Below are positions 1-64,000 of a stretch of DNA of 64,000 bases, in pieces. Source of the stretch: a virus. The stretch lies in the IMG/VR virus record IMGVR_UViG_3300027899_000008. One strand, 5' to 3'. The first letter of the stretch is position 1; the number at the start of each line of letters is the position of its first letter. The notes beneath the pieces were generated by a model. It made no database searches. It worked only from the letters and a program-made list of their open reading frames with translations, and was not told the origin of the DNA. Both the position numbers and the translations under genes were made by a program.

Positions 1-8158: not shown

Positions 8159-8369
8159 TTGGGTAAATCTCTCCTGCGATTTGAAGAACATCGCGCTCTA
8201 GTCGAACAATCTCATCAATGAGTTTTCGCAATTGATCAGATGATGCGTAACCATCTGCTGATGCGAGATTCGCAATCTCAGTAATTCGAGATTTGATATG
8301 CCCAAAGGCATATGGATATCCCGCTGAAACAGGAATAATGCGTGGCGGAAGAGAAGAGCTCGTGGTCAT
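8151..8369 (-). CDS. Hypothetical protein
   Basis: ORF track; ATGA coupling. Confidence 0.6.
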   Translation of the reverse strand: MTTSSSLPPRIIPVSAGYPYAFGHIKSRITEIANLASADGYASSDQLRKLIDEIVRLERDVLQIAGEIYPNG

Positions 8370-8800
8370 CGGTGATTCCTCTTGAAGAGTTCGTTGTTCG
8401 CATTCGCTTCAATCTTCTCATTACACGCATGGCACACCACCGCTGACTCTCCCGCATTCGCGCTGTCGATATCACACGGGAGTTCCCCGTAGATGAATGA
8501 GTCTGCGGAGAGAACCTTCATTCCGCAATTGTCGCAAAAGAACATCTTCCCTTGGCGCAGAAGAATCTCATCCTCCAAGTTATCTTGCTCTGGTTCCGAA
8601 TCGTCTGTGAAACGAGAAACGAGTCGCCTGTCGAGCTCGTCGTTCTTCGCGAGAAGCACCGAATACTGAAGCTCGAGGAGCTGAATCTTAGCGCGAAGAT
8701 CCACAATCTCATTTGCTGCTTCAACGAGATCGTCGTTGGTCAGAGTGTAGAATGGTTCGCGCGTAGTCAGACGATAGGTAATGTCGTGCTTGGTGGTCAT
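8366..8800 (-). CDS. Coiled-coil plus zinc-ribbon protein
   Basis: CDNC...CHAC. Confidence 0.65.
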   Translation of the reverse strand: MTTKHDITYRLTTREPFYTLTNDDLVEAANEIVDLRAKIQLLELQYSVLLAKNDELDRRLVSRFTDDSEPEQDNLEDEILLRQGKMFFCDNCGMKVLSADSFIYGELPCDIDSANAGESAVVCHACNEKIEANANNELFKRNHR

Positions 8801-8997
8801 GCGTATCTCGTTTGTGCGAATGATTGTTTGATGGTTCGTCGTTGGATGAATGCTTCGCCGTCAGCGCGAGCATTTCGTTCTTTCGTGATCTTCTTACCGA
8901 TGCCGAATGGTTTGCAGATGGTGAGATTGTGCTTTACTACTGCTGCACCTTCGCGTTCTGCTTCCAAGTCGAAGCGATCAAGAACTCGCTTTGGCAT
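8797..8997 (-). CDS. Small basic hypothetical protein
   Basis: ORF track; SD AGGAG. Confidence 0.55.
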   Translation of the reverse strand: MPKRVLDRFDLEAEREGAAVVKHNLTICKPFGIGKKITKERNARADGEAFIQRRTIKQSFAQTRYA

Positions 8998-9181
8998 TGT
9001 CGAGCTCCTGAATCAAGGAATCGCGCTGCTTGGTAAGATCAACAACCAAATTGTCGAGAACCTCAATCGCAATCGCGGACTGCTTCAAGTAGTCAATGTG
9101 TTCGGGTTCAAAAGAATCCTCATTTGCATTTGCGAAGTCGGTGAGAAAGACTGCGAGAGTTTCGAGGTGTGGATTGATCAT
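8978..9181 (-). CDS. Hypothetical early protein
   Basis: MINPHL start 7 nt after TATAAT. Confidence 0.65.
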   Translation of the reverse strand: MINPHLETLAVFLTDFANANEDSFEPEHIDYLKQSAIAIEVLDNLVVDLTKQRDSLIQELDNAKASS

Positions 9182-9188
9182 AATGTGT

Positions 9189-9217
9189 ATTATACCATAA
9201 GTCATCAAGCTTGTCAA
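9189..9217 (-). promoter_or_regulatory. Sigma70-type early promoter
   Basis: TTGACA-N17-TATAAT. Confidence 0.85.
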
Positions 9218-9246
9218 GCTCTAAGCTCCCGATTGTGGATATCTAT

Positions 9247-9810
9247 TTACCTCAAGTCTGATTTAGAACCAGTAAGATCAATTAAATTATAGGTTGGATA
9301 TCTCTGCTTAAACTCTTTGTGTATGGTATCAAGCGAACCACTTGAGAAATACATTCTATGATTTGTGTTCATGGATATTTCTTTTCGCACATGGTCAATT
9401 CTTCCATACACATGAGGATGCGACCTAGTTGCAATACCTTCATCATCATGGTGATAAGCATCAGGAAATACAATATCGTGGGTTTGTCCCATGTGGGATA
9501 TCGGACGAACTGCTATGTGTTTTTCGTCAGCATTATCCTTATTCAATTTTATAGTTGGTCCAGATGCCCACAAGTCAGGTAATTTCTGTTCTTGACCTGG
9601 TGTAACACCCCATACTTTACGCAATATGGAATTAAGTTTCTCGCGATGTCCCTTATCCTCAAACGATGGATCAAAATCTGAGGAATCGTGTCCGCGTGAA
9701 AGATATTCGCTCTGCGCTTCGGGTGTGAGAATACCAGCTTTCCCACGCTCATCACGCTCCTGCTTCATTTTATCTGTTGCTTCTGATAATAATTGTTTGA
9801 AGGTTATCAT
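9247..9810 (-). CDS. Putative internal head protein (capsid-targeting N-terminus)
   Basis: MITFKQLLSE resembles the T4 IP capsid-targeting sequence. Confidence 0.6.
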   Translation of the reverse strand: MITFKQLLSEATDKMKQERDERGKAGILTPEAQSEYLSRGHDSSDFDPSFEDKGHREKLNSILRKVWGVTPGQEQKLPDLWASGPTIKLNKDNADEKHIAVRPISHMGQTHDIVFPDAYHHDDEGIATRSHPHVYGRIDHVRKEISMNTNHRMYFSSGSLDTIHKEFKQRYPTYNLIDLTGSKSDLR

Positions 9811-10271
9811 CTATCGTTATCTCTATAGTCATCTAGATATCTTAAGGGAAATCCATAAACATCAGTAGGCGGTGGAACCCAATTGCTTGCAAAAGTTCTA
9901 GGAGTCTGTGACTGAGTAGATTTCTGTGTGGGTGTTACTTTACTGACTACTGGCACTGGTGTCTTCTCTTTTTCTGTTTTATTAGATAATCGTCTTTGAT
10001 TTTTTGCTTTTGCAGAAGAAAGGGAGTCCTTCAACGATTCGATATCAGTGGAAAGTTCATTCTTTCTCGCATTCACTCGTTCGTTGTGACGAATATTGAC
10101 TTCCTTATCCATTCCAGGAAACAAAAACTCAGACGATTCCTTATTTTTTGGTACTGATGAATGGTCACCACGATTGAGAGCAGATAATTCCTTTTGTTTA
10201 TTGGAATAAGATGCCTGTATTCGATTCTCTCGTTTCACACCTTCGGGTAGGTAATCTTTAAAGTTCTTCAT
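9807..10271 (-). CDS. Putative internal head protein
   Basis: MKNFKDYLPE start just after a late promoter. Confidence 0.6.
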   Translation of the reverse strand: MKNFKDYLPEGVKRENRIQASYSNKQKELSALNRGDHSSVPKNKESSEFLFPGMDKEVNIRHNERVNARKNELSTDIESLKDSLSSAKAKNQRRLSNKTEKEKTPVPVVSKVTPTQKSTQSQTPRTFASNWVPPPTDVYGFPLRYLDDYRDNDR

Positions 10272-10276
10272 ATCTT

Positions 10277-10288
10277 TATTTATAAATA
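10277..10288. promoter_or_regulatory. Overlapping bidirectional T4-type late promoter
   Basis: Palindromic TATTTATAAATA gives TATAAATA on both strands between divergent genes. Confidence 0.75.
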
Positions 10289-10352
10289 TGGAATATAAGA
10301 GCTCTCTTACAATTATCGTGAAACAACTCAATTACAGAAAAGAAATAGAAAT

Positions 10353-10982
10353 ATGAAAAAAATAAAAGATTTACTCAACGAATTTAGAAATAGTGGTAGC
10401 GGTGGAGGTGGTGGGGGAAATAACGATCCGAGTGGTGGAGATTTCTCAAGAATAGAACAATTCGCAGAATCCATTCCATTTACTCATATCACCACAGGAG
10501 AAGATGAAATTACCTTCAAGAGTGCCAATCATGCTCTTTTGGCAACCGCGCATAGTCTTGCGAAGCATGAAATGGGGCGGGAACAAGCAAGCAAGAGTGG
10601 AAATAAACCAATGCACGAATACTTTATGGCATCAGCCGGTACTCACGACGATGTATTGGATGCATTATCTCATCACATCATGAATCACCCAAAGCTGCCA
10701 TATGACTTGATAGATTCTGTTCCATCTTATGTTGAACACATTCAATCCGAAGCGGAGAAAACAACACGCGGTGCAGAGAGAATGGGATCAATGTTTGAAC
10801 CAAGAATGGGAGCTGCAAACACCGGAGAAAAGACGCTCAGGACTCATAGTCATCCTGATATGGAGCTATTACAACAACATCCGCATCTTCACGATGACAC
10901 ACATCATCTCAAGAATGTGATACAGGAATTAAAGGATAATCCAAGTGATGGATACTTCCTGAAGAGTGATGAAACTAAATAA
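10353..10982 (+). CDS. Putative internal head protein (His-rich)
   Basis: MKKIKDLLNE N-terminus; Gly linker. Confidence 0.6.
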   Translation: MKKIKDLLNEFRNSGSGGGGGGNNDPSGGDFSRIEQFAESIPFTHITTGEDEITFKSANHALLATAHSLAKHEMGREQASKSGNKPMHEYFMASAGTHDDVLDALSHHIMNHPKLPYDLIDSVPSYVEHIQSEAEKTTRGAERMGSMFEPRMGAANTGEKTLRTHSHPDMELLQQHPHLHDDTHHLKNVIQELKDNPSDGYFLKSDETK

Positions 10983-11016
10983 AAAAACAACCCTCCAGCA
11001 ATGGAGGGTTGTTCTT
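10981..11016. terminator. Bidirectional terminator
   Basis: AACAACCCTCCA-GCAA-TGGAGGGTTGTT between convergent genes. Confidence 0.8.
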
Positions 11017-11035
11017 AATCAGTCATTATATTTTA

Positions 11036-12196
11036 TTACAATCCACAGACTCCAGCTGGAGTTAAGTCCATAGTCCAATTTCCATTAAGGGAAATATTCG
11101 GACTATATGCTGACGCACCAGTAGAAATGAGATTGAAACTACCATTTGTTCCTAGTGAAACGGTACCAGGATGTAAGATTTCGAGTGATGCATTTTCTGC
11201 ATACATGAATCCTTCTTGTACTGATGTCGCATCTGCTGTTGGATATTGCGCAAAAGAGACTTTACCACTATACAGCTGCAGATTATTCATATCAACACCA
11301 TGTTTTATCACTATACTTGGGTTTTGATTAGAACCTCCGCCAAAAGTTGTCAATTTTTCCACATATGTTCTGCTTAACGCATCAGGGCCTGATGCACCTT
11401 CGAATCCTGTATCTTCTTCAAATGTAAGAGTTGGGCCACCCAAGGTGTGGGGTGCTAGGTAGATAATACTTATATCAAGACCAGAGGCATATCCTCTATG
11501 CACAACAATACCTGTATCTGACCCACCTGAGTATATTCCATTATATCCACTAGTGGTAGAATAAACATGAAACACATCATAATTGCGTAAACCACTATTA
11601 GCATAAGGATTATTATTTATTGTATATTGCAACGCTGATCCTAATTCCAAGTTTTGCAAATGTACGGTAGCGTAAGTAGAATACGGTGACACTGGAATAG
11701 TACTTATTGTGCGCACGGTTCCTTTAATCCAATAGGTGTGCGTTTTCCTTGCTGCAACACTAATAATAGCATTTGCTCGTGTTACTCCACTTCCATCAAC
11801 CAAGTGAATGTAAGAGGCAGAATCAGCTGGCGCACCACACGCGCCGGCTCCAACATTAAGTGCCAGTGATGCTGTTCTGAAACTAAAATAACTTCCTGAT
11901 GATCCGAGTGGAACAGGACAGTCGGGATTGACTACAACCGAAGAAAAATATTGAATGCCACCACTATATCCAAGCATCGGCCCTTGCGGTGCTACAATCG
12001 GATATGTCTCTACATTATAACAATTGCCCAACACGGAATATTTCGTAAAGATAATTGGTTCACCATCTTGCGGAATCCTATTTGCGTGTGTGGGTAAAAA
12101 CCCACAAAGTCCAAAGGGAGCCCAATTTGTCCAATTTACTACATTATTTACATTGCCACTCGCGCCAGTTACACCCAGCCAGTAGAATGTTGCCAT
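11036..12196 (-). CDS. Beta-rich virion structural/fibre-like protein
   Basis: MATFYWLG...NWTNW N-terminus; G/S/T/Y-rich; SD AGGAG. Confidence 0.6.
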   Translation of the reverse strand: MATFYWLGVTGASGNVNNVVNWTNWAPFGLCGFLPTHANRIPQDGEPIIFTKYSVLGNCYNVETYPIVAPQGPMLGYSGGIQYFSSVVVNPDCPVPLGSSGSYFSFRTASLALNVGAGACGAPADSASYIHLVDGSGVTRANAIISVAARKTHTYWIKGTVRTISTIPVSPYSTYATVHLQNLELGSALQYTINNNPYANSGLRNYDVFHVYSTTSGYNGIYSGGSDTGIVVHRGYASGLDISIIYLAPHTLGGPTLTFEEDTGFEGASGPDALSRTYVEKLTTFGGGSNQNPSIVIKHGVDMNNLQLYSGKVSFAQYPTADATSVQEGFMYAENASLEILHPGTVSLGTNGSFNLISTGASAYSPNISLNGNWTMDLTPAGVCGL

Positions 12197-12248
12197 GTGT
12201 GCATTTCTCCTATTTCTACTAGTATATAGGGAAATTGCTTAATACATT

Positions 12249-12286
12249 AAAAAGAAAACCCCCGATTGCTCGGGGGTTTCTTGTTT
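12249..12286. terminator. Intrinsic terminator
   Basis: AAACCCCCGA-TTGC-TCGGGGGTTT with A/T flanks. Confidence 0.8.
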
Positions 12287-12306
12287 GACTGGGATGTTCT
12301 GATTAT

Positions 12307-12516
12307 TTAGACGCTGAAGACGATTCCGCCAGTGCGTCCACGCTTGAATTGAATTCGCGAACCGAAGTGGATGACAAGTGACTTCTTCAAGTCAACCGCT
12401 TTCATGTTGAACTCACGCGCAAGGTGCTTGACGGTGAGTCGTTCGGTCAAGGAGCGAGAAACGAGAGAAGTGAAGTCGATGTTGGTCTTAGCAGTCGAGA
12501 GCATAGTAGCAGTCAT
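12307..12516 (-). CDS. Small basic protein, possibly HTH-like DNA-binding
   Basis: LTVKHLAREFNM...FKRGRTGG; SD AAAGGA. Confidence 0.55.
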   Translation of the reverse strand: MTATMLSTAKTNIDFTSLVSRSLTERLTVKHLAREFNMKAVDLKKSLVIHFGSRIQFKRGRTGGIVFSV

Positions 12517-12620
12517 GTGATTTCCTTTGAATTGTCTTTGCGATTTGTGCGAAATGATTGTGTGGAACACGAAGAAGAGGTTTGGTTGGGATGTATGAAA
12601 GAGTGATGATTGATTTCAAA

Positions 12621-13817
12621 TCAAAAGGGAACCTCCATATCTGTCTCGTCCTTATTCATTGCGTTCACAGAAGGATAGGCAGGAATGTCGTTGCCGTCAA
12701 TCTTGTTGTAGAAGGAGAGAAACGCGGTCTGCGTATCTTTGTCGAATCGCGCAAGCGACATCTGAAGTGCCTTCTGCTTGCATCCAAAGATGGAATACGC
12801 TTTGCAGATATTGATTGCACGGCGAGTCGTGATGAGATCGCTGAAGGTTCCATCATTACAACCCTTGCGAATGGACTCAGTCCACTTCGTGAGACAATCG
12901 GCGAAATGCTCATCAACCTTGCCGAAAGACTTCATCTTCTTGAGAAGAATCTTCTTCTCAACAGCGCGAGGCGCATAGTCAATCTCAAACCAAAAGTCGA
13001 AGCGGTCGAGCATTGCTTCGTTCATCACGCGAGTACCGACGAAACGACCATCGTCGGAACCCTTACCCTTTGTATTGCAAGTAGCAACGATGTTGAAGCG
13101 CATGGAATTCGGAATCTTGGTGATGATGCGCTCAATGAACTTACCCTTACCTTCAAGTGGAGACTGAAGACACATGGTCTTCGCAGTACCACAATCCATC
13201 TCATCGAGAAGCAGAATCGCACCACGCTTGAGAGCGACAATCACAGGCCCGTCTTGCCATTCCATCGAAGTCTGACCATCGTGATTGACCAGCTTCCAAG
13301 TACCGATGAGCGAATCCTCATCAGTCATCTCGGTGAAATTGACGCGCAGACATTCGCGATTCAACTTCGCGCAAATCTGCTCAATCATTTCGGTCTTGCC
13401 TGTACCTGTGTTGCCAGTCAGAACCATTGGAGCAAACATCTCACTCTGAATCACCTTCAGGACATCATCGTAATGTCCGAATGGAACATAGTCCTTATTC
13501 GTTTCGGGAATCAAAGTAGTACGATCTCCGTTGCTTGAAGCAGCGAGAGTGTACATGACGGCATCGTTGTTTGCAGTATTGGTAGCAATCGGTTTCGGCA
13601 TTGGGGCAATCTTGGTTTGCTTTGCGAGAGTAGTGTCGATGTAGAAGAGTCCGCGACCATAACTACGAGTCTTGTCTTGAACGAACCACGAAGGAGGATA
13701 CTTCATTCCGATGGAATTAGCAGCCTCTACGCATTGTGATCGAGTGACGATGTTGTTGCCATTGGAAATGGTCTTGATGGCATGAAGGAAGACGGATTTG
13801 TTTGCAAGTTTGGGCAT
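12621..13817 (-). CDS. cobS: CobS-like / MoxR-family AAA+ ATPase
   Basis: Walker A GNTGTGKT, Walker B LLLDE, NEAMLDRF arginine finger; same layout as T4-like phage CobS. Confidence 0.88.
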   Translation of the reverse strand: MPKLANKSVFLHAIKTISNGNNIVTRSQCVEAANSIGMKYPPSWFVQDKTRSYGRGLFYIDTTLAKQTKIAPMPKPIATNTANNDAVMYTLAASSNGDRTTLIPETNKDYVPFGHYDDVLKVIQSEMFAPMVLTGNTGTGKTEMIEQICAKLNRECLRVNFTEMTDEDSLIGTWKLVNHDGQTSMEWQDGPVIVALKRGAILLLDEMDCGTAKTMCLQSPLEGKGKFIERIITKIPNSMRFNIVATCNTKGKGSDDGRFVGTRVMNEAMLDRFDFWFEIDYAPRAVEKKILLKKMKSFGKVDEHFADCLTKWTESIRKGCNDGTFSDLITTRRAINICKAYSIFGCKQKALQMSLARFDKDTQTAFLSFYNKIDGNDIPAYPSVNAMNKDETDMEVPF

Positions 13818-13823
13818 GAGCAT

Positions 13824-13852
13824 ATTATACCAAAAGTTCAAGCTCTTGTCAA
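13824..13852 (-). promoter_or_regulatory. Sigma70-type early promoter
   Basis: TTGACA-N17-TATAAT-N6-ATG. Confidence 0.88.
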
Positions 13853-13881
13853 TAGCTTAGGACGACATAATTTTTATTTTT

Positions 13882-13932
13882 TCAGAGTCGTTCTGACTCT
13901 GAGCGGGTCGGATAGAGTCGGTTTGACTCTAT
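13882..13932. promoter_or_regulatory. Two palindromic operator-like sites AGAGTC-N5-GACTCT
   Basis: TCAGAGTC-gttct-GACTCTGA (13882-13902) and ATAGAGTC-ggttt-GACTCTAT (13912-13932). Confidence 0.55.
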
Positions 13933-13977
13933 GTTGATAGTAGTTATTATCGGACTATAAATAATGGACATTTAAGG

Positions 13978-14006
13978 TTGACAACTACTTGTGTTTATGG
14001 TATAAT
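13978..14006 (+). promoter_or_regulatory. Sigma70-type early promoter
   Basis: TTGACA-N17-TATAAT-N6-ATG(14013). Confidence 0.88.
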
Positions 14007-14012
14007 GTCATT

Positions 14013-16307
14013 ATGTCCAACCACAATCAGAACACGCAATCCATTCTCGCAAAGACTCTCGCGGAGGAGAATCTCAAAGTTCAATTCGATCCATCTGCAA
14101 AAACTGCAATGTGCGATGTTGCAAATCGTGTCATCATTCTTCCTGTATGGGAAGGATTGTCTGACTCTGTGCGTGACTTGTTGATTGGTCACGAAATCGC
14201 TCACGCTTTGTATACTCCCGACATTGATAAGGGAAAGAAGAGTGACGAAATTAGTGGGCCTTGGACTTCTGCTGCCGAAGATATCGGTGGCAATGTTCAT
14301 GCTTCGTATGTGCAAGGCATCATGCAGATTGTCGAGGATGTTCGCATTGAACGCAAGGTGAAGAGTAAGTATCCTGGCCTTCGTCGCGACTTCAGCGCGG
14401 GATATCGTGAGTTGTTCGATAAGAACTTCTTCGGTACTGATGGCATTGATATCAATAAGAGTTCGTTTCCAGATCGAATCAATCTCCATTTCAAGGTTGG
14501 TGTTCATCTTGCTGTTCCATTCTCTGCTGAAGAGCAAGTGATTGTGAATGCCATTGAGAAGAATGATACCTTTGATGGAACAATCAATCTGACATCTGAA
14601 GTGTTCCGATTCATTGGTGGTTGCAAGACTCACATTGAAATGCCTAAGACTCAAACCTCAAAGAGTTCAAGCAGTAGTTCATCTACAGAGAACTCAGAAT
14701 CAGGCGAATCTGATTCATCGAACACAGAATCAATAGAGCAAAGCACCATGCCAATGGGTTCTGCTATGGATAATGAGGAGTCTAACCCACTTCCCATTAT
14801 TCGCACACAAAGCACTTTCGATAGGAATCAGCAGAACTCTGTGTCTGACAGGATTTATCAGGTCAAGTACGCAACACTTCCAATCGCTAATCAGAATCGC
14901 ATGATTCTTCCATTCAAGAAGACTAATGCGATTCTTTCAGACTTCTTCTCCAATTTTCAGGAAAACTCAAAGTCACATGGTTTGCTCATGACGGCAATCA
15001 ACGAGAAGTATTCGCGATTGCTTTCCAATAGCAAGCCTCTGATTAATCAGTTGGTTCAGCAGTTTGAAATGAAGAAGTCTGCCGATGAGCAGAAGCGCAC
15101 CACTACTTCTCGTAGTGGAAAATTGGATACGGATCGTCTGTGTCTTCACAAGATTACCGACGATATCTTTCTCAATTACTCAAAGGTTGCCGATGGTCAG
15201 AATCACGGCATGGTCATGTTCATTGATTGGTCGAGTTCAATGAATGTTTCAACCGAAGATGTTTTGACGCAGGTCGTCATGCTCTCGCAGTTCTGCAAGC
15301 GTATGCAGATTCCGTTTGATGTCTATCTGTTTAGCAGCAGTCAGCATCTCATTGGCAAGCATCTCGGAGAACATGGCGAATCGCAGTATGTCGATTTGAA
15401 TCAATGGAATACGAAATCTTCCATTGACTCCTTTCGCAAGGAGAGCTCCTATTCAAGTAAGACAACGAAAGATAATGATAAGTTCAACAATGAAAGTCTT
15501 TCTCTCATTCATATTCTCTCTTCCGATATGAATACCAAAGAGTTCACTGATGCGTTGAAGAATGTGTTCACTCTTGGTCAATTCGTCACTCGTCCAGCTG
15601 ATATTCGTGTCGTCAAGGGTGATCCATCACAACAAGTTGCTAATGTTAATCTCTATCCTCCCGTAGGATTTAGTCAAGGAAATACTCCTCTCGACTCGAC
15701 CATCATTGCTGCGATGAATATCGTTCCTGAGTTTCAGAAGAAGCATAAGGTTCAAATCGTCAATACGATTTTCCTCACCGATGGAGAAACAGGTCATTCT
15801 CCAATTCAAAGTATGGTTGGAAATAGGGATACCAAGGGCTTTGTCAATTGTCCAATCAACGGCAAGGAATACTCTGTTGACAATTTTCAGCGAACAACTG
15901 ATGCTCTGCTCCATATCTTCGGAGATGTCACTGGCAGCAACACCATCGGGTTCTACATCGTTGTTGCCAAGGGTGGTTACTGCCCATACTTTGATGGTGA
16001 CCGCAAAGAGGAAGTCAAGAAGATGAATGAGGTTGGATTTTACGAAGCACCTGCGATTCTCAATCTCAACTATTATGGTCGAACGGATAAAATCCGTAAT
16101 CACGGATATGATCGTTTGTTTGTGCTTCCAAACAACCACGATATCACCGATATCGACTCCGTTGACGAAGCGATGAATGAACTGCCCACCAACGCTACAT
16201 TTACTCGCGTTCGCAATACATTCTTCAAGACAATTGAGAAGCGGTCATCTTCGCGCGTGTTCATCAATCGGTTCTCCGATGTGATCGCGAACCAAATCAA
16301 GCGGTGA
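14013..16307 (+). CDS. CobT-like protein: zincin metallopeptidase-like domain plus vWA (MIDAS) domain
   Basis: HEIAH and EDVRIER; IDWSSSM (DxSxS), NTP, LTDG. Confidence 0.85.
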   Translation: MSNHNQNTQSILAKTLAEENLKVQFDPSAKTAMCDVANRVIILPVWEGLSDSVRDLLIGHEIAHALYTPDIDKGKKSDEISGPWTSAAEDIGGNVHASYVQGIMQIVEDVRIERKVKSKYPGLRRDFSAGYRELFDKNFFGTDGIDINKSSFPDRINLHFKVGVHLAVPFSAEEQVIVNAIEKNDTFDGTINLTSEVFRFIGGCKTHIEMPKTQTSKSSSSSSSTENSESGESDSSNTESIEQSTMPMGSAMDNEESNPLPIIRTQSTFDRNQQNSVSDRIYQVKYATLPIANQNRMILPFKKTNAILSDFFSNFQENSKSHGLLMTAINEKYSRLLSNSKPLINQLVQQFEMKKSADEQKRTTTSRSGKLDTDRLCLHKITDDIFLNYSKVADGQNHGMVMFIDWSSSMNVSTEDVLTQVVMLSQFCKRMQIPFDVYLFSSSQHLIGKHLGEHGESQYVDLNQWNTKSSIDSFRKESSYSSKTTKDNDKFNNESLSLIHILSSDMNTKEFTDALKNVFTLGQFVTRPADIRVVKGDPSQQVANVNLYPPVGFSQGNTPLDSTIIAAMNIVPEFQKKHKVQIVNTIFLTDGETGHSPIQSMVGNRDTKGFVNCPINGKEYSVDNFQRTTDALLHIFGDVTGSNTIGFYIVVAKGGYCPYFDGDRKEEVKKMNEVGFYEAPAILNLNYYGRTDKIRNHGYDRLFVLPNNHDITDIDSVDEAMNELPTNATFTRVRNTFFKTIEKRSSSRVFINRFSDVIANQIKR

Positions 16308-16340
16308 TTCCCGCATAAAGGAATCTCAACTTCTCTCTAC

Positions 16341-16373
16341 TTGGGAATAGCTTAACACCTATTCCCAATTTTT
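16341..16373 (+). terminator. Intrinsic terminator
   Basis: TTGGGAATAG...CTATTCCCAA then T-tract. Confidence 0.65.
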
Positions 16374-16517
16374 AAAACCAATTAATGATATAATGCTATT
16401 TAATTCATTAAATTTGGAATGAAAAGTCCGATAATAATAATATTATCGGACTTTTTCATCAACAAAAATGTTGATAGTATTTGTTGATAGTAGCACAGCT
16501 CTGAGTCTAACCGCTAT

Positions 16518-16769
16518 TTATTGCTTTTTTACCAGAGTATCTTCTGTTTTTACAAAGCTAGGAGGCACTACATACCATCCTTCTGGAATTTCTACAATAT
16601 TATCGCTGAGACTCCACTGCCCCTCCGTCAGGCTGTATATTCTTGACTTGCAGTGTGGTCCCACTCGAAACGGGCTGTCCTCCGACACTAGTATCGTTCT
16701 GTTTCCGCATCCAATCATCCAACTTGCTACCAGCAGCAATAAGACGATCCCGGTCAACTTGCGAGTCAA
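16518..16769 (-). CDS. o-spanin (Rz1-like) lipoprotein overlapping the i-spanin
   Basis: TTG start gives MTRKLTGIVLLLLVASWMIG|C, a lipoprotein signal; Pro-containing mature part; out of frame with 16600..16851. Confidence 0.6.
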   Translation of the reverse strand: MTRKLTGIVLLLLVASWMIGCGNRTILVSEDSPFRVGPHCKSRIYSLTEGQWSLSDNIVEIPEGWYVVPPSFVKTEDTLVKKQ

Positions 16770-16851
16770 TCGCTGTTGATCCCTTTTCCATTCTCTTTTC
16801 CAAAAAGGCGAAGAGTGCGAAGGCGATTTGAGCAATGATTTTTTCAAACAT
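16600..16851 (-). CDS. i-spanin (Rz-like) candidate
   Basis: N-terminal hydrophobic segment plus helical domain; overlaps a lipoprotein ORF; follows a holin-like gene. Confidence 0.55.
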   Translation of the reverse strand: MFEKIIAQIAFALFAFLEKRMEKGSTAIDSQVDRDRLIAAGSKLDDWMRKQNDTSVGGQPVSSGTTLQVKNIQPDGGAVESQR

Positions 16852-16859
16852 TTTATCCT

Positions 16860-17060
16860 TTACTTGACAGGAGTAGCTGGTGGAGTGGAATTTGCCGCAT
16901 CTTTAGCAAAGATAAGACCTACACCAGCAAGTATTGCTGCAATCGCTGCTGTATAATCAGGAAGTGTCAAGGGATCGTTATCAAATAATGCTGTGCAAAT
17001 CGCACCCACTGCTACTAAAATAGCACCTATACCAGCAAATGTCGTATTCTTGTTATTCAT
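16860..17060 (-). CDS. Holin-like protein (2 TM)
   Basis: KNTTFAGIGAILVAVG...AAIAAILAGVGLIFAKD; SD AAGGAG. Confidence 0.7.
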   Translation of the reverse strand: MNNKNTTFAGIGAILVAVGAICTALFDNDPLTLPDYTAAIAAILAGVGLIFAKDAANSTPPATPVK

Positions 17061-17095
17061 AAATCTATCTCCTTTGTATACTATTATATATAAAG

Positions 17096-17281
17096 GTGAT
17101 GATAAAGGATAAGAAGTTTACCAAAATCCTCAAGGCAGCAATGCGGTCGAAAGACTCAGAGAACATCCTTTCATCACCCCAATTCTTACACTTTATAGAC
17201 AAGGAATCTCAAAAAAGAGGAATAGATCCTTCTTTATTCTATTCCAAGAATAGTAAATTCATGAAAAAACTAAAACACTAG
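17096..17281 (+). CDS. Small basic hypothetical protein
   Basis: ORF track; follows TATATATA and precedes a hairpin. Confidence 0.4.
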   Translation: MMIKDKKFTKILKAAMRSKDSENILSSPQFLHFIDKESQKRGIDPSLFYSKNSKFMKKLKH

Positions 17282-17349
17282 TGCCGCGTTCGGGCTTTCG
17301 CTACCTCAACTTGGACCTAGGGGGGATTCAGAAATGAGTCCCCCATCTT

Positions 17350-17357
17350 TATAAATA
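17350..17357 (+). promoter_or_regulatory. T4-type late promoter
   Basis: TATAAATA 6 nt before ATG 17364. Confidence 0.75.
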
Positions 17358-17363
17358 GAATTG

Positions 17364-18152
17364 ATGAAAACATTTAAACAATACATTAACGAAGGTCGTC
17401 TTAGCGTAGCAGCAGCAGCACTTGGTATTGCTGGAGCAGCAATGGCAGCACCACCAAAACCAGAAGCAATTGAACATATGGTTCAATTTATAAAACAAAA
17501 AGAAGGGTTTAGACCAGTAGCAGAACCAGATAAGATCGCTACTGGAAATCCGCCAGTTGTCGGATATGGCACAACACACACCTATCCAGATACTGGTAAG
17601 GCCATTAAAATTGGAGAAACTATTACACCAGAAAAAGCAGAAGAACATGTTAGAACATATCTTGCGAATATGACTCCACATCTTGAAAAGATACCAGGTT
17701 GGGATGAAATGCCCGTTGGAAAACAATCAGCACTTATGAGTTTTGGTCATAACTTTGGATCAGGATTCTATAAACCAAATGCGAAACCAAATGAAGATTT
17801 CTATTCGATAAGTCAAGATTTAAAAAACAAAAACTGGGAAAATGTTCCAGCTACTCTAAAACTTTATAATAAGAGTGATGGAAAAGTTCAAGGTGGTCTT
17901 GTAAAGAGAAGAGCATCGGAAGGACAGATGTGGAGTGGATCCGATTCAGAATCAAAACCTAAAACATCATCACAAGACGATGTTAAAACAACTGCTACAA
18001 CAGCAATTGATACTCATCAAGTTGTACGGGGTGATACTCTTGGAGCAATTGCCAAGAAGTATGGAAAAAGTGTACAAGATATTCAGAATCTAAATCCAAA
18101 CATCACCAATCCAAATGTAATCAAACCAGGACAAAAGATAAAGACTAAATAA
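17364..18152 (+). CDS. GH24 lysozyme with C-terminal LysM and N-terminal capsid-targeting sequence
   Basis: IKQKEGF...D...VGYGTT, SALMSFGHNFG, GLVKRRASE; LysM HQVVRGDTLGAIAKKYG...NPNVIKPGQKIK. Confidence 0.9.
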   Translation: MKTFKQYINEGRLSVAAAALGIAGAAMAAPPKPEAIEHMVQFIKQKEGFRPVAEPDKIATGNPPVVGYGTTHTYPDTGKAIKIGETITPEKAEEHVRTYLANMTPHLEKIPGWDEMPVGKQSALMSFGHNFGSGFYKPNAKPNEDFYSISQDLKNKNWENVPATLKLYNKSDGKVQGGLVKRRASEGQMWSGSDSESKPKTSSQDDVKTTATTAIDTHQVVRGDTLGAIAKKYGKSVQDIQNLNPNITNPNVIKPGQKIKTK

Positions 18153-18156
18153 TAAT

Positions 18157-18732
18157 ATGTACAATGATGTCTTTAAATCTTTAAATGAATCGGTAAAGAA
18201 GAGAAATACACCAGATTCACATGTGCTTTCATCTCCAAAGGATGTAAATGTTATTCATCGTGGATATATTCGTAATTCAGCATATCCGATTAAATATGAT
18301 TTCATTCCAAAGGAAAAGGGTAAATCGAAGAACGAAGGAACCCATGTGTATAGATTCTCGAATAAATCAAATATTGGAATAATTGAAATAGAGCATAAAT
18401 TAAACACATCACAGGATTCTGGACACGAGACGACATCCACGATTTCATCCGAATTGGGTGAACTCGAAAGAGACATTAATTTAGAGAGAACTATGGTTCC
18501 TGCTGTGGTTCATCATATAAAATCCCACGATCCAGACATCATACGATTGAAAAAAGGATATCCATACACCAAGGATTTACTTGAAAGAATAGACTCAGAA
18601 GGTAATATCTACGACCAAACGAAGACTGATTTTGGTACAATCTTGAAAAAGAAAACACCAATACCTGACAAGGCAAAACGAATAATCTCGCATATCAAAA
18701 GTAAACTAAGACTAAATAATAATAAGAAATAA
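18157..18732 (+). CDS. Hypothetical late protein
   Basis: ORF track; N-terminal FKSLNE. Confidence 0.6.
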   Translation: MYNDVFKSLNESVKKRNTPDSHVLSSPKDVNVIHRGYIRNSAYPIKYDFIPKEKGKSKNEGTHVYRFSNKSNIGIIEIEHKLNTSQDSGHETTSTISSELGELERDINLERTMVPAVVHHIKSHDPDIIRLKKGYPYTKDLLERIDSEGNIYDQTKTDFGTILKKKTPIPDKAKRIISHIKSKLRLNNNKK

Positions 18733-18745
18733 CAAGGAGAAATAC

Positions 18746-19048
18746 ATGCCATACCTACCATCATCCGCAAACTCATCAAGAACCGCCTTTGACTCAATTC
18801 GCGAAGCAAAGCAAAAGACAGAGCGAGCGCAAAACGAAAGACGCAATAATGCTCCCATTGCTCCAAAATTCACTCAAAAGAATGTAAATGAATCAAGACA
18901 ATCAACTCTTCAACAAAGAGCACAGAGAGCGCAGAATCCAATTATACCAGTCAAATCAACACAACAAATCGGTGCTGAGAGAAACAGAGCAGCTGCTGAG
19001 AGTCGTGCGCAAGTTCGTTCACGAATCGATCAATCAAGAAACGGATAA
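18746..19048 (+). CDS. Basic, low-complexity protein
   Basis: SD AAGGAG; R/Q-rich. Confidence 0.6.
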   Translation: MPYLPSSANSSRTAFDSIREAKQKTERAQNERRNNAPIAPKFTQKNVNESRQSTLQQRAQRAQNPIIPVKSTQQIGAERNRAAAESRAQVRSRIDQSRNG

Positions 19049-19051
19049 TTT

Positions 19052-19351
19052 ATGCCAAACTATGGTTTTATTTGTAATGGGTGTAAACACGCTTTTGATA
19101 GACTGCTTCAGATAAAGGACAGAGAATTACCTTTATCTGAAGCATGTCCACAATGTAATAAAAAGAAAATACTTAAAGATTATGGTTCTTATACACAAGT
19201 ATTAACATCTGATACCAAACTCACACCAGATAAAGCAACTGGTGGAAAATGGAGTGAACTGATGAATAGAATGAAGCGTGGTGTTGGAAAACAACATCAT
19301 CAGAATTTAGACTCTGCTACGGCAAGAACAGGAAGACAATGGCTAGGTTAA
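19052..19351 (+). CDS. FmdB-family zinc-ribbon protein
   Basis: MPNYGFICNGC...CPQC. Confidence 0.8.
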   Translation: MPNYGFICNGCKHAFDRLLQIKDRELPLSEACPQCNKKKILKDYGSYTQVLTSDTKLTPDKATGGKWSELMNRMKRGVGKQHHQNLDSATARTGRQWLG

Positions 19352-19716
19352 CATTTAAACAATACTTAAACGAAGACGAATTATTGACAAGACCATTGCG
19401 TATGGTTAAACTTAAAAAGGATCCAACTGATCCAACTGGTAAAAGGCTTATCAAGGATGTAGAAGCAGAAAAAGAAGATATCGGAAATTATCCCGATAAT
19501 GTTGATCAATTGACTCCTGTAGCAAACAAAGTAGAACCGACCAGATTTGACCAAAGCGAACTTGCCAAACCAGTTATATCTGGTGGATTTGGTAAGACAA
19601 GAACAACAGAAATGGCAAAACGCAAAGTAACAAATTCTGATTTTGGACCATCGCAGTTTTATAAAATCGATGCGTCACTTAAAACGCCAGATAAAACATT
19701 TAGAGAAGAAAGATAA
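19339..19716 (+). CDS. Putative internal head protein
   Basis: LTFKQYLNE capsid-targeting-like motif. Confidence 0.6.
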   Translation: MARLTFKQYLNEDELLTRPLRMVKLKKDPTDPTGKRLIKDVEAEKEDIGNYPDNVDQLTPVANKVEPTRFDQSELAKPVISGGFGKTRTTEMAKRKVTNSDFGPSQFYKIDASLKTPDKTFREER

Positions 19717-19718
19717 AA

Positions 19719-21713
19719 ATGAATAAAAGAGAATACCTAGCAAATCTTCAAAGTCTATCCAATAAGAATAAACTCAATGAGTTTTCTCTTGCTGATGCTA
19801 TGGGTCTAATTGGTATAGGTAATTCTCCTACAGATCCCAGTGACAAAATTAATAAAAGAAAGAAAGAATTAGAAGCAAAAGGTGCTCCAACATCATTTGA
19901 AGCACCTACACCAAATACTGAACCAACAACATCAGTCAACACTTCAAAGACTGCCAGTGATGGTGGTGTTATCAATGTAGCTGGTGCTAAAGGAGATGGA
20001 GAATCAAATCAAAAAGCATTAAAAGCTGGTCTAGATAATATCAACAGACAGCGTCAAGCTGGTGAGATATCCGCAAAAGACGCAGCTGATTACAGGGCTC
20101 AATTATCAGATAGAGCAGGAGCAGCAATTGGAGAAGTAGAACAACAAGAAAAAGAATCAGCAGTAGAAAAAGGACTCGACCGAGTAGCAGATGTTGCTGA
20201 ATTCATTCCTGGTGCGGGACAGGGAGTTGCTGCGCTTCATGCTTTATCATACGGAGCAAGAGGAGCAATGTATGGTGATGAGGATGGAAAATATGCTAAA
20301 GGTGCTGTTCAAAGTGGAATAAATGCTGTTCTACCCTCTGTGCTTGGCGCAGCAGGAAAAGTTGCTACCAAGGGACTTGGTCTTGCGGCCGCTGGTGCTG
20401 GAAAAGTAGCACCAACAGCAGTAGGAAAAGTAGCACAAGCAGCAACAGCAGTAGGAGAAAAATTAGCTGGTGCGGGAACATCAGTTGGTGGAGCAGTAGC
20501 AGGAGCAGCAGAAAAGGTAATTGGAACAAACGCAACAGCATTGGGAGCAGCTGCATTAAAAGCACCAGGTAATGCTGTTGGAAGTATGGCGGGTGCGTAT
20601 GGTGGGTATGAGGCAGCAAAAGAAGCAGATTTGGGGTTGGTAGGAACAGCAGCGGCTGTTATTGGTGGAGGAATTGTCGGTGGTAAGGCAGCAAATCTTG
20701 GAAATCAAGTCCCAGGACTTGGAAGAGTTATTCCTGATATTGAAGGATCAGTTGCTAGAAATCTAGGAAGAGTTGTAGGTGGAGCAGCAAGAGGAGTAAA
20801 TGATGCTGCTGGAAAAATACCTATGCCTTCCATGCCATCAATGCCCTCACTACCAGCGGGTGTTAGGAACAAGATAGGAGCGGTCGCTGTGGCTGCTTCT
20901 CAACTACTACCAGCTGGAGGTGCGCAAGCCGCATCTCGTATCGCAGTGCCACAAGCAGGAACAGCAATCTCAGCAGTAGAAAGAGGAGTCGTAAATGCGG
21001 AGAGAGTATCGGTAGCAGAGAGATTACCTGAGAGAGTGCCAGAGAGAGCGCCAGAGACTGCTCCGAGAGCAACAGAGAAAGTACCAGAGAGAGCGCCAGA
21101 GAATGCTCCAACATCATCAGAGAGAGCACCAGAGAGAGCATCTGCGTCTTCAGACATACAAGCAAAAGTAGAAGCAAATGCGAAACAAACACTAACAAAC
21201 AATTCAAAAGCAGCAGAAACAAATCCTGCTATTGATACAGCGCCTGCTCCTGCTAAAGCACCTGCTACTGATAAAGTTCCTGCTGCTGATAAAGCACCTG
21301 TTGCTGATAAAGCTCCTGCTGCTGATGAAGCTCCTGCTAGAAATCCTGTTGCCGATACAGAACCTGTTAGAGAACCTGTTAGAGAGACGAAACCTAGTAA
21401 ATCAACAAAGACCACAACAGAAAAAACTCCAGTTGCTACTCCATCCTCTGAGTTGTCCAGTGAACCAGTTGTAGGAGCTGATGATCCCTTTGCTGGAAAA
21501 CAATATGGATATGACAGAACAAACTTTAACAAAGTCACGGGTATAGTAGGAGACTCAACTCGTCGTAGCATAAACTCGACACCTCCATCACCACCAACAA
21601 GAAAACTTATTCCAAGACCTCAACTCGAAAACTTTAATATGAAGAAAACAATTAAAGATAAAATCAAAGCAAAATTAAATAATGCTAAAAATATTGGCAG
21701 AGATGGTTATTGA
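19719..21713 (+). CDS. Large Ala/Gly-rich protein with Pro-rich repeats; putative internal/ejection protein
   Basis: KLNE site; DVAEFIPGAGQG segment; glycine-zipper-like helices; PERAPE and APAADK repeats. Confidence 0.6.
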   Translation: MNKREYLANLQSLSNKNKLNEFSLADAMGLIGIGNSPTDPSDKINKRKKELEAKGAPTSFEAPTPNTEPTTSVNTSKTASDGGVINVAGAKGDGESNQKALKAGLDNINRQRQAGEISAKDAADYRAQLSDRAGAAIGEVEQQEKESAVEKGLDRVADVAEFIPGAGQGVAALHALSYGARGAMYGDEDGKYAKGAVQSGINAVLPSVLGAAGKVATKGLGLAAAGAGKVAPTAVGKVAQAATAVGEKLAGAGTSVGGAVAGAAEKVIGTNATALGAAALKAPGNAVGSMAGAYGGYEAAKEADLGLVGTAAAVIGGGIVGGKAANLGNQVPGLGRVIPDIEGSVARNLGRVVGGAARGVNDAAGKIPMPSMPSMPSLPAGVRNKIGAVAVAASQLLPAGGAQAASRIAVPQAGTAISAVERGVVNAERVSVAERLPERVPERAPETAPRATEKVPERAPENAPTSSERAPERASASSDIQAKVEANAKQTLTNNSKAAETNPAIDTAPAPAKAPATDKVPAADKAPVADKAPAADEAPARNPVADTEPVREPVRETKPSKSTKTTTEKTPVATPSSELSSEPVVGADDPFAGKQYGYDRTNFNKVTGIVGDSTRRSINSTPPSPPTRKLIPRPQLENFNMKKTIKDKIKAKLNNAKNIGRDGY

Positions 21714-21738
21714 CATTCAATGATGAATATGGTATAAT
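21710..21738 (+). promoter_or_regulatory. Sigma70-type early promoter
   Basis: TTGACA-N17-TATAAT-N6-GTG(21745). Confidence 0.85.
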
Positions 21739-21744
21739 ATGGTT

Positions 21745-22425
21745 GTGATTGGAAACTTTACCCATAATCTTTTAACTGAACTTCGTGATCCATCTATTAA
21801 ATTTGAAGTTATAGAAAAGAACGGAGTCCGTCTGTATAAAACACCAGACGGACTCTTTCCTTCTGTAACTAGCGTGGTTGGATACGAAAAGCAAAAGTTT
21901 TTCAAAGATTGGAGAAATAAGAATGCCAAGGAGTCACAACGAGTTTGTGATCGTGGCACTCGTCTCCATTCTACCATCGAATCCTATTTGATGAATGAGC
22001 ATATAGATGTAGGCAATGACCCTACGACATTTGATTTATTCAATCTAATCAAAAAGGAAGTAGATAAAATCACAGATGTTTATGCCATTGAATCCTTTCT
22101 TTGGGGTAAAGCGGTAGGACTCGCAGGAAGAGTGGATTGTATTGCCAAATACAAGGGACAACCATCTGTAATAGACTTCAAAGCAAGCACACGACCAAAG
22201 AAGAAGGAAGATATCGCTAATTACTTTTGTCAAGCAACTGCCTATGCCTTAATGCTTCAAGAAAGAACGGGATTACAAATTCCAAACATCGTGATTCTAA
22301 TTGTAAATGAACAAGGATTTGTGCAGGTATTCAATGAAAAGGTAATAAACTTCGTCGAACCTCTCAAGAATTCAATTGATACATATCGTAGAGAGGTGAA
22401 TATTAATGAACTTATACAAGAATGA
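21745..22425 (+). CDS. PD-(D/E)XK exonuclease (T4-like phage type)
   Basis: PSVTSV, RGTRLH, AGRVDC, IDFKAS, YFCQATAYA. Confidence 0.88.
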   Translation: MIGNFTHNLLTELRDPSIKFEVIEKNGVRLYKTPDGLFPSVTSVVGYEKQKFFKDWRNKNAKESQRVCDRGTRLHSTIESYLMNEHIDVGNDPTTFDLFNLIKKEVDKITDVYAIESFLWGKAVGLAGRVDCIAKYKGQPSVIDFKASTRPKKKEDIANYFCQATAYALMLQERTGLQIPNIVILIVNEQGFVQVFNEKVINFVEPLKNSIDTYRREVNINELIQE

Positions 22426-22804
22426 TGTAAATAGAAAAGGGTCAGCCTCATGGTTACTCTGTAACGACAACTCAAGATCTTCGTGGTTTAGAGAACAGGT
22501 TATTCAAAAGTTTGGTGGAATATTTAATAAGAATGGAAGATATTGGGAATGGGTGGAAAATATTCCTCATACTTCCTCAATAGTAATAACCACAGAACCA
22601 CCAGTACCAGCACTAGAAGACTCAAAGAAAACATGGACATTTGGTGATGAACAGAATAAATATTACACCACTGAAAATCTAACAGAATTCGCAAAAGAAT
22701 ACAAATTATCAAGACAAAAACTATATGACATGATGAAGGGAGAACGAAAATCCCATAAAGGATTTAAGTTCGTATCCAAGTCCGATCCCGAAAACCTCGC
22801 ATAG
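22406..22804 (+). CDS. NUMOD1-like DNA-binding protein
   Basis: NLTEFAKEYKLSRQKLYDMMKGERKSHKGFK. Confidence 0.6.
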   Translation: MNLYKNDVNRKGSASWLLCNDNSRSSWFREQVIQKFGGIFNKNGRYWEWVENIPHTSSIVITTEPPVPALEDSKKTWTFGDEQNKYYTTENLTEFAKEYKLSRQKLYDMMKGERKSHKGFKFVSKSDPENLA

Positions 22805-22825
22805 CGAGGTTTTTTATTATAAATA
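22791..22825 (+). terminator. Terminator followed directly by a late promoter
   Basis: AAAACCTCGC-ATA-GCGAGGTTTTTT; TATAAATA at 22818-22825. Confidence 0.75.
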
Positions 22826-22831
22826 TCCTAT

Positions 22832-25800
22832 ATGCCACATGAAACAAATGATATAGCCATAACATTCGGTAAGATGAATCCCCCAACTCTTGCGCATCAT
22901 GCTCTTGGGATGGCAGTGATGGATTACGCAAACAAGCGTGGCATGAGTCATACTATATTTGCGAGTAAACGACATCTTAAACCAACTAAAAGTGTAATTG
23001 CCTACGAAGGAACTCCTCTTAGTCCAGAGAAGAAATTAAAACACCTTCAAAGATATTTTGGTGAAGACGCAAATGTTCAACTTCATGTATCTCCATTTCA
23101 TGCAATTGATGAATTGCTAGAAAAAGGTCATCATAAAGTTCATGTAATGTTAGGTTCTGACAGAATAGATGATACTGGTACTGGACTTAAAGAAAAATAT
23201 GGAGATAGAGTAGAAATAGTTCCTTTCGGTGAAAAGCGTGAAAAAGGCGGAACAGGAATCAAAGCAGTTTCTAGCACCATCATGAGGGAACATGCTCGCA
23301 ACAACAACTTTGCCAAATTCAAGGAATTGGTTCCTCCCCATGTTCCAGAAGAACACGCAAGAGAATTATTCGACGATGTCCGTAAAGGACTTAAATTAGC
23401 AAAAATTAAACTCGACGAAGAAGTCAGCGCACAGACTAGAATGAAACTTTCTCGTATCGCCAAGAGAACCTCTAATAGAAGAGCAATGCTTCGCAAGGCT
23501 CGACGACGAAGGAAGAAGGGTCTTAAGGTGATGAAGAATAGAGCTAAACAAGATGTAAAGAATCAGTTTAGACATCGTTACTTTAAGGGTAAATGGTCTA
23601 AACTTGGATTCTCCAGTAGAGTAAACATTGACAGGAATGTCAATAAGAGAAAAAAGGTTGCTGACTCAATGATTCGTCGAATTCTTCCTGATGTCATCAA
23701 GGGAGAGAACCAAAGATTAAGAAATCTAACACGAAGAGAATCATATGATATAGATGATACAGATATCATTATGGAAGCAGCAAAGAGCATAGATGTTCGT
23801 AATGGTGCTACTCGCAGAAAACAAAAACAAAGAACGAAGGAATCACAGGAATCCTCTCAGGGAAATGTTGTTGGAAAATATGCTGTAGTCACTTCAAATA
23901 GTGGTAAGTATGCTGGTAGAAAAATGGTTGTGAATAAGAATTCATTCAATCCACAAACCATGGATGTTGTTGTATCACCAGATAAATTTGATTTTGCTGA
24001 TGGTCAACGAATATTGGATGACAAAGAATTCATTCAAACTGATTCGTCAATAGAGTTATATGGACCAGTCAAGGGAGAAGAATCAGCATCCTTAAGACGA
24101 GCAAAAGGAAATTCCAAAGCAGCAGAATCAGCAGGATTCAAGGATGTAAAGAAGGAAAAGAGTAGACAAGAAAAGGCAAGAGAATCAATAATGCCAAAGG
24201 AACCTGGTGAATGGGATTTCGTTCCAGGACAAATACAAGCAAAGAAGAAACAAGGAAAGAATAGCATAGATTTCACTTCACACTCAGCACAGGATGTTGA
24301 GATGGGAATGGCAGTAATTGGAAATATAAATTCTGGAATTTCTCCCGAAGAACAAGTAAAAAGGGGTCTTGTAAGTGAAGGAGACATGATGAAGGTGTTG
24401 AGAAATCCACACGCATCTTATCTTCCATCCATTCAGAAGATGGGTAAGAAATTAACTGAGCGATATGGTGCTGGAGTTACCTTCAAGGCAGTTGGAAGAA
24501 CCATGGAAGGAGTTGCTCTCAGTAAAGATGCTAAAAAATATGGCATCGTTGATAAGACACCAAAGACAGATATTATGGTAATGGATTCCAAGAGTGGAAA
24601 GGTCGTCGATCTTCTATCTGTGAAATGCGGTGAATCGCAAGCATCATCTGGAAACTGGCAGGATAATTACGCTGGTCTGATGTGGTCTGTCGATAAAGCA
24701 AAAGAAATGGGAATCAAAGTAACAAAGGGCGAGCAAAAAGCATTAGAGGAGTTTGCTGAATTCCTTTCCAGCAAGGAGTTCATAGGATCGCTTACTACAC
24801 AAGGAGGACCATCTGGACTCTATACGAGCACAGGTCCACTTGCGGGTAAGGATCCGCAGATATTAGCAAAACAAAAAGCAGCGCAAAAGGCAACTGGCAT
24901 AGCACAGGAATTTGGTAAAAAAGGTGGAAGTCTTGCTGCTCTGTATGCCTGGACGATGATGGGTGGATATCATAAGTTTGAAGAAGGAAGTAAGGCGATA
25001 CCAAATAAGATTCTTGCGGTAAGTCATGATGGATCGCAGATGAAGATATCGGATCTCAATTATAAACTGGCAGAGAAACTAGCACCAACACTAAAGACAG
25101 CTGCTAGATTCAAGGGTGGTGCAGCGGCATCAGTTCAAATTCAGGAAGAGCATGACAAGGCAAAGGAACAGGCAAAGAAGGAAGGTAGAACACTTTCTGA
25201 TCTTGAAGACAAGCGTCCATATAGAATCCGAATTGCTGTTAGAACAATCATTCCAGAACCAAACTTCAAGGATATAGTTGAAAATATCATACCTTTAACT
25301 CATATGAGTGGAATGGCAATGTTTAATCTTTTGGTTGAACAAGAGAATGAGAAAAAGGATCCAACAATACAAGAAAATCCAGAAAAGATAACTCAAGCGT
25401 TAGAGGAATTAAAGCAACTTGCTGAGCAGGATCCATTGGAATTGTATAAAATATTGGCAATCTTCTTTGACAATCAAGATTTATCCCCAAATATCAATTG
25501 GGTAGATTTACTTCCAAACGAAGGTAGCAGAATAAATCAGGTATTCATTAATGGCAGAGAACACAGGGTAGTGGTTCAGGAACCCTTCAACTATCCAACT
25601 CCAGAGGATGAAGTAAGTCCTCTAGGAGAAGAATATCTTGAGGAGAGAAACTATCGTAAGGAATATGATAATTATCACTCTAGTCCAGAACAAAGAAAAA
25701 ATAGAGGCAAGAGAGTAGCAGCAAGAAGATTAATGATAAAATTAGGAAGAGCGCGTAAAGGTGATGGTAAAGATGTAGACCACAAAGATAGCAACCCAAA

Positions 25801-25864
25801 AAATAATTCAGAATCTAATCTTCGAGTAAGAAACAAATCAGCAAATAGAGCAGACAATGATTAA
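22832..25864 (+). CDS. Multidomain protein: cytidylyltransferase-like (HIGH superfamily) + basic region + PD-(D/E)XK-like + C-terminal HNH
   Basis: TFGKMNPPTLAH, GSDR, SSTIMR; KTPKTDI...SVK; DVDHKDSNPKNN...NLR...SANR. Confidence 0.8.
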   Translation: MPHETNDIAITFGKMNPPTLAHHALGMAVMDYANKRGMSHTIFASKRHLKPTKSVIAYEGTPLSPEKKLKHLQRYFGEDANVQLHVSPFHAIDELLEKGHHKVHVMLGSDRIDDTGTGLKEKYGDRVEIVPFGEKREKGGTGIKAVSSTIMREHARNNNFAKFKELVPPHVPEEHARELFDDVRKGLKLAKIKLDEEVSAQTRMKLSRIAKRTSNRRAMLRKARRRRKKGLKVMKNRAKQDVKNQFRHRYFKGKWSKLGFSSRVNIDRNVNKRKKVADSMIRRILPDVIKGENQRLRNLTRRESYDIDDTDIIMEAAKSIDVRNGATRRKQKQRTKESQESSQGNVVGKYAVVTSNSGKYAGRKMVVNKNSFNPQTMDVVVSPDKFDFADGQRILDDKEFIQTDSSIELYGPVKGEESASLRRAKGNSKAAESAGFKDVKKEKSRQEKARESIMPKEPGEWDFVPGQIQAKKKQGKNSIDFTSHSAQDVEMGMAVIGNINSGISPEEQVKRGLVSEGDMMKVLRNPHASYLPSIQKMGKKLTERYGAGVTFKAVGRTMEGVALSKDAKKYGIVDKTPKTDIMVMDSKSGKVVDLLSVKCGESQASSGNWQDNYAGLMWSVDKAKEMGIKVTKGEQKALEEFAEFLSSKEFIGSLTTQGGPSGLYTSTGPLAGKDPQILAKQKAAQKATGIAQEFGKKGGSLAALYAWTMMGGYHKFEEGSKAIPNKILAVSHDGSQMKISDLNYKLAEKLAPTLKTAARFKGGAAASVQIQEEHDKAKEQAKKEGRTLSDLEDKRPYRIRIAVRTIIPEPNFKDIVENIIPLTHMSGMAMFNLLVEQENEKKDPTIQENPEKITQALEELKQLAEQDPLELYKILAIFFDNQDLSPNINWVDLLPNEGSRINQVFINGREHRVVVQEPFNYPTPEDEVSPLGEEYLEERNYRKEYDNYHSSPEQRKNRGKRVAARRLMIKLGRARKGDGKDVDHKDSNPKNNSESNLRVRNKSANRADND

Positions 25865-27359
25865 CATTAACGAAGATCAAATTCTCACAGAATCAAAGAA
25901 ACCATACAAAGGTTTCGTAAAGGGTAAGAACCATCCAGAAGGTGGTCTTTCCCGTAAGGAAGCACATCGTCAAGGTATTCATGCTGGCATTGAAACCAAG
26001 GATGAAGCCAAGCGCAAGGGTGGGTTTGGTAAACTCTCTGGCAAGACTCAAGCCAGAAGAAAATCATTCTGCGCTCGTATGTGCGGAATGAAGAGACGAA
26101 ATACCAGTTCAAAGACGGCGAATGATCCAAAGAGTAAGATAAATGCAGCACTCCGTGTATGGGGATGCAGATGCGGAACAAACGAATCATATGAAACGGA
26201 AACAACAATGTTAAATGAAAGACGATCTGTAAGAGAACTCATAGAAGGAAAAATCAAAAATTTCCTAATTTCTGAGATGGCACAAACTGCCGAACGCAAG
26301 GCAGAGATGAAGGCAAAGATAGCCACTACTTCAGAAAAGGAAAAAAGAGCAGGTGACCGAGCAGCAAAAGCCGATGATCGCAAGGAAATAGGTCCACACA
26401 CGATGGACTATGGTAGCAATAGGTATCAAAAGATAGCGGCAAGACATAGAGCGGCACAAGATGACAGAGTAAAGGTGATCGTTCAAGACACTAAAGAAAA
26501 GAACGATGAAACCAAACTCTACGGCAAGGGTGGTAAGGTCGCAGCGGTGCGTAAGTGGAGTCCCGTAAAGAAAGCCAAAAAGCCTGTTAAAGAAGAGATC
26601 GAGTTGGATGAAGACACAGTTATGGATCTCATCGAAAAAAGAAAGTCTCACGATCAACGAGATGCAAGTCTGATGCTTCGTCAAGGAGCATCATATAAAG
26701 AAGTAAAAGACACCATCGGTAGAAAGAGAACACCTGAAGGCAAATCTGGAAACGATTTGCTCCGTAAAGCATCCCGAGATGCTGAAATTCCTACGATAAT
26801 GCACGGGCGTAGTAGCGATGACACCGATGAACCATTGCCGCCTAGAATACAAAAACACAATGCAAGCAGAGGTGTTCCTACAACTTTAGCAAGAAAAGCA
26901 GCACAAGCCAACAAGCCTGTTAAAGAAGAATTCATCACTATGATTCTCGAAAAGAAGAAAATGGGAGATCCTTGTTGGGTGGGGTATCACGCAGTCGGAA
27001 TGAAAAAGAAAAATGGAAAAAGCGTACCAAATTGCGTACCAGTGAAGGAATCATCAATGAACGAAATTCAACTAAGAGTAAAAGAAAAGTTTATGGCAGA
27101 AGGTTGTGGATGTGGTGGTAAAGATAAACCCAAGCCTAAACCAAAACCCACAATCAAAACACCAAAGAATCAAATAACAGAAGAAGTGGTCAATAAAAAG
27201 AATCAACCGATGACCAAAAAAGAAATAAAGAAAAGAGATAAGATTAAAAAGGGTTTAGGAGATGTTGCCATTGTCAAAAAAGGTGATACAAAAGAAAATG
27301 CTAAATATAGATTGGCAACATACATCACTCTTCTGAAGAAGAAAAAGAAGAAGGGTTAA
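25857..27359 (+). CDS. Basic modular virion-type protein (RRKSFCARM and CWxGY...PNCV modules)
   Basis: RRKSFCARMCGMK...ALRVWGC; PCWVGY...VPNCVP; KPVKEE x2. Confidence 0.7.
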   Translation: MININEDQILTESKKPYKGFVKGKNHPEGGLSRKEAHRQGIHAGIETKDEAKRKGGFGKLSGKTQARRKSFCARMCGMKRRNTSSKTANDPKSKINAALRVWGCRCGTNESYETETTMLNERRSVRELIEGKIKNFLISEMAQTAERKAEMKAKIATTSEKEKRAGDRAAKADDRKEIGPHTMDYGSNRYQKIAARHRAAQDDRVKVIVQDTKEKNDETKLYGKGGKVAAVRKWSPVKKAKKPVKEEIELDEDTVMDLIEKRKSHDQRDASLMLRQGASYKEVKDTIGRKRTPEGKSGNDLLRKASRDAEIPTIMHGRSSDDTDEPLPPRIQKHNASRGVPTTLARKAAQANKPVKEEFITMILEKKKMGDPCWVGYHAVGMKKKNGKSVPNCVPVKESSMNEIQLRVKEKFMAEGCGCGGKDKPKPKPKPTIKTPKNQITEEVVNKKNQPMTKKEIKKRDKIKKGLGDVAIVKKGDTKENAKYRLATYITLLKKKKKKG

Positions 27360-27376
27360 TACAAAAGGAAACCTCA

Positions 27377-27883
27377 ATGCATAATAGACAAACACCAACA
27401 GAATATCCAAGCGTATTTCACCCATTCGATGCAGAAGCTGTACAGGGTAAGGATAGAATGAATCCTTTAACTGGAGAAGGGTTACATCGAATTAATTCCT
27501 TCATACACAATCACTTAGCACAAGATACATTGAATCCACATGCTAGTATCGCAACATTACGAGTTAAGATGAATCATCTCAATCTTGATTTTCCTTTGAA
27601 TAATCAAACTCCAATCGAACCAACAAACACATTTGAAGTTTCGCATGGAGATGTATTTGGAGCAAAAACAGATACCGATCTCTTCAAGGGATTTGATCGT
27701 GGACAGGATCTTCCACGATATAACTTAAATATCAATGTTGCCAAAACAGAAGAAGGATTCCGAGTAGACGGCAACCTCAGTCCAAAGGACATGGCGATGT
27801 CAGAAGCGGTTGAGCATAAGTTTAAATCAAATAAAAGAGTAGAGAAGATAAAGAATATGATTAAAAACAAAAAGAATAAGTAA
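27377..27883 (+). CDS. Hypothetical protein
   Basis: ORF track; SD AAGGA. Confidence 0.6.
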   Translation: MHNRQTPTEYPSVFHPFDAEAVQGKDRMNPLTGEGLHRINSFIHNHLAQDTLNPHASIATLRVKMNHLNLDFPLNNQTPIEPTNTFEVSHGDVFGAKTDTDLFKGFDRGQDLPRYNLNINVAKTEEGFRVDGNLSPKDMAMSEAVEHKFKSNKRVEKIKNMIKNKKNK

Positions 27884-28254
27884 TGCAAAAATTGGATAGT
27901 GATAATTTTATATTGTATGCAATGAAGATGTATAGTGGTCCTTCTACAGGACTAGATGAATTCTATGAGGATTTAAATAGAATCAAATACATCAAAAGAT
28001 TGCTAATCAAATATAAAAAGAATAACGATCTGAAGGAAAGACTTATTCTTAATCACATCATAATTCTACAGAATGTACTTGGAGCAGAAGGTGCTACCAG
28101 AATTCTATTCTTCAAATTACATAAAGATTTGCATTCATATTTAAAGTCTTTTCTAGAATACTTGAATTATCTTCCAAGATATATTCCAGAAGTTGATGTA
28201 TATGTAATAAACACCGACCATCGTATAGACAAAATACTGAGAGACTTAAAATGA
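27883..28254 (+). CDS. Conserved T4-like phage protein
   Basis: NFILYAMKMY...EFYEDLNRIKYIKRL...LKERLILNHII, typical of cyano/pelagi-myoviruses. Confidence 0.75.
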   Translation: MQKLDSDNFILYAMKMYSGPSTGLDEFYEDLNRIKYIKRLLIKYKKNNDLKERLILNHIIILQNVLGAEGATRILFFKLHKDLHSYLKSFLEYLNYLPRYIPEVDVYVINTDHRIDKILRDLK

Positions 28255-29570
28255 TTCATATAATAGAACTAATAAGAAAAATTAATTTACATGAAGCAGC
28301 AGAAGGTTCAGAAGTCATCTCACATCTTCCCCATGTGGGAGAGACATTATATACAGGTGAAGGGGACTCTGGCATAGCACATCTATCTCAAGCGTTGAAG
28401 GTAATTCAAGGAAAACCTGTTGAAGGAACTCTTTCGCAAAAGGTGGATGGAAAGGTTTCCATTCTATTTGGTAAGGAGAATGGGAATGCCTATGTTCAAT
28501 ACAAGGGTAGTGGAGCTAAAAAACTATTTAGTGAAGATGAAATTCATCAACACATTACCGATACTGGCAAGCATTATCTTCGAGATTCATTCTTAGCTGG
28601 ATTTGAAGCAGCGCAACATTCTAAAATCGGAAAGAATCACACATATCAAGCTGACGCATTAGTTCACCATGACGACACTTCTGTGAAGGGAAATATACTT
28701 CACTACAATAAACCATCTCCAAGTGTAAAGGCTACACTTGCAGTACATTCACTATTAAATACAAAGACTCAGAAGAAACTAAAATCAATTCCAAATGTTG
28801 ATTTCTTGAATTCTGATACTCTTCATGTTCCTAATCTTTCAATGATTTCTAAAGAACACAATCCATCTTTAGAAGATGTAGAGGCAATTAAAAATCATAT
28901 TGCTTCTGCAAAGACCATTCACAAAGATAAAGATGTCGCAAGACTTTCAAAACAAATTTCTCAACATCGTGATGAGAAGAATCCAGATGGAAATGTTGGA
29001 CACAGACATCAGCACTTTGTTAGTTTCTCCAACAAGGTTCAAGCAGGAAGATTCAATAGAACATCAGATGATATGTTATCTTGGACAAAATCACAAATTG
29101 ATAATTCAAAGGGACTCGCAAAAACTAGATTAGAAGGTCATCATGCCTTTATTCAAGAACACAAAGAGGCAATTGATAAGTTATTTCAAATGCACAACCA
29201 TGTAGATGCTGCGAGAACTCATGTAATCAATGCGTTGAATTCCTCAAATCCAGAACTAGAACCAATAGATCCAGATACAGGCAAAGTCAATCACAACTAT
29301 AGTGAAGGATTTGTATCACATATCGAAGGACACGGAATGGTCAAGTTTGTTCCTACCGAATTCACCAGAAGAAATAATGAGAACAAAGATAGATTCAAAC
29401 AAGTCAAGGAAGAGATGGCAGTTGGTACTGGTGCAGGTCTTGCAGGACTTGGAGGACCAGAGGATGTAGCAGTTTCAGTTGCAGCGCAAAAGAAATACAC
29501 GAAAAAGGGTCCGATGAGAAGAAGGAAAATGGTAGAACAATTCCTAGATTTTAATAATCTCATGAAATAA
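28251..29570 (+). CDS. Conserved T4-like protein with a ligase/nucleotidyltransferase-like motif (DUF6267-like)
   Basis: HLPHVGE, KVDG (KxDG motif I), EGFV...VKFV. Confidence 0.65.
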   Translation: MIHIIELIRKINLHEAAEGSEVISHLPHVGETLYTGEGDSGIAHLSQALKVIQGKPVEGTLSQKVDGKVSILFGKENGNAYVQYKGSGAKKLFSEDEIHQHITDTGKHYLRDSFLAGFEAAQHSKIGKNHTYQADALVHHDDTSVKGNILHYNKPSPSVKATLAVHSLLNTKTQKKLKSIPNVDFLNSDTLHVPNLSMISKEHNPSLEDVEAIKNHIASAKTIHKDKDVARLSKQISQHRDEKNPDGNVGHRHQHFVSFSNKVQAGRFNRTSDDMLSWTKSQIDNSKGLAKTRLEGHHAFIQEHKEAIDKLFQMHNHVDAARTHVINALNSSNPELEPIDPDTGKVNHNYSEGFVSHIEGHGMVKFVPTEFTRRNNENKDRFKQVKEEMAVGTGAGLAGLGGPEDVAVSVAAQKKYTKKGPMRRRKMVEQFLDFNNLMK

Positions 29571-30098
29571 CTGCTTACAGATATAATAAGAATCAACTAT
29601 ATCAGTTACAGGACTCCCAACATTAGTTTTGTTGGGAGTTATCATTGTATGAAGGTCTATTCCAGTTTCAACAAAAAATGAATTGACCATAGTTTGCTTA
29701 TCAGCATTTCCCTTACCTGTTGCGAGTTTCTTAATTCTCGTAGGTTCCATTATGTCCACGGGAATCGATGCCTGGTATAGTTTATATTTTAATATACCTG
29801 TGTTCTCTGCGATATTGAAGACTCTACCAGTGGCATTGTATGCGTATCCTTCCAATGCTATCTGAGAGCATCCTAGACAGACTCGCATGACCCAATCGGA
29901 GATTGACCCATATCGCTCGCAATCTCCATCGTATGCGTTAAATGTCTCTCCATGAATATTTCCATGGAAGGTAGTAGCGTATTTCTTTGTATCGGTTAGA
30001 TAATAAAATGAACAATTTCCAAAATTAAACTTGTTCTTTGTGTTAAACACACAAATACAAGGTCCATTCAAAGAATAATCAATTCCTGCGATTATCAT
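29544..30098 (-). CDS. RuvC-like nuclease/resolvase
   Basis: MIIAGIDYS, IALEGYA, IKKLATGKGNADK, DIVDSY. Confidence 0.85.
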   Translation of the reverse strand: MIIAGIDYSLNGPCICVFNTKNKFNFGNCSFYYLTDTKKYATTFHGNIHGETFNAYDGDCERYGSISDWVMRVCLGCSQIALEGYAYNATGRVFNIAENTGILKYKLYQASIPVDIMEPTRIKKLATGKGNADKQTMVNSFFVETGIDLHTMITPNKTNVGSPVTDIVDSYYICKQLFHEIIKI

Positions 30099-30126
30099 AT
30101 ATAAGTATATATTGGAGATACAAATA

Positions 30127-30261
30127 ATGGATAGAAAACAACTAGATAGTTTCAAGGACGCAGTCAAGCAGATAACGATTTCCCCACCAAAGAAACCAGA
30201 ACCACCTAAGCAAGAGAATTCACCACCACCCACACCACCCAATAAACCAAAGGGTAAATGA
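30127..30261 (+). CDS. Small Pro/Lys-rich protein not in the ORF track
   Basis: MDRKQLDSFKDAVKQITISPPKKPEPPKQENSPPPTPPNKPKGK*; SD GGAG; followed by a terminator. Confidence 0.55.
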   Translation: MDRKQLDSFKDAVKQITISPPKKPEPPKQENSPPPTPPNKPKGK

Positions 30262-30285
30262 AAAAGGGGTCTTACGACCCCTTTT
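30261..30285. terminator. Bidirectional terminator
   Basis: AAAAGGGGTC-TTAC-GACCCCTTTT. Confidence 0.8.
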
Positions 30286-30296
30286 CTGTTTCCCTC

Positions 30297-31490
30297 TCAC
30301 GAATCAAACGGATGTTTCTCGTCAAAGTGTTTATCCGCAAAGTTCATCTTAAATTGTTCTAATCTCTTTACTGGTATCTTCAATCCAGAAACCAAAGTAT
30401 ACAGACGAAGAGTTGGTTTATCATCTTCGTAGATTCCTCTATGGAAAGTAGCATTTGGAACTAACGAAGATAGAGTATCAAATCCATAGGATAGACTATC
30501 CATCAGTCCTGCTGTATTCTCCATCAGACTCTTACCACCAACTGCGCAACATGCTGCGAAAGTCCCATTCGATATATCAATCTCTGCCAATAAAGTCTTA
30601 TCTATATTACTCTTGATTGACTTTGATATCTCAGTTTCATTTGCTGCTTTGGTTGCTGTCTTGGTGTCGTTGATATTCATCTTAGACACACCCATGACCA
30701 TTACACCACCGCATCTGAGAGTAGTGGCATAATCAGTTGGGTCGAATGAGGTATACTGCGATGGGTGTTTTGACAACACATTGAATATATGAAACAAACC
30801 AGATATGGTGCTATTGATTGTATTCCAGAATTCCTTCACGGTAAGATTGCTATACATCTTTTCGATTCTAGCGTTGTCTAGAATAACCAATGGAGATATT
30901 TCCTTCTTCTCCGCTTGTCCACCCACTTGCTTAAGGACTCTATAAGCGTTGTAGGAGACTTTGGGAGATGCTGCCTCTCCACGGGTGGGTAGGGACATTA
31001 CAACCCCTACACGCTCCTCTGGCTTGTCGTGGCCTATGAATTTCATATATTTCTTGGCAATATCAATCAATACCAACGATGAACCACTTCCACTACCACC
31101 GCCAGCACCAATACAAACCATAATATGGTCCACTTTAGTGCCATATACCTTTCGCATAAGGTCAAAAATTTCTTGCTTATACTTAAGTGTGGCATTTGCT
31201 CCCCGCTCCATATCTTTTCCAGCACCTTCTTCTCCGATGTCTAAAAGAAGTTTTTGAGTATCAGGAATATCAAGTAGTGTTAAATCTTGCTTTGATGTGT
31301 TAACAACAAGGCATTTCTTATACCCACGATCATAGAATGCTTTTGCGATTCTTCCACCACCCTGACCAGAACCAATCCATGCGAATACATGGGAACCACC
31401 GCTTTCATCCTTTACATCTTCGAATGTAGCGTCTGGTTCCTTGTAATCCTCAAGCTCCAAGTCTGGTATTTCTAAATCTGGTATATCCAT
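30297..31490 (-). CDS. Tubulin/FtsZ-superfamily GTPase (TubZ/CetZ-like)
   Basis: GSGQGGGRIA (T1), GAGKD (T3), GAGGGSGSG (tubulin signature), LDN, SFDPTDY (T7-like). Confidence 0.92.
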   Translation of the reverse strand: MDIPDLEIPDLELEDYKEPDATFEDVKDESGGSHVFAWIGSGQGGGRIAKAFYDRGYKKCLVVNTSKQDLTLLDIPDTQKLLLDIGEEGAGKDMERGANATLKYKQEIFDLMRKVYGTKVDHIMVCIGAGGGSGSGSSLVLIDIAKKYMKFIGHDKPEERVGVVMSLPTRGEAASPKVSYNAYRVLKQVGGQAEKKEISPLVILDNARIEKMYSNLTVKEFWNTINSTISGLFHIFNVLSKHPSQYTSFDPTDYATTLRCGGVMVMGVSKMNINDTKTATKAANETEISKSIKSNIDKTLLAEIDISNGTFAACCAVGGKSLMENTAGLMDSLSYGFDTLSSLVPNATFHRGIYEDDKPTLRLYTLVSGLKIPVKRLEQFKMNFADKHFDEKHPFDS

Positions 31491-31491
31491 T

Positions 31492-32235
31492 TTAACTCCA
31501 ATTATTTACTAATAATGCTAAGTCCTGCGAATTAACTATTCCATCGTTATTGATGTCATGTGGATTAGGTTTAAAGCTAGCAGCTCCCCAGTCTGCTAGA
31601 AGTTCACCCATATCCTGTGCATTTACCAATCCATCATTATTGAAATCACCTTGTAGGGCAAGTCCAACAATAGTATTGGTTAAAGACCCAGTAACGACAT
31701 TTCCGCCAACGCAGCAACCATATACAACACAGGAAGCTGGATATTGTGGATTCAGGGGCAGATTGTCGTATAGAACGACATCGGATCGACCTAATCCAAC
31801 TACTTTAAATATAAACTTACACATCTGCGCTGGTTCGGTGGTTACAATCCATTCATACCCAAGAACTCCATAGCAGTAAAACATTCCATTGCCGTCTTGG
31901 GGCGGAACGACTTCATTGCACCAAGTATAGTCGTTTGCAGGAAAGGTGGAATACCCTTGCATGACTCCCACATGGGAACCAACCAACGATACTCCAAGTA
32001 GTTGAAGTCTCGTAGGATCCCATCCAAAGGGAACATCGGCGACCACGAACCTCTGTGGGTTATTCTCCGCTGATACCATGAGTTGCACCTCGATGATATC
32101 GTCTATGGCTGTAGCTTGTTGTGGTGCTACCAGCGTAAGATTCAATTTAGCAGTTGGATCGTTTTGAGCAGATGCCATGCTAACCATGCATACCAAGAAG
32201 ATAAAGAATGATTTAATGTAGTGTTGTAGCTTCAT
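31492..32235 (-). CDS. Secreted protein with cohesin-like beta domain and C-terminal dockerin type I
   Basis: Signal peptide ending ASA|Q; GDFNNDGLVNAQD...LLADWG and DINNDGIVNSQDLALLVNNW. Confidence 0.8.
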   Translation of the reverse strand: MKLQHYIKSFFIFLVCMVSMASAQNDPTAKLNLTLVAPQQATAIDDIIEVQLMVSAENNPQRFVVADVPFGWDPTRLQLLGVSLVGSHVGVMQGYSTFPANDYTWCNEVVPPQDGNGMFYCYGVLGYEWIVTTEPAQMCKFIFKVVGLGRSDVVLYDNLPLNPQYPASCVVYGCCVGGNVVTGSLTNTIVGLALQGDFNNDGLVNAQDMGELLADWGAASFKPNPHDINNDGIVNSQDLALLVNNWS

Positions 32236-32620
32236 ATAATTTCCTTTTTTCTGATAAGATAGAGAAATCTTTTACTTTTTTGTCGCCAAAATACGCCCAA
32301 GCATAACCAGAAGTAACTAACAAATCATTTAAGCAGATATCATCCTTTCCATAGATATCCGCCAACATCCTACCATATTTATCATCCTTTGATGTTTTTA
32401 TTCTCATAATATTCTGACTAGCACACCACATGGCAACAAATTCCTTTACTTCTATGCCTAATTTGTGTTCTAGGGCATCTTTGGAATTCGTTTCTGGAGT
32501 ATCTATTCTGTTTAGCCTTACTCTTTGTTTAGTGAACATACTAAACCCAAGGTCAAAGACTATATCAAGTGTATCTCCGTCTACAATTCTAGTTATTTCT
32601 TTTATGGTATATTCATACAT
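32213..32620 (-). CDS. Thermonuclease (SNase-like)
   Basis: RIVDGDT, RLNRIDTPE, DKYGRMLA. Confidence 0.9.
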   Translation of the reverse strand: MYEYTIKEITRIVDGDTLDIVFDLGFSMFTKQRVRLNRIDTPETNSKDALEHKLGIEVKEFVAMWCASQNIMRIKTSKDDKYGRMLADIYGKDDICLNDLLVTSGYAWAYFGDKKVKDFSILSEKRKLYEATTLH

Positions 32621-33699
32621 TAATGATGTCTTTCCGAACAAACAAGAGCTCTCCATTGGTCTAATGCCTTATCATTGCTTCTAGACAATAATATCTTATT
32701 TAATTTATTAAGTCCAAGTTTAGCAAATTTTCTAGAAATGTTCATAACTTTCATTGCATCGTCTGATGAATTGGAATCAACTTTACTCATTGGGTTTATA
32801 AATTTAATTTCATCGGAACCAACTATTGGTATATTCATATGAATGAAATCAGCAGCAACTATATTAAAGGTTTCGCTATATGATACCTGAAGACCCATGT
32901 CCATCTGACCTACGATATTAAGAAAATCAACATGGGAATACCAAGGATGTTCTACCAATCTTGCATTGATATTTGATGTGTTGAAAAGATTTCTTATATT
33001 ATTAAGAATACCCATCATGGAACCATTTTTACCATTTTGTGTTTCATGTGGACTAACATTGATATGAACTACGATTGGTCGATCAATGACTGATGCATAT
33101 TGTATAGCCCACAATACCTGTTGAAGATGATTCTTCAATGGTCGCAATGCTCCAAAGATACCAATATGAAATTCTTTTGCGTTCGTTCTATAATTTGGAA
33201 TCTCTATAGATGGAGTTAAATCTGGATTAGGATAATATAGATTTGGAGAATACGATACAAATTTTCCACCAAACATATGCTTTAGATTCTTATAAAACTC
33301 TTCGCTATTTGCGCTAAGATTTATCTTGATTCCTTGTTCTCTGAGTTTCATATATTCGGTCAACCATTCAATAGCAATTGATTCTGTTGCGATGAATGGA
33401 GATTTGGAATGTAAACGAATATGCCATTCCACTTTTGGATGTAATGCTGATAGTATCTTGAATTTCTCTGGAACTACCCACAGAGCTTCGATGTAGACAT
33501 CGGTTGGTTTGAATCTAGCAACTTCACGATCAATGTCATTATTATCAACAACCTCTACTACTTCTGTTTCTATATGTATTTCATTAAGTTTTCTAGCAAC
33601 AAAATCGCAAGAGTTATATAATCCATATGCCTTTGTTATTTGCCCATATGCGTATCTTTGCTTTATTATGAAAAGAATTCTCTTATGGTTTGATGACAT
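32620..33699 (-). CDS. Glycosyltransferase (GT-B, GT4-like)
   Basis: IGIFGALRPLKN and VSYSETFNIVAAD. Confidence 0.75.
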   Translation of the reverse strand: MSSNHKRILFIIKQRYAYGQITKAYGLYNSCDFVARKLNEIHIETEVVEVVDNNDIDREVARFKPTDVYIEALWVVPEKFKILSALHPKVEWHIRLHSKSPFIATESIAIEWLTEYMKLREQGIKINLSANSEEFYKNLKHMFGGKFVSYSPNLYYPNPDLTPSIEIPNYRTNAKEFHIGIFGALRPLKNHLQQVLWAIQYASVIDRPIVVHINVSPHETQNGKNGSMMGILNNIRNLFNTSNINARLVEHPWYSHVDFLNIVGQMDMGLQVSYSETFNIVAADFIHMNIPIVGSDEIKFINPMSKVDSNSSDDAMKVMNISRKFAKLGLNKLNKILLSRSNDKALDQWRALVCSERHH

Positions 33700-33732
33700 T
33701 TATATACCTTTTTAAGTTATATTAGTATGTAT

Positions 33733-33766
33733 AAAGAAACCCCCGAATGATGCCATTCGGGGGTTC
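33733..33766. terminator. Intrinsic terminator
   Basis: AACCCCCGAATG-ATGC-CATTCGGGGGTT. Confidence 0.75.
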
Positions 33767-33794
33767 GTGAAAAGGAAGACTGATTGTCTATGAT

Positions 33795-34592
33795 TTAGAA
33801 CTTAAATCCTAGACCAAATGTAATCACAGAATCAAGAGAATCAAACTGAAGGTCATCAACAACTGAGAATCCAACACCAGCATTGAGTGTTATATTTGAA
33901 GATGCTTCATATTGAATAGATGGACCAACAAGAATCGATTTCTGACCATCAGACCAATATGAATTCACATTTGCACTGACAGAGAAATCAGTTGACGCAT
34001 TGTATTTGATTGCGGTGTTGCCCTCAAAGACATTTGAATCAACAAATCCACCAAGATATGGCATATAGGTGTAATTATCAACAAGATAATACTTTACAGA
34101 TTGAGAAATATCAACCTTGTCCTTGGTGACACCAAAAGATGCACCTCCGAAATACGCAAACTCATCAGACGAATATTCACCACTCAATGGAACCTTGATA
34201 CCACCGATGAAATCAACGGAAATATCATTGAAGATGGTCAGTGCATTCTTATAGGTCAATGCAACATCTACATCTCCAATGCCTGTGCCAGTGGTTCCGA
34301 ATGTTCCATTATTTAATTGCCAAGCTGTTTCTTGTGCTACACTTGGATTGTTGGTTGCATTATATAGAGGAAGAGAAACAGAGGCATCCAACTTGTCTAG
34401 AAGGTTAAAATCTAGAATGGTGGTAACTTCAGTAATGGTGTCATTGGTAAGACTGAAGATTGATGCTTGCTCTGTAAAATTTACCTTAAATTCTTTCTCT
34501 GCAACTGCGGGAACTGGTTCCTGAGCAAATCCAACTGCGTTTACGAAAAGTGCTACGAATACTACTGCTAGTGTCTTGAAAATATTTTTCAT
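33795..34592 (-). CDS. Outer-membrane beta-barrel protein
   Basis: Signal peptide ending GFA|Q; GIGDVDV motif; amphipathic strands; C-terminal BAM signal TFGLGFKF. Confidence 0.8.
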   Translation of the reverse strand: MKNIFKTLAVVFVALFVNAVGFAQEPVPAVAEKEFKVNFTEQASIFSLTNDTITEVTTILDFNLLDKLDASVSLPLYNATNNPSVAQETAWQLNNGTFGTTGTGIGDVDVALTYKNALTIFNDISVDFIGGIKVPLSGEYSSDEFAYFGGASFGVTKDKVDISQSVKYYLVDNYTYMPYLGGFVDSNVFEGNTAIKYNASTDFSVSANVNSYWSDGQKSILVGPSIQYEASSNITLNAGVGFSVVDDLQFDSLDSVITFGLGFKF

Positions 34593-34603
34593 ATATACTC
34601 CTT

Positions 34604-35281
34604 TTAATTTGATATTAAATCTACTACTTCACACCCATTTGCGCTACAAGCGAATTGTTGGGTTCCTGTCGTCTTATCTTCCTTTTCATATTGGGACAAC
34701 ATCGCCCAATTTATATTCTTGGGCATCTTCTCCAATGCCTCAAGATATTGTTCTTTAGTGCAATCTTGATATGGTGCTTGCCGATACGAGTGGTCACTAT
34801 GAGGAAGAAATGAGATACCACTGATTTCGTCAAAATGGGTATATACCCAAGCACCTACCTCCATCCACTCATGTTCCTTGATGGTGATTGTGATTGATGG
34901 TTTATGCTCACACCAATATCGTTGATATGCTAACCACAACTCCAACTGAGCAATTGCCGATACATCATTACGAGTAATAGAACCTTCGGCCTTATGAGGA
35001 AACGAGAATACCATTGTATGTTCTGGCTTCATCACACAAGGTTCTGATGGGAATCCCATATCAATCATCATCTGACATAGTGGATCTTTGCGATCTGCAC
35101 GAATGGTTCGAATATAATATTCGTTATGGCGTGGATGAATTCCTGATGCGGAATCAGTTAATTGTGAAACCGTGTTGTGTGAAATCCAACCATTGGATAG
35201 TTGATATGAATGGGTTCCTTCCACTTCAATATCAACCATAAATTCGGGGGATAGTTGTTTAATTGATTTTATTTTTGTCAT
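34604..35281 (-). CDS. nrdJ: Split-intein C-half (36 aa) fused to the C-terminal part of class II ribonucleotide reductase
   Basis: MTKIKSIKQL...VDIEVEGTHSY...ISHN|TVSQLTDSASGIHPR; CEHKPSIT, SGISFLP, C-terminal CSANGC. Confidence 0.92.
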   Translation of the reverse strand: MTKIKSIKQLSPEFMVDIEVEGTHSYQLSNGWISHNTVSQLTDSASGIHPRHNEYYIRTIRADRKDPLCQMMIDMGFPSEPCVMKPEHTMVFSFPHKAEGSITRNDVSAIAQLELWLAYQRYWCEHKPSITITIKEHEWMEVGAWVYTHFDEISGISFLPHSDHSYRQAPYQDCTKEQYLEALEKMPKNINWAMLSQYEKEDKTTGTQQFACSANGCEVVDLISN

Positions 35282-35897
35282 GTTTACACCTTTCATTGTG
35301 ATATCTTCCTATTGCTCTGGCATTCATTGTTTTTCCACAAATAGAACAAGTAGTTTTTAGTTCTGTTCTGCCTATTCTATAGTTTTTATTTTCTTCAATG
35401 AAATGTTCTATGCTTTTTATTTGTTGTTGTTGTTTTGTATATTTGATATTATCAATATCATTGGTTAACCAAACAAATCCTTTATTTTTTACACCACCTC
35501 GTTTGCCAAATTCAGATTGCCATTTGGATTGGGTGAATGCTCCTCGTTTTCCCCCAAGGGAGGCAAGCTTCAATCTCTCTTCTGGTGTCTGAGAATGAAT
35601 TCCAATTTTATTTTCATATTGACTTTTTCCTCCCGCTTTACCACCTAATTTACATTTTTCTATTCTTAGTTGAGAAGATGTGATTCCAATTTTACTTGCC
35701 ATCAAATCTCTAACATCACCATTTTTTAAATATCTTTCGTGATGTATTCTTTTGTGATCTTCAAATGAAAGTGCTATTAGATTTAAAATATCATCAGTTC
35801 CCCCCTCATATATGGGGATTATATGATGTATTTCATATCCCTTTGGTATTGACCCTTTATTATCTTTATAAAATTGTCTTATCTTCTTCCGATTCAT
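35259..35897 (-). CDS. Free-standing HNH homing endonuclease
   Basis: EIHHIIP...GGTDDILNL...HKRIH; C-terminal CSICGK...YHNERCK. Confidence 0.9.
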   Translation of the reverse strand: MNRKKIRQFYKDNKGSIPKGYEIHHIIPIYEGGTDDILNLIALSFEDHKRIHHERYLKNGDVRDLMASKIGITSSQLRIEKCKLGGKAGGKSQYENKIGIHSQTPEERLKLASLGGKRGAFTQSKWQSEFGKRGGVKNKGFVWLTNDIDNIKYTKQQQQIKSIEHFIEENKNYRIGRTELKTTCSICGKTMNARAIGRYHNERCKHDKNKIN

Positions 35898-37629
35898 TAA
35901 CTTCCCCTTGGTTTAATACACTACTAGTATATAGTGTTTTCACTTGTTCAAGAGGACTAAAAGAAACAATTTCATCATTTATATTCAATTCGCGCATACA
36001 TTTCCAACCAGTATTGGTTAGTAATTTATGCTCAGAGGAAAACTTATAGACATTACCATTATCGTCTTCAATTTCAAACACAGGAGACATACCCTTAACA
36101 AAAAGATTAGTTATTTTTCGAGAATCATTGTTTTTATCATAGACAAAAATATCTACTGGTGGAGTTACCCACTGACCATCTAATAATGTTTCTGGATTCT
36201 TTCCACACAATTCAAATATTTCAGCAAAGGTCATGTCACCATGAGTTGTTTTAATTTTTGTGTCCAGTGTTCCACATCCAGATGGTTTTACACAAGTGAT
36301 TGCGGCAGCAGGGTTGATTCCTATCTTTGATGCCCATTTTTTGTTCGTGTCAATCGCAACTTGCTTAAGTTCAGTCAATGTTTCCTTTAGATTAATTATA
36401 TTGCGCATCATGGTGTTATCCATGATACCTGTGAGAGATACACCCAATAGCGATTCCTCTTCGCAGTTTTTCTTCCATTCTGATGAAAGATATGGGAAGT
36501 ATGTGAGGGATGCTTGCCATGTTCCAAGAATGGCAGCAAGACGAGTCTTACGCTTGAGCGTTTCCATTGTATCTTCTGGACGCACTACAACTTCTGTGAG
36601 GTTACAAAATTCACGATCACGAAGAATAATTTCTGAACATGGATTTGTTCCGAATTCATAATTTGGATTTCTACGATCTCCCAATTTGGCAACTGCTTTA
36701 CGACAAGCATCACGATTGAAGATACCGCGTTCTCCACTCTTTGACTTATAGACCGCAACCCACTCATCCATGAATACGCCTATTTCCGGTTTCTCTTTAT
36801 ACGCGACCGAGTTGTTCGCGAGGGCTCTTTGGGGGTTCTCGTTCCACCAAGCACCTGACTTCGCATCTCGCATCCTTTCATCTGTGAGATTGGATAAGCT
36901 AATAAGAGCAGATCGACGGACTCCTCCCACCACAACAATTTCCGCAATCTTGCAGACGAGGTCGTGGCATTCGATAGATGTGAGTTTTCTCCCTGCTGCT
37001 CTTTTAAAAGAGTCAGCTGTGAATTGGAAGAGATCTTCAAGAGGTCTTGGCCCCGAAGCTCTCCCACCAAAGGTTTTAAGTCTCGCCCCAGTAGGTCGAA
37101 CCTTTGATACATCCCATTTTGGAACCTGACCTCCAATGAGTAGGGAGATAAGTTCTTTGTAACTCTTAGCCCAACCAGCTTTGCTATCTTCCACAATGAT
37201 TGTGGTGTCCGTGTTGGAAAAGTTTTCAGCAATTGTAGGAAGTTTCTCAACATATTGTCTCTCCACGCTAAATCCCACACCAGTTCCACACATCAAAATA
37301 TAAAGAATTTCATCAAATGCTCTCACACGACTAACTGCCACATATGAACAATTATATCCTGCGGTATTATCACGCTTGAGAGCATCTCCTGCGGTCATCA
37401 ATGCTCTCATGCTTGGCATTATCTCAAGATTCAGAACAGCAGTCTCAAGTTCATTTCTGAGTTCTGCTGTCAAATTAAATTTCTTATTATCCTTTAAGTG
37501 GGATTCAAAGAAATCAAAGTAACGCTTGACCGTTTCTTCCCAAGTCTCTCGTCGTTTTTCCTTTTCAATCCAACGAGCATATCGGGAAGTGTGTATAAAT
37601 TTTTGATAATCGGATGGCAATTCTTTCAT
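35866..37629 (-). CDS. nrdJ: N-terminal part of class II (B12) ribonucleotide reductase fused to split-intein N-half (136 aa, 36276..35869)
   Basis: PSMR, GYNCS, GGVRRSA, TNPCSEI, FCNL, TCVKPSG|CGTLDTKI; intein block B FSSEHKLL..GW. Confidence 0.93.
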   Translation of the reverse strand: MKELPSDYQKFIHTSRYARWIEKEKRRETWEETVKRYFDFFESHLKDNKKFNLTAELRNELETAVLNLEIMPSMRALMTAGDALKRDNTAGYNCSYVAVSRVRAFDEILYILMCGTGVGFSVERQYVEKLPTIAENFSNTDTTIIVEDSKAGWAKSYKELISLLIGGQVPKWDVSKVRPTGARLKTFGGRASGPRPLEDLFQFTADSFKRAAGRKLTSIECHDLVCKIAEIVVVGGVRRSALISLSNLTDERMRDAKSGAWWNENPQRALANNSVAYKEKPEIGVFMDEWVAVYKSKSGERGIFNRDACRKAVAKLGDRRNPNYEFGTNPCSEIILRDREFCNLTEVVVRPEDTMETLKRKTRLAAILGTWQASLTYFPYLSSEWKKNCEEESLLGVSLTGIMDNTMMRNIINLKETLTELKQVAIDTNKKWASKIGINPAAAITCVKPSGCGTLDTKIKTTHGDMTFAEIFELCGKNPETLLDGQWVTPPVDIFVYDKNNDSRKITNLFVKGMSPVFEIEDDNGNVYKFSSEHKLLTNTGWKCMRELNINDEIVSFSPLEQVKTLYTSSVLNQGEVNESEEDKTIL

Positions 37630-37630
37630 A

Positions 37631-38344
37631 TTACTCCTTAGTTAAAACATACCAAGATTCGGGAAAAAGAGGTTCAATTATCGTATGTAATGCTTTAGCA
37701 TACTCTCTAACTTCCCATTGTGCGTGTGAATCAGATCGTTGACTATAGACCCTTGCATACGCAGCAAGCGATCCAGTCCACCACCATTCGGTATGTGTCC
37801 CCTGCGGCAGAACAAATCTTGCCTGTTCTGGAGCGACACCTTTATCTATAAGAGAATTATAGACTTCCAAACAACGATCAACTGCGTCTTTATATGTTCG
37901 TTCAAATTTGGTTTTAGTCTCCACATCGGTTATAAAATCCTCAGAACCTTGCTTCACACTTCCAATGGATTTACCTCTCCAAAATGGTTGATAAATGTCT
38001 GGAACATATGAAACATATCGTCGTGAAATTTCATTCTCTACAAATCCAACCTTGTGCTTGAAAAGTTGTGTGCGAATTGAAATCGGTGCTTTGATTCGCA
38101 ATGTAATTTGCGGATGTGCGAACGGAGTCCAATGATTGTGTTCTGCTAGATAGCGAATCAATTTGAAATCCTTATCTGATAATTTTTTATCCTTTATATG
38201 GCCAGAAAAATGTTGTTCACCTTCCCATGAACTTTCTTTGTTAAAGGATACTCTTGCTGCATTTACAATGGTAAGATCCGAACCCATATGGTCCACATAT
38301 TCAACAAATCCGGAATCGAGAACATTAACTCTTTGATTGATCAT
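37631..38344 (-). CDS. thyX: FAD-dependent thymidylate synthase
   Basis: IVNAARVS, HWTPF, QLFKH...NEISRRY, EQARFVLP, HAQWEVR. Confidence 0.93.
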   Translation of the reverse strand: MINQRVNVLDSGFVEYVDHMGSDLTIVNAARVSFNKESSWEGEQHFSGHIKDKKLSDKDFKLIRYLAEHNHWTPFAHPQITLRIKAPISIRTQLFKHKVGFVENEISRRYVSYVPDIYQPFWRGKSIGSVKQGSEDFITDVETKTKFERTYKDAVDRCLEVYNSLIDKGVAPEQARFVLPQGTHTEWWWTGSLAAYARVYSQRSDSHAQWEVREYAKALHTIIEPLFPESWYVLTKE

Positions 38345-38855
38345 TATTAAACTCCTTTATGATACTGCTATCTTCTCCAAGATATTTTTTCATTTGCTCT
38401 AGTATGAATGCCAGAAACTTCTCTTCATCCTTGGCAAACTTACAAATGCCAACAATATTCATCCAATCATCCTCATCGAATGTATTGTATTGTAATTCTC
38501 TACAATGTTGAATTAAATTCTTGATATAACTTTGAATACCAAGAATATCATCTTTCGATGTGTTTTTATTCTTCATCCACAATATAATTCCTTCTTCCTC
38601 ATGGTCAAAGGTAGAAATGAAGGCATTATATGATGCTTGTATCTTAGTGAGAAGAATATTCAATTCCTTTAAGAATTTCTTATTATCTTCATGCCAATAA
38701 TCAAATGTCAAACCATCGACCTTAGTATAGGTGCGAGCATAATCTATTGCTCTGAAAAACATAGCAGAATCACTTTCGCGAACATATTCCGCAAACTTAA
38801 AATGAAATTCTGCAATGCCAACCAACAGAGTATAATCTTTTTTTGGAATCTTCAT
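38325..38855 (-). CDS. Hypothetical protein
   Basis: ORF track; coupled within the operon. Confidence 0.6.
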   Translation of the reverse strand: MKIPKKDYTLLVGIAEFHFKFAEYVRESDSAMFFRAIDYARTYTKVDGLTFDYWHEDNKKFLKELNILLTKIQASYNAFISTFDHEEEGIILWMKNKNTSKDDILGIQSYIKNLIQHCRELQYNTFDEDDWMNIVGICKFAKDEEKFLAFILEQMKKYLGEDSSIIKEFNNDQSKS

Positions 38856-39841
38856 TTACATTTTCTCCATGTATTATACACTAACATCGCTGATGCGCCT
38901 GTGTATGTGTGCTGACTGATTGTATCACAAACATCGACTCCATTCAAGACCATATCATTTATATCTTTATCTTTGATATGTGATGGAAAAATACAAACCT
39001 TTTCTCCAGAATCAATCAACTCCTTGAGCACCGCAGTTACCGCTGTGCTTCTAGGTTCATTGTCTACAATATAAACAAGATTCTCTGTTGGAAACCTGTT
39101 TCTAATTTCTAGAAAATTTCCTATGCCTAAGCAAGCAATCGCATTGGGTAGAAAGAGGCTGTCGATTGGTCCCTCCACAACAAAGATTGTCTTGCTTCTG
39201 TCGATATCTCCAAGACCATGAATTAACTTAACAGATTCATCTCGTCGAAGAGTAATATACTTTGGTTGTGAATTTCCAAATGCCCTTCCTTGCACACCAA
39301 TTATTTTACCATGCACATCATACATGAATATAAGAATACGCTCATCGTCAAGAATATTATATTTCTCATTTACATTCTTGGCAAATTCAGCAAAATGCTT
39401 CGTATATCCAAAGCATTTCCACTTTTCCTTTGGAATCTTGCGATATTCTAGAAACTTAAATACCTTGTGGTCTGACGGCAGGTCATCCAATGATTCATAC
39501 TTCAATGCGCTGAATATCGTGGTATCAACACTAAAATCTGGTTTCACTTCCTCGATTCGCTTACCACCATCTAGAAATTTCTCAAGGCAATATTCCTTAA
39601 ACAACACTGGAGATACAATCTCCAAAAACTTATAGACATTGTGGGACGCGCCGCAGTTATGACACTTAAAGAAATAAGAATTATCGGATTGAAAGAAATA
39701 CCCTCTTGCTTTGTTTTTATTATTCTCAGAATCTCCACAAATAGGACATCTACAATTCGCAAGATTAATTTTCTTCCATTTGAATTTAGAAAGGGAAGAT
39801 GAAACTAAATTTATATATTTTTGATCGATGTAAGCGGACAT
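38852..39841 (-). CDS. gp61: DNA primase (T4 gp61-like)
   Basis: RCPICGDS...KARGY...CHNC zinc domain; VEGPIDSLF; DNEPR; KDINDM. Confidence 0.95.
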   Translation of the reverse strand: MSAYIDQKYINLVSSSLSKFKWKKINLANCRCPICGDSENNKNKARGYFFQSDNSYFFKCHNCGASHNVYKFLEIVSPVLFKEYCLEKFLDGGKRIEEVKPDFSVDTTIFSALKYESLDDLPSDHKVFKFLEYRKIPKEKWKCFGYTKHFAEFAKNVNEKYNILDDERILIFMYDVHGKIIGVQGRAFGNSQPKYITLRRDESVKLIHGLGDIDRSKTIFVVEGPIDSLFLPNAIACLGIGNFLEIRNRFPTENLVYIVDNEPRSTAVTAVLKELIDSGEKVCIFPSHIKDKDINDMVLNGVDVCDTISQHTYTGASAMLVYNTWRKCK

Positions 39842-41224
39842 TCAAAACTTCCAAGCATCGGTGTTTGGTTTCGTTCCTTTTGCAAATTGGTCTTTTACAG
39901 AATTATTAGATTGTTTTGGAACAATTGCTACATTATCCTCTTTCTTGATATCAAATATCTTCATCTTTGCTTTATTGATTCCAAGAATAAATTTACGATT
40001 TATGGTGGTATCGTTATATCGATTCTTAAGTTGCTTCACCATGATTTGATTCATCTCCGCCAGTTCATCTGTCGAAATCAAAGCAAACATGAAATCAGCA
40101 GTAGCAGGAAGACCGAAGGATTCCGATGTATCTTCAAGTCCAACATCACTATTAGAGAATCCTGATCGCGTGGTCTGTGTAGCACTAAAGATTGGAACAT
40201 TATATTCCACTGCCAATCCACGAAGTTCTTCCGCAATTGACTTGATGTAAGTATATGAATTAATATTGTTACCACTCTTCAGTCTAGCAGATGCGCAGAT
40301 ATTCAGATAATCAACAATGATGACATCTGGCTTGAACTTACGCTTTAGATGTAATTCATCTAGAAGAAATCTAAAATGATTTACATTTGCTGTTGCTGTT
40401 GGATATTCCTTGATGATGAGTTTACCTCTGACACCAGCACTGAGATTCTGCATCTTCTTCTCATATACGACTTTCGTAAGTTCACGAAGATTATCAAGAG
40501 TTACATCAAGAAGATTGGCATCAATACGCTCTGCGATTCTCTCCTCTGCCATCTCACAGGTGATATACAAAACATTCTGATGTTGCTTGAGACAATTTGC
40601 AGCATGATGGCAAAGGAACAATGATTTACCCACACCAGTTCCTGCCATCACGATGTTCAAGGTCTTCGCAGGAGTTCCACCATTCGTTATTTGATTAAAG
40701 AAATCAAGGTCAAAGGGAATTCTTTTCTCTGTCGTATGGTAGAATTCATATCGTCGCTCGTAATCCTCAATGTAATCATGTCCGATATGAACATCAAATG
40801 ATATTGCCAATGCCTTTGAGAGTATATCAGGAATCGAACCTTGTGATTGCTGTGTCTTTCCATCAATAATCTGAATGGATTCCATGATTGCGTTGTATAC
40901 TGCCTTTTCCTTACAGAAATTTTCAGTTTCAACCATCAACCATTCAGCATCACATTGTTCCTTGTTAGCAGAAATCTCTTCCACTATATTAGAAATGCGT
41001 TTCATCTCTTCTTGAGTGATGCTCTTATTCTTATCAAGAATGATATACAATGCTTCCTTTGTGGGAAGATTATTATACTTGATTATGAAATCGTGAATTG
41101 TTTCATATACAAATCGCAATGACCTATCATGAAAATACTCCCGCTGAATAAAGGGAGTTACTTTTCTTGAATATGTTTCGTTTTTGATGAGGTTGTGTAG
41201 GATAATATTTTCTATATCAGTCAT
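39842..41224 (-). CDS. gp41: Replicative helicase (T4 gp41-like)
   Basis: AGTGVGKS, EMAEERIAERIDA, IVDYLNI, SATQTTR, SESFGLPATAD. Confidence 0.96.
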   Translation of the reverse strand: MTDIENIILHNLIKNETYSRKVTPFIQREYFHDRSLRFVYETIHDFIIKYNNLPTKEALYIILDKNKSITQEEMKRISNIVEEISANKEQCDAEWLMVETENFCKEKAVYNAIMESIQIIDGKTQQSQGSIPDILSKALAISFDVHIGHDYIEDYERRYEFYHTTEKRIPFDLDFFNQITNGGTPAKTLNIVMAGTGVGKSLFLCHHAANCLKQHQNVLYITCEMAEERIAERIDANLLDVTLDNLRELTKVVYEKKMQNLSAGVRGKLIIKEYPTATANVNHFRFLLDELHLKRKFKPDVIIVDYLNICASARLKSGNNINSYTYIKSIAEELRGLAVEYNVPIFSATQTTRSGFSNSDVGLEDTSESFGLPATADFMFALISTDELAEMNQIMVKQLKNRYNDTTINRKFILGINKAKMKIFDIKKEDNVAIVPKQSNNSVKDQFAKGTKPNTDAWKF

Positions 41225-41433
41225 TTTTGCTCTAGTTCATCGACTCTATGCTTTAATCGTTTTATCTCGTCTGAACCTTGTTGTAGAATATCTTGTATTT
41301 CTCTCCAAAAGGTAAAAACCTGACACAATGAAGCAGCGTTCATCCGTTCTTCAATAGGTTTATTCTCACATCGTGATATCACAAACGGATTATTAAGTTC
41401 ACTGACAACATCATAGATGGGGTTTTCATCCAT
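41221..41433 (-). CDS. Hypothetical protein
   Basis: ORF track; overlaps both neighbours. Confidence 0.55.
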   Translation of the reverse strand: MDENPIYDVVSELNNPFVISRCENKPIEERMNAASLCQVFTFWREIQDILQQGSDEIKRLKHRVDELEQK

Positions 41434-42469
41434 CAGCGTTCTCTATGGTTTTCTCTCCACCATAACTGAACTGAGTATACACTGCCTTCTCCACTAACGC
41501 AAGAACATCTTTGGTAAAATACTTTTCTGGATTATCATAAATCGTCTTCTCAAACGCTTTGGTTCCATCTGGAAGTTCAATGCGCGTTGAATTCTTTTTG
41601 AATATTCCAGCAGACACCGCAACATCCACAAGACCATAATAAGGGTCAAGTCCCGTTTCGTAATTCAACCGAATATCCACCATGCTATTTTCTTTGGTGA
41701 ATCTACCCTTATAAAGTTTACAATGAATGATATTTCCAACAACCTCACCATCAGAATTCTTATCCTTTCGTTTGGAAAGATAAAGAATAGTTGATGCCGC
41801 ATACTTCAATCCCTGACCACCAGCAAGTTCTGCTGTTGGGAACATTCCCATGGATTGATATGTGTGGTTTGTCATCAGAAGAGGAATCTTCGCTACACCA
41901 AGTTTTACCGTCAAGACTCGAAATGTAGCCTTGATGATTTGTGCGCGGGTCATATCCCTTGTATCTTTTCCATCAGCGGTGTCAGTCATCTCTTTGGATG
42001 TGGACAACATTCCCAACGAATCAAGAACAATGAAGGTTGGTTTCTGTTCGCTTTTGGGAAGAGCGATGTATTTGTCTACAATCGTAATTACTTGATGACG
42101 AAATTCTTCTACCGTTGATACTGGAAATACCGCAATTCGTTTTGGGTCAATTCCACGATTCTTGAACATATCAGAAGTAACTGCTTGTTCAGAATCAAAA
42201 TATAAAACAACAGCATTGGGATTATCCCGTAAAAACTTAGAAGCAATTCCCAAAGCAATATAAGTCTTTCCTGTGGATGTTTCTCCCGCAATCGCTGTAA
42301 TTTTATTATTTGGCATTCCATTATAAATGGATGCTGATAGTAGTCCGTTCAGGATATAACATCCAGTATCAACGAATCCACTCACATCACTTCCATCCAA
42401 TCCATCGGAAACTAGTGATGCGTATTTGTTTCCAGACGATTTCACCATTGACGATAAAAAATCACTCAT
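41426..42469 (-). CDS. uvsX: RecA-like recombinase (T4 UvsX)
   Basis: AGETSTGKT, FDSE, VLDSLGML, DMTRA, TNHTY, GGQGLKYAAS. Confidence 0.95.
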   Translation of the reverse strand: MSDFLSSMVKSSGNKYASLVSDGLDGSDVSGFVDTGCYILNGLLSASIYNGMPNNKITAIAGETSTGKTYIALGIASKFLRDNPNAVVLYFDSEQAVTSDMFKNRGIDPKRIAVFPVSTVEEFRHQVITIVDKYIALPKSEQKPTFIVLDSLGMLSTSKEMTDTADGKDTRDMTRAQIIKATFRVLTVKLGVAKIPLLMTNHTYQSMGMFPTAELAGGQGLKYAASTILYLSKRKDKNSDGEVVGNIIHCKLYKGRFTKENSMVDIRLNYETGLDPYYGLVDVAVSAGIFKKNSTRIELPDGTKAFEKTIYDNPEKYFTKDVLALVEKAVYTQFSYGGEKTIENADG

Positions 42470-42479
42470 AATATTCCTT

Positions 42480-43634
42480 TCAACCAAATAGGTTTTCTAA
42501 TGTATTTGTTTTTTCACTTGTCCAATCTATAGTATCTAGAATCGATGTAAGTGGATCGATAAAAGATTTCTGAAACTGGGTATTATAATCAATATATTCA
42601 TGTAGTTCAAATTCCTTTGGAAGAACATTCACGAAAGATACAATTTGGTCCTGTCCTAGCATTCCACCAAGAGGATTTGGTTTCTTAAGATGAAGAAACT
42701 TAATCTTATCTCCTTCAATAATTTTCTTGTATTTCTTACCTATCTTCAACTGATTAAGATAATAATTATAAATCAACGCTCCCTTTACCGCAATTGGAGT
42801 TGACTTCTTGTAGATATTATCCTTATCCGCATATTTGTTCATTCCGTGAACGCTTCGGGGAAACGCAATCGCTTCTGGAGAAAGTGAATTAAATTCAACC
42901 TTGACTCCTTCAATAAAGGAGTGCATGTCTGCATGAGTGCCATTCATTACGATATGAATGGCATTCTTTAAATGCTTTCTCACAATCTCAGGTGTGGAGG
43001 AACGACTAGTCTCGATTCCCATGATTTTCATCTTGGGTTCATCATAGCGAACACCTTCTGAGTCCCATACATTCAATATGTAACGCTTCTTGGCAGTCCA
43101 CATTCCCTTGTCAGCAATGACTTCACGACCCATTTGCATCTTGTTCTCATATGCGTTCATGGTTTCGGATAGTTCTTGAAACTTCTTCTCAATGAATGGA
43201 ATTAGTATCTCTTCTGCTGACTTGTCGAGAAAGTCTACTATGGTGCTTATCTTTGGTTTTGACACCTTAGTTTCTCCATCAAGCATACTGACTGATGGAT
43301 ATACTTTCTCAACAAGATTATTCAGACAAAGATAAACAGAATCTGTATCAGATGCAATAACATAATCAATATCTGTAGTTTTTAGAATCTTGTTTAGATA
43401 TTTGTTAATTTCTTGAGCAATCCATTGAATGGATAACTGACCCGACAGAGTAATCGCCTCTGCGAGTTCGGTAGAATAATATCGAAAGTATTGATTGCCT
43501 ATAGCACCATAGGCAGAGTTTAGTTGAATCTTGCGAACCAACTGAAAGTTGTGATACTTGGAAATATCCAATTCACACTGCTTACGGAGCAATAACAATT
43601 CCTCCGTAGATAATTTTGTTAAATGTTTAGACAT
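42480..43634 (-). CDS. gp43: DNA polymerase gp43, C-terminal subunit (motifs B and C, thumb)
   Basis: RKIQLNSAYGAIGN, AITLSGQ, SDTDS, KKRY, MGIETSRSSTP. Confidence 0.95.
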   Translation of the reverse strand: MSKHLTKLSTEELLLLRKQCELDISKYHNFQLVRKIQLNSAYGAIGNQYFRYYSTELAEAITLSGQLSIQWIAQEINKYLNKILKTTDIDYVIASDTDSVYLCLNNLVEKVYPSVSMLDGETKVSKPKISTIVDFLDKSAEEILIPFIEKKFQELSETMNAYENKMQMGREVIADKGMWTAKKRYILNVWDSEGVRYDEPKMKIMGIETSRSSTPEIVRKHLKNAIHIVMNGTHADMHSFIEGVKVEFNSLSPEAIAFPRSVHGMNKYADKDNIYKKSTPIAVKGALIYNYYLNQLKIGKKYKKIIEGDKIKFLHLKKPNPLGGMLGQDQIVSFVNVLPKEFELHEYIDYNTQFQKSFIDPLTSILDTIDWTSEKTNTLENLFG

Positions 43635-43881
43635 GGGGTTTTATTGTTTGCTTCCATACTCCATCTACAATGAATCCATAAGGTGAAGCTTCATCTTCTG
43701 GAAACTTGGCAACCACATATGGTTTAGTTTTCTTGGTCGTCAGGAGGTCATTCAGTGCCTCGCATTCGGTGACCGCACTAGTCTTCTTTTTGAAGACCAG
43801 AACGCCCCTACGGGGTTCTCCCGAGATGTCTTTCATGTTATCGTCAACAAAGATATTCAGTTTGGTCATAATTCCATACAT
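43627..43881 (-). CDS. Hypothetical protein in the gp43 gap
   Basis: ORF track; its start lies inside the 24-bp repeat. Confidence 0.55.
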   Translation of the reverse strand: MYGIMTKLNIFVDDNMKDISGEPRRGVLVFKKKTSAVTECEALNDLLTTKKTKPYVVAKFPEDEASPYGFIVDGVWKQTIKPHV

Positions 43882-44553
43882 TATCGTCGTCTCCGAATCC
43901 CAATCATACCAGCAATCCCGATCAGCGCAAGTGCCGATGGTGCTGGAACGAGCGCGTATTCAATGTTGTCAATGATAATCTGACTTGCGCCATTAGCACC
44001 AACATTAGTAGAATACACCTTGATCTCGGTGATATTGTTCAGAGGACCAGGATATACGGATTGCAGGTTAAGTTTCACCCGCTGTGCAGCAGCAATTTGA
44101 GCAGTGTAAGTGAATACGCCCTCTCCGTATCGGTAGCCTTCAATAATCACAGTCATTGACGACCAAGCGGAAGTCACCTCAAGACTAGACAATCTCCACA
44201 TTTCGTTTCTACTGATTCTGAAATTGTAGGAGGAAGTCGAACCGAACGGAGTAAAGATGGCACGATCACCAATGATGCCCTCATCATATCCACCATATCC
44301 TGGTCCACCGACAAGATCGTAATACCACCACTTGTTTTCGCTAGCAGCATATGAACTGGTGAAGTTGAATCCTTCATAGTTGCTTAGAGGTTCGTAGTAA
44401 AGTCCAAGTGGTGTCGAATAAATATCCGTAAGTGTCGGCGCAGGAAGATTTTCAAAGGTGCAGAGTTCTGCGTGTGCCGAAGTTGCGAGTAGAGTTGTTG
44501 CGATTAGTGTCTTTAACATTTTATTCCTTTTTGGTCATAATTCCATACATTAT
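43861..44553. repeat. 24-bp direct repeat flanking the PEP-CTERM gene (43861-43884, 44530-44553)
   Basis: TTTGGTCATAATTCCATACATTAT exact in both places. Confidence 0.9.
43881..44519 (-). CDS. Secreted PEP-CTERM (PAP variant) exosortase-target protein
   Basis: Signal peptide ending AHA|E; C-terminal VPAPSALALIGIAGMIGIRRR. Confidence 0.88.
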   Translation of the reverse strand: MLKTLIATTLLATSAHAELCTFENLPAPTLTDIYSTPLGLYYEPLSNYEGFNFTSSYAASENKWWYYDLVGGPGYGGYDEGIIGDRAIFTPFGSTSSYNFRISRNEMWRLSSLEVTSAWSSMTVIIEGYRYGEGVFTYTAQIAAAQRVKLNLQSVYPGPLNNITEIKVYSTNVGANGASQIIIDNIEYALVPAPSALALIGIAGMIGIRRRR

Positions 44554-44568
44554 TGATATCCTTCAGAA

Positions 44569-44639
44569 CTACCCCGCTTGGATTCGAACCAAGAAAAGAA
44601 GCTCCAAAGGCTTCTGTGATACCATTTCACCACGGGGTA
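44569..44639 (-). tRNA. tRNA-Gln(TTG), no encoded CCA
   Basis: Acceptor TACCCCG/CGGGGTA, D arm GTGA/TCAC, anticodon arm GAAGC-CTTTGGA-GCTTC, T arm CTTGG-TTCGAAT-CCAAG. Confidence 0.93.
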
Positions 44640-45179
44640 TTAAAACACATTACTTGCAAGTGCATACATTGCGATACCACTCGCGGTTCCTACATTCAGA
44701 CTTCTGACACTTCCATATTGCTTAATATACAAGATGTGGTCGCAGATGTCAAGAATTTCTGTGGGAATACCAACTTGTTCTTGACCGAATGCTAGAACAT
44801 AATGGGTATTAGAATCCCATTCAAAGGTATCAATCGCCGTAGCACTTGGAACATTATCTATTCCAATCACCTTTAATGTTCCGTAGGTTTGACGAAGAAC
44901 TTTAATTCTATCGTCAAGTTCGGTAAAGGTCTTGGTGTGTAAAAAATTAGTATAATGATGTGTTCCTACAGTGCCACGGCGATCATACTGCTTTGACCCA
45001 TAAAGAATCACCTGCTTCGCAAGAAACGCATTAGCGTTACGAATGACCGTAGCAATATTGAAATCATTATAAAGATTGCTACACACAACGGTAAAATTAT
45101 TCCGTTTGTCTTCAAGGTCAGCAATGATTGCTTCGTGCGACCAGTAGTGAAAGTGGTCAATTATATTCCTTGTCTCCAT
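44640..45179 (-). CDS. SpoU/TrmH-family SPOUT RNA 2'-O-methyltransferase
   Basis: NIATVIRNANAF, FGQEQVGI, SVRSLNVGTASGIAMY. Confidence 0.9.
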   Translation of the reverse strand: METRNIIDHFHYWSHEAIIADLEDKRNNFTVVCSNLYNDFNIATVIRNANAFLAKQVILYGSKQYDRRGTVGTHHYTNFLHTKTFTELDDRIKVLRQTYGTLKVIGIDNVPSATAIDTFEWDSNTHYVLAFGQEQVGIPTEILDICDHILYIKQYGSVRSLNVGTASGIAMYALASNVF

Positions 45180-45185
45180 TGGTAT

Positions 45186-45213
45186 ATTATAGCAGAAAAC
45201 TTTACTTTGTCAA
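45186..45213 (-). promoter_or_regulatory. Sigma70-type promoter overlapping the gp43A stop
   Basis: TTGACA-N16-TATAAT-N6-ATG. Confidence 0.75.
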
Positions 45214-46683
45214 TCCCCTACGCTTGAGTTCCGCATTAATTTCCTCTAAATCTTTTTTAGATTCAATCATTTTAGTTTTGAATGTTTTACGCTCTTGATA
45301 CATCGTGTCCATGAGTTCTGGTAAGAATCCACGAATATCCTTACGATAAGTAGTTCCATTGGCAGCAACGGATAGATTCTTCTCCTTGAACTGCTGTATG
45401 AATTTAGCAGCAGGAACATCACCTTTAAGAATAGCATCTGGTGAAATAACACCACGCATGTGATTAGATGTGATTGTCTCTGTGGAAATATTATACTGCA
45501 TTATGAGATGTGGATAAAGCGAATTCAAGTCAAAGGACACAACCCATTTGTGCATTCCAACGAGAGGTTCCTTTACATACGCACCAGCATATTGCTCATC
45601 CTTGAGTCCCTTCTTCTTAGGAGGAATGACAATGTTCTTGTTGCTCAAGTAATTATAGATGATAACATCCCATGTTCGAACCTGTGAGAACACATCCTGA
45701 AAATTCACTCCTGCTGAATACGCAAGTGCTACAGAGAGTTCAATCAGTTTTAGTTTCTCTTCCAATTTCTGAACGAGTTCAACATCTCGAATATTATACT
45801 GAATGAACTTCTGAAAATCCTTCTTGTAAAACTCATTCATACTCTCGTATTCGTCATATGCCAACTTACGCTGACCTAATTCTACATACGCAATATGGTC
45901 AAGTCGATATGATTCCTGATTGACATATGTGAATGCCTTGTAGACTTCAAAGTAATCAAGCATTGCTATGCCAACAATATCATACATCAAGTCTTCTCTA
46001 CCATTACGAGTGACAAACTTCTCCTTGAGAATTCCCCATGGAGAGAGCATCTTGGCAGCCTTGTTGCCAAGAACCTTCTTGACCCGCTTGATGAGATAGG
46101 GAAAGTCAAAGAATCGAATGTTCCACCCACTCACGATGTCGGGATAATTCTTCGCAAAGTATTCAAGAAATTCCTTGAGAAGTTTATCTTCCTCCATGTA
46201 TTCAAATACCTTGATATCCTCATCAGTATTGAATGTTCCAAGACAGAAAGTCGCCTTTCCATGTTTGGTCGATGATATGGTGATTGCGATGATTTCTTCT
46301 TGAGGGTCTTCGATAGAGGGCCATCCTTTTTCCGAAGTAGTCTCAATGTCAATATACATGATATCAATCTGTGAGAAATCATATCCAATATTTGTTCCAT
46401 AATTTTTGTTTATGAACTTATATTCTGCTTGAACATCTCCATGAATCTCAAAATTGGGAACATCAGAATAACTCTTGATGAATTCCTTGTAATCTTGAAA
46501 TGTTCCAAAGAACATCTCAGACATATACTTTCCATCAATAGACTTATGTTTGGTTGGTTTATTTGATGGTAGAAATATCGATGGTTTATACTCACTCCTT
46601 CGGAATGTCTTGGTTCCATCCGAATCTCTTTCAGCAATAAGCATACATTCAAAATTATAGAAAATATTAGTGTAAAATTTCAT
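45202..46683 (-). CDS. gp43: DNA polymerase gp43, N-terminal subunit (exonuclease, motif A)
   Basis: YIDIET, SGWNIRFFD, YNIRD, SFDLNSLYP; ends in the fingers helix. Confidence 0.95.
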   Translation of the reverse strand: MKFYTNIFYNFECMLIAERDSDGTKTFRRSEYKPSIFLPSNKPTKHKSIDGKYMSEMFFGTFQDYKEFIKSYSDVPNFEIHGDVQAEYKFINKNYGTNIGYDFSQIDIMYIDIETTSEKGWPSIEDPQEEIIAITISSTKHGKATFCLGTFNTDEDIKVFEYMEEDKLLKEFLEYFAKNYPDIVSGWNIRFFDFPYLIKRVKKVLGNKAAKMLSPWGILKEKFVTRNGREDLMYDIVGIAMLDYFEVYKAFTYVNQESYRLDHIAYVELGQRKLAYDEYESMNEFYKKDFQKFIQYNIRDVELVQKLEEKLKLIELSVALAYSAGVNFQDVFSQVRTWDVIIYNYLSNKNIVIPPKKKGLKDEQYAGAYVKEPLVGMHKWVVSFDLNSLYPHLIMQYNISTETITSNHMRGVISPDAILKGDVPAAKFIQQFKEKNLSVAANGTTYRKDIRGFLPELMDTMYQERKTFKTKMIESKKDLEEINAELKRRGLTK

Positions 46684-47000
46684 TTTGATTTCAAATATGC
46701 TGCGAGAAGAACAGAATAATTAATAAGGTCTTCAAGAGTGTCGTATACGGTTTCATCCTCTACGCTTAATTCCCCTCTACTTGAGAATGATGCTAGTCTA
46801 GACATCTTATCAGTCATGCGAACAAGAAACGCTTGTTCGGTAGAACACACACCAAGTGCTTCCGCACGACGGAAATTAGCAAATGGGTCGTTTCCAACAC
46901 CAGCATAATCAGCATTCTTTTTCTTCATCATAACGAGAGCGGATTCACACATAGTTTCATGTAGTGTAAAAAGTTCTTCACGGGTCATATTATTCTCCAA
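46680..47000 (-). CDS. Nucleotide-modification-associated, MazG-like all-alpha protein (DUF1599-like)
   Basis: KKNADYA...DPFANF, RMTDKMSRL, DTLEDLINY. Confidence 0.75.
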   Translation of the reverse strand: MENNMTREELFTLHETMCESALVMMKKKNADYAGVGNDPFANFRRAEALGVCSTEQAFLVRMTDKMSRLASFSSRGELSVEDETVYDTLEDLINYSVLLAAYLKSK

Positions 47001-48354
47001 ATAGTCCTTCTAGTGTAGTCGATTTCATTGAAATGTCAAATCCATTCTTTGAAAAACACCAAACATTCTCAATGAATGTTGTAGATAAATGTTGTCTAAG
47101 AGCACCGCTGTCTATATTCTTTGGTCGTTGCTTGATACGCATACCCACTTGACCATCAAATTTTCCACCAAGGGAAACAATATGTTCCACCATCTGGTCG
47201 CAAGCTCTATATCTTTTTGTTTTAATCTGTGGGTCCATTATATTTATCATCATGATTCCATTATCGGTAAGTGATTCGTAACACGCTGTCAACACTGGTT
47301 GAAAGAATCCTGTCCACCACTTATCATATTGCTGATATCGAAACCATGATTGTTTCCAGTCATCTCCACCTTCGTCATATAATTCAGTTGCGAAATATGG
47401 AGGAGAAGTGAAGATACAATCGTATTTGCTTTTCTTGATGATATGTAGAATATCTTCAGCAGGAGCGTTGTATGCTACAACTTCCTTTCCTGATGCTCCA
47501 ATACACTGAAAGGCATCGTAGATATGTCCCTTTACATCAATCTGAAATGTTTTGATTTTTGGTTCACTACCACTTAATGCCTTTTCATATGCGATACATT
47601 GTTCCTTGTATACACGAAACACACTAGGATTTGGGTCAGTGCCAGTATATTTCATAGCAGAAGAGGTATAGAATCCCGCAAGGCGGTCACCCCAACCCAT
47701 GCTGAAATCTAATACAGATTTTAATCCCATCGAATTCGATGGGATTGAGTTTGAAGGAATTCGTGAAAATACGAAGTCGTATATTGTTTTCGCAACATGA
47801 GGTTTGAATTGTGTGGCAACATACGCACCAAGTCTAAAGGAACCACGAATCTTGTTTTGATTGATTCCACGATCCTCCATTCTCCAAAATGTCCAATTCA
47901 TCTTATGAAGAAGGTCTGGAGAATACCAATATTCATTTGGAGAAACAAATCCGTGAGAACCACAATCATATCTGTTTCGTTGCTGAAAGAAATTACTGAT
48001 GTCGTTATGATAATGTCCATAGGATATTACAAACTTACCATATGTGGAATATGGATATTTGTAGTCATTATATTTCTCAACAACCTTACCAGCATCGTTC
48101 ATTATAAACTCAGTAAAACATATCTTTCGCAAATCATTAAATTTATTTTCCATATCTTCCTGTGATATTTTCCTAAATGGAAATATCACAGCGTATCGTG
48201 AGATATATTCTGCGAGTCCGTCTTTAATTTCTTGTTTTGTAAATTTGGAATTTATCTCATCCCAATCATTTCCTCCAACAATTGGTATGCCATCGGCATC
48301 GGCAAACTTATGAAGAAAATTGACCACATCATCTAAAATATTTGGAGTTGACAT
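46990..48354 (-). CDS. DNA amino-methyltransferase-like protein (N4C/N6A)
   Basis: VLDFSMGWGDRLAG (SAM binding) and FTSPPYF (catalytic). Confidence 0.85.
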   Translation of the reverse strand: MSTPNILDDVVNFLHKFADADGIPIVGGNDWDEINSKFTKQEIKDGLAEYISRYAVIFPFRKISQEDMENKFNDLRKICFTEFIMNDAGKVVEKYNDYKYPYSTYGKFVISYGHYHNDISNFFQQRNRYDCGSHGFVSPNEYWYSPDLLHKMNWTFWRMEDRGINQNKIRGSFRLGAYVATQFKPHVAKTIYDFVFSRIPSNSIPSNSMGLKSVLDFSMGWGDRLAGFYTSSAMKYTGTDPNPSVFRVYKEQCIAYEKALSGSEPKIKTFQIDVKGHIYDAFQCIGASGKEVVAYNAPAEDILHIIKKSKYDCIFTSPPYFATELYDEGGDDWKQSWFRYQQYDKWWTGFFQPVLTACYESLTDNGIMMINIMDPQIKTKRYRACDQMVEHIVSLGGKFDGQVGMRIKQRPKNIDSGALRQHLSTTFIENVWCFSKNGFDISMKSTTLEGLFGE

Positions 48355-48869
48355 TATGTTCCTGTGGAACCAAATCCACCATTTCTATTGCTCTTTGATA
48401 TTGGTTTATCTTGTATATATTGTAATATTGCTCTATTATTGAATACCATCTCTGCTTGGGTTATTCTATCTCCATTGTATATTCTTATCTTTTTCATTGA
48501 ATTATTATAGATTGGAATAAAGACCTCTTCGATGTAATCAGCGTCTATTATACCAACAGAATTTATCAAATTCAAGCCCTGTTTTGTAGAAAGACCAGAA
48601 CGAGCATATAATCTTACAGAACAACTAATCGGAATATCAAATATTAATCCAGTTGGAATTAATACTCTCCATTCACTAGGAATTTCAATAAAATTCCTAC
48701 CATCGGAATTCTGAACAACTACCATGCCTATAGCATCATTCGATTTACTGAATCCCTTTATATTTGTTTGATATGAAAGATATGCTGATATATCAAAACA
48801 TGCCGCATGATTTGACCCATATGTTGGATTTGGAACATCTTCGTTTGTTTTATAGATGCGTAGTTCCAT
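48354..48869 (-). CDS. dut: dUTPase (trimeric)
   Basis: ARSGL, GIIDADY, GDRITQ, RNGGFGSTG. Confidence 0.95.
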   Translation of the reverse strand: MELRIYKTNEDVPNPTYGSNHAACFDISAYLSYQTNIKGFSKSNDAIGMVVVQNSDGRNFIEIPSEWRVLIPTGLIFDIPISCSVRLYARSGLSTKQGLNLINSVGIIDADYIEEVFIPIYNNSMKKIRIYNGDRITQAEMVFNNRAILQYIQDKPISKSNRNGGFGSTGT

Positions 48870-48876
48870 ATTAGTC

Positions 48877-49668
48877 TTAAAGTCTTACAATTTGTATTCT
48901 TGTTGCTTTATTGAAATTTGTTGTAAATGTTCCGAGATTGACACTTGCTGTATCTGTAATTGATGTGGCGACAGGACTTCTACATTGAATTGTGAAATAT
49001 TCATCAGCCGCTAAAGCAATGATAGCTGAACCATTTTGGGTTCCAGTTATTGCTCCAGCATCAGTATTAAGTGCTGGTTGAATTAGAAGAGAAGTGAAAC
49101 CATACACATTATTTAATGGAGCATCATTTGAGAGGAATGCTTTTTGAATCCATACACTTTTAGCAGGATTAACGTTTAAGCCTACAGGTCCACTAGGCAC
49201 AACCCAAGTAATCTGATATGTTACCAATAAATACATTATATTGCCAGAATTATTAGTAAATCTACCATTAGTAGTATAGGTTAGATGTGTGTCTGAAATT
49301 GTTTGTAATTCACTATTTGCAAATGTCAGACCGATAGGGATATTAGCAGCTACAGATAAAGTAGCATCAGAATATCTAGATATTATTCCACTAGGAGATG
49401 CTGACACCGAAAGATCATCAACATATGTCTTCAATGCTTTTTGTGTTGGTATTTTGGCATCGGATGGAGTAGTAAATGCGGAATCAATTGTTACTTCACA
49501 TCCAAATGTTATCGCTTGTCCAAATGTATTTCCGATATAAAATCCATAACTTCCTGATCCTGTTAGATTCGCACCAAGTTCGCCAGCAGTCAATCCTGAT
49601 CCAGTACTGACAGAATAATTTCCAGGTTTTGCATTTCCTTGTTTGATTCGTAATATTGGTTTTGCCAT
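48877..49668 (-). CDS. Virion fibre protein (Mtd-like N-terminus)
   Basis: PILRIK...LTAGELGAN; KIPTQKA; paralog of 49693..50547. Confidence 0.7.
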   Translation of the reverse strand: MAKPILRIKQGNAKPGNYSVSTGSGLTAGELGANLTGSGSYGFYIGNTFGQAITFGCEVTIDSAFTTPSDAKIPTQKALKTYVDDLSVSASPSGIISRYSDATLSVAANIPIGLTFANSELQTISDTHLTYTTNGRFTNNSGNIMYLLVTYQITWVVPSGPVGLNVNPAKSVWIQKAFLSNDAPLNNVYGFTSLLIQPALNTDAGAITGTQNGSAIIALAADEYFTIQCRSPVATSITDTASVNLGTFTTNFNKATRIQIVRL

Positions 49669-49692
49669 GTTATGTTGCCGATTCTGATAATT

Positions 49693-50547
49693 TTACACTT
49701 TTACAATTTGAATTCTTGTTGCTCTATTGAAATTAGGTATTAATTGTCCAATACCTGTACCAATAGTTGCTGTATTTGTAGTAGTACTAGTAGCAACTCC
49801 ATGATTCTTACATTGAATTGTGAAGTATTCATCAGCCGCTAAAGCAATGGTAGCTGAACCATTTTGTGTTCCAGTTATTGCTCCAATAGTAGTAGAAGCG
49901 ATTGGTGGACATAGAAGAGAAGTGAACCCATAGATATTATCTGCTGTAACAGAACCACTAAATGCTTTTTGAATCCATGCACTTCTTACTATTTCCCTGC
50001 TATTATAAGATCGATTGCTATTAACTCCAGTCCAAGTAATTTGATAACATATCAATAAATTTATTGTACTTGTAGTGTTATTGGTAAATCTACCATTATT
50101 AGTACCAGTACTAGTATAGGTTAGGTCGGCAACGCCAGCGTTAACGGCAAATGTTGATGCAAATTCATCAGATGCAAATAGTTGAGTTGCAATTGCATTA
50201 CTACCTACAGATAAAGTAGTATCAGAATATTTAGACATTATTCTAACGGGAGCGCCAGCGTTTCCAGCTACCGCAGCAATATATGTATTTAATGCTTTTT
50301 GTGTTGGTATTTTGGCATCGGATGGAGTAGTAAATGCGGAATCAATTGTTACTTCACATCCAAATGTTATCGCTTGTCCTAAATTATTTCCAATATAAAA
50401 TCCATAACTTCCTGCTGCTAGATTTGCACCAAGTTCACCAGCAGTTAATCCACTGGTAGCAGTAACTATTCCATTGGTTAGGGTTTGAGTATAAGGTCCA
50501 GGCTTACCACTAATTCCTGTTTTTATTTTTAGTATTGGTTTTGCCAT
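49693..50547 (-). CDS. Virion fibre protein (Mtd-like N-terminus)
   Basis: LTAGELGAN; C-terminal RIQIVKV. Confidence 0.7.
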   Translation of the reverse strand: MAKPILKIKTGISGKPGPYTQTLTNGIVTATSGLTAGELGANLAAGSYGFYIGNNLGQAITFGCEVTIDSAFTTPSDAKIPTQKALNTYIAAVAGNAGAPVRIMSKYSDTTLSVGSNAIATQLFASDEFASTFAVNAGVADLTYTSTGTNNGRFTNNTTSTINLLICYQITWTGVNSNRSYNSREIVRSAWIQKAFSGSVTADNIYGFTSLLCPPIASTTIGAITGTQNGSATIALAADEYFTIQCKNHGVATSTTTNTATIGTGIGQLIPNFNRATRIQIVKV

Positions 50548-50553
50548 GTTAAT

Positions 50554-51393
50554 TTACGTTTCTGATATTTTTACAATTTGAATGCGAATACCCTTTGCAG
50601 CTCCAATTTCTGGATCGTTCACAATATTATTCTGTCCACCTGTTCCAATATCTAACGATAAATCATTCGACCGAATTTGATATACTAACTGCAATTCCCA
50701 TTGATTTACACCACTCACATACTTCGGTAGTCTAACACAAGCATTTCCAGAAATCAAGGTAGGAAGAGATGAAAAAGATGCAGTTCCAATCACTGGAAGC
50801 ACTACCTGCATTCCATAGTATGTAACATTTGCTGTATTTATAGTATCTATGACCCTAAGTCCAGCAAGTCTCCAATATCCAATATTTCTTCCTTCTGGAT
50901 CAATTGCATTACTATCTACTGCCGAAATCTGAAGACTATAAGTTACATTTAAAATCATTTCCGTCTTTGTGGTTTGATAAAATCCAGTAGGATTACCAAG
51001 ATTTGGATCATCTATCTGAAGATTCATATTTGTGGATTTAACTATCACAGCACTACTGAGGTCAATATTCTGTAATGTTGAACTTTGATTTGCTGGATTT
51101 GCAAAAATGGTAGCAAATAAAGTGTCCTTTGGTGCTTGAGGTCCAGCTACAAGTTTTGATGTTATATATTCCTTTGCTGCTTTCTCTGTGGCAATCTTAT
51201 TATCGCTAGTATTTGTTCCACCAAGAGTTATAGCAGTATCGACTTCTGCACCAATAATAACAGCAGATCCTGATGCTATTCCAATATAGAGTCTATTTGT
51301 TGCCAAATCAACACCCAACTCACCAGCAGTGAGTTGGGTGGTTGGGGGGATAATACCTCTTTTTATCTTTACAATTGGTTTTGGTCTTGCCAT
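50554..51393 (-). CDS. Virion fibre protein (Mtd-like N-terminus)
   Basis: IKRG...LTAGELGVDL...LYIG; C-terminal RIQIVKI. Confidence 0.7.
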   Translation of the reverse strand: MARPKPIVKIKRGIIPPTTQLTAGELGVDLATNRLYIGIASGSAVIIGAEVDTAITLGGTNTSDNKIATEKAAKEYITSKLVAGPQAPKDTLFATIFANPANQSSTLQNIDLSSAVIVKSTNMNLQIDDPNLGNPTGFYQTTKTEMILNVTYSLQISAVDSNAIDPEGRNIGYWRLAGLRVIDTINTANVTYYGMQVVLPVIGTASFSSLPTLISGNACVRLPKYVSGVNQWELQLVYQIRSNDLSLDIGTGGQNNIVNDPEIGAAKGIRIQIVKISET

Positions 51394-51410
51394 AATATAG
51401 AAGTTTCAAA

Positions 51411-54400
51411 TTAATAGGTTCCGCAATCGATTATTGTGCCATCTGCAAGTGTCTTATTATATATTGTCTGTTGTGCTAACTCATTACCGCCAGCATAATT
51501 GCTATCTGCCGCTGGACTTCTACCAACATCCACAAGTTGAGTATAATTATTAGTTGCAGGGGTGCGAATACTAATATTTCTGATAGCAGAACCATCGCCT
51601 GTTCCTTGGTATCGAATTTTCAGAGCATTGGCGGCAGACTCACTAGAACCCGAATCAAACTCAATTGACCTATTGAATGTAATACCGACACCATCAACTA
51701 CACCCAATTGTACTTTTGCAGAGTTTGCAAGAGTAATATTTGCTTTATTTGCTGAACTTGTCGTCGGACCAGTGATCGCAGCAAAACCTTTAAGGTCTAT
51801 TCCAGTGGTATTGCTGCTTGGATTGTTAGTGATTGCCGCTTTTAGCGAAATTACAGCATTCGCATCGGCAGTGATACCAACATTGTTAATTTCACTGAAT
51901 CTTGCTGGACCTAATCTTCCTGAATTTATAATAGTGTGTTCGAAGATGCCTTGGCTGGTGGCAACCGTCGTTGCCTCGATAATATATTTAAATACTCCAT
52001 CATCTTGATCTATACCAATAAAATTTGTTACAGGTCGCACAGCGATTAACTGTGTGGGGACGCCACCAACACCCATTGCTCCATATGGAGTAGGATTAAA
52101 GGAGAATAGAAGAAGACCTCTATCTCCATATTTATTAATAGTAGTACTTGAATTAACCGAGTTCATCTGATCAGAATATCCAGTAGATGCAGAAATTCCA
52201 CCAATTCTGAGCAATGGACTTTCGGTAGAAAGGTCCGCTACATTGAAGAATGCTGTTCCACCATGAACATAAATGGATCCATTTACAACAAGATCGCCAG
52301 TAAGTCCAAGATTTCCACCATTGAATACACTTGTAGTATTATTTCCAGCAGCATACAAACAACCAGTGGTAGCATCGATGAGTTCACCAGTTAACCAAAT
52401 ATCTTTCTGAACAAATATAGAGTCTCTAGCAACAATATCAGCATGAAATACTGCTGTACCTTTTAAATTCTCTCTGTTCCCAAGGTCTTTCGTATAATTA
52501 TACGGCAAATGATCCAACGTACATAGAGGAAGGCTTGGAGGATACTGATTACACTGCCCACCTGGACATCCGTCTGGGTAAGCGGTAAAATCATAAACTT
52601 CATTAATATATCCAGACATAGTTTCTGGATTTGGGAATCCTAGAAGTCGTATTTCTGCATGTAGCCCTGCCATACTCGGATCAAAACCAGTTGACCTATC
52701 CAGAGTTCCTTCTCTTGCACGAAGAATCAATATTCTTCCGGGTGTCGTATTCGATCCATCAAACTGAGTATAATTATCTGGCGCAAATGAACCTTCTCTC
52801 CAACCAGAATCGATACCATGACCTGCAGCTGTAAAGGTTCCAGTGAATCCACCTTCAACTACATCGGTAATCAATTTGCTATATTCGGTAGGAGTATCTA
52901 AATAATCTATATCAGGTGAGGCTTGAGGAATTCCACTTTCTCTAATAGTGGCAATCTCAAGTATTTGGTATCCGATTCCTAAATCAACAGGATTTGTTAC
53001 AGCTGGAATTTTTACTTGACTAGCCAATCCAATATAAAGGTCACCATTCTTAGTAGATACACCGGTGTTTTGCTTAGTAATTAATCCATCTTGTCCTATA
53101 ACATTTATATTTCCAGTAACTCCAGATGCACTATTTGCTACAGGAGGTGTAGCAGTATTATATGTTCCATGGATAGATGAAACTGCACCACCACCACCAC
53201 CAGCAGTTGAATTAATGGTAAGAACATTATCCTCTCCAGTTCTTGTTAATTCTATATTGGTTCCAGCACGAATTTCCAAGTTTCCAGAATATCCAGTTGC
53301 GCCGAGTAGTGTGGAATTACTATTATATGCACTTATTCTGTTGACACCAGCATTCCATATCAACATAGTGTCATTACCACTCATAATACCCATGGAAATA
53401 CCAATACCACGACCTGGAACAACATTTAAGTTAGCAATCGCATTTGCAGCAGTAAGTATTGTTGAATTTGCTCCTTTTACTCCTCCAAGATAAATTCCAC
53501 CATTATTTGCGTATGGCGTTGATGAGACAGGAGTTACTACAAAAGACTTATATTGCATACCAATATACTCATAAGTTATAGTATTATTATTTTTAGTTTG
53601 TGCTACACTGAGTTGCGGGATGGGCGGAGATCCGTATCCAGGACCAACGGCGAGCAGTACTGCGCCAGATAATCCAGACTGACCAGTAGCAGATAAACTT
53701 GTAATACCTCTATTGATTGTTTTTAGACGATTATTATTATCATCATATACATAATCTATTCCGTAATTATTTGGTCCATAAAAATTTGTGATTCCAGGAT
53801 ATGCAGCATCTTGGACTGCTTGTGCAAAATTTAATGGCAGCCCGTTGTTAAAATCTAGAGCTTTGGTTGTATAGCTGGTAATATGACCATATACATTAAA
53901 TCCAAGATCAAGCAATTGTGGTGTATTATTAAGATATGCCACATGATTAGAAGCTGCAACACCAGAATTAGCGTGTGATAACTGAATACCTGTAGTACCC
54001 GGAGTATCAACAATACTCGTCGTAATTACACCATCAACGCTAACTGCTGACCTAAGCAATACACCAATATCTGCTGAGAATCCATCAAGACTATGTATTG
54101 GAGAGAAGGTATTAATAGTTCCAGTAAATCCACCAATGGAGGTAACACCATAATTCTGTATTAGAAGACTACCAGCTGCATTAGATGAACGCAAGGCAAT
54201 ACCAGCACCACCAATAAATGTTATTCCATCAATCGCAGATTTAGCTTTGACTGCATCACCAAATGCATTTCCAATAATATTAAATCCAGTGAATCCTTTA
54301 ATAACTCCAGTATTACTAATAGTTACATCATACTGAGTGCTACCAGCATCTTGATCTGAAGTAATACCAATACCTGGACCAGCGCGAAAGGTAGCACCCA

Positions 54401-54755
54401 AAACTTGATTCATTTTTGTCAGATTAACCCAATCGCGAACTGCTCTAGTAGTAGGAACGGTAAAATCACTATATCCTACAAAATCATTAAGACCACCACC
54501 AGAACCCATATTAGGATCATTCGATATCTGCATTCCAATTGGAATTATATTAAGAGTAGTAGCTCCAGGTACAATGCCTCCGAATGAGTTAACTCCATCA
54601 TAACCAGTATATCCACCACACGCACCAATATACAGAATATTACCTGTCTTGTTAAAGGCAAATTCTCCAGCAGTTATGCCAGCTGTGCCAGCTGGGTTAG
54701 ATGGGGTAGGTACACCCGAACCTCTTTTGATCTTAATAATTGGATTATTTGCCAT
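51411..54755 (-). CDS. Large tail fibre protein
   Basis: IKRG...TAGEFAFN; GVTSI-type repeats; GDRG; C-terminal IDCGTY. Confidence 0.75.
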   Translation of the reverse strand: MANNPIIKIKRGSGVPTPSNPAGTAGITAGEFAFNKTGNILYIGACGGYTGYDGVNSFGGIVPGATTLNIIPIGMQISNDPNMGSGGGLNDFVGYSDFTVPTTRAVRDWVNLTKMNQVLGATFRAGPGIGITSDQDAGSTQYDVTISNTGVIKGFTGFNIIGNAFGDAVKAKSAIDGITFIGGAGIALRSSNAAGSLLIQNYGVTSIGGFTGTINTFSPIHSLDGFSADIGVLLRSAVSVDGVITTSIVDTPGTTGIQLSHANSGVAASNHVAYLNNTPQLLDLGFNVYGHITSYTTKALDFNNGLPLNFAQAVQDAAYPGITNFYGPNNYGIDYVYDDNNNRLKTINRGITSLSATGQSGLSGAVLLAVGPGYGSPPIPQLSVAQTKNNNTITYEYIGMQYKSFVVTPVSSTPYANNGGIYLGGVKGANSTILTAANAIANLNVVPGRGIGISMGIMSGNDTMLIWNAGVNRISAYNSNSTLLGATGYSGNLEIRAGTNIELTRTGEDNVLTINSTAGGGGGAVSSIHGTYNTATPPVANSASGVTGNINVIGQDGLITKQNTGVSTKNGDLYIGLASQVKIPAVTNPVDLGIGYQILEIATIRESGIPQASPDIDYLDTPTEYSKLITDVVEGGFTGTFTAAGHGIDSGWREGSFAPDNYTQFDGSNTTPGRILILRAREGTLDRSTGFDPSMAGLHAEIRLLGFPNPETMSGYINEVYDFTAYPDGCPGGQCNQYPPSLPLCTLDHLPYNYTKDLGNRENLKGTAVFHADIVARDSIFVQKDIWLTGELIDATTGCLYAAGNNTTSVFNGGNLGLTGDLVVNGSIYVHGGTAFFNVADLSTESPLLRIGGISASTGYSDQMNSVNSSTTINKYGDRGLLLFSFNPTPYGAMGVGGVPTQLIAVRPVTNFIGIDQDDGVFKYIIEATTVATSQGIFEHTIINSGRLGPARFSEINNVGITADANAVISLKAAITNNPSSNTTGIDLKGFAAITGPTTSSANKANITLANSAKVQLGVVDGVGITFNRSIEFDSGSSESAANALKIRYQGTGDGSAIRNISIRTPATNNYTQLVDVGRSPAADSNYAGGNELAQQTIYNKTLADGTIIDCGTY

Positions 54756-55426
54756 TAATATGCTCCCGCATCAAGTGCGATATCTGTTATATTTTCTAAT
54801 TCTGCATTCAAGGTAGAACCCCTAAATGCTGTCTTTGTTATAATTTCCCCATCGACTAAAAGATTACCTTTTATATTTAGGTTTCCAGTTAGTTGAACAT
54901 CAGTCCCAACACCCCCCATAGTTATACCATTTCCAAACATTAAAATAGGGGTTTGAATGTAATTTTGAATAATTACGATTGGAGTTAACCCAATCTTTAC
55001 ATCTCCAGTGGATCCAGTAACTGATATTTCATTCGTAGTTCCAACCAAGGAACCAAGTCCAAGACTTTTCCAATCAGTACCATTATAATAATAAAGTTTA
55101 TCATCGGCATCGTTATATACGATTCCACCTTGATTACTTTTTGGATTACTCACATCCACATAAAGAGCAAAAGCACTAGTCGTTCTTATCACTATATCAT
55201 TGTTGGAAAGACCAATTATTGTTCCAAAGTCTCCATGTAGTGATGCTGCATTTCTTATTATATATTTGGAACCTGGAGTCAAATCGGGACTCAGTGAGTT
55301 ATTTTCCTGTATTCCCTTGATTCTATAATCAATATTTGAGGTATCCATCAGATAGAAAAACGCTGTGCTTGTGACATTTGCAGCACGATTCTTCTGTGCG
55401 ATATTGGAAATCAGTTCAATTGGCAT
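54755..55426 (-). CDS. Virion structural protein
   Basis: KLYYYNGTDW; C-terminal LDAGAY. Confidence 0.65.
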   Translation of the reverse strand: MPIELISNIAQKNRAANVTSTAFFYLMDTSNIDYRIKGIQENNSLSPDLTPGSKYIIRNAASLHGDFGTIIGLSNNDIVIRTTSAFALYVDVSNPKSNQGGIVYNDADDKLYYYNGTDWKSLGLGSLVGTTNEISVTGSTGDVKIGLTPIVIIQNYIQTPILMFGNGITMGGVGTDVQLTGNLNIKGNLLVDGEIITKTAFRGSTLNAELENITDIALDAGAY

Positions 55427-56497
55427 TTATGTCACCGAAATACTTACTATACCTAAATTACCCTGTTCGCTTCTCCACACAAAATAGAATTCGCTGTAAC
55501 CATTAGCATTGGTATACTCAATACTTGTTGGTTGTTCTTGAAATCCACCTTCAATATTTGTTGCGTTATCTCTGAAAATAGCAGTTCCAAATCTTGCTGG
55601 ATATGCATAGTAAAGATAATACGGATTTGCATTATCCTGCTGTATAGTTGTATTTATCGTAAAAGTTCTAGAACCATTCAGAACAGGAGTCAATGTTGAT
55701 GGTAAAGTGGTGATGGATGTTTGCTGAGATTGTCCATAGAAGATATGATTATAAAAATAAAGATTATAGTCTTTGGTCTTATATACTTCAGCACCATCGG
55801 TATTCGTTCCAGTTATTCCTATCTGTATAGTATAAAAATCGCTATTGGGTAGATTTACATTATTTACATATGTCAATGATTTATACTTTAAAGTATGGGT
55901 TCCATTAAAATTAAATGTTTTAAATTCAGGTAACGTTATCACATCAGGAAATCCTGTATAATTGACAACATTTGTATTACTAATTTTTATAGTTCCCGCA
56001 CTCGCTGCTTGGTTATATGTCATAGTCGCAATATAACCAATTAATAGAAAATCATTACTTGGATCCCCCGCAAGTTGAGGACTCAATCCTGATATATCAT
56101 ATGACAGAATGTCGAATTGAAATTCTGATTTACGAAACACATCGTAGTTCTTGATGTAGTCGAAGGACACACTTCCGTCTTCTTGAAGAAATGCTACCTT
56201 TCTGGCAGGACCAGTATCACCACTAAATATGGTTGGAGCAATATGTTGTGATGGAGTATATGGTGTACCAATATCTGGTTCATCCAATCTTATCGATACT
56301 TCAACGATTCCATCTGGACCAGAAACCGTGATACCGATTCCACCAGTGATTCCCATAACATAATTGCCAGTGAATCCAGCACCATTGGCGCCACAAATTC
56401 CAGACGAAGACCACGCATAACCATTCCACCGCCAACGAATTCCGTTGAAGATATAAAGCTGATTCAATGATGGTCCAGTTGGAAAATTTAATGGCAT
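55427..56497 (-). CDS. Virion structural protein (MPLNFP module)
   Basis: MPLNFPTGPSLNQLY...WRWNGYAW; TATAAATA at 56505-56512. Confidence 0.7.
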   Translation of the reverse strand: MPLNFPTGPSLNQLYIFNGIRWRWNGYAWSSSGICGANGAGFTGNYVMGITGGIGITVSGPDGIVEVSIRLDEPDIGTPYTPSQHIAPTIFSGDTGPARKVAFLQEDGSVSFDYIKNYDVFRKSEFQFDILSYDISGLSPQLAGDPSNDFLLIGYIATMTYNQAASAGTIKISNTNVVNYTGFPDVITLPEFKTFNFNGTHTLKYKSLTYVNNVNLPNSDFYTIQIGITGTNTDGAEVYKTKDYNLYFYNHIFYGQSQQTSITTLPSTLTPVLNGSRTFTINTTIQQDNANPYYLYYAYPARFGTAIFRDNATNIEGGFQEQPTSIEYTNANGYSEFYFVWRSEQGNLGIVSISVT

Positions 56498-56521
56498 ATC
56501 ATTGTATTTATACCATTGGCA

Positions 56522-56701
56522 TTAATCATTATTATCATTCAAATCTAATATTTCATTTTTTCTTTGCTCACTAATGATATTAAGATAAACCAAATAATTC
56601 ATTCCCTGTAATGTCATGGGATGGATATTTTCTATTTGGTGTGCGGATTGACATAATTGTAAAAAATCTGCCAAACTAGTATGCGAGATATTTAGTTGAA
56701 A
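56522..56701 (-). pseudogene. Start-less coding remnant in frame behind the TGA of 56702..57013
   Basis: 59 open codons: FQLNISHTSLADFLQLCQSAHQIENIHPMTLQGMNYLVYLNIISEQRKNEILDLNDNND*. Confidence 0.5.
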
Positions 56702-57013
56702 TCAGACATCTTCTGCGTCAAGGAATATTGGATTATATCCCTTTACATAAAGGTATGCTTCATGAATGATGTCTATTCCCTGAGGCTGCATAACAATAGC
56801 AGAAAAGTATTGTAATGCCAACTCTCCTGATGCATTAGTAATCCTGCTTAGTAATGGTTTTTTACCACTCTCTCGGGCTTCTGCTGAAATATATCCAACC
56901 ATGATGATTTCAATGTTATTGGTGATCCAATTGGAATTTATCTCGGATATCTTCCAATATTCCGCATAGACTCCAGTATCATCTTCTGTATAGATTTTCT
57001 TTAATAGTGCCAT
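56702..57013 (-). CDS. Tail-associated small protein
   Basis: GVYAEYWKI...YISAEARESGK...AYLYVK...AEDV; SD AAGGA. Confidence 0.65.
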   Translation of the reverse strand: MALLKKIYTEDDTGVYAEYWKISEINSNWITNNIEIIMVGYISAEARESGKKPLLSRITNASGELALQYFSAIVMQPQGIDIIHEAYLYVKGYNPIFLDAEDV

Positions 57014-57028
57014 TGTTGTTTCCTTGTA

Positions 57029-59893
57029 TCACCAGAACTTAAGAGTGCGCCACATTTCCTGACCAGTATGTCTCATCATATAGATGTATTGCAATCCATC
57101 AGCCGTCTTGATCAGTTCCATTCTTTGCCCTATTATCGCAGTACTATGAGCATACGGACAAATTCCACAGGGATTGATCTTGAAGGTATTCATGTTCAGT
57201 TCATAGATTCTTCCCGTAGCATCCTTTGTCATGATGATATCATCTAATCCATCGTAGGTATACATGGAACCTGTGGTAAAGGTTTCGCTGTTTACTGCAA
57301 AGAATGGAGAAATATCCCATGTATTTGAAGGAATATCATATATGTCATGTATGTTGGATGCTCCTCCACGGGGAGAGAACATCCATCTTCCCTTGCGGTT
57401 TGTGTCAGTAAGCCCATACAGCCACATAAAGGCAGTTCCTGTGCTTCTTGCAGGAGCCTCGTATATTACATACATCGTAGTTGTATCGGTTGTTACTGTG
57501 GAAGCCAAGGTAATGACGGTAGCAGTATTGGAAACAACCAAGATGTCATTTCCTATACCAGTTCCCGCTAGAATTCGGAATCTTTTTCCTGCCAATATAT
57601 TCGTTGTCCAGTTCTTGTTGGCATCGGTAACTGTAGTAGACGCTCCACCAGTAGTAACCACTCCAAAAGAATCCATTATTTCATATTTGGATGTTGCGTC
57701 TGGAGTAGCATTAGCCCATGATGCAACGGTAAGAGAGGTTGCAGAATTACCAGTTATTACTGATTCATTGCCAACACCAGTTCCAGACATCACCCGCACA
57801 CGACAATTTGTCCACTGACCATTGTTCCAATTCTTAGTTGAATCCACCAAGGTTGTTGCAGTTCCTGATGTAGCCCAACCTGCCCTGCCTTTGGTTGCTA
57901 TTCTATTGGTTTGCATTGCTCCAAATCCGCTTGGTTCTGCAATCGTGTACCGAGATGTTCCGTTTGTTGGCGTTGTTATAGCAGTCACCGCACCAACAGT
58001 CAGAGTTGTTGCTGTGTTGGCACTGATTCTACGAGTTTGAGTTGTTGGAGCAGTTCCTGCAATATGAATATGGCATAGTTTTCCGACATGCTCGTTGGTT
58101 ATCCATGCTTTTGCTGAGTCTACCAAAACCGTTGTTGATTGAGAACTTGCTGCGGTTGGCGAGGATGTTGATCCAGTGGCATTGATAGAGAATGTCGTGG
58201 TGGAACCATATCCGATTGGAGTATGATTTGTATTGAACCATGTGTCGGTAGCACAACCTGCTATGGTAAGGATATCACCAGTCTTGAAGTCATGAATCAT
58301 TGCAGTGGTCACCAATGCGGTTGTTCCTGCCGTTGTATTGACAACAAGTGTTGCGCCACCAGAACCACCTGTAGTAGCAATGCCTGTAGTAGTGCTATAT
58401 CCAGAACCGCTGGCTGCAAGTTCTAGTGAAGTCACAGATCCAGATGAATTCACACCAGTAACCCATGCTTGACCAGCAGTTCCAACAGATATTGTCACCA
58501 AGTCACCAACAACATATCCCAATCCTCCGTTGTTGATGGCAAGTGCAGTCAGTCCTGTTGTTACACGAACAATAGAGGTTATTGCAAATCCAGGATGCGG
58601 TGCTTCATATCCTGCGCCCGAGGCAGGGGTTGCTGACATATTACGGGCTATTCCCATATCAGAGGTATGAGAAGTTGACCATATATCTCCTTCCACGGAA
58701 TACTTCATAATTGAACTATTGGCATTTCCAATAAACCAAATGGCATCAGTATCTCCATATATGGCATACTGCGAAGTTGAATCAGGAGTAACTCCCCAAT
58801 TTCTTTCTGTATAGAATGTAGTAGCCGTATGCCCAACTATTCTACGCTTTTGTCCAATTCCAGTTCCAGAAGTTATGCGAATCTGATGATTCGCATATCT
58901 ATCCAATTCATATGTTGCTCCACTATCCACCAGTGTACGGGATGTTGCTGATGATGCCGTCAGACCAGAAACAAATGCTGTACCAATCTCTCCAATTCTC
59001 TCCAATGCGATATCAGTACTAACTGTGGAAGTAACCAAACCACCCATATTAGTCTTGGTCATCCAAGTATCGGTTAGAATATCATAGAATTGAAAAGCAA
59101 TGTTTGGGGAGGTTGCACTTGCTACCCATAGTCCTCCACCAAGCACTTGATATTCAGAAGTAACATCGGGTGTTACCGTCCATGTTGGCACGGTAAGAAC
59201 ACAAGATTCAATGACATAGTGGGATTGAGATCCCGCAGTGGTTACTGGTATTGCATAAGGACTACTTGCACTCCATGCCTGATTCTCGAATGGATTAATA
59301 GGTTGATAATTCGGATCACTAAATGTAAGTGTAGTCGTATCGTTGTATGCAATCCTACGAACCTGACCCACACCAGCACCCATTACGATTCTACAGGAAT
59401 AATTATCCCATTGATTCACTCTCCACTTCTTTGTGGAATCACTCAATGATAAAGCACCAGATACCGCAGTAACAACACCAAAATCTGCGATGACTGCATC
59501 TGCTACAGAACTAATGGTTCTTTCTTGCCCTGCACCAGTTCCTGCTATGATACGAATAGTCTGTCCAACCATTCCTGCACGACTTAGTCCTCCAATGGTG
59601 ATCGTCGTAGATGTTCCAGCAAGAGCATCCCCACGGAATCCACCCAATGTGCGGGTGTACTTCATTGTTGCTGGAGAGGTCACTGCTGCGGGAGCAGTAG
59701 CCAATTGTTGCCACGAATCAGCATGGGTATCATAAGAATATAATGCAGTACTATTAAGATAGTACATAAATCTACCTGTGGCATCATCTCCTGCGGCAAG
59801 TAAAGAACCAGCAGCAGTCGCTACTGGAGCAAAACGCATCCATTCAAATACTGGTTGATCAACTTGTGTTTTTAATAGATTAGTTACTGCCAT
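57029..59893 (-). CDS. Large virion structural protein with repeated beta modules
   Basis: Repeats of D(S)xKxWxxN...RIxxGTGxG(Q/N)xRxI; propeller-like YDIxxxTW termini. Confidence 0.7.
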   Translation of the reverse strand: MAVTNLLKTQVDQPVFEWMRFAPVATAAGSLLAAGDDATGRFMYYLNSTALYSYDTHADSWQQLATAPAAVTSPATMKYTRTLGGFRGDALAGTSTTITIGGLSRAGMVGQTIRIIAGTGAGQERTISSVADAVIADFGVVTAVSGALSLSDSTKKWRVNQWDNYSCRIVMGAGVGQVRRIAYNDTTTLTFSDPNYQPINPFENQAWSASSPYAIPVTTAGSQSHYVIESCVLTVPTWTVTPDVTSEYQVLGGGLWVASATSPNIAFQFYDILTDTWMTKTNMGGLVTSTVSTDIALERIGEIGTAFVSGLTASSATSRTLVDSGATYELDRYANHQIRITSGTGIGQKRRIVGHTATTFYTERNWGVTPDSTSQYAIYGDTDAIWFIGNANSSIMKYSVEGDIWSTSHTSDMGIARNMSATPASGAGYEAPHPGFAITSIVRVTTGLTALAINNGGLGYVVGDLVTISVGTAGQAWVTGVNSSGSVTSLELAASGSGYSTTTGIATTGGSGGATLVVNTTAGTTALVTTAMIHDFKTGDILTIAGCATDTWFNTNHTPIGYGSTTTFSINATGSTSSPTAASSQSTTVLVDSAKAWITNEHVGKLCHIHIAGTAPTTQTRRISANTATTLTVGAVTAITTPTNGTSRYTIAEPSGFGAMQTNRIATKGRAGWATSGTATTLVDSTKNWNNGQWTNCRVRVMSGTGVGNESVITGNSATSLTVASWANATPDATSKYEIMDSFGVVTTGGASTTVTDANKNWTTNILAGKRFRILAGTGIGNDILVVSNTATVITLASTVTTDTTTMYVIYEAPARSTGTAFMWLYGLTDTNRKGRWMFSPRGGASNIHDIYDIPSNTWDISPFFAVNSETFTTGSMYTYDGLDDIIMTKDATGRIYELNMNTFKINPCGICPYAHSTAIIGQRMELIKTADGLQYIYMMRHTGQEMWRTLKFW

Positions 59894-59902
59894 GATATTT
59901 CC

Positions 59903-60532
59903 TTAGGAGAATGTTAATTTTGACCTGATTGCGGATGCATAGCAAGCCTGTGCATCATTGGCTACACGCCACAACTGGTGAACTGGACCTTCCATAATAT
60001 TACCAACAACCTGATTTGTTAAAGAATATGGATTTGCCGATGAAACAGCAACTAATTGAGCAGATCCCGATGAAATATTCACATTTGCCGTTGCCGTCAC
60101 TGTTCCAGAAACGGGGATAGTTGCATTTACTTCGGTTGATGCCGCAGCATTATTTGTTCCAATTGCTTCAATCGTAACTCGTTGTCGCAACTTGCTGTCT
60201 ACAACAGCATTGCTTTCCAACAACTTGTTCATTCTTCGGAGTAGATCGTGTAGACTCTCCTCATAGGAGGGAAGATCCACATAAATCTGCAACCGATCGG
60301 TTGATGCCATTGCAGAAGTATTGTAGTCTAGTGTAAGAATATTATTATTAAAACTGACAGCACCTGTCGTTGGATCTGCAAAATTGTAAATAATGGTGTT
60401 GGCAGTGGTGTTGGTTATCAGAAGAAAATTCTGAAGTGAGACAGCCTGAGCAAGACCACTCAATGTAATGGTGTTTGATGCTGGGGTGAAAGTGTAACTT
60501 CCTACTGCGTCTGTTCCTAGTAATTTCTTCAT
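59903..60532 (-). CDS. Virion structural protein
   Basis: YTFTP...LLITN...IIYNFAD...LDYNTSAMASTDRLQIY. Confidence 0.7.
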   Translation of the reverse strand: MKKLLGTDAVGSYTFTPASNTITLSGLAQAVSLQNFLLITNTTANTIIYNFADPTTGAVSFNNNILTLDYNTSAMASTDRLQIYVDLPSYEESLHDLLRRMNKLLESNAVVDSKLRQRVTIEAIGTNNAAASTEVNATIPVSGTVTATANVNISSGSAQLVAVSSANPYSLTNQVVGNIMEGPVHQLWRVANDAQACYASAIRSKLTFS

Positions 60533-60544
60533 TGTTACCTCTAT

Positions 60545-60814
60545 TTATAATGCTGTTGCCATTGCAATTACGAATGCATTTGTTGCTCCACCACCTGCGG
60601 GACCAGTAGCACCAACAGATCCTGTTGCTCCATTGGTTCCATTTGTACCTGTTGCTCCTGTGGCTCCTGTAGCACCTGTTGCTCCCGCAGACCCATTGAT
60701 TCCCACCTGTGCTGATGACAATGCATTCCAAACAGTTCCATCCCATTGCCATGAGTTAGAACCACTGGTGTAGATTTGGTTGAGTGAAGGTGTATCGGGA
60801 AAATTAAGCGGCAT
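60545..60814 (-). CDS. Short collagen-like virion protein
   Basis: MPLNFP module + Gly-X-Y run + C-terminal VIAMATAL. Confidence 0.7.
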   Translation of the reverse strand: MPLNFPDTPSLNQIYTSGSNSWQWDGTVWNALSSAQVGINGSAGATGATGATGATGTNGTNGATGSVGATGPAGGGATNAFVIAMATAL

Positions 60815-60911
60815 TATTGTTATTTATGTTAAAATTATAGAGCAACTGTTGCAACAAAAGTATCAAGAACGATTTCGAGGTTGTAAAGTTCTGCGTATTT
60901 CATATATTAAG

Positions 60912-61379
60912 TTAAGACCCGCTTACAGCAATAGTGAATGTATCCAGAACAGCATTTGAGTCAGTTACATTGGTAACCGTAACAGTTGCTGATAAAGGAG
61001 ATCCGATCCAACTCGAACCATAATAGGATGTAAAATCTACATATTGATCCGTGGTAACTGTGAATGTTCCATTGGTATTTATCAATGTAAAACTGGGAAG
61101 GTCGCTGTAATCTGTTCCCGTGGAATCAGAACCACCACTCCCTGATTTTCGATAGTATAAAAACAACTCATTTGATCTCAAAGGCGTGTATGCCACACGC
61201 AAAGTAATTGTTTGATTGATTGCTGTTATTAGTCTTGAAGTAATGCCGATACTACCCGACATGTCGTGATAAGTAACATCTGCCCAATTCACAGCGGCAG
61301 GAGTTACATCCGAAGCAGCAGCAGCAGAAGAGTTTTTGATGAACGACACTGAAGCAAAAGATGAACTTGGAATAATCAT
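60912..61379 (-). CDS. Virion structural protein
   Basis: S/T-rich beta sequence; ATGA overlap. Confidence 0.6.
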   Translation of the reverse strand: MIIPSSSFASVSFIKNSSAAAASDVTPAAVNWADVTYHDMSGSIGITSRLITAINQTITLRVAYTPLRSNELFLYYRKSGSGGSDSTGTDYSDLPSFTLINTNGTFTVTTDQYVDFTSYYGSSWIGSPLSATVTVTNVTDSNAVLDTFTIAVSGS

Positions 61380-62332
61380 CCTGTCAATCCTCCTGCAAGA
61401 ATAAATGTATTTGTCGTATAGGAAATAATATTTGCTGCCGAATATCTATTTCCTATATTCAATTTTCCTTCGGCACTATTTATTGTAGTGCCAGATCCAG
61501 TGAATCCAACCTGACCAGCACCTAGTTGTATTACCGTTGTATTATAACCGATAGGCAATCCAGATGGAATAGTCACTGTTGTCGAGGAACCATTATTCAT
61601 GGTAATGATCTTGCCGTTGTCATTGGATAATAACGAATATGTGGTTCCCGTTTGAGCATTGATTGCACCAGATGAAATTCTATACCCACCATCAGATATG
61701 AGTGTTTCAGTAAATGTAGCACCAACGGCAGTTAATGCTCCAGTAATGGTTGTATTTCCATTTATAGTAGCACTTGAAGCAGATATACCCGATCTAAAAT
61801 TAGCAATTCCATTTACATCAAGTGTATATTGGGGAGCAGTCAGTCCAACTCCAAGTTTTACAAATGTACCAGTAAGTCCAAATTCCATCAATCCCATTGA
61901 CGATGTATAGGTTACTCCAACCAATCCGTTTGATGAGACTGGTTCGATCCATTGCGAACTTGTTCCATCATTTACATAGACATATTCCTTGCCTGTATCG
62001 GAATCTATCCAACGATCACCGATTGCTGGAGAACCTGGTGCAGATGATGCATAAGTGAATCCAGATCCACCACCGCCACCCGATGAAGAGATGGTGAATG
62101 TATTTCCACTCTGAGTGATCGTGATGTTGGATCCAGCAGTAATGCCAACAGCACCAGTTGCTCCATTGACTGAAGTTACAAGTGCATTTGGGTCAATAAG
62201 AGTGACAACGCCGCCAACGGCATTTCCAACAAATAGTTTTCTATCGGTTACATTTACCGCTAGTTCACCCGCAGAAAGACCAGCAGGAACAGATGCTGCT
62301 GTAAAAGAATTCTTTACTAAAACTTTTGCCAT
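61376..62332 (-). CDS. Tail fibre protein (Mtd-like N-terminus)
   Basis: LSAGELAVNVTDRKLFVG, VTSVNGATG, GDRWIDSDTG, QTGTTY..L..DNGK. Confidence 0.72.
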   Translation of the reverse strand: MAKVLVKNSFTAASVPAGLSAGELAVNVTDRKLFVGNAVGGVVTLIDPNALVTSVNGATGAVGITAGSNITITQSGNTFTISSSGGGGGSGFTYASSAPGSPAIGDRWIDSDTGKEYVYVNDGTSSQWIEPVSSNGLVGVTYTSSMGLMEFGLTGTFVKLGVGLTAPQYTLDVNGIANFRSGISASSATINGNTTITGALTAVGATFTETLISDGGYRISSGAINAQTGTTYSLLSNDNGKIITMNNGSSTTVTIPSGLPIGYNTTVIQLGAGQVGFTGSGTTINSAEGKLNIGNRYSAANIISYTTNTFILAGGLTG

Positions 62333-62335
62333 ATG

Positions 62336-62860
62336 TTACGCCGCTACTTTTTGTTTTTTAACTTTACTTTCAGTAATAGTTTTCTTCAATTCGGAATTTT
62401 CAAATTCAAGAGCAGAACATTTAATATTTAGTTCTTTACTTTCAGCAATAGTGTTCTTTAATTCCGAATTCTCAACTTCAAGAGCAGAAAACCTATTCCG
62501 TAGAATATCATATTCTCCAATAGCATTATTCTTCATCGACTCTTCTCGTACAAATCTATCATTCAGATTGGACATATTCTGTTGCAGTTGATTTAACTGA
62601 TTTACAGCATCGTTTCTGGCAGATGTATACTCGCCAATAGATTTATTGATATTCTCTATATTGAGTTTGAGGTTCTCTATTTGATTGACAAGACCTTCTA
62701 CTTTTTCATTTTCTTGATTTGCAAAAGCCTCAAAGTCCTTTACCTTGTTTTGCTCAATCAATAACTTCGCCTCAAATACAAGGTTTAGACTCAATAAGTC
62801 TTTACACTTCTTCTCTAAGAATGGCAACACGACCTTATCATTATAATTCACTTCTTCCAT
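62336..62860 (-). CDS. Coiled-coil protein
   Basis: Heptad pattern; internal repeat SALExENSELKxTIxESK; SD GGAGG. Confidence 0.65.
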   Translation of the reverse strand: MEEVNYNDKVVLPFLEKKCKDLLSLNLVFEAKLLIEQNKVKDFEAFANQENEKVEGLVNQIENLKLNIENINKSIGEYTSARNDAVNQLNQLQQNMSNLNDRFVREESMKNNAIGEYDILRNRFSALEVENSELKNTIAESKELNIKCSALEFENSELKKTITESKVKKQKVAA

Positions 62861-62881
62861 TATATACCTCCATAGTATTTA

Positions 62882-64000
62882 TTAGTATGTTCCACCATCA
62901 ACAACAGCAGTGCTGGTTGATCCGAATAGATTGTTCACCGTGACTTTTCTGTTTGTGCCGTTTGCGCCGTTATCCACGATCAAGAGGTCGGTTCCCGCGA
63001 TACTTGTAGTTACCGTTCCACCATCTATATCCAATGCAGATAGAGAAACTTTATTCGCAGTAGATATGGTAGCAAGTTTAGTATCTACTATACCAGCAGA
63101 TGCATTAATATCTGCATCAAGAATGGATCCTGCCGCAATAGTAGCAGTGATATTTATATCAGCAGAACCATTGAAGTTTGCCGATCCAAATATATCACCA
63201 GTAAGACCTATCGCACGAGTAGTCGTTAGTGTAGCAGCACTACCCGAAACATTTCCCGTCAAGGATGCGGTTATTGTTCCTGCTGTGAAATTACCAGAAG
63301 CATCTCTAGCAACAATCTGAGATGCTGTATTTGCAGAGGTTGCACCAGATGTTATGATATATTGTGTGCCTTCTCCTGCTGCACCACTTATAGTAAGACC
63401 TATACCAGCAACACTAACATCTTGAGCATAATTTCCTGTGGTATCAGTTCCGAGTGCTACTGAATTAGCAGCAATCGTTGTGGTGATGCTTACATCTGCG
63501 GTTCCATCAAAACTAACAGTACCTGTAACCTCACCTGAAAGAGCAATATTCCTTGGGGTTAAGCGACCCGCTGCGTATGCAGTAAATCCTGCGGCATTTG
63601 GGTCTTGCCAAGTGTGCGCACCTAGAGCATTTCCCTTGAGAATATATCCTGTCGTGGGTTCACCACTGACGGTAACAATGGTTCCACCATAATCTCTAAA
63701 TGTATGAGTCTGAGCTCCTGCTGCACTGCCAACAACCGTATCTGTAACCGCACCATTTTGTAATACTAAACTTGCAACATGAAGATTTCCATAGGAAACT
63801 CCTGTGACAACTTCACTAGTAACCGTTGAATTCTTCTGAAATACGAATTCAGCAGCACTTGCATCCCAACCAAAGAATCCTGTGCGACCAGCAGTATCAT
63901 AATAATTAAATACAATACCACGATCTTTTCCTGCATCGGATGCTGTAATTGGTAGACCACCAGAGGTTCCAAGGACAATCAGAGGATCGTCTATGGTCAT
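62882..64000 (-). CDS. Tail fibre protein (5'-partial)
   Basis: DRGIVF, ALSGEVTGTVSFDGTADVSI-type repeats, VARDASGNF, C-terminal VDGGTY. Confidence 0.75.
   Translation of the reverse strand: MTIDDPLIVLGTSGGLPITASDAGKDRGIVFNYYDTAGRTGFFGWDASAAEFVFQKNSTVTSEVVTGVSYGNLHVASLVLQNGAVTDTVVGSAAGAQTHTFRDYGGTIVTVSGEPTTGYILKGNALGAHTWQDPNAAGFTAYAAGRLTPRNIALSGEVTGTVSFDGTADVSITTTIAANSVALGTDTTGNYAQDVSVAGIGLTISGAAGEGTQYIITSGATSANTASQIVARDASGNFTAGTITASLTGNVSGSAATLTTTRAIGLTGDIFGSANFNGSADINITATIAAGSILDADINASAGIVDTKLATISTANKVSLSALDIDGGTVTTSIAGTDLLIVDNGANGTNRKVTVNNLFGSTSTAVVDGGTY

What the first reader, a model, noticed from the sequence alone, without database searches (positions are those of the whole stretch)
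30297..31490. Tubulin/FtsZ-family GTPase in a T4-like phage of a probable FtsZ-less host
All the main tubulin/FtsZ motifs are present, with an acidic N-terminal extension. Characterised phage tubulins come from phiKZ-like jumbo phages (PhuZ) and the c-st plasmid prophage (TubZ), not from gp43/gp41/gp61-type phages as far as I know. Planctomycetes lack FtsZ, so if the host inference holds this is not a division mimic. Inference: a cytomotive filament that positions DNA or capsids, possibly using the repeats at 3030 or the TGTTGATAGTA sites.
Basis: partly seen in the sequence, partly recalled or inferred. Interest (0 to 1): 0.75.

Follow-up and report, generated by a model that had tools for sequence, protein, structure and literature searches.

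The report
Stand-alone tubulin in T4-like lake phage
A T4-like freshwater phage carries an intact, strongly conserved tubulin/FtsZ-type GTPase from a large, uncharacterised family of aquatic-phage tubulins; the family's only cellular relatives found are chromosomal genes of FtsZ-less planctomycetes, so the phage probably builds its own filaments inside the host.

Summary
ORF 30297-31490 (-) encodes a 397-aa tubulin/FtsZ-superfamily protein with intact T1, T4 and T7 loops and an acidic N-terminal arm. The AlphaFold model is confident (pLDDT 94). It is closest to plasmid TubZ/RepX and archaeal CetZ, then FtsZ, with PhuZ far behind. The gene sits in a T4-type replication module and is under strong purifying selection (dN/dS about 0.03).

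It is not a member of TubZ, PhuZ, FtsZ or CetZ. It belongs to a separate family of hundreds of clusters, mostly on viral contigs from lakes and oceans. That family has a conserved N-terminal motif ([ILV]-P-x-[LI]-x-L-E) and no conserved neighbour such as TubR.

The only cellular relatives found (43-53% identical) are chromosomal genes in Planctomycetota-labelled MAGs. The five such genomes searched lack canonical FtsZ. These genes form one clade nested among viral lineages.

This gives partial support to the planctomycete-host idea. It undercuts the argument that the protein "cannot be a division mimic". The proposed link to the TGTTGATAGTA sites is not supported.

The most likely role is a cytomotive filament that organises phage DNA or assembly; this is inferred, not shown. 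First readers of this scan noted similar phage tubulins on other genomes.

The parts
30297..31490 (-). Tubulin/FtsZ-superfamily GTPase gene, 397 aa, of the TubZ/CetZ-like structural type
31398..31490 (-). Acidic N-terminal arm (aa 1-31, 13 D/E against 2 K), not aligned to any solved tubulin/FtsZ structure
   Evidence: Sequence. Structural alignments start at model residue 29-34. pLDDT 79-88 over residues 1-30.
31443..31469 (-). Family-wide conserved N-terminal motif I-P-D-L-E-L-E-D-Y (aa 8-16; consensus [ILV]-P-x-[LI]-x-L-E-[DE]-[YF])
   Evidence: P9 is kept in 56 of 61, L13 in 50 of 61 and E14 in 41 of 61 phage, metagenome and planctomycete sequences. E14 is invariant in alignment A2.
31350..31373 (-). 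T1 phosphate-binding loop, G40-S-G-Q-G-G-G-R47
   Evidence: G40, G42 and G45 are invariant, Q43 is kept in 60 of 61.
31083..31109 (-). T4 tubulin signature loop, G128-A-G-G-G-S-G-S-G136
   Evidence: G130, G131 and G136 are invariant. Position 133 is T in 39 and S in 19 of 61.
30729..30746 (-). T7 (synergy) loop, F249-D-P-T-D253-Y, lined up by eye with FtsZ N-x-D-x-x-D; D253 is the predicted GTPase-activating residue
   Evidence: D250 and D253 are each kept in 60 of 61. The correspondence to FtsZ/tubulin T7 rests on established knowledge of the superfamily, not on a test here.
30261..30286 (-). Terminator-like hairpin with an A-tract before and a U-tract after, starting 11 nt after the stop codon
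   Evidence: Sequence. RNA fold -25 kcal/mol, z -5.4, 0 of 200 shuffles fold as well. The simple consensus scan did not list it.
29544..30080 (-). Downstream neighbour: RuvC-like Holliday-junction resolvase; syntenic with the tubulin gene only in the freshwater clade
   Evidence: phrog_159, E 9.5e-22. Synteny.
31492..32235 (-). Upstream neighbour, one base away: secreted dockerin-type protein, an unlikely cytoplasmic partner
   Evidence: ORF with an N-terminal hydrophobic signal-like segment. Nearest ESM Atlas clusters carry Dockerin_1.
32213..32656 (-). Thermonuclease-type endonuclease, co-oriented with the tubulin gene
   Evidence: phrog_452, E 3.7e-41.

Best explanation
The gene encodes a functional tubulin/FtsZ-superfamily GTPase that polymerises head-to-tail. 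In such polymers the T7 loop of one subunit completes the GTP site of the next. The resulting dynamic (cytomotive) filaments form in the infected cell.

The gene stands alone, with its own terminator, at the edge of the T4-type replication and nucleotide-metabolism gene block. It has no TubR/tubC partner and no sign of a chimallin nucleus. The likeliest use is to organise or position the phage's replicating DNA pool or its assembly and packaging sites, working like PhuZ or TubZ without belonging to either family.

The conserved acidic N-terminal motif probably does the job that C-terminal tails do in FtsZ, TubZ and PhuZ: docking to the neighbouring subunit or to a cargo or anchor.

What is shown: fold, motifs, selection, family, context. 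What is inferred: polymerisation, the positioning role and the role of the N-terminal motif.
For: All nucleotide-binding loops and the T7 acidic residues are intact and nearly invariant across 61 family members.

dN/dS is 0.03-0.04.

The family is large and mostly viral. There are 1126 representative clusters at E<=1e-3 and 199 at E<=1e-30. IMG/VR contigs carry it. Seven ESM Atlas cluster rows are shown, of 53-180 members each; six are 87-100% 'Viruses'.

Relatives carry homing-endonuclease inteins inside the T1 and T4 loops, which fits a conserved, needed gene.

The gene lies in the same orientation block as NrdJ, thymidylate synthase, primase, helicase, UvsX and gp43. It ends in a strong hairpin.

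Metatranscriptome contigs from two studies lie on the gene at 95-100% identity. This is a weak hint of expression.

Established knowledge: PhuZ and TubZ filaments position phage or plasmid DNA (PMC4244570, PMC3678025, listed).
Against: There is no biochemical or imaging evidence, and nothing identifies a cargo.

No conserved partner gene was found.

A T4-like lytic phage has no known need for a spindle.

The window protein itself does not reach the Pfam TubZ-like_C model; only relatives do.

RNA libraries may contain DNA, so expression is not shown.

Chromosomal homologues exist in planctomycetes, which leaves a host-directed role open.
Confidence: 0.5

Rival explanations
1. Host-cytoskeleton takeover. 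The phage protein co-assembles with, caps or replaces a host filament system, namely the chromosomal homologue found in some FtsZ-less Planctomycetota. By doing so it blocks, prolongs or redirects host division or cell organisation during infection.
For: Cellular homologues at 43-53% identity, including the N-terminal motif region, lie in housekeeping neighbourhoods (gap-pgk-rpe ... accD-hisC-hisB-ispF-cysS-ruvC) of Planctomycetota-labelled MAGs. One is on a complete chromosome.

In five such genomes this family gives the only PF00091 matches, and FtsZ_C is not found, while it rings in 13 of 14 control genomes.

PMC6952346 states that Phycisphaerae divide by binary fission without FtsZ and that the driving protein is unknown.
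Against: The host is not identified.

The cellular family is lineage-restricted: 0 of 300 other genomes in the phylum sample, against 26 of 151 in one order.

The phage clade is not nested in the cellular clade and is only about 50% identical to it. At that distance co-assembly is uncertain.

The function of the planctomycete protein is unknown.
Confidence: 0.2
2. TubZRC-type partition. The filament segregates the phage genome as an extrachromosomal element during a carrier or pseudolysogenic state. It would use a DNA-binding adaptor and a centromere located elsewhere in the genome, for example the perfect 21-bp x 4.7 array at 3030-3127.
For: The closest solved relatives are plasmid TubZ/RepX.

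An iteron-like cluster of perfect tandem repeats exists at 2830-3154.

c-st TubZ is a precedent for a phage partition system (Oliva et al. 2012, PMC3356609, in the reference lists seen).
Against: There is no TubR-like small gene next to the gene, and no neighbour is conserved across the family.

The C-terminal tail is short and variable, whereas TubZ uses a long tail to bind TubR.

The repeats are 27 kb away and I did not test whether they are conserved.

T4-like phages are typically strictly lytic (general knowledge).
Confidence: 0.1
3. The protein is a GTPase that does not polymerise, for example a regulatory switch, or its filament serves an unrelated role such as a scaffold for a surface or glycan module or defence evasion.
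For: It is co-transcribed in orientation with secreted and surface-type genes: dockerin protein, glycosyltransferase, OM barrel. One relative is fused to a GT1 glycosyltransferase domain (P0268).
Against: Conservation of the T7 loop (D250, D253) is only explained by subunit-subunit GTPase activation.

The surface-gene neighbours are not conserved outside the closest relatives.
Confidence: 0.07

Closest known systems
TubZ / RepX of Bacillus plasmids pXO1 and pBtoxis (type III partition; PDB 4ei7, 2xka)
   Different: Identity is only about 20%. The family forms a separate clade in both trees. There is no tubR or tubC next to the gene. The C-terminal tail is short and variable. There is a conserved acidic N-terminal motif that RepX lacks: the profile match starts at position 28. 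The gene is on a T4-like phage, not a plasmid.
PhuZ of Chimalliviridae (201phi2-1 gp59, phiKZ gp39)
   Same: It is a phage-encoded tubulin-superfamily GTPase, so it presumably also forms a cytomotive filament in the infected cell.
   Different: The relationship is very distant. The PhuZ PHROG scores E 0.045. Foldseek TM is about 0.5. PhuZ is not among the top 50 VIA matches. PhuZ's acidic assembly tail is C-terminal, whereas here the conserved acidic motif is N-terminal. No chimallin was found in the window or in related fragments, though that test is weak.
TubZ of Clostridium phage c-st (PDB 3v3t, 4xcq)
   Different: c-st TubZ works with TubR, tubS and TubY in a plasmid prophage. No such partners are present here. 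It lies on a long separate branch in the trees.
CetZ of Euryarchaeota (PDB 4b45, 4b46, 3zid)
   Different: There is no CetZ_C match. CetZ is an archaeal chromosomal cell-shape protein. CetZ was not included in my trees because no reference sequence could be fetched.
Chromosomal TubZ-like proteins of Planctomycetota/Omnitrophota-labelled MAGs (found here, undescribed as far as I could search)
   Same: They belong to the same family: 43-53% identity over nearly the full length, including the N-terminal motif region. The loops are the same.
   Different: They are cellular genes in housekeeping synteny and often occur as tandem paralogues. The second copy may carry an AAA_lid_14 C-terminal domain. 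They form one clade distinct from the window's phage clade.
Bacillus phage G gp138 (putative FtsZ-like protein)
   Same: It is the only hit among 50,697 deposited phage records: 23% identity, E 2e-6.
   Different: It lies outside the family in the trees. It is uncharacterised and was not detected in the proteome (PMC12484599).

Membership tests
Tubulin/FtsZ superfamily | Glycine-rich T1 and T4 (GGGTG[ST]G-type) nucleotide-binding loops | tested here: met
   GSGQGGGR and GAGGGSGSG are present. PF00091 scores 44.5 bits against a cut-off of 33. The glycines are invariant across the family.
Tubulin/FtsZ superfamily | T7 loop with an acidic residue that activates GTP hydrolysis in the next subunit | tested here: met
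   In F-D250-P-T-D253-Y, both Asp residues are kept in 60 of 61 sequences.
Tubulin/FtsZ superfamily | Two-domain fold: a Rossmann-type GTPase domain, helix H7, and a C-terminal activation domain | tested here: met
Tubulin/FtsZ superfamily | GTP-dependent polymerisation | not testable with these tools
   This needs purified protein, with sedimentation, light scattering, EM and a GTPase assay.
TubZ (type III plasmid/prophage partition) | Operon with a TubR DNA-binding adaptor and a tubC centromere of iterons directly upstream | tested here: not met
   The upstream gene is a 247-aa secreted dockerin-type protein and there is no small co-oriented ORF. No neighbour is conserved across the family.
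TubZ (type III plasmid/prophage partition) | Long flexible C-terminal tail that binds TubR | tested here: not met
   Only about 13 residues follow the last helix (H374-384 of 397). This region is variable or absent in relatives.
TubZ (type III plasmid/prophage partition) | Pfam TubZ-like_C (PF22453) / TubZ_C (PF21493) C-terminal domain | tested here: inconclusive
   The window protein gives no hit at E<=1. Relatives hit it: P0105 scores 33.5 bits against a cut-off of 26, while P0060 scores 25.2 and P0100 scores 17.4, both below the cut-off. Structurally the C-terminal domain and helix align with TubZ.
TubZ (type III plasmid/prophage partition) | Groups with TubZ/RepX in a phylogeny | tested here: not met
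   The family is a separate clade (SH-aLRT 97, 89). The reference branches are very long, so only the separation is firm, not the exact sister relation.
PhuZ (Chimalliviridae spindle tubulin) | Sequence membership in the PhuZ family | tested here: not met
   phrog_4733 scores E 0.045, 13.8 bits. Foldseek TM is about 0.5 to PhuZ of phage Noxifer.
PhuZ (Chimalliviridae spindle tubulin) | Co-occurrence with the chimallin nuclear-shell protein | tested here: inconclusive
   phmmer with phiKZ gp054 found nothing in the window or in 39 viral loci, and nothing in four related viral records that are 31-47% complete. This single-sequence search is insensitive, and the whole genome is not held.
PhuZ (Chimalliviridae spindle tubulin) | Acidic C-terminal tail that mediates filament assembly | tested here: not met
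   The C-terminus is short and not conserved. The conserved acidic motif is N-terminal.
Canonical FtsZ | FtsZ_C domain (PF12327) and a conserved C-terminal anchor peptide | tested here: not met
   There is no FtsZ_C hit at E<=1. The protein does not group with E. coli FtsZ.
CetZ | CetZ_C domain (PF21011) | tested here: not met
FtsZl1 (Makarova & Koonin 2010; Tubulin_2, PF13809) | N-terminal FtsZ-like domain followed by a coiled coil and a helical C-domain; Tubulin_2 above its cut-off | tested here: not met
   PF13809 scores 18.7 bits against a cut-off of 27. The model shows a complete TubZ/FtsZ-type C-terminal domain instead. The FtsZl1 architecture is as described in PMC2875224.

The most novel reading that the evidence does not exclude
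This family is a third, widespread lineage of viral tubulins, distinct from PhuZ and TubZ. T4-like phages would use it to build a chimallin-independent cytoskeleton in planctomycete hosts. One planctomycete lineage that lacks FtsZ would have captured and duplicated the phage gene as a chromosomal cytoskeletal, possibly division, protein. The phage and host filaments could then still interact through the shared N-terminal motif.
Probability: 0.15. Interest if true: 0.85.

Novelty: new variant of a known kind. Interest (0 to 1): 0.62.

Why it matters
Phage tubulins have been studied almost only as PhuZ of nucleus-forming jumbo phages and as TubZ of one plasmid prophage. This family would show that ordinary T4-type phages, common in lakes and oceans, also carry their own cytoskeleton. 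It would work without a phage nucleus or a TubR adaptor, and its interaction motif sits at the opposite end of the protein from the tails used by FtsZ, TubZ and PhuZ.

The same family is the only tubulin/FtsZ-type gene found in five planctomycete or Omnitrophota MAG genomes that lack canonical FtsZ. Those cellular copies appear nested among viral lineages. That gives a concrete candidate to test for the long-open question of how FtsZ-less planctomycetes organise or divide their cells, and a possible case of a cell domesticating a viral cytoskeletal gene. It also offers a marker gene for finding phages of Planctomycetota.

Tried and rejected
1. PhuZ membership was rejected. The PHROG scores only E 0.045 and the structural match is poor.

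2. TGTTGATAGTA sites as a centromere for this tubulin. The motif is real and enriched: 12 matches with at most one mismatch against 1.8 expected. All seven exact copies are on the + strand at 492-16492. Several lie just upstream of + strand ORFs, for example 13932 before the ORF that starts at 13989. None is near the gene. A promoter or operator is the more likely reading, and no link to the tubulin was found.

3. A TubR-like or other conserved partner. All-against-all comparison of the neighbourhoods found none outside the closest freshwater relatives.

4. Chimallin. Nothing was found with phiKZ gp054. The unknown ORFs 19719-21713 and 28251-29570 have no PDB sequence match. All of these are weak negatives.

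5. The 105-sequence alignment A1 was too diverse to scan genomes with, so the smaller A2 was used.

I therefore could not check the context of the basal metagenomic representatives (P0139, P0145, P0158). IMG/VR loci L125-L140 were used instead.

8. RNA contigs do not cover the RuvC-like gene or most of the neighbours. With contigs only, missing cover is not evidence of a transcript end.

9. The consensus terminator scan did not list the hairpin after the gene. Folding shows it clearly.

10. Placement of PhuZ and c-st TubZ. They fell inside the family in the first tree and outside it in the second. This is treated as a long-branch artefact, and no claim is made about it.

11. Host assignment. 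The dockerin neighbour's nearest ESM Atlas cluster is labelled Planctomycetota on only 5 records, which is too weak to use.
Full report
**Observation.** The minus-strand ORF 30297..31490 (ATG, 397 aa) is present as described. It passes the Pfam Tubulin/FtsZ GTPase model (PF00091, 44.5 bits against a cut-off of 33). Against PDB sequences its best match is the TubZ-type RepX of pXO1 (4ei7, E 2.4e-16). CetZ and FtsZ come next. The PhuZ PHROG matches only at E 0.045.

The three diagnostic loops are readable in the sequence: T1 (GSGQGGGR, aa 40-47), T4 (GAGGGSGSG, aa 128-136) and T7 (FDPTDY, aa 249-254). Residues 1-31 are strongly acidic, with 13 D/E and 2 K.

**Fold.** I built an alignment of 105 homologues (A1). 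An AlphaFold2 model made from it is confident: mean pLDDT 94.3 and pTM 0.91. Foldseek ranks B. cereus TubZ/RepX first (E 4e-23). B. thuringiensis TubZ, CetZ1/2 and FtsZ follow.

PhuZ is not in the top 50. In the viral structure library PhuZ aligns at TM about 0.5. The best viral hit there is an 'FtsZ cell division GTPase' of an uncultured Caudovirales phage. The family profile against PDB gives RepX 5.5e-47, CetZ and archaeal FtsZ about 1e-32, c-st TubZ 5.5e-29 and Bt TubZ 6e-25. No structural alignment covers residues 1-30.

**Phage context.** The window holds a T4-type replication module:
- DnaB/gp41-like helicase, 39842-41224
- UvsX, 41426-42487
- gp43-type polymerase in two pieces, 42480-43634 and 45202-46683
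- gp61-like primase, 38852-39841
- thymidylate synthase, 37631-38344

The tubulin gene lies in the same orientation block. Its upstream neighbours are a secreted dockerin-type protein (31492-32235, one base away) and a thermonuclease. Downstream lies a RuvC-like resolvase. A stable hairpin with a U-tract (-25 kcal/mol, z -5.4) starts 11 nt after the stop codon.

No whole genome is held for the window. Earlier notes of this scan describe the genome as a freshwater T4-like phage with an intein in its terminase gene.

**Relatives.** The family is large.
- The 5.8-billion-protein collection has 816 proteins at E<=1e-3 among the candidates scored. They run from 99% to about 50% identity and come from freshwater and marine (Tara) metagenomes, on contigs up to 168 kb.
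- The exhaustive representative search finds 1126 clusters at E<=1e-3 and 199 at E<=1e-30.
- IMG/VR viral contigs carry members from 92% down to 30% identity.
- The ESM Atlas shows seven cluster rows of 53-180 members. Six of them are 87-100% 'Viruses, Uroviricota'.
- Among 50,697 deposited phage genomes, only Bacillus phage G gp138 matches (23% identity, E 2e-6).

The close freshwater relatives (80-92% identity) keep the T4-like neighbours: NrdJ, ThyX, primase, helicase, UvsX, RuvC-like. In one subgroup the tubulin gene is inverted relative to them. A marine relative's 86-kb record carries a Gp23-type major capsid protein (E 2.2e-87). A freshwater relative's record carries an unsplit gp43. 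CheckV completeness values of 31-47% for records of 53-92 kb imply genomes of roughly 145-215 kb (my arithmetic from the figures).

Beyond the closest clade no neighbour is shared. So the gene travels alone and has no conserved TubR-like partner.

**Constraint and conserved features.** dN/dS against the two closest relatives is 0.033-0.037, with dS of 1.5-1.9. In 61 family members the loop glycines, P168, N181 and D205 are invariant. D250 and D253 are each kept in 60 of 61.

A short N-terminal motif (I-P-D-L-E-L-E-D-Y here) is conserved family-wide: P9 in 56 of 61 and L13 in 50 of 61. It is preceded by a variable low-complexity leader. The C-terminal tail is short and variable. This is the reverse of FtsZ, TubZ and PhuZ, where the interaction peptide is C-terminal (established knowledge of those families).

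Several relatives carry LAGLIDADG-type inteins inside the T1 or T4 loop.

**Cellular relatives.** A scan of one genome per prokaryote species found 85 relatives, of which the best 80 loci were kept, at 43-53% identity. By record title, 74 are Planctomycetota, 4 Omnitrophota, 1 Aegiribacteria and 1 unnamed.

These are chromosomal genes, not phage contigs.
- One set lies between gap-pgk-rpe and accD-hisC-hisB-ispF-cysS-ruvC.
- Other sets lie in different housekeeping contexts.
- One locus is on a complete 2.96-Mb chromosome.

Twenty loci carry a second, tandem paralogue. One such paralogue, L053:7236-9032, carries an AAA_lid_14 C-terminal domain.

In five of these genomes the only PF00091 matches belong to this family. 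FtsZ_C (PF12327) is not found in any of them, while it rings in 13 of 14 control genomes.

The gene is lineage-restricted. It was not found in 300 other genomes sampled from the same phylum, but it was found in 26 of 151 genomes of one order. I found no paper describing it. It differs from the FtsZl1/Tubulin_2 family, whose architecture is different (PMC2875224; PF13809 is below its cut-off).

**Phylogeny.** I built two quick IQ-TREE trees (LG+C20+F+G4 by PMSF, SH-aLRT support). They included the window's clade, viral contigs, unlabelled metagenomic representatives and the planctomycete proteins. The references, fetched from annotated records, were RepX, a Paenibacillus plasmid TubZ-like protein, Bt TubZ, c-st TubZ, two PhuZ, phage G gp138 and E. 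coli FtsZ.

Results:
- The family is a clade apart from the plasmid TubZ/RepX-type proteins, phage G gp138 and FtsZ in both trees, with support 97 and 89. The position of PhuZ and c-st TubZ is covered under the caveats below.
- The window groups with freshwater T4-like contigs (99), then with a marine clade (99).
- The planctomycete proteins form a single clade (100). It is nested among viral and metagenomic lineages, and a phage-like 168-kb contig (L001) is its sister (97).

With the root on the references, this favours one transfer from a virus into a planctomycete lineage.

Caveats. The reference branches are very long. PhuZ and c-st TubZ moved between the two trees. CetZ could not be included. 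The searches were 'quick', not 'careful'. I therefore treat the direction of transfer as suggested, not shown.

TGTTGATAGTA is enriched: 12 matches with at most one mismatch against 1.8 expected. All seven exact copies are on the + strand between 492 and 16492, some directly upstream of + strand ORFs, and none is near the tubulin gene. A perfect 21-bp x 4.7 array at 3030-3127 sits in a cluster of five short tandem arrays at 2830-3154. It is 27 kb from the gene, and I did not test whether it is conserved.

**Occurrence and expression.** Near-identical DNA is present in freshwater and lake metagenome runs from many studies between 2017 and 2025. Metatranscriptome contigs from two studies lie on the tubulin gene at 95-100% identity. 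Because these are contigs, and RNA libraries can hold DNA, this is only a weak hint of expression.

**Interpretation.** The shown facts are an intact, constrained, filament-type tubulin fold; a stand-alone gene in a T4-type replication region; a large viral family; and no TubR or chimallin. From these I infer a polymerising GTPase that forms cytomotive filaments. Those filaments would organise phage DNA or assembly sites, with the N-terminal motif acting as the docking element (confidence 0.5).

The main rival is interference with, or co-assembly with, a host filament of the same family (0.2). The chromosomal homologues in FtsZ-less planctomycetes make this plausible. A TubZRC-like partition role is less likely (0.1), and a non-polymerising or unrelated role less likely still (0.07).

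Host assignment to Planctomycetota is plausible but unproven.

**Literature.** Within the library I could search, phage tubulins are described as PhuZ of Chimalliviridae and TubZ of c-st. [quoted passage not shown] Nothing I found describes a tubulin in T4-like phages or a TubZ-like protein in planctomycetes. Automatic annotations of relatives do exist, for example 'cell division GTPase FtsZ' and Pfam TubZ-like_C.

First readers of this scan noted similar phage tubulins on other genomes. Those notes had no follow-up.

**Verdict.** The finding is real and well conserved. It is a new variant of a known kind: a phage cytomotive tubulin from a family separate from PhuZ and TubZ. Its unexpected link to FtsZ-less planctomycetes deserves follow-up in its own right.

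Noticed in passing
L024-L103 (e.g. L055:5299-7128, L067:5944-7128, L053:5995-7131 and 7236-9032): A chromosomal TubZ-like tubulin family occurs in Planctomycetota-labelled MAGs (74 of 80 loci), with 4 Omnitrophota-labelled. It is 43-53% identical to the phage protein. It sits in housekeeping synteny (gap-pgk-rpe / accD-hisC-hisB-ispF-cysS-ruvC). It is often present as tandem paralogues, and one second copy carries an AAA_lid_14 domain. In five such genomes it gives the only PF00091 matches, and FtsZ_C is not found. It was found in 26 of 151 genomes of one order and in 0 of 300 others sampled from the phylum.
   Followed up: partly
Proteins P0140, P0167, P0188, P0264, P0270, P0273 (relatives, 800-980 aa): These relatives have inteins inserted in the tubulin gene at the T1 or T4 nucleotide-binding loops. 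Five of the six also match a LAGLIDADG homing-endonuclease domain; P0264 matches the intein splicing domain only.
   Followed up: partly
Protein P0268 (812 aa relative): A GT1 glycosyltransferase domain is fused N-terminally to a tubulin domain of this family. In the window, a glycosyltransferase-like gene lies 1.1 kb upstream of the tubulin gene.
   Followed up: no
window 2830-3154: Five short tandem-repeat arrays cluster within 330 bp. They include a perfect 21-bp x 4.7 array (3030-3127) and two adjacent TGTTGATAGTA copies. The region looks iteron-like and could be an origin or a regulatory hub. It overlaps a weak TTG-start ORF (2855-3250).
   Followed up: no
window 492, 1678, 2830, 2843, 13932, 16469, 16482 (+ strand): There are seven exact copies of TGTTGATAGTA, all on the + strand in the left 17 kb and twice as adjacent pairs. 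The motif has 12 matches with at most one mismatch against 1.8 expected. This is probably a promoter or operator motif of the + strand gene block.
   Followed up: partly
window 22832-25864 (+): A 1010-aa ORF has an N-terminal cytidyltransferase-like region (phrog_3041, E 2e-25) and a C-terminal HNH-endonuclease-like end (phrog_4590 / phrog_4578).
   Followed up: no
window 29500-33700: Near-identical DNA recurs in freshwater and lake metagenome runs from many studies (2017-2025). Metatranscriptome contigs from two studies lie on the tubulin gene and on the dockerin gene.
   Followed up: partly
L001 (NCBI GCA_004196315.1, 168.6-kb contig): This phage-like contig, with capsid-like and beta-helix fibre genes, was deposited inside a MAG assembly. 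Its tubulin is the sister of the planctomycete chromosomal clade. A 76-aa ORF overlaps the tubulin start and could be a small partner. The organism of the assembly could not be looked up.
   Followed up: no
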